From Bugula neritina (Eukaryota; Animalia; Bryozoa), in assembly GCA_964035545.1 (NCBI GenBank), contig OZ037767.1:29466628-29530627 (forward strand): 64,000 nucleotides of DNA, given 5' to 3'. Below are positions 1 through 64,000 of the stretch, one piece after another (the stretch's first letter is position 1; the number at the start of each line of letters is the position of its first letter). The notes under the pieces are model-generated. The model was not told the origin of the DNA. It was given only the letters and a program-made list of their open reading frames with translations, and made no database searches. The translations under genes were made by a program, and so were the position numbers.

Positions 1-126
1 GACTCATAAAATTGGATTTGCTCTAAGGCATATCACTGCTACACTGCAATACTAATATTGTACTGAATAATTTATCACATTTTTTTTATTCAATAGAACA
101 CACAGCCTTACTAGCTAGTTATAAAG

Positions 127-3100
127 CTACCTCTGCAGATTGAAGGCTAATAATTTTAGATCGTATCTATTTTGTTAGCATTTTCTTTTATGCTGCTTAC
201 AGTACCTCGTCAAGAGGAGACAACTTGAATACATAATCTTGAATACTGACTGTATTGGGTGATGCCTTATCATATTGCTAACAAATAGTGGCAGCCAGAA
301 GGTGTAAAAACAAGTCTAATAACTGTGTTTGAATGATATCAGTGAAAAAACAAGTTTGTCTAAGTTTTAAGTCTAAATGGGTTAACTGTCATTTTCACTA
401 GGATTGGCTCACTCAGTAGAGGGGAGACAACTTACAATATTTCTGCCAAGATAAGATCCTGGTTCCTTTGCCTGTTTCTGATAGACCGAGCACTCAGGTC
501 CACGTCGTGTAACTGGAGCTGTATCTTGTTGATTAGTTTGTTGGTGTCTTCTTTATTTCCCATCTCATTCTCATATACCCTCAACTCCTCGTTCTCTATC
601 TTCTCACTTTTTGTGTAGTGCTTGCAATGAAGTCTCTATAATGAATACATGTTGTAACGAATAATCCTGAATATATGGGCAAAAATCGGTATTGTATGCA
701 ATAAAATTGTGCTATCTGTAAATAAAACGCAAATAAAAAGCAGAAATATTTTATACAAGTAAAGTACAGCTATGGCTTTGCCTTATAGAGCAGTAAATTT
801 TATCCAACAGTAAATTAATTTACATTTTACTAATTTTGTACTCTTACAAATAAAATTGTAACGCATACAACTTTCACACCTGACAGCCAAAAGGCACACC
901 ATTGACTTCCACCCTAGACACGATCCAAGCCCTGTTGAGGTAGACCTCAAGCTGTGCATTTCTTCTCATGGATTCGTAAGTGTCTGACAGTTGGGCAATG
1001 AGAATGTTCATTAACATCACCATGCAGACGAACAGGAAAGCTAGGAATAGTATTGTAGCGTACCACCTGCAAATTATACAATGATCAAATACACGTTTTT
1101 AAATATTATTTATTTCAGAATCATTTCACATAGATAGTCTGAAAACATTATAGTTTATAGAAATTTAATTATTCTTGGCAGTTGTTTTAAAGTATTTACT
1201 TAACTTTTTAACTTTACTTAACATTTTAGTGTGGTGATTAAAGTGGTAAGCTACTTTCACTCATTTGATTAAACTTTATTTTCTAAGAACTTCAATCAAC
1301 AGTAGTTAAAAGTAGACAGGTGTTAGTTTGCTTTGAACGTATAAACAGATTATATATAAGTATAACTGCAAATTAAAACCTATTTAAGTAATGTCTGTAT
1401 AATGCCTTAATTTTATGAAGAACCAGATTGAGTTCATGAGATAAAGCTGTGCTAGTTGAGATCACTGATGCAATACTGAGGTGTGGTTTGGCAGGTATTC
1501 AAAGCATCTACTGACATGCTTATACTCACCCATACACATGGCCTTGATCATTGAAATACTCTAGAACTGGACCTTGTTCAACCAGTACCCGGGAAGAAGT
1601 TAGCAATATGTTCCAAAAGTCACTGCAAAAATATTATCACATTAAAAACCAGGCATTTAAAAACTATTTTATACTTCCAATTGATCAAAAATAATAAATT
1701 TTACAAATACAGCTGTATAACTTGATACAGCAAAATAGCCAAAAATGCTATTTTTATGAACCTTAAAAGCTTTATATAGGCTGCTCTATATTTTGAATAT
1801 TAAGCTATATTAGATACATTAAAATGTTCATTACTTTACGCAAACCTGGTTCGTATGTTGTTGGTAGATGCAAGCGTGCCGTCTAGCCTCAGTGCCATAG
1901 CAAAGCTGCCACTAAATGCCAACATGATAATGAAAAACATTATCAGGAAGTCTACAAACTCCTTGGTAGCCATTCTAAATATAATCTGGGAGTATGCCCT
2001 CTGCCTCCTACAAAATGTTCAGTAAAAGAGAAGACAACTCACAGCTATTACACTATAATATGATAATATTTTGTTTATTATTCACACCTGTGATGAACTA
2101 CAGTGCAAGTAGAATGTTTTCAAATTTGCAAAAACAAAACTTTGACTTCTAATGATTTTTTTCAATAAACACATCATTCAAGTTACAAGGTTTGACTACA
2201 TCACGTATTTATACCTGAAGATAGCAGAATACTGGAATATTTTGAGTACAGAGAGAAGATAGCCTGCGGAGTAAACCCCCCATTGAGCCGGTAAGTCTAG
2301 CATCCTTAGTGGCACTACCAGAATCAACAGTATCGCACCCACTAAGTCTACATAGTTAAACACATCTAGAAAGTAGTCTTTCCTCAACCTAAAATTCAAT
2401 AAATTGGTTAAAAAATACAAGACTGTTTTATGAAATTATATTCTATAAATGATAATTTGCCTTCATAAATATGCAGTGTGCGGAAATGCTTTATTTAAGT
2501 ATTTTAAACAACAAAGTAACTAATAAACTTACTAAATAAAATAAAAAATAGGGGTCGTTTACTTAATTTAGTACATGCTGAAAATCTCCAGTTTTTAACT
2601 ATTCTTTATAATTTAGCTGCTAATGAACATGGGTTTTTGCACAAAACTAGTAAAATATCAATAAATACACCTAAATAATCAAAGTTCTTTTTAATTTTGC
2701 TTGATTTCCCATGTTTTTTCCAAATTATTCAGCTAATTTCGATTGCGGATCATTATGATTTTTTCGTAACGATCCGCAATCCAAATTAGTAATACAATGC
2801 ATCGGCTATAGCTGATGCATTGTATTACTTTGCTTCACTTTTAGTCTGTATTAAATAAAAGTAAGATAATATAAAAATACTCAATTTTGTAACCGAACAT
2901 ACTTGAATGCCTCCATGGCTTCCTGTAGCAAAGTACTGACTATGAAGATTAGCACCATGACTTCGCACACAGCTCTAGAGACATCTGCGGCACTGCTCAG
3001 ACTATATGTCTTTGGGTTTGGTGCATTCAGAGCGAGGATAACTGACGCTGTTAGGAAGCATAATGCTATTATATAGCTTATGCCACTTGCACTGTAAAAA

Positions 3101-6100
3101 AATAACTTATATGCAGGTAAAGCTTGGAGTAAAGTTACCATTCAAACAAGTATATTATAGGATTGGTAAAAATGTTTTTAAGAATAGAATGCTTTCACTT
3201 TAAGCTGTCAAGGGTATAGTGCATAATAGACAGTTAATGCAGTGTTCCAAAGATTAGTGATTTGTAAATGAAGACTTACATAAATCTGTTTCTGGCGTAT
3301 TTGACCCACTTTCTCCGCACCAAAAGTCTTACAGCAGGATGACTAATGTATTCCTACAAACAAACAATAGTACTATATGATGGTCAATTAAAAAGTATAA
3401 ATTTTATTTAAGACACGTTCTTCAAGTTTGACCATAGTGAAAAATTTAAATATGTGTTTGTTTGCCCGTAAGCTTGCCGATTATTTAGACATTTCTGAGC
3501 AAACTATATCAGTAGTTTTGCTTATGAATGCATCCAAGCGTATTGAATGAGGACCTTTCCCTACGGGTAGGTTTTACATTCACACAATTGAATTAGGAAT
3601 TAAAATGCTGTATCTCTGTTTACATTACCATAAAATAATTTCTGTTATACTGCAACATATTCACACTGCATAGACCTAAATTTTCAACATAATATACTAC
3701 ACATTGTTACACCCCTGTAGAGTTGTCTCCTTCATGTTGGGTTACTATACTACAGTACTTTAGACTACCTGGTCGCCTGTTTGCGTAATCAGTTGGAGAC
3801 ATGTTTTGCTATTTGTTTTGAAGTTGGCGCTGTCAGGTGTTTCGCCTTCACTGTCAGCTTCAAGCAGATTATAGTAGACTATAGACTTAGACGATGTCCA
3901 ACCCACCGTGTCAATTAGACTGTCCAGAACTGCTTTCACCGAGAGCTATAAGGATTAGTCAAAAGTGTAACATAGGTACAATATGATGACCTAATAAATG
4001 TGTATCATTTCATAATTGATAAACAGGCAGAATAAATGTTTACATGTCACAAGATTCACTTTCACTGTGTCACTGCCTAAAACCATATCAGGGTAGTAAT
4101 GGAAAGATTTTGTCAGCCTATTCTCTTTAATTTTCTGCACTAGATTTTGTTTGGGGCCAGCGTTGAAATTCTCAGAAAAGCATATCTTCTTTCATTGCAT
4201 CTTTATTTAGAACATGGGCTTTTCTAATTTTTCCATTACTGCACCTACTACCTTCACAAAACTGTGTAAACATAAAAAATGAAACAATTATTACACAACT
4301 ATTTTGCAATTTTTAGTAAGCACACACCAGTAAGTAATATGACCAAAATGATTCTATTAAGTTATTCATTTGTTTTTATACTCAATATCTAAAATAAAAC
4401 TGCCAGTTTAATCTCAACAAAATAATACATAAAATGTAAATTCTGAGACCTTCCAATGCAACAACTAAAACACTATAAGTTTGAAGTTGAGTTTTGAAAT
4501 GGTGTCCATCTCATAATTTTACCAAACTTAAAAACAATTCATCTCATTTACAGTTCAACTGAATCAATAATTACTGAAATAATCAGAAGTTTTAATAAAC
4601 AGCTGGTAGTATAGAGGTTCAAAATGGAAAGCATACACAAGCAATCAATCATAATATTATAATACCGAATTGTTTTAAAAATGTAAAATGCAAACAGCCA
4701 TTGAAATGCCATTACACTTGTTACCTTCATAGATTTGTCCTTAACCAGGCTGTGTAGAGAATAAATAGATGTGTCCACACCATGACGGTGGGAGAAAAGC
4801 TCTCTTATCCTGAAACAAGAGAAAGATTCATCAATTCTTCAACACTGCTGCTTCATGCTGTTTTGCATGTTAATGAATTTATCTACAGCTAAAGAATTTA
4901 ATAGTTTTGTATTCTTACAACATGTTAGAAATTAAATACTAAGTTCTAAAATAAAGCTGGAACAGTGCATCTCTGTTTCAATAAAGTTGTTAAAAGTTAT
5001 AAAATAGAATTACTCTATTTTTAAATCATCAGGCTAGTATTGCCTTTATATCTATTATAATATACCTATTAGAGCTTTGCTGAATAAAGCAAATGCGTGG
5101 GAATAAAAATCCCCTAAACTAAAGTATAGTTAGAGTTATCCTATTATATATTCAATGCCTTGAAACATAATAAATTATGTTGTACTCCTTTTTACTTTAG
5201 ATATACATTATTTAGAGACTGAGATCAACTAAAATTAGAAATAAAGTACAGCTTTATAACAATATCAAGTTACATTATCAACCCTGTGGCTCCAGTGCTA
5301 GTTAATTGTATATAGATTGGTGTAATGTAGGTATGCATTATGACAACTTTGCACTATATGTTATGTGCAGGCATAGCTTAGCAACCTTGTTGAATAATAG
5401 ACCAACCTAGATAGCAAATATTTGGTTACAGGAAAGAGAACATACTGATTACATTGTAACCACCCACTACATGCTAAAGCACCTATTGCTATCTCAAGCC
5501 ATATGCATGCTTATATACCAGGTTGATTAAGTCAACTAGGATTTTCAAATTGTTATAAGCAGCAAATATAGCTAGGTGGTGCTGCCATGCAAACCTTAGG
5601 AATTCAAAAAAGTATGATTTTATAAACATTAAGCTATAGTAAAGAACAGAGAAGACCTTACAGCTTTAGAGACAAATAAGGAAAGTCAATGTTATTTAAA
5701 CTAGAAGCTACAGCTACTACCCAGCAAGAACAATAGTTGAATGTTTGTTTTGACATCAACTCAGGCCTACACCAGCTTCTTTAGCAAAAGAACACGTTCA
5801 GAGGTTCAGAATAAATGCTACTATACCTAAAACCTATCAAAATGATACCTGTAGAAGCACACCTGTTTTGTCTAGACTTACACATTTGATTTGGTGGAAT
5901 GTATCAAAGTTGCTGCTAGCCTATCGTTCTTGTTCTGTAGAGCTATGCTAAGCGGTGACATCCCTTCAATATCAACTCGTGTGGCAGACGCCCCAAACTC
6001 TATGAGTATTTCTCCAACAGCTATGAAGCCTCTTTTGGCAGCATAGTGTAGCGGAGTTCTAGTATTGTTATCTATTGTATCAGCGTCGGCTCCTCTGTAC

Positions 6101-7677
6101 AGCAGCTTGGTGGTCAGCATCGCTGCCTATAGTAAATAACAACGTCAGCTAAATATTTCACCAATACTGGTAATCAGCATAGCTGCCTGAAGTAAAGAAC
6201 ATCAATTAGTCAGCAGATTGGGTAACTGCAGCTATAATTATAAGCAAATAATATACTTGAGAGACTTTCAGGTTTAAGGAGTTTACTTTCAAGCAACCAC
6301 TGTTTAGTTGGCGTGGAACTTTCTAGAACTGACTACCTGTTGCTAAAGAATTGCTTGATGAGATTGCTGTTAGATCTGAATTTTATGCTGAAAATACTAC
6401 TATTGGTTTTATATAAGGGCTGAAATGCTTGCAGGTAGAAATTTAAATCCTTCGAAATTCTTTGCTACTTTAGTATAATAAATACGAGTACATTACGCTA
6501 TAAAAATGAGTACATCTGTGCTACAAGTGTAAGTACATATGTACTACAAATATGAGTATAGAAAGGCACAGACCACAGTAACCGATGAGTTAATGTGACC
6601 AGCAATTTACTGTAAACTTACCTTTTCTTCTGGAACTGCTTCTGTAAGTACAGCAAGTAGCGTGTGCTCCAAGTTACCAGAGTATTTGGCTATGAGACGG
6701 TCTATAATCACCTCCACTTCTGCTGCACTCTGACCCAGATGGTACTTCTTCTTCTTTTCTGCTACCTGTAGTGTAAGAAGTTGTTCTCTTATGTGCTTTA
6801 TTAAGACACTCGTACTATACGTTATATACTATTCTGCACATACATATATGTACATTGTAAATTATATGATTTCTGTAATGTTACTATAGTAGGGAGGACA
6901 TGTATAAACAATAATATATCTACATATTATTTTCTTGACTTAATCATACATACAATGGTGCGTCATGCATAAGCAAGCTTATTTCTTTGTACAATATTTT
7001 CATTAAATCTACAACTTGAAGTATCATTTTTACTAGTTGCATTTCATTATTATAGTCATATCAGTAAATAAATTTTAGATATATATTATTACATTTTAGT
7101 TTTCAAATTACAATCAGATTCTAAATTTGATTAGTAAATTAATTAATTAATAAGAAGTGTAAATACATAAATAAATAGTGTATACCAGCTTTTGGAAAGT
7201 ATCTTTGTTGAAGTTTTCATCAAATAGTATTTTGTTCATTTCGTCATAAAGGGAACCATTTACATATTCTGTCAACAGCCCTGTTCCCTTGCCTGCAAAA
7301 TATTAAAAGTCGATAATAATCATGTATTCTACAAATCTCATATGTTAGATACACAACTAAATTGATAATTATGCTCTCTACTCTTCTTATATAAGTTATG
7401 CAATATAGAAAACCTTCCTCCCATAAACATATTTAGATAGTTGTGACAATCTCAATCATGACATAATAAATACTAGAAATACTTTTCAGTATTTGTCAGC
7501 AGTAACATTCTTACTTGTCACATCATAGTCCTCGATGGACCATGATCTGCTAGTTCGGCGCCCAGACATTGCGTCTCTGTCAGGTGGGGATATGTAGTTC
7601 ACGCTTCCAGACTCGCTAACCGAAGACAACTCTAACAATTCTTCTGTAGAAACTCTGTTTTGGAACCCACGCTTCAT
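127..7677 (-). CDS. Ankyrin-repeat TRP-family cation channel (TRPV/TRPA-like), ~679 aa. Exons: 7515-7677, 7186-7292, 6622-6765, 5882-6126, 4725-4809, 3769-3945, 3280-3353, 2903-3091, 2215-2388, 1846-2007, 1530-1622, 880-1066, 436-635, 127-166
   Basis: All introns are GT-AG and the phases join into one ORF. Motifs: ankyrin repeats (RTPLHYAAKRG, MSPLSIAL), pre-S1 HPAVRLLVRRKW, S3 YFLDVFNYVD, S5 FLIMFFIIMLAFSGSF, S6 LMNILIAQLSDTY, and a coiled-coil-like C-terminus. The last exon (127-166) is the least certain; it has a branch-like GCTAAC upstream and AATAAA downstream. Confidence 0.88.
2733..2829. repeat. Two abutting inverted repeats (double hairpin) in a TRP intron
   Basis: CTAATTTCGATTGCGGATCATTATGA...TCGTAACGATCCGCAATCCAAATTAG (2733-2789), followed by the near-perfect palindrome AGTAATACAATGCATCGGCTA|TAGCTGATGCATTGTATTACT (2788-2829). 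Confidence 0.85.
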
Positions 7678-9589
7678 TCCTTCATAGTTGGCTGTTACAT
7701 TTTATACATCTGTATCCCATACCTTGAGACCTTAACACATATAACAATGTAATAAGCACGTCTGTAGACATGTAGGCTTATATGTGATGCTTATGAAGAG
7801 AATAGACAATCAGTTTTGCTCTACTAATAATATTAAACTTGCGCTGCAAAACAATCAGAAATTAGAAAAAGGTTGCTTATGAGTTAAACATCTAAAAATA
7901 AACAATTCAACAAAGTAGCTGGGAAGAAAATATGACCCAAAACAAAATATGTGATGATTGCCATATCAATCAAATGTTGTGGGGCAAAAACCAGAGACAT
8001 AACAACTCTTAATATGTTCAGTGTATACTATTATGCTATGTGGCATTACACACAGGGGAACTGTAATGATATTCATACACTAAATTATTGGAACAGCAAT
8101 GGTTGGCAGCAAAATATATCATAAATTGGTTACTAAGATACCCAACGCAAATATTAAAATAATATATACTCAAATGTACTATGTTTCAATGTAATATACA
8201 ATGTAATCCACTTAGGTATGATATAGTATACGTAGTAACAATTAACTGTATATACATACTATAGTATGTTAGAATATATACTGTAACGTAATATGGTAGG
8301 CTATTATATACTGTGATATACAGTGGGATAGGTAACATACACTGTGATGAGGTGTGTTGTAATGTAATATACACTGTAATACCCTGTAGCATAATGTGTT
8401 ATACCTTGTAATATACTTTGGCATAATGTAATGTATACTGTAATGCACTTAAGTATGGTGTTACTTAATATTATTGTGTTGAAAAATAATACTTACTCAA
8501 CTGGCTAACTAAAGCTGTGTTAAAGTCAAGGTATAGCTTGTAGAATGAGTAAGAAATGTATTGGCCTAGTTTATAAACTCTTATCTACAGCATACAATAT
8601 ACAATAGATCCACAGTGTATAGAGAGATAAGATGACCTAAGGTATTGCTTGTAGCTTTATGTAGACATGAATATATCTTAGATATGAGCTGGGCAATTAA
8701 GTTAGCTGGCTGACATAATGGCTAAGGTAGGCCTTGGTCATATTTACCTCATCTAGCTGAAGGTAAGGTAAATACTGGTTATACTTACCTAGCCAAGGCT
8801 GAAATAATTACTGACTATACTTACCCGTTCTTTGGCGTTGTTATTGTAACATAGATAAAAGCAAACTATATGTTGCTGCCTATCTACAAGAACTTGTTCC
8901 ATAGCTGTCCAGAAAAACCACATATTACCACCCATGCATCTAATTACATTCAGCAGTTAGTTGAGCTGTTTTGTAAAATAATATTACTAGTAAACATCTT
9001 TTAGGTATAACCAAATTTTCAAAATTACGATAGTACCCGAGAAAATTTCCAACCTATCAAACTTTTCAAATTTTATGAAATTATTAATACAATTCATTTT
9101 TCTTTAGGTCTTAGTATATAATGTTTTTCTATTATCAAGTGTGTGAATACTAGTTAGACATGCCTATTAATTTAAAAAATAACTTTCTAACATAATATTA
9201 TTGTTTTGCTGTATTTTTATAAAAATAAAAAAAGTTCAAGCAATGCTTTCACTTTATTCTCTATAGCCAAAAATACTTTTTAATCTAAAACTAAAAAAAC
9301 TAGTTGGTTTAAGAAATTTGGGGAAGCTTAAGGGTCAGTGAATAGAATGTTTATTTCGTTATATTTTCAGAAGATAAGAGAAATATTTTGTATTATATGT
9401 GTTAGTATATATATTATAGATATATAGATATATATTTGTATGTACATCATGTATATATAAAAATTTTAAACAGATATTGAATATTTCTATTAAAAAAAAC
9501 ATAATAAATCTAAACATGATACATATAGAACAATGTCCATTGGAAACACATTGCGTCTATAAACACTGCATGCTTATATCAACTCATGA

Positions 9590-11217
<1,628 letters not shown>

Positions 11218-12730
11218 TCTATAACATTAAAACATAAATCGAATCAAGTTAGCAACCACAATTAATGACAATGTGGAAAATTCAACAAAGAGTTAATATG
11301 GGTTTTTACAAACACCATTTCATTGTTAAACTTTTTATTTTTAGCATATTAAAAATTCAATCATTGTTGTTTTTTTAGGTAATTCAGTTTCCTATGCAGC
11401 AGTCAGCTGCCTAATAATAGATAAGGCCTAACTGCCATATTTGTTGAAATCAGCTTCTAAGGGTGTTGACAGGAGCCAATTCATCTTCTTTTGTAAGGTT
11501 ATTACATGTGTCCCACCAACTAGCTGACCCTAATTGTTACTAATTTTAGATTTAATTACCCGTTTTATGGTTGGCCTGGTATTTAAGGCAAGATAGAACT
11601 CCGGGGAAAAAACGGTACCTCAAGTAGCCTAAGCTATGCTACTTATTGTGTTTAATTTAAGTGACAAAGTAACATTATTAGTAATACTAATAGAAAGTTA
11701 AAATTATACATACCTGAAAATAGCAAGGAGTCAAGAGAATAGAGGTTATATTGTCATCTGTTATTATTATTTACTATTCTTCCCATAATGTTGGTAAACG
11801 AATCAAATCTATTTGATAGAATTGAGTGTGAGTGTGTTAGAATTCACATCACAAGTTACTACAGCGGCTAGTAGGCGTGTGCTTTAACCAGTAACTTCTA
11901 TCTTATAATGAAACAGAGCAGGAAATTACCATAAATCAGTACGGATCAGCTACCATTCTATTATTCAAAAGGTTAAAAGGTTAACAACAACACCTAATAA
12001 CTAATGAGCTTTACATTCTAGCAGCCCCCTCAGCACTACTCAGCAAATAATTACAACAATATTTCAAATTTATTTTCCAGAAATTTATTATAAAAAAGTT
12101 AGTTTACATTTTTGAAAATGCTGCTACAAAAATATCTATCGCCTAAAAGAACAATTCTATAGCAGAGTTTGAAGTTTCTGTAATCCTCACATGCTAAAAC
12201 TTTCGAAGTGTCTCCTGCGAACATTTATAATGAGGCTAAATGAGGTTAAATTGTGTTAGTGTCAAGTGGGAACTGCCCCCTAATTATCAATTTATATCAG
12301 CAGGGCTAGAAAAGAGTCTATTGGTATTATAATAGAATCTCTAAATCAGGCTCCGGCTACTACACCACAGCTGCTTTCTAATTATCTAGTTTTATAGTAA
12401 TTATTATAATTCGGTTAAACAATATTATCACAATGAGTTATGAAATTTTTAAGCATCTTAAATTTTTATAGCTGTAATGAATGCGAAACTCCTAAAAAAC
12501 ATGCTTTTATTGTGTGTTAATTTAGAGGACACCATTCATCGCATCTAGTGTGCAATAAGTAGTAAAATAATTTAACTCTTTGGTTTCAAATCACATTCTG
12601 CATGTTTCACTGAAATTGAAGAAAAAAAATTAGACGAGATCTGACTAAACCTACTTATTTTACAGTCGAAGCTTATGCCTTTATAGGTATTACTGATTGT
12701 AGATGTTATATTTATAGTTATGCTCTAAAC

Positions 12731-13046
12731 CAGGGCTGTCCAATAGGTGGCACCAGGGTCAGATGTGGCTCCTAGCCTACATTTTTTTGACCCTCAAAGA
12801 CATAAAACTAGAAGAATTTTCTAGTATAAATATATATGAATTAGAGTAAAAAACCACCTTTTAATTTATGTCTTATTTATAGCTAAACAGTTGCAAAAAA
12901 TGCAGTCTGCATTACCTAATGGGACTTTATTGTGTAATTATCCATGATAATTTAGAACAGATAATTTGAAAAATACTGAGACTGTGACTCTTAGACCAGA
13001 ATATTCTCTATCAGAAGCGTCACTCTGAAAAGGCTGGACACCCCCT
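12731..13046. mobile_element. Possible degenerate hAT-like MITE
   Basis: CAGGGCTGTCCAA at the left end and TGGACACCCCCT at the right end form an imperfect TIR; no TSD is recognisable. Confidence 0.4.
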
Positions 13047-13650
13047 ACCCCCCTCCCGTCTGAGCCAATAACGATATTGAGATGTACAATTAAAGTTCTA
13101 GTTTTTAGCCATATCTTCTAGTTGTATCAGTATGCTAACACAAAACCTATACCGAGTAAGAAGCATAATACGAGTATATACTATAGGTATATCAATGTAG
13201 CTGGCAACATAACATTAAATTTAAAAAGAAGTACTCACTTAACTTAATCAACAGAGACTGAATGAAGACTTCTAGAACTCGTTCCCCGTGCAAATGTATT
13301 TTAACCATTCATAGCATAGACAAATAGGGTATATTAAATTTAATAATTGCTAATGCTAGCCCAACAATTTTACCTACTCTATATTTATTTTATATGCATA
13401 TAAAAGGAATATTATGATGACAATAGTTTAGCATTAGTTACATTACTTATATATATGAAGCTAGTAGGCTTATAGCTTACCTGTAGGCATATACTAATAA
13501 TATAATATACCAGTATGTTTGACTTATGCTAAATATTTTTCAACTAACGGACTAGACTGCATTCTAGTAGTTAGTAGCAGCACTTGAAAGTTACAGGTCT
13601 GCATAGGTGTTTGCATTGCACTGGTTTATTAAGCTTAGTGATGCGTCAGT

Positions 13651-13704
13651 TTATGAGCTCCTTGTAGCTTATGAGCTCCTTGTAGCTTATGAGCTCCTTG
13701 TAGC
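13651..13704. repeat. 18-bp tandem repeat x3 (TTATGAGCTCCTTGTAGC)
   Basis: Directly visible. Confidence 0.95.
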
Positions 13705-14421
13705 GATGAGTTAGTATCCATTCAGCATATTGGCAACAATGCTGAGAAAAATCTCCAATATTAGTATTTGATCTACTCAGAGCCAAAGTTATTAGCTGTG
13801 CATAAGAATTGTGCCAACTGTACTGAACTGGAAAAAAACCACAGGTTTCTAGCGCAGTGGTGCTAACTAACTAACTAAATCTAAATGAAGTTATAGTATA
13901 GAGTCATAGGGGTATGCGAGTGCAGAATAGAGATGTGACACTGAATAATGAGCACAGAGGGAAGAAAAATAAGGGTATGAAAACGAAGAGCAGCAGTATT
14001 AGACCACATACTAGAACAAATAGCATGAATAATGAGCGTATGAGAGCTAATTAATGCAGAGATTTGAGGAAACACAATGGCTAGATTATACTTTATTCTG
14101 AACATACAAGATACAATAATGAGGAAATTTTTGACTTTTTGGTACTGTAAATGCAATTAACAATAATATTATATTCGTCATGCAACATGATTTCTAAAGT
14201 ACAGCTGTACCTGTTGACTTCTCAAATTGATCTACCAGTAGATGGTATCATTCTTATGACACAGAAGTACGTCATTGCTTTAACCATTTATACACAATGA
14301 ATTGACTATTTTGAATAAATAGCAATTTATCTCTCTTATAGCTAATTTTTAGAAACAAAATACTGTTAAACCTTTGAGTGCCCCGTAATTTTGCTACACT
14401 CCTTTAATAATACCTTGCATG

Positions 14422-16247
14422 CAGGGATGTAGTGGCAAAAATATTCTAGGCCATACTCTCAGGCCGGGGGTCCAGGGGGCCGCCCAGGCCCCCTGGCAGG
14501 GTCCAGGGTAGCGCCCGGCCGCCGAAGCCCTCAGAGCGCTTCTGATGCGAATTTATGCAATTTAAAGCCATTGTGAATTATAATTCTTCTGAAAAAATCT
14601 GTGTTGAAATGTGCACCCCGCTATTATTTTCATACCATACCAGCTACATGACAACTAGGCATTGCTGCAAACTATATAAATATTCAGTCTTGTCCCATAC
14701 CTGTTGACTTTAATGTAATGTAATGTAGTCTTACTCAACTGCAGTTAGGTTTGTTCTGACATTAAGTCCAACCTGCACAGAAAAATTGCTGAATATCTCA
14801 AAAAGATGGAAGAATAGAGGCAGGTAACAAGTGCTCTTCAAATGCAACCTGATTACTTTAAATAACTAATACACTGCTGTGCACAGAAAAAGAATAATAG
14901 ATCAGAACAGAGGAAAATTGCTAATCAGAAAATGTGTGTTGGTTATTCATAAAGAGCAATTTAATTGAATTGATAACTCATTGGCAAGCAGAAATTGGTT
15001 GAAAACCTATTTGGAGTTTATTAGAGTACTAGTGTAATTCATAAGGAGATACCGCCACACCTCCTTACACACAATAAAGCACACCCAAGAAGAGTATGTT
15101 AACTTGGTTTTAAAATAAAACTCCTGAGCTTCCACTAGGTATATCAAGGAAATATACCCCAAAAAAGCAAATTTGACAGGTTTAATATGTGTTAACCTAG
15201 AAGATGATTATAAATGTAAAGCCAGATGTTAGTTAGTACAATCAAACATAAAAGGTTACTTATGGTGGTGTACAGTTTGCAAAACCTCATTGCACTGATA
15301 ATTAACATGCAATAACATTAGGTTTTTTACCAAAATGTGGATATAGTACATGTAGACCTCAGGGATAAATTTTCATTAGCTTCTCTTATATACCTGGTAC
15401 TGTTTCTTGAAGAAATTTTGATTTTATTTCTGGATTTCATGTTGGTTTTGTTTCCAAATTCCATTGCTTATTGACAAAATGCAAGTCCACGCAAGATAGA
15501 TGAAGGCAACCTTCTAGCTGTCACTGCCTTGCTTAGGCCACTATATTGGTATATTATAAAAATTCAGTCCTGCCCAATAAAACCTCACTTAATTGTGCTA
15601 GAATTAAAATTTAAAAACCTTGTTTAGATCTTCCTGTTCCTCAGAGCACCTGCTTTTTTGAGTTTTCAATATTTTTTTGCAAAGTTATAGACAAAAATCT
15701 GCCCATTTTTAGCCAATTTTACCTGAAAAATTTATTTTTCAGTCCCTGCCAAATATCTCAGCAGGAAAGCATGGTATTCGAATAGAACAAATACTGTCGG
15801 AAACCTGAGAAATTTATGCATGGCAAATTTTTTGATCTTCTCAATAACCTTCATAGATTTTCTACAAGTTAGTGATTTATACACCGAAAATGAAAGATTT
15901 TTTCCTTCGTAATCACCAATGCACAGCATTTCGCGTTTCAGTGAACATGTAGAGATAAGAAGATGGAATGTTGATAGCTGCATATTATTCATGGTGTAAT
16001 CTCAGGCTAAACAATCACAAGTAGGCAACACGCATGCCACCCACATAGCATTAACATATCAAGAACTTAAACTAGATTGTGAGCGAAATTTATGATTTTC
16101 TCAGTGAGGATGCCCAAACTATCCTGTGCACTAATCATCTTTCAAAAATAATATGCCCATACGGGCGTATGGCCTAGAACAGTCTATTTTCTTCTAGAAT
16201 CTAGGCCATACGGCGTATGGGACCGTATGGGTACCACTACATCCCTG
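14422..16247. mobile_element. Non-autonomous hAT-superfamily DNA transposon, 1826 bp
   Basis: Perfect 14-bp TIR (CAGGGATGTAGTGG ... CCACTACATCCCTG) and perfect 8-bp TSD CTTGCATG (14414-14421 and 16248-16255). Subterminal CTAGGCCATAC repeats at both ends; no transposase ORF. Confidence 0.92.
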
Positions 16248-16791
16248 CTTGCATGAAAGTAGCTCTTTGAAAGGAAAATGTTAGTAATTAGCTAATCTAA
16301 TGCACGATGATGATTGATTGACCTTTAACCTATTGATGCTCTGTAGCCTGCTGCCCTAGTGATCTCAAGCTGCTGTTGAAGACTGCTGAGCAAGTAGATA
16401 AAAAAGTACAAAGATTCAACAAGCGCAAGCTTTCACAAGTCAGTTATAAAGTTTATTATTTGTGTACAGAAACTTTCCCAATATAAGCAAATATAAGGCT
16501 CCTTTATTGCTACTTGAGACTCACTTTGCTTTAAAAATGTCAAACCTTTATGATAAACTACAGTTTGGCTAAAAACTAGGAACTAAAGTGGGCAATATTA
16601 AAATTCTTCAAATGTCTACGAAGTAAGAAGACAGGATAATGCAAGCAAATCTGCAAATTACAAAGCAGGTGCAGAAATCATTTTTTAAAAGTCTACACTG
16701 TTAAATGAAAAAGATAGCTGAAGAAGTTATGCTCTCATGACATTTGTACCAAGAGCAACTTATAGCATCAATCAAGTGAAAATTGGCCGAT

Positions 16792-16839
16792 TTGAGCAGC
16801 TGCAGCTGCAGCAGCTGCTGCTGCTGGTGGTGGTGGTTT

Positions 16840-16912
<73 letters not shown>

Positions 16913-17012
16913 GTGTGTGTGTGTGTGTGTGTGTTGTGTGTGTGTGTTGTGTGTGTGTGTGAGCGTGTGCGTGCGTGTGCGTGTACGTGTGCGTGTGTGT
17001 GTGTGTGTGTGT
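16792..17012. repeat. (CAG/CTG)n followed by a (GT)n compound microsatellite
   Basis: Directly visible. Confidence 0.95.
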
Positions 17013-17956
17013 TTGGAGCACTAAAAGGTTTAGAATGCTGATACAGCGTCATTCAAACTTTTTCTCAGTCTTTGAATTAGTATCCGTAAATACTGCACCT
17101 GCTGTTTTCAATGGCAATAATACTGTAAGACAAAGTCTCTATAATTACAGAGATAATACACATATAGTAGATTTAAGAATAATATAAAGATAATATTATA
17201 ATGGCAAAAAGGGCATTTGCTAGCAAAGCTTTATGAAGCAATATGAGGAAATCCACATGTTGTCATCTTCTCCAAAATTAATAGAATCACTAAGTTGCAA
17301 CGTCATTGTTTACAAAAAATATAAAATAATTCAACAAAAAATACTTGATTATGAATTCTATAAATATAGTTCATACGTCACAACCAAAAGATTTTCAACG
17401 ACATTTTTCTAATCCACTTATTTTTCATCTGTATTTATAGTGTAGTGGCCTACATAAATCTAGCTAGAGTCATTTGTACAAGAAATAAAACATTTTCAAC
17501 TTTAAACTAATCTTGTTATGAATTATATGGTAGATTATTGTATGAAATTCACAATGGATACATAAAATAGCATAAACTAAAACAGGAGCTGCTCTGCTCA
17601 AACTACTATGGTATCAAAGTTAATTATTCCGCACGTTTACAAAGTATTTACTGCAAAAGTTTTCAAAACATCGAAGCAGAAAATCTTTCTTCAATTCCAG
17701 TTTCTTTTGCCATTTTCAAAACAAATATTTTTGGAATTGTAAATTGTTTTTTTTTACTGAAAAAAAAAGATCAAACCTCATCAAAAGCCAAAGCCCCAAT
17801 TACTACGTTTTTGTGCAAATCTGTAAAAAATTACTTATTGATATATCTTTTAATTCCATATTATATGACTCACCAAAACTAAGGATTTAGGTATATAAAT
17901 ATAGTTTACACATTATTAAGCAGAGATTAAGCAAGAATTGCAACTTCATCAATTAG

Positions 17957-17970
17957 TATAAATATATAAA
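17957..17970 (+). promoter_or_regulatory. Candidate TATA box of WAP/antistasin gene 1
   Basis: TATAAATATATAAA about 50 bp upstream of the ATG at 18014. Confidence 0.45.
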
Positions 17971-18013
17971 GTGCTAGAGTGAACTCAACCACATATAATT
18001 CAAAGCACAGACG

Positions 18014-21000
18014 ATGGCAGTGTTGAAATCTTTGCTACCACTTCTTGCCTTGCTTTATCTCCTTTCTCTCACTCAGGCTATCGATTGTAAGTAAAGAGTA
18101 GATAACTTCTTGGCTACTAAAATGTGCATTTATTCTGTTGAAATTTAAAATTTATCTGAAACTATTATGGTGAAAGTGAAACATAAAAAATGTACAACTT
18201 TGAGTGATGGTTAGCAATACTTAAGCAATTGCTTTTTTTCTAATCAGAAAAGTTGTTAAATTAATTACTGAGGCAGTTTATATAATTTAGAAAGTGAATT
18301 TGTTAAAATTCTGCCTAATATTAAATAAGATTTTCAAGAATAGTGATTAAACATAACACATCAAATACAAAACACTAGGAATAATTTAATTATTTTGCTG
18401 TACAAAATTTACATTTTATGCCACTAAATGAAAAATTGTGCATAATACTTTACCTTTATGCTGGTTAGTTCTATAATTTTTTATTGTTGAGCATTTGGGC
18501 TGCTTTTTAATAAATAAACTCGCTATACCGTTGCAAGCTTTTACACAGCATTAACTACCCAAATATATACAATTCATCTATGTAAAGGTTTAGTGTTTAA
18601 ATTAAAGAATATAAAAATATAAATTAGTAGTAAACAAAAGTAACTCAGCTGTATAATTGTATAAATTTACCTGTCAATGCATTTTAGACTTTTTACAGAT
18701 CAAATTCAAACAATATAATTACCAAATTTTTTTTTAGCTCACTGCCCTCATGTGAAATGCCGACCTTGTCCATACGGATACAAGACAGATCATTACGGCT
18801 GTAAAACCTGCCAATGTTTAGGTAATATATTGTTATTTTATATACTTAGGATAATTTTATGTGTTTTCTATAACAAATGCGAACTTATATTTCTGGAAAT
18901 CTCAGCAACATTTTTTCTCATCGGACAATTTTAAAATGTGTGAGAATGATGAGCATAAAAGGTAGATAGGAATGAATATAATAATAAAATAATAAAATAA
19001 TATATAATAGTATTGAATAATATAGTATAATACCTTTATATATGCATTAATTATATCTACAATTGTGAATAAAAGTAGCTCAGATGTAATTGTTGTATAA
19101 AGTTACTTGTCAATGCATTTTATATACATTTTACTAGTCAAATTCAAATGGTATCGATGATAAGTTATTTTTTAGACCATTGCCCTCTAGTGAAATGCCG
19201 ACATTGTCCATACGGATACAAGAGAGATCATTACGGTTGTAAAACCTGCCAATGTTTAGGTAATTTACTCATTTCATATTTTGGATAATTTTACGTGTTC
19301 CCATATTAGATGTAAACTTTTTTTCTGGAAACTTCAGCAATATTGTTTCTCATCAAACAATTAAAATGTGTGAGATTGATGAGTATAAAAAGGTATATTA
19401 TATCTGTAAATACAATAATAGTAAAATATATAATTGTAGTATAAGGATATAATACATTATCACATCTGCATTATTTATATATATATACACTTAAAGAGAC
19501 CAATCTGCCATGTGCTTAGAGAATAATGCTAGAGCTGCAGAGTATTTGACTTTAACACAGGCAAACTAATTAAAAACTCAGTACACTATTTACTACAGCA
19601 TAAATATCTTTAGTAAGCTTGCTATATCTAAGAACCAACATCAGCCTCACACGAATATGTTCTTATAGGGTTGCGAGTTTAGAATTATTGGGAGTTTATA
19701 TTAATTTTAACACATTTAATTTTATGCATTGCACAGTTTTTATTTTTAAAATTCTTGGGATGAGTTAAATTAAATGACTATATCTCCATCTTTAAAATAT
19801 TGTATATTGTTTGGCATATAAGTTGCTATAAACAGTTTAAATGTTGTACAACACTACAGACTGCCCCAAAAGAAATCCTTGTGTTGCCGTATTCTGCCCA
19901 AGGCACACAACTCCTACAGTAATAACTCCCCGGAACGAATGCCCCAGATGTCATTGTGGTGAGCTCAATTATTACTATAAGTAAAATATAACACATATAC
20001 TCAATAAAATAACATATTTGCTTGAAATTCAAACAGCTTATCAAATTTGAATTTAATTTCTTATATACTTTAAGAGTAGCAGGAGCTCAGTTATTAAAGT
20101 AACATTCCCTTTGATTATGGTCATTTACGGCCACTACTACTAGTTCACCAAATAGGATGTAAAATTTAAATAAAAGGGGTAGCAACTTCTAAATTCATGA
20201 AGATACCTGTTTATAGAGCATGTTTAGAATTTTGCTATGTAATTAAAACTACTTTTAAAACAAGTTTGCACCATAAATGTGTAAAAAGTGTTGTAACCAT
20301 GAATTCTACAAATTATTATTAAACTTTTCAGCAGAAATACCCCCAAAGGATAAACCTGGCAGGTGTCCAAGACTGGCACCTGACCACACTGGATATTGCG
20401 TCGCGCAGTGTATAAATGACCACTCTTGCCCAGGAGAGCAGAAATGTTGTGGAGGCTGTCCAAAGAAATGTGTGAACCCTGTCCAGACTGGAACACCTTT
20501 AAACAAGTAATTATTCTAAACAATACTGTAGTTTTTATCTGTTATACCTATCAATATCTTCCATTTCTTTAATTAATATAAAAAAACTCACGCAAGTTTA
20601 TAGTCGCTATCCCTGTGAGAAACAAACCCCTGATGGAAAGGGTTTTCGATAGAACAGGCTAAGGACTTGTTCAAATGAGGCACAGGAGCAATTATGACTG
20701 GATGCTCTTCCTAACATCACCAATGGCCGTTGTCGGGGTTCGAACCCACAACTTCGTGTTTACAAAGCGAACGCTTTAACCCCTAGACCACGGCTGCTTC
20801 CTCCATTTCTTTAATATAAATGCTTGGTTAAAATTTACCTTTTGCAGTGAGTGTAGTAGCAGAAGACCACTGACTGTCTCCACATGCATTCCCAAAACAA
20901 GAACTAGGGGAGAAGGGTGGTGTTCATCAAACTTTGACTGCAGAGGAAGTTCTATTTGCTGCGGGGCTACAGATAGGTGTTATGGAATGTGTACCGGTTC

Positions 21001-21025
21001 TCGAAGATCATCATTGGCCAGTTGA
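18014..21025 (+). CDS. Secreted antistasin + WAP protein, gene 1 (signal peptide, 3 antistasin-like, 2 WAP). Exons: 18014-18086, 18738-18821, 19176-19259, 19860-19958, 20332-20506, 20848-21025
   Basis: Signal peptide MAVLKSLLPLLALLYLLSLTQA. Phase-1 exons CPHVKCRPCPYGYKTDHYGCKTCQC (two near copies) and CPKRNPCVAVFCP...CPRCHC. WAP KPGRCP...CVAQCINDHSCPGEQKCCGGCPKKC. Divergent terminal WAP ...WCSSNFDCRGSSICCGATDRCYGMC, then stop. Confidence 0.85.
20574..20801 (-). mobile_element. tRNA-derived SINE in an intron
   Basis: Minus-strand head GCAGCCGTGGTCTAGGGGTTAAAGCG...GGGTTCGAACCC carries A and B boxes. It is flanked by a 14-bp direct repeat TCCATTTCTTTAAT (20560-20573 and 20802-20815). Confidence 0.8.
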
Positions 21026-22139
21026 AATAATTTTGGAAGCTTTTAACTTTCATATACACTTAGATTTAAGTTTTTTGTGTCTTAAAAGCTGCTTTTGTGT
21101 TATTAATATTGAATGTGATTATTGCACAATATGAAGCAACATCTATAAATGTTATCAAATATATATTAATACCATCAAACTATAACGATTCCATTATATT
21201 CATTATTATTGGTAAAGATCTTTGGAACAACATTGCCAGACAATACAATTGCTCTACAGTCTACACTCAACTAATACAACATTGTATGTCATGTGCTATC
21301 ACCTGTAATAACTCTTATTTACAAATGTATACATGCAAACATGACAGATATAGAATTAGATTTGAAACAAAAAGCAATTTTCATCAGTATTTAGTCATTA
21401 CACTAGAATAGCTGTATGTTGCTGCATCTTCCATCTCATACTTATTCGTGATTATAATACTGTAACACCACTTGTTGCAGTAGAGGTCTTTGTAAATCAA
21501 GGTGCTCAAAAAACAGTTTAATGGTGCAATATAAAGCTACTATATAATATAAATATGCCTGCTTTTGCCTGGCCTATACAATTCACGCATCTGATAAATG
21601 AACTTATTCAAGCAATTTGAAAGTAATGTAAATATGTATCAAATATAAAAATTGATAATAAAACATATCATGGCATGGTATTATAATGGTATAGTGATAA
21701 TATCATGATATGGTATTAGTTAGGGCAATATAATGGGATGGTATTATGAAGATCTGATGATACTGCACAGAGCAAATACTTCAAAGCAAAACAAACTTAA
21801 CACAGATTATCCTTTGTTGACCTGAACCCTGGTACTGAAGTGGTACAGCATTACACTGAACCGCTGCCTACATATTGAGTCTATTGAATATATTTTTATA
21901 TCTTTGTGAACTCCAATGGTCAATCAACTCTATAGTATGTATACAGATAAAAGTTAATACAAAACAAACGAAAGTTAATACAGGACAAACAGAACTCAAT
22001 ACCTTTCAACATTTACATAATGCTGCATACAAATATATTGTTCCGAGTATTACGTCAGAAGGTAAGCTGCACTCTTCATCAATGTGATATTATAGACTGG
22101 ATTGCAAGGCTGTGTGTTTAAATCCAGTCAGCCATTACA

Positions 22140-29750
<7,611 letters not shown>

Positions 29751-30462
29751 GTAAATTGCATAAAATTTTTTTGCCCTCTTGCCCTTTCTACACTTTGCAT
29801 GCCGCATTAAGTATGTTTGTAACATTTGATGGAGTGCTTATATATGAATTTTCAAACTACCGCTTGTAGCATTGATGAATGAAAATGAAATGCTGTGCGT
29901 ATTGGGATACGAGATGAAATCTTTAAAACAACAAACATAATTGATAACCTATCAAATAATGCTATATTAAACTTTTTCAAAATATTTTAAAACATGAAAG
30001 CTTTAATTGTAAATTGTTTTTGCAAGTAGTTAGAGCAAGCATTTTACAAAATATATTTTTGTGAGAAAAATGATGAAATTACTTATGCTTATAATTAATA
30101 TACTGTGTAATTTATCCTTCAGTAAACTAGAAGACAAAAAGTGAAACGTGATATTCAGAAGTTTTGTCACTTTAAATCCATGGATCTGCAGAGAATCTAC
30201 AAGAAATAATGAAACTGCTAAACTTTGAGTGTAAAAGTTTTCCATCAGATGATGGGTTTAAGAACTTTGCAAAATGTGCACACTATATTAATATCTATTA
30301 TCATATATTATTCTATATTTAGCTCCCATTTCTTTTAAATTTTTATGAAGCTGTAAGAAATTTTTCAGAAAATATTTTTTAAAAAAGCTATTTTCGAAAG
30401 TGCATAAATTATTTTATGTGGAACAAGAAATATATATTATATTAATTGATTCCCCAGTATAT

Positions 30463-33400
30463 GTGACCAGTCGCGACAAAACCGGGGATGTGGCGGCGTT
30501 TATAAAGTGTAGTAAATGAAGGTTTAATTTGGAAATACTTAAATTTGATATTAATTTCCAGTTTTTAGGTTTTGAACTTTTCTAATACAAAAAAATCCAA
30601 GGATTTCAAAAATCATACTTTTGTAAGCATTTGATGATTCCTTCAGCTCTAAAATTGCACTTAAAGTTGGTAACTAAGGCGTTCAATTTTTTAAATGATG
30701 AAAAAATTGGGAAGTTATCAAACAAAGAAAGAAGACAATTTTAGTCATTTTCATAGCGTGAGATCTTGCAAATTTATTTTTTATCAAATGAATTTAGCTT
30801 GCACCTCTTTCTTCGCATTGTCAGAAGCATCGTATTTAAAATCTAAGGCTAGTTTTAGTTTTTCATCGTGTTCCATCCAAAGTTAGCTTTTAAGTTACTG
30901 AGCTGTTTTGCCCTTTGGTGATAAATGCTAAACTTAATCTTTATCTTTAGCGTTCAAGCTTGAAAATCACAACAATACAGGTAATTATACTCAAAACCAT
31001 CATTTACGCTACTAACTTAGAATTGTTGCCAGGATTATTTGTAGTTATCAATTTATTAATATTCATACTGATACTATCACTATGACTAGGACTAGGAGTA
31101 TGTCGATTCTATACTATTACTAGTAACTATTTAAATGACTCACAGTTTGAGGTACGGTTACTCATAATGATAATCATAATGAATATCATTCATAATTTAC
31201 TGATACTGGTATTTGGCAGTAAAACCAAATGTAGCTCATTAATATTAATACTAATAGTAATAGTATAAGATTAAGTAATGATTAATAATTAAATTCACTA
31301 TTTGAGTCTGACTCTGAGTTTCGCCTTACTTATAGTTGCTTGACTTACTTGAAGATGCAATCACGTTAGACCACTAGATTAGTGTAAGCACTTGATACTC
31401 ATACTGATAATATTATATTTGTTGATTTATTCTATAGTTGATATTTAAATTTACATTCACATTGGAGTTACTCTTAGTAACTTTTAGTTTTAGCCTCTGT
31501 CTTAGATTTTGTCAATACAGTTACTGATTACTATTAGTATTATTATTAACATTAGGCCTACTAGTCAAACTACCATTTCCTTTTGTGATTTTTAAATTAG
31601 CTCAAAGTTTGATTTAAAATATAATGATAAAATCTTTATCACATTATGCACGCTCACAGTTGCTGTCAAAACTCAATTGATAATCCTATTTATATTGATA
31701 AAAGCATCACCTCTAACCAAATTGAAATGGTAAATGTGATTAAATGTAAATGAGTATAATGATGAAATATTAATGCGAGTTCATGGTGATTCTATAGTTG
31801 ACTGACTTAGTTCTTCAGTAAGTTACTTTTAGTCTTATTTAGTGAGTAGTAACACTAACTGAATGCATAAATACTCTAAACTTTTTTATTTGATTATAAA
31901 GGATGAGCAAACATTTATTCATATTTTAAAGTAATTTATTGAATTCAAATTGATTTTTATAGTAAATGTCTTAAATATATTCAGTTGCACTTAGCTAGCT
32001 TTTTTACTCGATTAAATGCCTGAGTGGTTAATAGTTATCGAAAGACATTGCTTCAAAATTGCCAATTGCAGATATGCTAGATATTCAAGTGCATAATGTG
32101 TAATTTTACTGATAATACTATGTTAATATAGAATAATCCGATATTCTGTACATTTTAGAAAGTGGACTTATGAGAGCATTAGAGTGAAGACTTATACCTA
32201 CACAACTCTATTACCTATCAATCTAACACTTCTAATGTAGAATTTTGGCTTGCAAAGTTATGGCTTCTGCTTATTTCATTCATAAAAAAGGTTTGCAGTC
32301 TTTTAATGATGTGCTTGAAAATTTTCAACAATTTTTTAATTTAAATTGTTCTGTTTAATTCAATAAATTTAAATGTTGATAAAATGCAGGATGACAATTA
32401 ACTGCTGCCATAATAATACCACAAGAGTGTTTAACCAACTAAATTTTTATAATATAAAGTTCTGCGTATAATTTCTAATCAAGCTACCGTTTTCTTTTGT
32501 TATTTAAAGAAGTCAACATTGTACTTGCAGCTCTGGAATAGACAATAGATGAGTAGATTGGCAGGATGGATGTCAAGTAGCAGCATCTATAATTGCTAGA
32601 AAATCAGCTGATGATAGTGATGAAGCTTTTGCCACATACATGATGTTATGTGTCCATACTCCGTAAACTCATATTATGGAGACCAAGGACGTAGAAAGAT
32701 GAAAAGTGCCTTTTTTGCAAAAACCGTAGAAGCTACCTAATTTTCTTTTCTTGATTAGAGTTAATTCAAGCATAATGGTTGTATTCAGGCTGGATTTTTT
32801 ACTGCATTTAATTAGTTTTTTAAAATAATGTATTTGATTTTTTAAATGTGAATATTAATGCCTAATAAAACTCAAAAGTTCTAATAGCTGATTTTATGTT
32901 TATATTTTCAACACCTCAGCCAAATCAATTGCTAAATTTAGTTGCCGTTAGAGATTATAAAGATATTTATGAATGAATCTCGAATGATCTCATAATAGTC
33001 AAATAATTTTCTCATAAGTGTTCTACTCATTAAGCAATAACTATGGAACAGCACAGCTCAATAGCTGCAGTTTGACATATTACACAATATATTAGAGGAG
33101 AGGAAGATATTCAACGTATAACAGGAAGCAGCTGCCATTTTGTTTTATATGACTTCCTGCTGACTTGGATGCCTAATTTAAATATCTCAACACACAAACT
33201 TGCTGAAACATCCTCTTCTTTGCTGGAATTGTTAAACTTTTCAATCATTAAACAAAGTAAAAAGCAAATTGACAAATAAGTTAGACAAAAGGTTTGGCGA
33301 CCATATTTGACCTAATTTTATGTTGAGGCAGCATGAAATTTAGTTTAACAGAAAGCCCAAACTTTCACAATTATTTTGATACCAAATTTGTCACTATTCC

Positions 33401-33677
33401 TATTATACAAAGACCCGTTGCTAAGGCTTGTAAATTGTAAACAAATAATTCTCAAATTATTCTAGAGTTGCCAACTTTAAATGCGATTTTCTCGAAACAG
33501 TAATTTAGAAATTCTAAAAACGTTAAAGTTTTTAAATACTAATATCTCGAGTTCTATTTATGCTAGAGACTTCAAATAAAGTGCAAAATGTTCGAAAAAG
33601 TCTGCTCTATCACTCCACAGTAATAACTAGGTTTTCAACATTTTATATACATCCCTTGTTTTGTGGTGCCAGGTCAC
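30463..33677. mobile_element. Non-autonomous TIR DNA transposon, ~3.2 kb, superfamily uncertain
   Basis: Left end GTGACCAGTCGCGACAAAACCGGGGATGT versus the reverse complement of the right end GTGACCTGGCACCACAAAACAAGGGATGT. ATAT flanks both ends (30459-30462 and 33678-33681). Confidence 0.7.
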
Positions 33678-35861
33678 ATATGTTACCTGTCATAATTTTT
33701 GTCGTGTTATTTAGTTGCCTCAGAGTTAACTATTCCATATCTTTTAAATAAACTTCTATAAGTCATGATATTCATGAATGATAATAGAAGTTACCTGTAC
33801 AATTCAAATATGAACTAAGGATTGAGCTACTTTAGAAGTTAACTTTTATTATAGTAGTTATCTACTCTTTTCATGCAAGCTAGCAAGGGTAAATAACTCT
33901 CTCTATAAGCTGACATCTCATTTAACGTGCAATACGCTTTCATTAATTTTTGGCTTGTATAAATTATCAAATACATTTAGGTTTTACATGTTCAATGAGA
34001 AATGTATAAAAAGTAGTAAAATAGTGAAAAATGAGAAGTATCGTGTAATTAATATTCTAAAATTAGCGGCCTTAAATTTTCAATTATTACCATTATTTTA
34101 GAAATAATTAAATCATCACTTAGCAAGCCTTTTCAGCATTTTAGATGGAAAGCAGACCATATTTAATAAGGCAACAATTACCACCCTTTGGTTTTATCCT
34201 CTTTGCAAGAGTCAGCCATGCCAGTTAATAGAAGTCTTTTTACATATCTATATATCATTTTATTATAAAGAAGCTGATGGCGCATAGCCATGCTATCAGC
34301 TATTCTTTATTATAGAAAGAAAAAGGAAATCTCCACTATGCTAATTGTTTACGGTCCGAAACCTCGTGCAATCTAGCTGCTGATATTAATATTGCATGGG
34401 GTTAGAAGATTTTTAGCAACCATATGATCAGTAAAGTTTTAGGCTATTTATTTTTTGTTGCAAAATAATCTTTACTCTGCCAGCTTTACAAAAAGTCACA
34501 AAAGAGATTCGTTCCCTTTACATCAGCACTAAAACTTTGCTCTAGGTTAGAAGAAGGTTCACGAATTAGCAGACTAGCCAGCTAAGACTTAGCTAACTGT
34601 TAATTAGTTGTTTAGCAAGTAAAATACCAGGTTACTATTCATAACAATCTACGCAATGAAAGGCTGAAATGCTAAGATATAATATTTACATTATTTACAT
34701 TGAATTATTACAATTACTACGCAATGTAATAAAGGTAGTTTTTGGACTCGCATGCAGAAAACCTGCGTCATGTGGCTCTACGCTTAGTTCAACGTTCGAG
34801 TCAACATCCGGGCTGCCAAAGCATAAAGCCACAGCCAATGGGTAAGGGCGAGCTGCTATGGGGTAACTATCTAATCAAAAACTAAGCGTAATGATAATTA
34901 GTTGTTGCAGGAATCAAGAGATGACCTACTTAAATTCAATGATTTTTTGTCACCTTTCCTGCCGGACTTAAATGCACAGATGACCTATTTAAATGCAACA
35001 ATATGATAAACGTAATGCTGAATACTCCATTGATTATTAGAGAACTGTCACAACTGTAGTATTTTGATTATTTGCTTCTAATAGCCCATATTCTTGTTCG
35101 TGGGGCTAAAAAATTAAATTTTTGTTTACTTCTGATATATTATTTGCACTCAACTCTCAAATATAAACTACTATAATAATATTATAGTAGGCATAGCAAA
35201 TAGAAAAGTCTTAAAGGAGGAGGAAATGAATCCTAATAGTATAACTTCATAAATTATGTATTACGAAACAAAGCTTTCTGTAAGAATATTATGAGAAAGA
35301 TTAATGGTTATACTGTAGTTACATTATAGCGAGCTGACAAGGAACTGGAAATTCCATCGAGTAATGGTGACTGCACAATCCGTATTAGTAGCTCTCGTTT
35401 ATAACTGTGTCAGTTAAATTTATATAGAATCTGTGATCTATTGATTACATGCGTAGTTTGTTTCTTTATTATATGCTGTTAACTCTCCAACAGTTTCTAT
35501 AGGCTGTTATATTAAAACGGTCTCAATATGACATAAGTCATAACTTAATCTAACAATGCTAAAATTGCTTTTACCATCTACACATGGGTAAAAAAAGTTC
35601 ATGTGTTATAGACATTCTTATGCTTATGCTTTTTATATGCTTGATAAAACAGGAAGAGTTGCAGAGTTCTCAAACTAAACACACTTGAAACTCTATCTTC
35701 ACAAAAGTAAGTTGCTTAATTGTTGCTATATTATAGTGATTATAGCTGATTTTTATCAGAAATCTAGGTAGGTTGACTTCAACTAAAAACATAATATCTT
35801 GCATTCAAAATAATAAGAAATATTATAGTACAGACTAACTAACAAGACTACACACTAAACT

Positions 35862-36258
35862 ATGGCAGAACCTGACAACATTCAGCAGGTGGTTGATATA
35901 GATGATGATGAAGATTGGTATGTAGATCTACAGACATCTTATAACTTGTAAGTTTACTTTTTATTTTTTAACATAACACCTATAATTAATGTATTTAACT
36001 GTCACATGTTAAATATTATATAAGAACAAGATGCAATATATTTAATTTAAGAATGAAATGATTACTGTCCGTTGAATGGGGTTGGTAGAATCTGCAGAAA
36101 TTTAGACTATTCTCTCAAGTAATAATAAATGTAGAGATAAATTAACTATAGTTAAGGTTGAAGGTTTAATTGTTGATAAGTTTGCTATATCATTATAATT
36201 ACATATTTGTAGAATAGTTTCAACTTCCAGATTCACCAACAGATTGCCATATAGTTAA
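35862..36258 (+). CDS. Microprotein copy 1, 43 aa: MAEPDNIQQVVDIDDDEDWYVDLQTSYN-LIVSTSRFTNRLPYS. Exons 35862-35947 and 36213-36258
   Basis: Strong Kozak context, GTAAGT donor, TTGTAG acceptor, phase-2 join; homologous to four other copies. Confidence 0.65.
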
Positions 36259-37610
36259 TAAGAGACTTTTTACTTTAATTCCAATCAACAGAGCAGAAGT
36301 TATAAAATAACTCTTCATAACATTTCAGTTTTATTATTATGATAATCATTTCAAAATTACATAATATTTTTATGGCATACAGCCCGTGTTGTAGATACAC
36401 TTTTAGCTAAGAGCTTTATTAAATTAGATTATAATTACTTTTTATAATATTTATTATGTAATACTTTTATTCAATATATGACTCACACATACTGTAATAG
36501 TATGCAGCATGAGCTATATCTAGCTGCATATCTTGTGCATCTCCGTCATAGCTTGTTTCTATTTGTACTTTTTGTTATACTGTGCAACTTTTATGTAAGC
36601 TCATGTTTTTTATTTAATTGTAATGTTTTACATTCTAATATATATGAATTACAGCATTCCTAACAAATAAATCAGGTCAAAGAGCTTTGCTCCTTCAGAT
36701 GCCACCAATGGATTATGTTGATTTTTGATTCCATGTAGAATATAAAAGCTAGTATATAGCCCTGGAAAGCACTCTGTAGAAAGCAAAACTCCCCAAAAAC
36801 TGAGAAAAGAGTAAGAGACTAAAGTGCTTTGCTCCTTGCCTTGTTTTAGTCGTAATTTCTAAATGTGTTACATGTGAAGGGTTTGAAATTTGTTTGATGT
36901 ATATAACTCTATAGGTACGTATGCATGTTCTTTAAAGCTAATGGCTTCCGTAACAATTTGCAGTTTATCCTTCCAGCTTATCAATTCTCATCAGTATGCT
37001 TATCATTTGCTATACTAATAGCAAAGAATATACCATATCTTTGTATGCCTTTATTATCTCTGTGCAAGTAAACAACTAACTGGCATGCATGCTATTACAT
37101 AGTTGTATATGTTCAAAAAGCTTATTGGTTATACTAAAGTGTGAAGCAAAAAATATTTGACTCAGTCAAAACATTTGTTGATATTATTCTGGGTATAACT
37201 AACCAAACTTCATAATTCAGGGTTACAGGGTTGCAGGGTTACAGTTTAGCCATCTTCATAAAACCATATCATTAACATAGTTGCTTATAGTCTCATCTAG
37301 TTGAATGGGAAGCATGACTTGATCCATAAGTCTTGCCATTTAACAGTTGGCTACTGGTAGTGAAGGACTAGCTTATGAGACGGCCACAGTTTAGGTCTAG
37401 GTAAAAGACTGACAGACTTATATTAGACGAGAACTAAAGAAGTAAGTTGCAGCACTATTACATGGTAAAATGTATTGTTTATTGCAGATATAACTATAGT
37501 GACTGTATTTTCTATCATTGGTCAATTAAAACATAAAAAAATTTTATATCAACGAAAATTCAATTTATTATAGCCATTAGACTGTTAATCATAGGATACT
37601 GGATACTGAA

Positions 37611-38203
37611 ATGGCAGAACCTGACAACATTCAACAAGTGGTTGATATAGTTGATGGTGAAGAGTGGTTTGTAGATCCACAAACATCTTATAATATATAA
37701 CAGGTAACTTTAACTGTACGACTTTAATATACATCTTTTGGTGTTAACTAGGAATTTAGTGTGTATCTATAACACATTCAGTGTAATTTAGCTATAAGAT
37801 CTCACAACTTGTGATGAAAAAGATTGATTTTCACCTAAAAATTAAGTTATAAGAAAAGTTGCAATTGCATTAATTATTACTAAATCAGTTACAGCAGCAT
37901 TTTGTGTGCTCAGATATTTTAACACTCTGTAATTAGCTGTCTCAGTTTGATAGATAGAGTTCTATTAATATACAACATGAGGCAGTAGATTTATAGATTG
38001 GCATTCATATTTCTTAATATAGTATACCAATATAGAATTCTATGCTATAATATATAACATAAACTATTTAGTTTATGTTATATTATATTATGTTATAAAT
38101 TCTTATTTTAAGATATATATCATTTTTAATAATTATATTGTTGCTTTATTTGTAGGAATATGTATACTCTTTCAGATTATTCAACAAACTCCATATCCAA
38201 TGA
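37611..38203 (+). pseudogene. Microprotein copy 2 (type B), with an in-frame TAA: MAEPDNIQQVVDIVDGEEWFVDPQTSYNI*Q-EYVYSFRLFNKLHIQ. Exons 37611-37703 and 38156-38203
   Basis: Clear paralog with a stop at 37698-37700, one codon before the donor. It also lacks the TATA box present in copies 3-5. Confidence 0.55.
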
Positions 38204-39352
38204 GAAAGATGATGAACCTTACATTCCTACCACAAGCTAGATAGTATTATATACATACAAATAGAGCTAGCATATATTATGCTCATAGTTATAGCTTAAA
38301 GTATATAACCTATGGTTTATATGTTTAAAAACTTGTCCTCTAAAATACAAAATTCAATAAGTAAATGCAAGCTTTATTGTATTTTAACTGTTTGTATTTT
38401 TTCAATTTTTGCCTCTATAGAGGTTTACATTATGTATGATAATTGGAAATGTGTTATTTCAATATTCTTTTAATAACAGCACATGTATATCACAGCGATA
38501 TTAGCTCATTCGGCTATATAACATTATGTTATTAGGTCATCATCATTTACAGCTCAAACAAACTTACCACGTCTTAAGTAACAATATTACAATATAATAT
38601 GCAAATATATTATTATGTCACAATACTCATTAAATTGGGAGTTATTCTTTCATGTGATTAATAATTATTAAAACAACTTTCACAGCAACAATGAGAAAGT
38701 CACATACAGCCATTATGAGCCAAATGTTTTTATAAATTATTGAGTATGATTTGCCAGAAAAGATTCTATAAAACAAAAGAAGTTCAAAAGTCATCTATGT
38801 TGATAATACCATGAATGAGTAAATGTCATAACTCCATATTATTGTAATGACAAAGTTGTTTAACTCCACCCGCCACCAGAATGGTAGAAGTAGTATACTT
38901 TTAGTAGTAGTGTATTCTAAATATTTCATATATCCAATTATAGACTTGGTGTTTTAGTAGTGAGAGAGATAGATGAAAGTTCTCTTCATTGAGTACTGTT
39001 GTACTTGCAACATTCTAGTAGTAATGTTATTTGTGTAATACAAATGATGCAAGATTTGATTGGTCTAATCTCTATAGGTAACTGTGCATGTGCATTGCTC
39101 AATGCTGGAGTACAGCTATGAGTTTGCATAATAAATTATATTCAGGGAATTTCCCATTGACTATTAGAATATCACATCTGAACAATGAACTCAGTATATG
39201 GCTCAGTATTCTATCAAAAAAGGTCATAACATGAAATAGCATACTTCCTTTTGACTAGGGTACTATTATACATTGAAAGGAAAATTGATGTCAGTGTTAG
39301 ATATATTGAACTATTTTTGATTGGACATCTTTTATAGGTCAGGCGAAAAAGT

Positions 39353-39590
39353 TTTGACTCAGTCAAACTCAGTCAGGAGAATTACTCATTGAGTTAAGTC
39401 AAAGCAGTTTACCTCTCACCAAAGCCTCACTGGATTCATGCGAATTTATACATCTATATCACTAATATTTGCTTACCTTAATGAAAAGAAGTATATTTGA
39501 TGCATATAAGTCTTACCATTCAACAGTTGACCACTGGTGGCAGAGGACTAGCTTGTGAGACTGTCAGAGTTTTATATAAGAGAGTTGGAA
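39353..39590 (+). promoter_or_regulatory. Conserved promoter of the microprotein genes (palindrome TTTGACTCAGTCAAA, conserved block, TATATAA)
   Basis: Palindrome at 37156, 39353 and 52062. TATATAA at 39573, 48754 and 52214, followed by a non-coding first exon ending AG|GTAAAA. Confidence 0.55.
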
Positions 39591-39764
39591 TACTTATATT
39601 AGAAGGTAACTAAAGAAGTAAAGTACAACACTAGAAGGTAAAATACTGTTTATTACTATAACTAGTGACTGTATATTTTCTCAGAGTTTTATTAAAATCT
39701 ATGTAACATATCAAGAATTCATTATAGCCAGTAGACTGTTAATCATAGGTTACTAGATACTAAA

Positions 39765-40334
39765 ATGGCAGAACCTGACAACATACAACAGGTGGTTGAT
39801 ATAGATGATGAGGAGTGGCATGTAGATCTACAGACATCTTATAACTTGTAAGTTTAACTTTCAATACTTATATATACCTTATTTATTATGGGCTTTGGTA
39901 TTTACATTCATATATATTGTACATGCTACACTGATGACATCATATTAGCTGTTGCTCTGCTAACATTATTTTATTATTGAAGTGGAGGCAAGGTTTCTGT
40001 CAAATAGTGTAGCAATTAGAAAGTTGCCACTCATACTAAAGCAGTTTCAATATTAAAAGCAGACTAAAGGGTTGACTTAGCACTCTTTTTTAACTCTTTG
40101 GATCTATAATTATAAAAGCCAGACTTATTTGATCTGTTTATTGGTTATGACAGAGCTTGCATGGTTTAAGTTGCGTTTATACCTCTGCTGAAAAAAGTAC
40201 CGAGTTTAAGTTAATAATGCTTGTCCGGGTATAAAGGTATAAAGGCAACTTTAGACTTGCAAAATATATACATAATATTTCTCTATTGTTTTAGTATAAT
40301 TTCTACTTCTGGAGTGACCAACAGACTGACGTAG
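39765..40334 (+). CDS. Microprotein copy 3, 40 aa: MAEPDNIQQVVDIDDEEWHVDLQTSYN-FIISTSGVTNRLT. Exons 39765-39847 and 40295-40334
   Basis: Conserved ATG, splice sites and stop; synonymous differences from paralogs. Confidence 0.7.
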
Positions 40335-42167
40335 TGAACAGCTAATGAGATATACTTTATATTCTAATTACAGAAATATCAGTTTTTGTTTGCTACAACA
40401 TTTCAGTCCTTCAGCATTCATACAACATTCCTTCGATGCAGATAGGTGCATGTGCAACTAATTCTGAAATATTATTAACTTTAAAAATATTGCATCACTA
40501 TACACTTTTTATGTAAACATTTTAATCAGTTAGTATGCTGGTAACAATCTGCATCTCCTATTACAAATAAGGTAATGCAGATAACATAGAGTACAGCAGA
40601 AAGTAGATTTAACTTTACAAGAACACAATGTTATATAAAATTTTTAATATTATGTACATTTGTAATTTCTGTAATTTATAATGTTTGAACTGACTAGTTA
40701 CATTATATAGTGTTCATGATTGCATATGTTACTGGAAGTCACTTTTCATTGATTTGGTATAATAACTATGTATCCATTGTGTATTTGGCAGTTGCATTTT
40801 TTATATGTTATTTTAATTAAGCTGCAATATTTGTGTCTATATATGTTTGTTATGTTATGTAAACATATACATGATTATATATAAATCCCACAATGTTTTT
40901 ATTGTGATTAATGATACCAAAAGTATTGATTCTGTAGATTGTGTATCCTAAAAAAAGTTACACAATGTAGGGCATTGTTGAAATTAAATCTGCCTGCAAC
41001 ACAAATTACATTCATAAACAAACTAAATCTTTTGTTAGGGGAACTTGACTATAAAGACTCTTATTATATGTAGGTCACTTTTTTGTTAGGTATACTAGTC
41101 AATTAGTGTAAATCAATATAGCAGAAGCTACTATTAGCTAATGTTTTATACTTCGATTGCATGATTGGCTTGACAATTAAGCAAGTAGATAAGTTTAAGA
41201 GAGTTGAGGAGTTGTCCAACCTAAATGTTGGCTTAATGATTAGTTCAGTATACAGCACAAGCCACATTACACTTGTAATATGTCAGACAGTGCCAGAGTT
41301 AAATTACTGAGGTTAGATTTAGTGCGTTCGAGCAAGTTAAATAAAACTACTAACGCACAATAAATATACAACCATAATAATTATACACCTTTGCAATATA
41401 TTACATAAAGTTTCCAAAAAGATATATATGGAATAGAGCGAATATGTTTTTTACACTATGCATGATATTTTGGCGCTATTTTATTAAACTAATGCAGTAA
41501 TTAATCAGTATATGACCAATGTGAGTCATGGAGATTGAAACATTCTATGATAATAATTATTTAAGTGTTAGCTTTCACTGAAAAGTTACACATTCTACAT
41601 TAATTACAAACAATAATTATTATAGAAAAATAAGAATTTCTTTTAAGTTTTCTGTATCTTCAAATGTTGAAACATTATTATATATAGTTTGTGTAGGCAG
41701 TCAGAAGGTTATAATTTATACTAAATTATATAACAAGTAACTCAATAATAAATGTTAGCAAAACTTTCTTCAATTATCATATGTAGAAGCGCAAAGAGCA
41801 TGTAATTTTTACATCTGCCAGTCACTAAAATTATTCTCTTTTTATACAGCAAGCCTTACAGCTTATCATATGATTGGATAAACCATAAAGACATTATTCT
41901 GTAAAAAAAGCATATTAAACTCTCTAACAATAACTTTTATTAGCCACCACGGTTTCATCTCAAAATCAAGATAATAGGCCTATTATGCTATACAGTATAC
42001 ATCATACAAAGACTGTTCACTATTACTACTTTTTAGACATGATCTCATTATCTTAATTAGATAAAAGCTTGTATCATTCTGCTCTAAACAAATAAAAATG
42101 ATAGCTTTTTAAACAAATTAAATTGAAACGACAAGTTATCTAGCTGTTGAAAATCTGAAATCTGAAA

Positions 42168-43098
42168 CTACAGTCCATGGAACTGAGAAGGAGGTCTGGT
42201 CTCCAAGTACGACTTGATCTTTTCATTAGAAGTGAACTTTGCAGCAAACTCAGTGGTCCATGGAGTAAAGTCCATGATGTCAGGGAAGGGAACTCTACAC
42301 AACTCTAGACCTGTGTATAACCAGATGTCTGCCAAACCTATCTGCAAAGGGGAGGTAATTACTATAACAGCGTCGTGCTATTAAGGAGTAAAAGAGAAGA
42401 GCATAGTAAAAAAGCTCACAATATTCAGCACCTGCATGATGGCAGTTTATAAATGTTGTATGTGTACTAACAAACCTCACGAATGTTGACATTTAACTGA
42501 AATTTGGACAGCATTAAATGTGCATGTGGCCTTTTAGTGTATTAAATTTAATAAATTTAAGTTTCAAAAGTACTTATTGTGAAGGGTTGTATTAGAAAGT
42601 AAGCTAAAAACACAAATTTCTCTTGCTGGAAATGTTTAACCATTTAACAGTCTAAGTACCCTGACATTTTGAGTAGTACATGTATATATGATTATATAAT
42701 TAGAAGAAACCTAAGATGACAAAAAAATTTCTATATATGTATAAACTTAGTATCTCTTAATACTTTAATACACTTTAGTATTTTCAGCATTATAATACTA
42801 AACAACCTATTCTTCATAAAATATAGAAAGTGATTAACTTACACTCTTATACCTTATAACTTACCTCATCTGACACTATATACTCTTTGCCCTCCTTCTC
42901 AGCTATAGATTGTATGTAAAGCAACCTTTTAGTTATATACTCTTTGACTTCCTCTTTTACTTCAGCAAAGTTCTCTGGCTCAGGAACACCAAATAGTACG
43001 TGCTTGTAGATATTCTGACCGGTGTAGTTTATAAACTCCATGGTTACTTCTACAACCAAATCGTGGGTTGTCTCCTCTCTTAGATTGTCTCCCATTAA
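42168..43098 (-). pseudogene. 5'-truncated duplicate of the GST (last two exons only: 42865-43098 and 42168-42341)
   Basis: Near-identical to exons 3-4 of the GST at 55976-58068. Homology ends at the LINE 5' end, and exons 1-2 are not found beyond the LINE. Confidence 0.85.
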
Positions 43099-43099
43099 C

Positions 43100-46000
43100 T
43101 AATCTTTCTTAAAAAGTTGTAAAAATTTTTTGTTCGATATGGCTGCTATTCCTGACTGTATGAGTTATACTGTTGATTCATTTAATACCAATATAAGTAA
43201 AGGTTTTCGTATTATACATTGTAATATTTGCAGCATAAAAAAAAACTTTAATCGTCTTCTTGAACTAGGTTGTCAGAAATCAAATCCCCTTTTCACATTA
43301 TATGCTTAAGTGAAACTTTTTTATATGACTACCAACATTCTTTCTTTCCGATTCCAATTATGTATTTGTAGGTGACAGTCGTCCTACTAGATGTGCATGG
43401 AGGCGCGGGGGTCTACGTGCATAATAGCCTGGCGGTCACGGAGACGTTTCCAGTGGAGCTCGCTGGTGCGGAGGTTGTGTCGTTGAGGATTGCTGGGACT
43501 GGTGAGAGGTCGCTCATTCTTACATCTATCTATCGTTCTCCAGGGTCGGATGTCGGTAGGTTTCTTACAGATCTAAACCTGTATATGGCCACCCGGAAAT
43601 AGAGAGGTATGATCATATCATCACTGGTGACCTTAACATTAACACCTTCAGTCCTAATTTAGCCGACTACCTTGATATCATTCACCAATATAACTTTTAC
43701 AACCTGATTACTGTTCCCACTTGCATCTCAGGAATTTCTCAAACATGTATCGATCACATCCTAGTTAATTTCTACTCTCACAATATCACATCTGGAACTA
43801 TTCTTAAAGACACGTCAGATCACCTTCCTGTATTCGCCATTTTTGACAAATTTGAAAATCAAAAATCTACACAAGTATATAAGAGGTGTTATAAAAAAAT
43901 ATAAACCAGAAAAATTACATGAAATACTTGGGAAAACAAATTGGGAAGAGCTGGTTTTTAGCATTCCATGTGTTGAAACAGCTTACAATATTTTTTTAGC
44001 AAAAACTTCCGAAGTGTTTAACTCTGTTGCTCCAATTGTGGAGCATGACCCAACTGTCAAAACACTGTACAAAAACCCCTGGATGACGCCTAATCTTTTG
44101 AAGCAAATCAAGAAAAAAAATGCACTTTTTAATAAGCATAAATCATTTCCGTTCAGCCCTAAACTGAAGTCTTGTTATGTAAAACAGCGCAACAACTTTT
44201 CCCGCTTGATAAAAGAAGCCAAGGAAATTTATTATGAGCTTGTAATATCAAAACAATCATCAGATCCCAGAAAGCTGTGGAACACCATCAACACAGCTTT
44301 AGGCCGTAAAAACAAGCCAAAACAAGCTCTCAATAAAATCCAGCTACCAGATTCAAGCGTTGTCACAAATTCTATAGAAATAGCTTATTCTTTTAACAAA
44401 TATTTTACTGAAATTGGCCCCAATCTAGCTAAAAAAATCCCGGAAATATGTAATAGCCCTGCAACACACTTCACAGAAGATTTTAAAAAATTTGAATTTT
44501 CAATTGTGGATGAGGATGATGTTTTAAAGCAGATGAAAAATATTAATTTATGAGCACAAAGCGGAAGGCCTGGATGGAATTGCTCCTAGACTAGTCAAAG
44601 ATAGTGCTGATTTTCTTGCGGCCCTTTCACACACATAATAAACAACTCTATCCTTAGCTGTATCGTACCATCTAAAATGAAAAGTGCCAAAGTTTTGCCT
44701 ATATACAAACATAAAGGAAATAAATTATCTTTAAATAATTATAGACCTATATCGATCCTACCTATTTTTTCAAAGATTTACGAGAAAGTTATCAACACCC
44801 AAATTCAAAATCATTTGTATGATGAACAAATAATATCAAGCTCCCAATATGGATTCCAAAAATTGAAGGGAGCTCACGATGTCTTGATTAAATTTGCTAA
44901 TAATGCGTTTTCCGCCCTAAACTCGAGTTTGGTTGTCTTTGGAATTTTTATAGACTTTTCAAAAGCTTTCGATACAATAGATCGCCATATTCTCACTAAA
45001 AAACTGAGTAGTGTAAATTTTTCTAACGAGTCTGTCAAACTAATACAGCACTATTTAAGTGACCGAACTCAATGCATTTTCCTAAACAATGTTAACCTCA
45101 GCTCCACTAAAGATCAATTTTAGGGTACCGCAAGGTTCGATTTTAGGTCCTACATTATTCCTACTATATATAAATGACATGATTAAAAGTCCGCAATTCT
45201 TTAACAGCATCTTATTTGCCGATGACACAAATCTTTTTTTTTCATAGCAAAAATCTTAATCACGAAATTTAAACAATAAATAGAAATCTTGAAAGAATAA
45301 AGATCTGGTGCTTCACAAACAAATTAACCCTCAACATCAAAAAGACAAATTTCATTATTGTTAAGAATCCGCAAAATAAACTTCATATCTCCCAACCTCT
45401 TTTTATAAACAATACCGAAATTAACAATGCAGAATCAATCAAATTTCTAGGAATCACAATTGATAAAAATTTAAATTGGGCTACCCATATCGAAAACCTT
45501 CGAAATACACTACGCCAAAATCTGGAACTGATCTATGTAGCTTCCACCTTTCTACCTCGCAAAGTTTTAATTCTATTATATAATAGCCTAATAAATAGTA
45601 AAGTTGTATATTGCTTAGAAGCCTGGGGCAATGCCCCATCCATTTACCTAAATAAAATTTTAACTATTCAAAAAAGACTACTTCGTATAATTTTTCACAA
45701 ACCACCTCGATTTCACGCAGCATCTTTATATAAGGAATCTAAAATATTACCAATTTATGAACTCTATAAACTTCGAATTTGTCTACTCGCCCATTCTGAA
45801 TTTTCGTTATGCCTAGCATCTAACTACCTTCCTCCCTACCCAACCAGACATGCTCCTCTCAGTCTCCCCTTGCCACTCTCCACTACTGCGTGTGGCCATA
45901 GTCAGGTTACCTATCAGATGGCCGACGCCTGGAACTCTCTCCCAAAACATCTGAGGGAGATATGAAGTAGGAGTGAGTTTGCGGTGGCCTTGAAGCAGTT

Positions 46001-46183
46001 CCTGCTTGACTCACTGATTTAGGGTCCGCGCCCTGCGGGCTCTGCTGGCTGCTACCTCTGGGTCCAGCACCTCGACTAGCTTTGCTATTGTGCATATGAA
46101 CCCTCATCACTGATTTTTTTCTATTTTTCAACCTATGACATAAACTATTATTTGATGAAAATACAAACAAACAAACAAACAAA
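43100..46183 (+). mobile_element. Decayed non-LTR retrotransposon (CR1/L2-group-like) ORF2: APE endonuclease + reverse transcriptase
   Basis: Endonuclease motifs IIHCNICS, GGAGVYV, SIYRSP, ITGDLNIN, TCIDHI, SDHLPV. RT motifs YRPISILPIFSKIYEK, QYGF, FIDFSKAFD, VPQGSILGP, LFADDT. Several frameshifts and stops; 3' (CAAA)n tail. Confidence 0.95.
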
Positions 46184-47513
46184 AGTGCCAAATTTAAACT
46201 GCTGAGCCAGATAGTTTACTGACGTGGTGCAAAGGGCATGTCTACCTGGTACAGCTAGTATATCATGCTCAATTTTCAAACTGTTATTATCTGTGTTTTA
46301 TCACTATATGTCTCCATGCATGCATCAAATTGATTTCCTAAAGGATTCTCTTATTGAATTATGCTAGTATAAATCTCAATAAATTTTGCTAAATTTGATT
46401 TTTGGTTGTTGTGGATACAGTAGAAACTAAGCTACAGGATTTCTATTGGTTAAAAGTTTACTGCGGGGCTAGAGACAGTTAGCTTTCAGCATTTGTAGTG
46501 AACTGTAGTGTGATCAGCAAAAAGTAGGAAGTGACGTTAAAGGCAGCTCCAAAAACGCACTCACAGTCAAGTTTCGTTTGTAGTATGCTCGCTAGTAGCA
46601 CGTGAAATAAGTAAAGACATTTAAAAAATCAGGGCTAACCTGCCAGTCAGTGATTGGCTGATCGCTGAACGCTGAAGTTGAGCGTTTGCCATGTCGAACT
46701 TTCATCGCATCGCAAAAAACTGACAGTTGCGTTCAGAAATCAAACAGTTGTGATGTCACAGAGTTCAACGCTTAGCCTCGAAAACGAGTTTACAGTCGCG
46801 TTTTAACTGCAGTCTGTCAACCCCATACACTCATATGTAATTGATTGTTATTGAAAGAATGGAGCTTCCCTAGACAAATATGTATTTACACTATGCATGA
46901 TATTTTTGGTGCCATGTTATTAAACTAATGCGGCAATTAATATATGACCGATGTGAGTCATAGAGATTGAAGAACTGTATAATAATTATTCTAACATTAG
47001 CATTATAGATAACACCTAAATTGTTTTATAAAAAAGCTTTCATTGAAAACTTACAAATTCTACATTAACTGCAAGCAAGAATTATTATGAAAAACAAGAA
47101 TTTATTTCAAGTTTTTTGTTTTCCGATATCTTCAAATGTTGAAACATTATTATATAGTTTGCGTAGGCAGTAAGGAGATTATACTATATACCAAATTATA
47201 CATGTAACTCAATAATAAATATTAGCACAGCTATCTTCAATTATCATATAGAAGCACAAAGAACATATAACTTTTTCCATCCTTAAATAACTATAACTAT
47301 TTTTCTTTTATATACAGAAAGTCTTTTTGGCAACATTAAATGCAAATATTTAATTTAGGTGTTGCCTTTCCAATTGCAATTTGTGGAAGGACAACTCCAC
47401 CTTTCAAAAATATAAATTATAATTTCCGCTTTCATAAATAAATACAGTAGCATATAAACAATTTGAGACTATATTGTCATTTTTACTAAATATTATTGTT
47501 GTTTTATTTGCAG

Positions 47514-47561
47514 AAATATGTATACTCTTTCAGATTATTCAACAAGCGCCATAGCCAATGA
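47514..47561 (+). other. Orphan type-B terminal exon of the microprotein family (KYVYSFRLFNKRHSQ*)
   Basis: TTTGCAG acceptor; homologous to 38156-38203; no leader exon immediately upstream. Confidence 0.5.
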
Positions 47562-48945
47562 GAGAGATGCATGGGTATTACATAGTTCCTACTACAAGCT
47601 AAATAAATAAATACATACAAATAGAGCTAGCATATATTATGTTCATAGGTATAGCTTAATGCATTTATATAATTTAAGGTTTATATGTTTAAAAACTTAA
47701 CCACCAAAATACAAAATTCAATAAGGAAATGCAAACTTTATTTTAACTTATTTTGCATTTTTTAATTTTAACCTCTAGTGATTTACATTATATGTAATAA
47801 TTGTAAATGTGTTATTTCAATATTCTTTTAATAACAGCACATGTATATCACAGCGATATTAGCTCATTCGGCTATATAACAATATGTTATTAAATCTTCA
47901 TCATTTACAGCTCAAGCAAAATTACCACCTTAAGTAATAATATATGCAAATATATTATTATGTCACAATACTCATTAAATTGGGAGTTATTCTTTCATGT
48001 GATTAATAATTATTAAAACAACTTTTACAGCAACAATGAGAAAGTCACATACAGTTATCATGAACCAAATGCTTTTATAAATTATTGAGTATGATTTGCC
48101 AAAAAAGATTCTATAAAAAAGAAGAAGTTCAAAATTCATTGTTGTTGGTAATACTATGAATGAGTTATCATAACTCCATATTGTAATGACAAAGTGGTTC
48201 AACTCCACATGCCATCAGAATGGTAGAAGTAGTATATTTTCAGTAGTAGTGTATTTTAAATACTTCATATCTAATTATAGACTTAGTATTTTAGTAGTGA
48301 GAGATAGATGAGAGTCATCTTCATTGAGTACTGCTTTACTTGCAACATTCTAGTAGTAATGTTATTTATATGTGGTGTAAATGATGCAAGATTTCATTGG
48401 TCTATACTCTATAAAATCTCTAGGTAACTGCATGTGCACGTGCTTTAAGGTACAATGAGTACAATGAGCACAACTATGCCAATGGCTAGGGTACGTAATG
48501 CTAGTAATGCTACCGTAGTAATGTCGATCACATCCTGGAAATTCCAATAAAAGAACGGGGAGCTTAAATGATCATATGAATGAATTAGTCAAGCGGTGCT
48601 CCACTTTGTGCTCCGTGCTTTTGTAAATCTATCATTACTAATAAATATTTGCTTATGTTAAGGAAGAGAAGTATATTTCACGCATAAGGCTTACTACCAT
48701 TTAACAGTTGACCACAGGTGGCAGAGGACTAGCTCATAAGACTGTCACAGTTTTATATAAGAGAGTTGGAATATTTATATTAGAAAGTAACTAAAGAAGT
48801 AAAATACAACACTACAAGGTAAAATACTCTTTATTACTATAAATAGTGACTGTATATTTTCTCAGAGTTTTATTAAAATCTATGTAACATATCAAGAATT
48901 CATTATAGCCAATAGAGTGTTAATCATAGGTTACTGGATACTAAA

Positions 48946-49452
48946 ATGGCAGAACCTGACAACATTCAACAGGTGGTTGATATAGATGATGAAGATTGGT
49001 TTGTAGATCTACAGACATCTTATAACTTGTAAGTTTAACTTTTAATACTTATATATATCTTATGCATTATAGACTTCGATATTTACATTCATATATACTG
49101 TACATGCTACACTGATGACATCATATTAGCTGTTGATCTACTTACATTAGTTTATTATTGAAGTGGAGGCAAGGCTAAAAAAACTATAGCATGGGTTTTA
49201 TCAAATAGTGTAGCAAAGAAAGGTACCACCCATAGTAGAGCGGTTTAGATATAAAAACGAAACTAAATAGTGACATATAGCACTCCTTATGCTTTGGTTT
49301 TGCTTATAATAAAAGCCAGGGATAGTTTTATCTATTCACTGGTTACATTAAACTGCACAGAACTTAGTTTAGACCTTCAACATATATACATAATATTTTA
49401 CTATTGTTTTAGTATAATTTCTACTTCCGGAGTGACCAATAGACTGACGTAG
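48946..49452 (+). CDS. Microprotein copy 4, 40 aa: MAEPDNIQQVVDIDDEDWFVDLQTSYN-FIISTSGVTNRLT. Exons 48946-49028 and 49413-49452
   Basis: Same structure as copy 3; TATA box at 48754. Confidence 0.7.
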
Positions 49453-50847
49453 TGAACAGCTAATGAGATATACTTTACATTCTAATTACAGAAATATCAG
49501 TTTTTGTTTGCTACAACATTTCAGTCTTTCAGCATTCATACGACATTCCTTCGATGCAGATAGCTATATCAATTTTAAAAATATTGCATCACCTTGACTT
49601 TTATGTATCTAATATATTATAGTGTTTTATTCAGTTTATAAGTTTATAACTGATATACTATTTACAACCTTCCTTTTCATCATGCAGTTCAAAAAATTCA
49701 AAGTTGCATGTAATGCCCTCTATAAAGTTGGTGATGATTTATATTTCAATTTATTATATCATTTATTATAAATTACATAACATTACTCTTGCTGGCTTAT
49801 GTCAGCTTAATAGGCATATGTATTATCATAGCTATGTTAGCTACAATTATATTATGTTTTTCTCTATTGTGATTGGTTAATATATACAGCCATTTTAGTT
49901 ACCACATAAAGGCTATCTTTTTAGACTTTAGACTACAAATACAAACCCAGCACTTTCTGTTATTCACTCTCCTTCATTTACAATCTGTGCCGATAAATAC
50001 ACACCTCTATTGAAACACTACAGTTATATTATTAGTATTTATTGAATTGTGACATTAGTGCATTCATGAAACAACCGACACAGAAAAAATATACAATCAT
50101 ATATAAAGCTTTGCAATATATTATATATAAGTCCCAAAGAGATATATACACTCATATGTTGATTGTTATTGAACAAATGAAGCTCCCTCGGACAGATATG
50201 TATTTACACTATGCATGATATTTTGGTGTTATGTTATTAAACTAATGTGGTAATTAATCAGTATAGGACTGATGTGAGTCATGAAGATTGAAAAACTGTA
50301 TGATAATTATTCAAATGTTAACATTATGTATAACACCTAAATTGTTTTATAAAAAAAGCTTTCATTGAAAAGTTACAAATTTTTCATTACTGTAACTACA
50401 AGTAAGAATTATTTTAAAAAAACAAGAATTTATTTCAAGCTTTTTGCATTCCAGCATCTTCAAATATTGAAACATTACTATATAGTTTGCGTAGGCAGTA
50501 AGGAGGTTATACTATATACCAAATTATACTTGTATAACTCAATAATAAATGTTAGCACAACTATCGTCAATCATCATATATAATAGAAGCACAAAGAACA
50601 TATAACTTTATCCATCCTTAAGTAACTAAAACTATTCTTCTTTTATATACAGAAAGTCTTTTTGGCAACATTAAATGCAAATATTCAATTTAGGTATTGC
50701 CTTTCCAATTGCAATTTGTGGAAGGAAAGCTCTACCTTTCAAAAATATGAATTAGAATCTGTGATTTCATAAATAAATATACCATATATAAAATATCATT
50801 TTAGGTAATATTATTTTTACTAGATATTATTGTTGCTTTATTTGCAG

Positions 50848-50895
50848 GAATATTTATACCCCTTCAGATTAATAAGCAAACTCCATAGCCAATAA
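50848..50895 (+). other. Orphan type-B terminal exon (EYLYPFRLISKLHSQ*)
   Basis: TTTGCAG acceptor; same length and stop position as the other two B exons. Confidence 0.5.
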
Positions 50896-52398
50896 GAGAG
50901 ATGACAACAGACCTTACATTCCTACTGCAAGCTAAATATATATAAATAGAGCTAGCATATATTATATGTTTATAGTTATAGCTTAAAGTATATGTATGAC
51001 ATAGGGTTTGAACAATTAAAAACTTTTCCTCCAAAATACAAAATTCAACAAGTAAATGCAAACTTTATTGTATTTTATTGTATTTTAACCTTTTTGTATC
51101 TTCCAATTTTAGCCTCTATATAGAGGTTTACATATACGTAGAATAATTGTACCTGCAGTGTTATTTCAATATTCTTTTACATTGCTACTCATTCGGCTGC
51201 ATAACATTATGTTATTAAGCCTTCAATCACTTACAGCTCAAGCAAAATTACCACCTAAGTCCTAAAGTAATAGTATTGCGTTTTATGTTGTGTAAATTTA
51301 ATATAATTATTATAACGTTGCAATACCCATTAAATCGGGAGTTATTCTTTCATGTAACTAATAATTATTCTCACAACAATAAGAAAGTTACATACAGCTA
51401 TGCATCATGAGTCAAATATTTCCATTTAAACTATTGAGTATGATTTGCCAGAAAAGGTTCTATATAAAACAAAAAAAGTTCAAAAGTCATCTTTGTTGGT
51501 AATACTATGAATGAGTTATCATGACTCCATATTATTGTAATGACAAAGTTGTTTAACTCCACACGCCACCAGAATTGTATAAGTAGTATATTTTTAGTAG
51601 TAGTGTATTTTAAATACTTCATATCTAATTATAGACTTAGTATTTTAGTAGTAATAAGAGATAGATGAAAGTTATCTTCATAGAGTAGGTACTGTTGTAC
51701 TTGCAACATTCTAGTATTAATGTTATTTGTGTAATGCAAATGATGCATGATTTGATTGGTCTATATCTCTATATAGGTAACTGTGCATGTGCATTGATAG
51801 AGGCTGAAGTAAAACCAATAAACTAAAATTATAGTTCAATGGATACAACTATGCCTACTGACTCTGGTAATTGATGTAGATATTCTGGAAATTCCAAGTG
51901 ACTTATTTGCTCTATCAGTATGCTATATATAGCAAACCTTGGTTCATGGTCGTAGACTATATATATAGTTAGTACATTAGATAACATTATTGTTATCGTG
52001 TGTTCACTACATTGAATTAGCTTTTTGATTGGATATCGTTTTTTAGGTCAGGCAAAATAATTTTGACTCAGTCAAACTCAGCCAGGAGAGTTTCTGATTG
52101 AATCTGTTATGACTAAGATGTTAACGAAGAAAAGTATATTTCATGCAAAAGTCTTACCATTTAACAGCTGACCACCGGTGGCAGAGGACTAGCTTATGAG
52201 ACTGTCAGAGTTTTATATAAGAGAGTTGGAATACTTATATTAGAAGGTAACTAAAGAAGTAAAGTACAACACTATAGTATAGTGTCAGGTAAAATATCTC
52301 TTATTACTATAACATCAGAGTTTCATTAAAATCTATGTAACATATTAGGAATTTATTATAGCCAATAGAGTGTTGATCATAGGTTACTGGATACTAAA

Positions 52399-54096
52399 AT
52401 GGCAGAACCTGACAACATACAACAGGTGGTTGATATAGATAATGATGAAGAGTGGCATGTAGATGTACAGACATCTTATAACTTGTAAGTTTAACTTTTA
52501 ATACTTATGTATACCTTATTTATGGTTTAAAACACTCTCACAAGACTAAGAATACATAAGTTATTAATTTACTTGCCAGTTGTAAGCACTACCAGGTTCA
52601 ATGCATTGAGAAAGATATTAGGAATAGGAATACTAGAAAGCTACTGAAATGCCACATAATATATTTATAATTGGCAGCTTTGACTTTTTAGGACTAAAAT
52701 ATATGCTTAATTAACTTGAATTGATGCTACAAGCTTTTGGTAAAAATCAAAATTTTAGTTGATAGAAAGGTTGATAGTTAATATAAAAGATAAGTATTTT
52801 GGAAACCTTCAACCTTTGCAGCTAAATGTACGGATATGAGTAGTATGGCAGTATATACCCAAAATAGCTTCGTTTGTAATCAATAGATCACACATTCTAT
52901 ATAAATGTAAGCAGCGCATAGTTATACATCGCAGCAACTAATACGGAATGTGCAGTAACCTGATTACTCAGTGGAATTCCCAACTTTATATTACTCGTAC
53001 GACTTACTGTCGCATATACTGGATACTATTTATCACATATTTTATTAGTTAACATGCAGACTTTGTAACACAGCTCATAATTATTATGCAAATATGATTG
53101 TATTGTGCCATCCTTATTGCTTCTGCCCAAGCCAGTTGCTTGTTTGACTATACAATACAATACAGACTCTACTACACTACACTGTTACACTGCACTACAC
53201 TGTTACACTGCACTACACTACCCTACACTATACTGTGCTACACTACACTGCACTACACTACACTACACTACACTACACTACACTACACTGTTACACTACA
53301 CTACACTACACTGTTACACTATACTACACTACACTAAACTACACTACACTACACTACACTACACTACACTACACTACACTAAACTACACTACACTACACT
53401 ACACTACACTACGCTATATTACACTACACTACACTACACTACACTACACTACCCTACACTACACTACACTACACTACACTACACTGTTACACTACACTAC
53501 ACTACACTACACTACACTACACTACACTACACTACACTACACTACACTACACTACACTACACTACACTGCACTGCACTGCACTGCACTGCACTACACTAC
53601 ACTGTTACACTATACTACACTACACTAAACTACACTACACTACACTACACTACACTAAACTACACTACACTACACTACACCACATTACACTACACTACAC
53701 TATATTACACTACACTACACTGCACTACACTACACTACACTACACTACACTACACTACACTACACTACACTACACTACACTACACTACACTACACTACAC
53801 TACACTACACTACACTATACTGTGCTACACTACACTACGCTATATTACACTACACTACACTACACTACACTACACTACACTACACTATGTTACACTGCAC
53901 CACCCATATACATAGTAGAACAGTTTCAATATAAAAATAAGACTAAATGTTGACTTTGGTTTTGCTTATATTTTATCTGTTTACTGGTTGCGTTGCATTA
54001 CACAGAACTTAGTTTAGACTTGCAACTATATACATAATATTTCTCTATTGTTTTAGTATAATTTTTACTTCTGGAGTGACCAATAGACTGACATAG
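52399..54096 (+). CDS. Microprotein copy 5, 41 aa: MAEPDNIQQVVDIDNDEEWHVDVQTSYN-FIIFTSGVTNRLT. Exons 52399-52484 and 54057-54096
   Basis: Same structure as copy 3; the intron is expanded by extra sequence that includes an (ACACT)n array. Confidence 0.68.
53167..53897. repeat. (ACACT)n pentanucleotide satellite, ~730 bp
   Basis: Directly visible. Confidence 0.98.
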
Positions 54097-55975
54097 TGCC
54101 CAGCTGATGAGATGTACTTTACATTCTAAGTACAGAAACATCAGTTTGTTTTTGTTACAACCTTCCAGCCCTTCAGCATTCATATAAAATTCTTTCAATT
54201 TTGATAGGTTCATATGCAATTAGTTTTGAAATATTGCATCCCTTTTTATATATTCGATATTTATTATAGTGTTTTATTCAGTTTATAATATTATTCTCAC
54301 TCTACTATTTTACAACTTCCTATGGATTATGAAAAAATTGATGGACCTGCTGTAAAGCTGGTGGTGATTTCTATTTCACTTTATTATATCATATTTTATA
54401 TTACATAGTATTAATTATTTCACTTTATTATATCATATTTTGTATTACATAATGTTACTCTTGCTGGTTTATGTAAATCTTTTAAATCAATTAGTATGCT
54501 GGCAACAATCTGCCTTCCATACTATGAATAAAGTAATGCGGATAACAGCAGATAACATGGAGTACAGCAAGAAGTAGCTTTAACTTTACAGGAACACAAT
54601 GTTATATAATTTAATATTATGTACATTTGTAATTTCTATAATTTATAATGTTTGAACTGACTAGTTACATTATATAGCAGATAGTGTTCCTGATTGCATA
54701 TGTTTCTGGAAGTCACTTTTCAATGATTTGGTAATAATTATGTATCCATTATGTATGTTATTTAAATTGTATTTTGTATATGTTATTTGAATGAAGTCTC
54801 AATATTTGTGTCTATATGTATGTTATAATATACAGTTACATAAAATGATTATAAGAATTACAATTAATATGTTTTGTGGCGTAATAATCAGAAAAGTAAT
54901 GATTCTGTAAACACTTTTGTGTATCTTAAGCTAGGGGAGAATACTTTTCAACAACATCATCGAAATTAAAGCTTCAATAAAAGAACCTGAACAAAAGCTT
55001 TTGCTAAAGGCTAAAAGAATATGACAATAAAGACTATTTTGTTCAAATTAACTGCTTATGCTAATTTTTTGATTGATGTAAATCAATATAGCAGAAGCTA
55101 TATTAGCTTAAGGTAAACTTTGCTGCTCTACGTATACTTACACACCATTAAACAAATAATACAGGCATTACTCAGATAGAAAGCATATTGGAAGCTATAT
55201 TCTGAAATTTTATTAGCCATGGAGGTTATACTTTAAAATCGAGATAATGCTATGCTATAAAATATACACCATACAATGACTGTTCAGTATTATACTAATT
55301 TTTAAACATGGTATGACAAATCTCAATCAGATAAAAGCTTTCTATCATCCTCCTGTAGATGAGTAACAATAATCATTTTTTCAATAAATTAGATTTTTAT
55401 GGAAAATAATATATCAATAACAGGCTAAAAGGTTAAAAATAAATTTTCAAAATTGTTTACCCTTCTTTTACAAATGTAGAGTTCAATTTTACTTGAAAAA
55501 TTAATGTTTATAGAGTTATTTAAATTTTAATAAATATGATATATCTGACTTTCTGAAATGTGCTTATGCTACACATTTATTTAATTATAGATAAGAATTA
55601 TATTATGTGCTAACTTGTATAGACTATGGAATGTATAATTAGATGTAATATTTTTGCAACTGAAATTTATTGAGCGCCAGCATATAATAATATATCGAAT
55701 GTGGTCTATTAAAATATACTTTTTTTATTTTTTTCAGCGGTTTTCATTATGCTTTTATAGTAAGAAAAAAACTAAAATATTATGGCAAATTGTTTTTAAA
55801 AATTGGCTGAATAGAAAGTTAATTTACATAGCTTGTAAATTTAATTATGATCAACTCACCTTATTTGAAGGTGCTATATAACAGTGTAATATGCTTATAC
55901 ACTCAGTTAAGGTGTATACATTATTTAGTTTGTCATATAAATTTAATAGACCATCAACATACTTAAAATATGCAT

Positions 55976-57500
55976 CTACAGCCCATGGAACTGAGAAGGA
56001 GGTCTGCTCTCCAAGTACGACTTGATCTTTTCATTAGAAGTGAACTTTGCAGCAAACTCAGTGGTCCAAGGAGTGAAGTCCATGATGTCAGGGAAGGGAA
56101 CTCTACATAACTCTAGACCTGTGTATAACCAGATGTCTGCCAAACCTATCTGTAAAGGGGAGGCAATTACTATAACAACGCTGTGTTATAAATATTGTAT
56201 GTGTATGTGGCCTTTTAATTAATTAGGTTTTATAAATTTAAGTTTCAAGAGCACTTATTGTGAAGGTTTTGACTAGAAATTACAAGAATATAAAGTAATA
56301 AAATAACAAAGTTAATTTACCATCTATATAGCAGTCTACTGACATTTTGAATAGCAGAAGTATATGATTATATAATTAGAAAAACCCTTATCCATGCAAT
56401 CAATAAATTTATGGCCTTATAATATGTTTTAACTTTTCAGTATTATAATACTACAAAACCTGTTTATCATGAAAGAAAGCAATGAAATATAAGTGATACT
56501 CTCTATTGTTGTGACTTACCTCATCTGACACTATATACTCTTTGCCTTCCTTCTCAGCTATAGATTGTATGTAAAGCAACCTTTTTTTTATGTACTCTTT
56601 GACTTCCTCTTTTACTTCAGCAAAGTTCTCTGGCTCAGGAACACCAAATAGTACATGCTTGTAGATATTCTGACCGTTGTAGTTTATAAACTCCATGGTT
56701 ACTTCTACAACCAAATCGTGAATTGTCTCCTCTCTCAGATTGTCTCCCATTAAACCTGTGTATATGTATTACAGACTAGTTGCTAAAGAATGTTACATAA
56801 GAGTTATGTTGTAGAAACATTGAAGTTTAGTTTATACAACACATGACAAATTATGATTGCGAAATAAGCATTACGTTAATTGGAAATAAACATGATATAT
56901 ATGCTTGTATTGCATGGGATCTTTTATACACAGCAAAAACTGTTTATTTAAAACATGCAAGTATTTTTACTGGGTTTGGTGACAGGTAGCTTTTTAGAAA
57001 ACCATTAAACTGTAGGTTATCACTTTTTGTTTTAGTTTCATATTTATATTTTAATTCTCATATAGTTTAGGCAACAAAGATATTATTTGCATCAGCATGA
57101 AAATCTTATAATGGACAGACATAACAAAGAAGGAAAGGAAATAGAAAGAAAAACAGCTCAGAGCAGTGCGAACTTAGCTGATAGTTTTTTATTTAATGAA
57201 AAGTGATGTATAATTTTACCAGCTGTTATATTAAAGAAAGAATTCAGATTGTGATTTGCTGATATATTATTTTGCTTGTAAGTCTAAAGTACTATAATAC
57301 TATCAGATGGCTGTGTTGACATGCTAGCACATCCTGTGTAGATGACGCAATTGTTATGATGCACGTAATTTACCCAGTTTTTTAGCCACATATCTCGCTA
57401 TAACATTAGACTGACAGAACACCCCATCCTCTGTGAAAAGTACTGGGAGTTGTCCCAACGCAACAGGGTTCTCTAAAACAGTATGGAGAAATTATATTTG

Positions 57501-57590
<90 letters not shown>

Positions 57591-58068
57591 CCTCTACTGC
57601 ACAGAATAGAGCAGCATATCACATATCACGCCACGGGTACTATATTTTGGTAAACTTTTCTAATGCTACTGATTGGCCATAGCTCACGCCTGCAAATAAT
57701 TCTGGCCAGTTACATCGCACCACGTTGCCCCATCTCAGCAAAATAAAGCCTTGACAATCATATTCAGTTTACAACACTAATACATGGTCTGGTTGTGTAT
57801 AGTTAATCGCAATTACTATCTTGTAGCTCATGCAAACAGCACAAAACAAAATGACTCCGTAACCAGCTTTCACGACACTTGTTGAGGACAACTGTTAGTA
57901 ACATGCATATTTTATACTAATAACCAACTTACCACGTCTTTCTTGAGGCCATTTCTCATCTGTAGTTCGAGTATCATTGAATTCTTTTCCAGCCATCACA
58001 TACAACATCCTAATAGCTTCAGCTCTTCCTCGAGATGAGAAGTACAGGAGAGTGTCTTGTGCAGCCAT
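55976..58068 (-). CDS. Cytosolic glutathione S-transferase, sigma-like. Exons 57933-58068, 57374-57472, 56520-56755, 55976-56149
   Basis: MAAQDTLLYFSSRGRAEAIRMLY (catalytic Tyr, RGRAE motif), LGQLPVL (cis-Pro loop), QSNVIARYVAKKLG, IGLADI and KSYLESRP. Exon phases are consistent. Confidence 0.93.
57502..57585. repeat. (AT)n microsatellite in GST intron 1
   Basis: Directly visible. Confidence 0.97.
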
Positions 58069-58338
58069 GTTTTAGTAGCGACTGTTGCAGGCTACCAGCT
58101 ACTGTGAAGTGATAACAAGTTAATGTAAACATAGTGATGAGATAACTTGACATGTGAATGACAGTGCCAGCATAACTGATAAGCTAAACAAGCAGGTAAA
58201 ATACTGAATTTGCTTATTTAGCTTTGTGGTGTGAGTGTAGACATGTAGCTGAAACTATGGTAGCTTGCCAAGTTTTTTCATAATTCCAAAGTTTATGGGT
58301 TGATCCAAACAACTGTAGAAGTTCGCCTATATATCTAT

Positions 58339-58498
58339 CTCTACTACTGCTGCTGTTGTTACTGCTTCTGCTGGTGCTGCTGCTGCTACTGCTGTTGCTG
58401 GTACTACTGCTGCTACTACTACTGCTGCTATTACTGGTACTATTGTTGCTGTTACTACTGCTACTGGTACTACTGTTGCTGTTGCTGCAACGTTGCTG
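58339..58498. repeat. Degenerate (CTG/CTA/TTG)n trinucleotide tract
   Basis: Directly visible. Confidence 0.92.
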
Positions 58499-59872
58499 CG
58501 CAACAGTATATCATAATAGTATACTGCTCTGCTATTATATTACAGTAGTTATGATTAGCCACCCAGCATTCACTTATTAATGCATCAGCTGCCCTGAGAT
58601 TAAGAGGCTCACAGCCTTGATGTTGAGAATGAAGACCAGCTGATGGAGCTCAATTTTAAATTAAATTTTTAGCCTTGGATTCTTTGAACTACTGATCCAC
58701 ACCTAATTAGGATCTAATAATATTTGAGTATCCTTTGCCAAGTTTGCCAGTTATAGTGACTTATAGGTTACAATCTAATCCCAAGAGTATTCCGGCAATT
58801 TTAGAAAAGGAAGGTATACAAGGAAGAAAAGATTGTTAGAAGAAAAGCTTTATTATATATGTAATTAGCCTTCTTTAGTTGTTTTATTATTAATATAACT
58901 CTGTAGCTTTCATATACTGTATATCAATTATTTTCTAGTTCACTTCTTGTTCTACTCATCTATATGGTCATATATATCATTAATTTTTATCAACTAAAAT
59001 ATACTAATAATACATATACTAATAATACATATACTAATAATACATATAAATAATTTATTTTTATCGATTAAAATATATTCATGACCTGCCAATAGATTTT
59101 TTCCCAACAAAACTATCATGTAAATAGGCCACATTTTTAACAAAAAATAAACTTTGAGTGAAAGCAGAACAGTGTATAATTCTATATCGGTGACAACGTA
59201 AGTGAACTAGACTTTTAGTGATTTAAAATGAAATTTTATTATTTTGTTCGCAGACAAAAAATTCTTGTTTTTTAAACATAAATATACAGAATGTTAAATT
59301 TAGGCAACATTAAAATTTGTTGAGATTTCAGACTAAATTAACATCTATATAATCTACGTCAGCTTATAGAAGCTAAAAACTAAAACTGGAAGATACAGCA
59401 CATTAAACATAGTATTATAGCTGCCACAGACTTCATAAACTTTTAATTATAGCTTTAACAAAAATTGTAATTGTTTATGTATGGCTTGCGTAAAAACAGC
59501 TATATTTAGATTTAAATGTTTTGCAAAAAGAAATTAAAAACCAACTTGCCAATAAATAAGCTAAAAAGCATGATTTTCAAAATCAAACTAATGAAATACA
59601 ATATGCATAAAAATGTTATTATATAATAATAAATACAGAATCGCAAATTATTAGGACTATTTTAAATAAGTATAAAATAATGAGTCATGTTTTACACACA
59701 AGTGTATCCATAAATTATAGTCAATAATAACTATTTGGCACAATAGATTCAAACACATGTTTAAATATCTGTTACATTGAGCAAATTTAAATAGAAGACA
59801 AAACATGCCACTAGTGGTGATAACTAAATGAATGACCCTGTGAAATATAAATTAAGGTTCCTCATTGGTTGA

Positions 59873-62800
59873 CTAACATTCCACCATCAATGTGTTAAGA
59901 TGTTGCCTATAGGCTGAGGTGAGCTGGTCTGAGCCACTAATACACTGTCTTACATTGTAGTTCCCTTCTGTTGAGGATTGTCTTTCAGTAGAGAGCCACG
60001 CATCTTGGGCTATGTAGGTAACCGCAGGGACACAGTACTGGGCTATACTGTAGTTCTCCGGGTCTGAGGAGTTACACACCCAAACAGGAAGTAGTAGTTT
60101 AGCATAGTGATGAGGATAGCCATGGCAACCGTCAACAACAGCTAACTCATCATAGGTTATTGTGTATAGAGCGCCCTCTGTAGAGGAGTAGGCATTTGCT
60201 TCTATATTAGCAAACAGGCCGGCTTCTTTATCTATGCCTGGGATTACAGAAACAAATATAATATTTTTTATTAAACAGCCATAAATTTAATGTAATATAG
60301 AATTAATAGTACCATTATAGCACACACATATATAAATAACATTGTTATAACCTCTATATATAATAATTATATTATAATTATATTATAAAGATGATCATAC
60401 ATCTTCAAACTTACAACACTTATAACACACATATAAACAACATTGCTATAACAAATATGTATATATGTATTATAATTATATTATTGCATTATATTATAAC
60501 TATATTATATACATGATCACACATACTCAAACTTACCAGCTTTATTAAATGTCAGTTGAAACCCAAACAGCAGAGCCCAACGCTTTTCTTCAACTTTTCT
60601 TCTCAATAAAGCTGAAAACCTAATAATCAAATAACACACTACTCAATGCATTGTTACAGTAACACATTACTCAAAAGCATTGTTGATACAGTGTAAACAT
60701 TGTTATATGTTACAACAATACTATTTTCTAAATATTTAACAATCAATTAATCAAATCTTAACAAGCAAATATGACACTTGATTGGTTATAAAAAATAACT
60801 GACATTAATTGTATAAGTAGGTAATGCTAACAGCCATTGTAAACCCTAAGTTGGCTTTGTTGGGTAAATACGATATGCATAACAATGTTTCTGTCCTTTT
60901 ATTACAAGTTGAAGTGCCTGCAACATTTTTATAGCAGAAGAACACTTGAAATTTATTTCTTACGTTCATCAGGAATATTAATTCCATGATAAAAAAGAAG
61001 AAACAATTATTATACTAGGGCATCACACAAGGTTAGATAATTCCAAATCACTATTTTCTACTCCATATATTGTAAAATATATTTTTACAGTAGAAGCGGC
61101 TAAGTTATAGCTTTCTCCCAGTACATAAATGCCTAACCACATGGTAGTAAAGTATCACAACAGCATGTGTACTTGGTAATGAAAACTCTAAAAGATAAAC
61201 TCTCAATATTTATTCCAGTAGCAGATGTAAAGTGTAGATATTGCCACAGTTTTATGCATATATTTAATTCTAGCCCTAGCTCTGTGTAGGTATAGCTAGT
61301 AAAAGTTGTGTGGACTCATATACTTTACCTGCTCAATTTCATGTCTGCATCATATGCAAAGTAGAAGACAGAGCCCTCTGGTGGGAGAGCATTGATCCTG
61401 AAGCAGCTGGGTGCCACCGGAGAAATGGGTTCCACAACACCTTCGTTGTGCTGCCTGGAGTTCATAGGTTTGGTTGTTCCTTCCACAGCAACTGGAAGAC
61501 TATAAAAACAAAATTTCAACAGTTTTCAATCAAAAATTGAAACTAATAACATAAAAAACATTAAATGAAAATACGATTTGAAGGAAAATAGTAATAAAAG
61601 TTGATATACTATGGAAAACAATTTGTTTGTTAAGAAATGAATTCATTATGACATTTAATTAGGTTTTTGTTTCACATAATTGTGACTAGAAACACACGCA
61701 AATCTTTAGAAACTAAAGATGAGTCAGTGACTGACCTGTCAGAAGGTAGGGCAGACAACTCCAACACCTGAAAATACAGATAGTTTTAGAAGGAGCCAAC
61801 ATTCATTACAAACTTTGCAATGTGATAAACTATGATGAAAACAATAGGTTGACCCATACTGAAAATATTTAGTATTCAATAATATCAAATAACATTGAAC
61901 ACTTATGACCTATTGAAACATTTTTCTAGAAAGAAAAAAATACTTGAATTTTGAAAGTAGAAGCTCTGTAGAAGATATCAAAGCATATGGAAACTCTAAA
62001 TACTATGATCTAATAATATTTGTGCCTAACAAATTCGATTGTAATAAAATATCTTTACAAAGGGAAAGCAGAAAAGATAACCATATTGCGGTGCAAACAA
62101 TCAAAATATAAAGGAAGGTATGGCCAAGTATATTCAACTTTTATCTTCACACATTATAAATAGTCCGCAAAGATAAACATTGAATAGCCAAAGAAAAATC
62201 ACAATTCAAATTATTTTAGTTACAAACATTTACAAGCAACAATCAAAGGTATTGATATTTTATTGGTTTAACTTCCGTCCAGGGGGATACCTTATCGGAC
62301 TCTGGCATATAGTCTACTAGAGTCTCCAAAAAGCATTTCCTGTCAGAAATGACGAACTCTAACTCAGAAATTGGAGAGTCCAGTCCCGGGGTGTGACAAT
62401 CCTCGTGAGTACACAGCAGGTCAAGTGGCAAAAGCAGAGGAGTGGGTGGAGGATTGTCGGGTGTGAACTCACAATCATTTTGATCAGAGTTGACAGCTAC
62501 ACAGGAAGAAGCTGTCTGCTGCTCGGATTCAAGTTCGGGAGAAATAGAAGATGGGGTGGGCTAGAAAAGGGTGAAACAGAATGCGTGCGTTCAAGAAAAA
62601 AACTACAAGCTAAGCAACAAATATTGAAAATAATACAAAGCTTTACACTCAAATTTTGGAAATTGATTGATCTTAACTTCAAATCAGAACATGAAGTGAA
62701 AACAATAAATTTATAATCAAATAAATCAGATCAAATGCCTTTCTGTCAATAGAAAAGATGTATGGGTGCTGAATCAGTGAAATCTGATAAATTGGACAAG

Positions 62801-63942
62801 TGCAGAGCGTCTTATGCTATACTATTTACAGCATGCTCTGTATTTATATTCATGCAAAAGAAGTATAGGTTCAACAAATGAAAAGAAATTTATGGAAAAT
62901 AATATAACAACTTGGAAGTTCTAAAGCTAACAAATTATAGCATAATTAATTTCACAAGTTTTGAGAGAAGGCATGTGAGGGATGCTTCTGATACCATACA
63001 TCCATGTGTTCAACTAGGTGAGTAAACCAAGTATATAATAGTAAGTTATAATAATTCTGAACAACTAAAATACAAAGTACCAGCTAACGAATTAGCTTTA
63101 AACTGTTTCATCATCAATTAAAATATAGTCACATAAAGTGCTAAGTTTAGCCTTGGAGCTTACCTTGAGTTTTGTAGGCTGAGGAGGGTAGATCTGCCGT
63201 ACCAAAGTTTTAGTGGTTAAATATTCACTAATTTGCCCGTGTATGCCATACACAGAGTATTTTGAAGCTGATTCTTTCATTTGATCATCTTCATCCTGCA
63301 TACACATAATAAGGAATATTTAATAATAACAATACAATCAACAATCAAGTCTATTGTTGTACGTATTTTACTCGATTTACTATTTTATAAAGATGTATTA
63401 TTATGTAAAAATAGATATGCTTGTATTATGTAAAACTAGGCACTATAAAAAGCTCATAAACTTTACAACTCAAATAGGCATTGAGACATGTGTCAAGTTG
63501 TCAAGTCATTCTACTTGAGTTCATTTTGTAAAGTTACTTTTACATTTTCTGAGAGTTTTCTCATCCTACATATTATATTATAATATATTATATGTTTCTA
63601 GCTCCAAATGCAGAGAGAAGTGTTTGTAGTTTAAATTCAACGAGTGTTAAACTTTTCTAATGAAAACATATTCTAGGCAGACAATAAAGAGATTTTTAAA
63701 TCTCTTCTCATTTATTGTGTATTATATACTAAGGACAATTTTTCTATAATCCTCACTTCATTTTCATTGAAAGAGTCAAGATAGAGTGTCAGCTCTTTGC
63801 TGTTGTCTACAATTTCAATAGTCTGTGTGCTGCCTGATGATTGGCTGATGTCATGTGAAACTGATGCCGGTTTGTCATCTTGCAGCTCATTGGCTGGAGA
63901 GAAATAATGACATTCTTCCACTTCCTCAGCGAATTTCACTTC
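59873..63942 (-). CDS. 5'-incomplete gene with a C-terminal gamma-glutamylcyclotransferase (GGCT/AIG2)-like domain. Exons: 63757-63942, 63164-63295, 62291-62560, 61736-61767, 61329-61499, 60537-60619, 59873-60237
   Basis: Phase-consistent GT-AG exons. The C-terminal part reads FYFAYDADM...WALLFGFQLTFNK...FANIEANAYSSTEGALYTITYDELAVVDGCHGYPHHY...AVTYIA, matching the GGCT pattern YFAYGSN..A.L....L.F...A.I......GV.Y.....L..LD..EG...Y. The upstream part is acidic, S/P-rich and low in complexity. Confidence 0.75.
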
Positions 63943-64000
63943 CTAATACAAATTATTTTGAAATACACAGTAATTACACCGGAATCTTATCATTTCCTAT

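Follow-up and report, generated by a model that had tools for sequence, protein, structure and literature searches.

The window analysed here, a 64-kb stretch of Bugula neritina DNA, harbors five copies (c1 to c5) of a short exon that we refer to as the leader. Exact matches to the leader start were found at five places, with ATGs at 35862, 37611, 39765, 48946 and 52399, where 0.02 would be expected by chance; the five copies named in the original prediction, which described a hidden tandem family of tiny spliced genes, are thus confirmed. The genome search with the leader that had been called for returned exactly these five matches in 216 Mb, all in the array within the window, and a leader profile search of the same genome located no parent gene elsewhere. 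Neighboring leader copies are spaced 2-9 kb apart. Self-comparison of the window places c3, c4 and c5 on a tandem segmental duplication (Table 1) composed of units at about 38094-40950, 46825-49785 and 50146-54930, which are split by a LINE fragment (43843-45123). Among these units similarity is 85-89% in the spacers, 94-98% in the leader coding part and 93-95% in the tail coding part. The prediction had allowed that the leader might belong to a dispersed transposon; what is found instead is a local tandem segmental duplication, and a dispersed transposable element was rejected, the leader copies (5) being confined to one locus and the repeat unit undispersed. The sole dispersed part of the 3.3-kb unit is a piece of ~200 nt at 49819-50025.

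Table 1. Features of the leader array, in window coordinates
Feature	Position	Strand	Remark
c1 TATA-like element (35632-35639) and putative non-coding first exon, ending before GT 35707	35632-35706	+	sequence reading
c1 second exon: ATG 35862, 28 codons + 2 bases, phase-2 GTAAGT donor 35948	35829-35947	+	
c1 tail exon, coding part, 15 codons + stop	36213-36260	+	nhmmer E 4e-27
c2, apparently decayed copy: upstream block 37319-37392, leader ORF 37611-37700	37319-37700	+	
Claimed third tail type (further copies 47508-47555 and 50842-50889)	38150-38197	+	unsupported as family exon
Tandem segmental duplication carrying c3, c4, c5	38094-54930	+	window self-comparison
c3 conserved upstream block, TATATAAG at 39573-39580, candidate short first exon, several GT donors	39501-39637	+	
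c3 leader coding part, 27 codons + 2 bases, GTAAGT donor	39765-39847	+	
c3 tail exon, coding part, 13 codons + stop	40295-40336	+	
c4 upstream block, TATATAAG at 48754-48761	48682-48818	+	
c4 leader coding exon part	48946-49028	+	
c4 tail exon, coding part	49413-49454	+	
c5 upstream block, TATATAAG at 52214-52221	52142-52278	+	
c5 leader coding exon part	52399-52484	+	
c5 tail exon, coding part	54057-54098	+	

Copies c1, c3, c4 and c5 each have a GTAAGT donor in phase 2, and their short tail exons are homologous. The predicted junctions 35947/36213, 39847/40295, 49028/49413 and 52484/54057 have GT..AG ends and lead to short tails ending in a stop, and the description of a tandem family of tiny, probably spliced genes is fair for these four copies. 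It does not extend to c2, in which the frame stops three bases ahead of the sole GT donor (37704), so that no in-frame GT donor is available; its upstream block is without a TATA box, and no tail of the c1 or c3 type follows downstream. From these readings c2 is apparently decayed and the other four are apparently intact. The TATA core is identical among c3, c4 and c5. The homology of c1 to the other copies is limited to about 35847-35963, and its introns cannot be aligned with theirs, bearing out the strong divergence noted earlier. An in-frame stop lies two codons upstream of the c1 ATG, and the c1 ortholog described below likewise has one just before its ATG. The c1 tail is followed by a conserved 3'UTR-like block that reaches about 36345. 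No tail stop has a canonical poly(A) signal within 150 bases; for c3-5 the distance from the tail stop to the first such hexamer is 429-782 bases, the frequency in the window being once per 300 bases. Separately, the c5 intron (52485-54056) contains a 717-nt (ACTAC)n array.

The C-terminal exon had been described as variable, which is overstated, as there are only two real tail types, these are homologous to each other, and the tails of c3-c5 are one residue apart. A third type had been assigned to c2 at 38150. The copies of this exon are 0.81-0.90 similar compared with 0.85-0.89 for the surrounding spacer, which is background level. In addition, it reads in phase 0, while the leader donors elsewhere are phase 2, and indels disrupt the alternative phase. 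On these three grounds it is unsupported as a family exon. Moreover, because the c2 frame ends before its only GT, the claimed join would need a non-GT donor.

All five leader frames in the window are open, with 28-29 codons, and when three further distinct copies from a relative are included, 8 of 8 are open with a common stop position. Homology among the three flank types (c1, c3-5 and L006) starts at the ATG or no more than 15 bases from it and ends about 15 bases beyond the donor. In every window copy position -3 is A and position +4 is G. The c1 leader region contains no earlier ATG and c3-5 contain one only, directly before a stop and inside the putative intron. Among the distinct leader variants 9 of 20 are synonymous compared with 4.4 expected, with counts of 3 and 4 in the other two frames. 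The permutation P is 0.011 as computed, but two of the nine lie in doubly changed codons, which brings the true count to 7 and P to ~0.1 (an estimate rather than a recomputation), and the corrected excess appears marginal. Codons 1-13 and 25-28 harbor 5 synonymous and 0 replacement changes, replacements being concentrated in codons 14-24. The invariant N-terminal 13-mer is MAEPDNIQQVVDI, TSYN forms the leader end, and one relative copy has Leu in place of the Trp of the acidic stretch. The leader contains neither Lys nor Arg. Pairwise dN/dS, which the prediction had proposed as a check, is 0.13-0.43 in 9 of 10 pairs; orthologs, though, diverge at the intron rate (0.895 and 0.875 for the coding parts compared with 0.88 for introns). 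Collectively, these data suggest a modest coding signature in the leader. No such signature is seen in the tail (permutation P 0.23), and the coding constraint originally read into the family appears modest for the leader and absent for the tail. The synonymous differences and the clean 3-nt indel cited in its favor are both present, but the indel says little because it falls in a run of GAT, the kind of sequence expected to slip by 3.

A leader profile search against 1.84 billion representative proteins returned two hits only, both of them ORFs called on contigs collinear with the window, with 77-86% identity over longer non-coding matches. A homologue search with P0001 as query recovered P0001 and P0002 only, and no transcript-derived or annotated protein with the leader was present in either protein collection searched. 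Among sequencing runs, a search with a 5-kb stretch, a query long enough to hide small RNAs, returned a single run, of genomic DNA contigs. Contigs of a probable Bugula neritina metagenome are the only place where relatives were seen, and they supply the three further distinct leader copies, all open. A degenerate DNA pattern gave no match in metagenome contigs, a collection that may lack records close to this genome, and the minus-strand ORF over the c5 tail, used as a query aimed at the tail-bearing contigs of the relative, also gave none. The family is present in one close relative only and is confined to one locus.

The ortholog contig (L008) retains the TATA-like core of c1 and has GC in place of GT at the first-exon donor. 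The ortholog of the c1 tail (L008:1957-2004) is open and has its stop at the identical place. Comparison of the leaders reveals that c1 differs from its paralog c4 at 2 of 84 bases and from its own ortholog at 9, and sites supporting c1 with c4 outnumber those supporting c1 with the ortholog by 7 to 0 (hand count from the variant table). The c1 and c4 tails, in contrast, differ at 10 of 37 positions (Fisher 1e-4), roughly ten times the leader divergence. Judged by these site patterns, the leader exon is shown to have been homogenised among paralogs by gene conversion. The array has grown by segmental tandem duplication plus copy turnover. At the orthologous position L008, from a close relative, lacks the segment 36972-38324, which carries c2.

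Searches with the leader placed it in no known family. All searches used single exons as queries. No known Pfam family matched above its gathering score; an MHC_II_alpha match was rejected as chance, as it scored 18 bits over 20 residues, below the cut-off of 23. A protein atlas gave chance-level hits only (139 shared features). AlphaFold modelled the leader exon as coil, with a pLDDT of 67.

We consider it about evenly balanced whether the array is a lineage-restricted tandem family of small genes that encode acidic, disordered microproteins, with c1, c3, c4 and c5 apparently intact and c2 decayed. The family looks young. An intact unit would begin with the conserved upstream block and its TATA box, probably followed by a first exon that is short and non-coding. 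A second exon would open the frame at its first ATG, in good context, and end at the phase-2 GTAAGT donor, and the short tail exon would complete the unit. Transcription, exact splicing and translation of these genes are inferred from sequence. The likely product would be a disordered and strongly acidic cytosolic peptide that lacks Cys and has about 41-44 residues, while retention of the intron would give one of 28-29 residues because a stop overlaps the donor. Within the predicted peptide the constrained parts would be the N-terminal 13-mer and the TSYN end, with the acidic stretch around the Trp variable and the tail at most weakly constrained. Such a peptide may act by binding a partner through a short linear motif, made of the fixed N-terminal part and the acidic-aromatic patch; catalysis or a folded domain is not proposed. 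An intracellular microprotein, which the original prediction had put forward as its alternative, remains the best guess.

It is quite possible, if on balance doubtful, that the array is instead a non-coding duplicated segment, that is, a tandemly duplicated non-coding transcript or untranscribed DNA in which the frame is incidental and similarity is kept by conversion. Indeed, the leader block evolves at the intron rate between orthologs, and the demonstrable conversion could alone explain the similarity of the paralogous leaders. The marginal corrected synonymous excess, the lack of a coding signature in the tail, the lack of a poly(A) signal near the tails and the absence of any protein record with the leader from the searched collections all fit such a segment as well. 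What it does not explain is why homology should start at or near the ATG in three independent flank contexts with every copy open, why the invariant stretches should show a bias toward synonymous changes that the other frames lack, or why A at -3 and G at +4 should recur in every window copy. Nor is there an RNA-level reason for constraint on the leader, since no Rfam match was obtained within 33000-57000 at E up to 1 and none of the five copies folds more stably than its shuffles (z 0.2 to 1.2).

Two further readings accept the leader as coding and assign it a different context. In one, the leader alone is functional, as a peptide of 28-29 residues that ends at the donor-overlapping stop, and the tail is 3'UTR or irrelevant. 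The identical stop position in all eight copies, which extends to c2 (29 codons) despite its rearranged donor region, would agree with this, as would a tail that lacks a coding signature and, between c1 and c4, diverges ten times faster than the leader. We regard it as unlikely, as c1, its ortholog and c3-5 all preserve the tail frame with its stop, the tail coding part ranks second in conservation among the features of the units, and c2 looks decayed in other respects; retention of the stop, moreover, follows from retention of the donor because the GTAAGT consensus itself includes the stop. In the other, a larger gene has its main frame downstream, and the leaders serve as its alternative first coding exons or as upstream ORFs. 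Each copy does have its own promoter-like block and donor, in the manner of variable first exons, and the tails are without a nearby poly(A) signal. Yet among the 1.84 billion representatives no protein of any length carries the leader, and the tails are duplicated together with the leaders rather than shared. The original prediction had pointed to splicing into a long downstream ORF as a contrary outcome; in the leader phase, no open frame that follows an acceptor-like site turns up at equivalent positions in the copies, the only long ones lying in the LINE fragment. A larger gene is thus very improbable.

The reading first preferred for this locus, a ribosomally synthesized and post-translationally modified peptide (RiPP) precursor with a fixed acidic recognition leader and a Ser/Thr-rich core destined for excision and modification, is barely credible to us. 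The resemblance is one of general shape, namely a short Cys-free precursor with a conserved N-terminal part, multiple copies and Ser/Thr in the tail. No hypervariable core is seen, the variation is located in the middle of the leader, and the two homologous tail types lack a coding signature. There are no conserved flanking cleavage residues, neither an invariant flanking Pro nor a dibasic site. In the 64-kb window no tailoring or processing enzyme was detected by Pfam among ORFs of at least 90 aa plus a few shorter ones, the matches of the larger ORFs being limited to Gal-3-O-sulfotransferase, WAP and reverse transcriptase. For Peptidase_S9, the closest match on the chromosome (contig C3) lies 28 Mb from the window, at 1.36 Mb, and UstYa had no match in a search run without a positive control. 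With no variable core, no cleavage residues and no tailoring enzyme among the ORFs scanned, the leader-core interpretation is unsupported. To our knowledge no animal-genome-encoded pathway of this type exists, and the bryozoan lineage here is known for natural products made by symbionts. A host-encoded RiPP-like pathway, in which cytosolic signal-less precursors with an acidic leader would yield bioactive peptides, is far-fetched.

If the peptides of the favored microprotein reading are made, the array would represent an unannotated lineage-restricted family in a phylum nearly without functional genomics, and a compact case in which conversion holds a tiny coding exon near-identical while its surroundings decay and copies are gained and lost between sibling species. 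The family may be useful for studying the origin and persistence of small genes and as a warning on ORF-length cut-offs in annotation. Its impact would be limited to the small-gene field, in which it stays a candidate.

According to two reviews (PMC12684174, PMC10032668), the orphan small-ORF or microprotein genes of animals share with the Bugula family a length of <50 residues, homologs confined at most to a narrow lineage, the absence of domains, predicted disorder, a weak detectable coding signature and escape from ORF-length cut-offs. Unlike those genes, the Bugula family is, as predicted from sequence, multi-exonic and forms a tandem array with demonstrable gene conversion. The insect gene tarsal-less / polished rice is similar in having several near-identical tiny ORFs with a conserved peptide core at one locus. 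Its ORFs, of 11-32 residues, lie on a single polycistronic transcript, whereas each Bugula copy comes with splice sites and a promoter-like block of its own; the sequences are not similar. The fungal MSDIN precursors of amatoxins and phallotoxins are likewise short, signal-less and multi-copy with a conserved N-terminal part. MSDIN precursors carry a hypervariable core between invariant Pro residues and require a dedicated prolyl oligopeptidase, neither of which is seen for the Bugula family. DSS1/SEM1 offers a likeness of another kind: this small protein is acidic and disordered, contains Trp and works by partner binding. There is no detectable sequence relation, and while DSS1 is universal and single-copy, the Bugula family is confined to one lineage.

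The acidic leader exons form a real and local sequence feature. A degenerate pattern for their first seven codons matches exactly five times, with a chance expectation of 0.02, and an open frame of 28–29 codons begins at each ATG, so that all five leaders of the original prediction (c1–c5) are recovered. In c1, c3, c4, and c5 this frame reaches a phase-2 GTAAGT donor, which the stop closing the unspliced frame overlaps, and the corresponding tail exons complete the split codon and reach a stop after 13–15 codons. Thus, the predicted coordinates and junctions hold for these four copies and fail for c2. Every window copy has A at −3 and G at +4 relative to the leader ATG, the first ATG in the modelled mRNA, and because c1 and its ortholog carry an in-frame stop two codons upstream, this ATG is the predicted start. 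Within 150 bases of the tail stops no canonical poly(A) hexamer occurs, and in c3–c5 the first is 429–782 bases away. The modelled 3′ end is thus provisional, and further exons may follow the tail.

Features of the locus, with identities of unit parts
Feature	Coordinates	Strand	Remarks
Leader ATGs, c1–c5	35862, 37611, 39765, 48946, 52399	+	
Tail exons, c1, c3, c4, c5	start 36213, 40295, 49413, 54057	+	good acceptors
Duplication units	~38094–40950, 46825–49785, 50146–54930		self-comparison
LINE reverse-transcriptase/non-LTR retrotransposon fragment	43843–45123	+	RVT_1, E 4e-16; inserted between repeat units
Short element, c3 intron 2	40165–40250		very high copy
(ACTAC)n array, c5 intron 2	53171–53887		717 nt
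Dispersed repeat	49819–50025		~200 nt
WAP four-disulfide-core exon cluster	23178–29750	+	at least four; ORFs at 23178, 25988, 27019, 29064
Galactose-3-O-sulfotransferase ORF	9590–10999	−	single exon; Pfam E 6e-48
99-residue ORF	56451–56750	−	in duplicated segment
Degraded copy of 99-residue ORF	42835–43098		
Leader coding part			0.94–0.98 identity among younger units
Tail coding part			0.93–0.95 identity among younger units
Upstream block			0.86–0.91 identity among younger units; 23-base TATA core identical
Spacer			0.85–0.89 identity among younger units
Intron 2			~0.6 identity among younger units

Collectively, the sequence evidence suggests that the units are probably a family of real transcription units and, slightly less firmly, that if they are genes the tail is joined as originally modelled. 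The best explanation, which we give an even chance of being right, is that they encode a functional acidic microprotein of which the leader is the constrained part. Such a peptide would bind a partner, most likely through a short linear motif, a mode we infer solely from composition, disorder, and how invariant and variable residues are distributed.

The c2 copy departs from this anatomy. Its donor region is rearranged, and its frame stops three bases ahead of the only GT. The original prediction joined c2 to an exon at 38150, a junction that fails because c2 has no in-frame GT donor and the exon reads in phase 0, whereas family donors are phase 2. Two further copies of this exon lie within the repeat unit (47508 and 50842); the three are 0.81–0.90 similar, compared with 0.85–0.89 for the surrounding spacer, and in the leader-compatible phase the frame is broken by indels. 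Given the phase mismatch, spacer-level similarity, and indels, 38150 was rejected as a family exon. In addition, c2 lacks the TATA box common to c3–c5 and a tail of the c1/c3 type, and the segment bearing it (36972–38324) is absent from the orthologous position in a close relative. Hence c2 is most plausibly a decayed copy.

Self-comparison reveals a tandem segmental duplication, in which c1 is an older paralog, alignable to the other copies over only ~117 bases at the leader and ~147 bases at the tail. Single-copy and profile searches of the 216-Mb assembly agree in finding only these five leaders, and the 3.3-kb unit used as a DNA query matches only this locus, except for a dispersed ~200-nt piece; a dispersed transposon is thus ruled out. 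The dispersed piece is SINE- or MITE-like, with at least 35 copies, 67–94% identical, on at least nine contigs.

A five-leader profile scored without length limit on 1.84 billion representative proteins and a word-indexed search covering 5.8 billion clusters returned the same two matches, P0001 and P0002, which are mechanical ORF calls ending at the in-donor stop, on short contigs from two JGI samples. Peptide searches and structure prediction took single exons as input. Contigs of this close relative are collinear with the window, with 77–86% identity over the longer non-coding matches. One contig, L008, carries the c1 ortholog with leader, intron, and tail, plus a second, c3/c5-like copy. 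Two others, L006 and L007, carry a third copy ~570 bases behind sequence matching 61342–62103; the window has no leader copy at the corresponding place, and copy number and position thus vary between these close relatives. On both contigs (L006:1–1178 and L007:1–917) the match to 59503–59950 abuts that to 61342–62103 before the leader copy follows, ~1.4 kb being either absent in the relative or inserted in the window. Neither a parent gene nor a longer protein with the same N terminus was found in the genome or protein collections. The candidate family is an orphan one, new but of an already known kind.

None of the eight distinct leader copies is interrupted, and all end at the same place. 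Homology between the L006 copy and c4 begins at the ATG itself, and that between c1 and c3–c5 begins within 15 bases of it and stops ~15 bases beyond the donor; the conserved block is therefore bounded by start codon and splice site in three different flank contexts. Nine of 20 distinct leader variants are synonymous, versus 4.4 expected with random placement (P 0.011), and three and four in the other two frames. Two of these nine are in fact replacements, in codons with two changes, and correcting for them gives an estimated, not recomputed, P of ~0.1. Codons 1–13 and 25–28 show five synonymous and zero replacement changes, the replacements being concentrated in codons 14–24, and nine of the ten pairwise dN/dS values, all based on very few changes, fall at 0.13–0.43. 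The 3-nt indel falls within a GAT run. Ortholog comparison shows no higher conservation of the coding parts, leader (0.895) or tail (0.875), than of introns (0.88), although both parts are free of indels. The tail shows no coding signature (7 of 15 variants synonymous, P 0.23).

The c1 and c4 leaders differ at 2 of 84 bases, although their introns are unalignable; in the tails, 10 of 37 bases differ (Fisher 1e-4). The c1 leader differs from its own ortholog at nine bases, and a tally of the tabulated variants gives seven sites that unite c1 with c4 against none that unite it with the ortholog. Exon and flank trees thus disagree, the mark of gene conversion of the leader among paralogs. Conversion explains the seemingly excessive conservation of synonymous sites between paralogs and weakens any selection argument from paralog similarity alone. 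The order of conservation among the younger units (table) still fits functional parts.

Other readings of the units were weighed. For an RNA, Rfam yielded no family match at 33000–57000, and no fold was more stable than shuffles. For a longer gene, open frames in phase with the leader do not recur at equivalent positions across copies. The leader peptide matches no Pfam family above threshold and is predicted as coil. The original prediction preferred RiPP leader-core precursors, a reading that is now very improbable: the copies lack a hypervariable core flanked by fixed residues, the larger window ORFs yielded no tailoring enzyme, and the closest Peptidase_S9 match lies 28 Mb off on the same chromosome. 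UstYa gave no match, in a search without a positive control.

A 5-kb query, a length at which a small RNA is masked, matched a single sequencing run, which is genomic DNA, since its contigs cover introns evenly. Across the short element in c3 intron 2, word depth rises from ~90 to >50,000; one contig of this run skips 85 bases (40164 to 40250), and the insertion may therefore be polymorphic. The (ACTAC)n array fills much of c5 intron 2 and is the source of spurious ORFs of 226–282 codons.

Among the neighboring genes, WAP ORFs 23178 and 25988 are near-identical duplicates, and ORF 29064 carries a long Lys/Asn-rich tail behind its two WAP domains. The open frame upstream of the sulfotransferase ORF crosses a (GT)n microsatellite. 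The 99-residue ORF matches no Pfam family. Contigs from the same JGI metagenome sample hold its only relatives, at 87–89% identity, and this ORF may be a second orphan gene of the locus.
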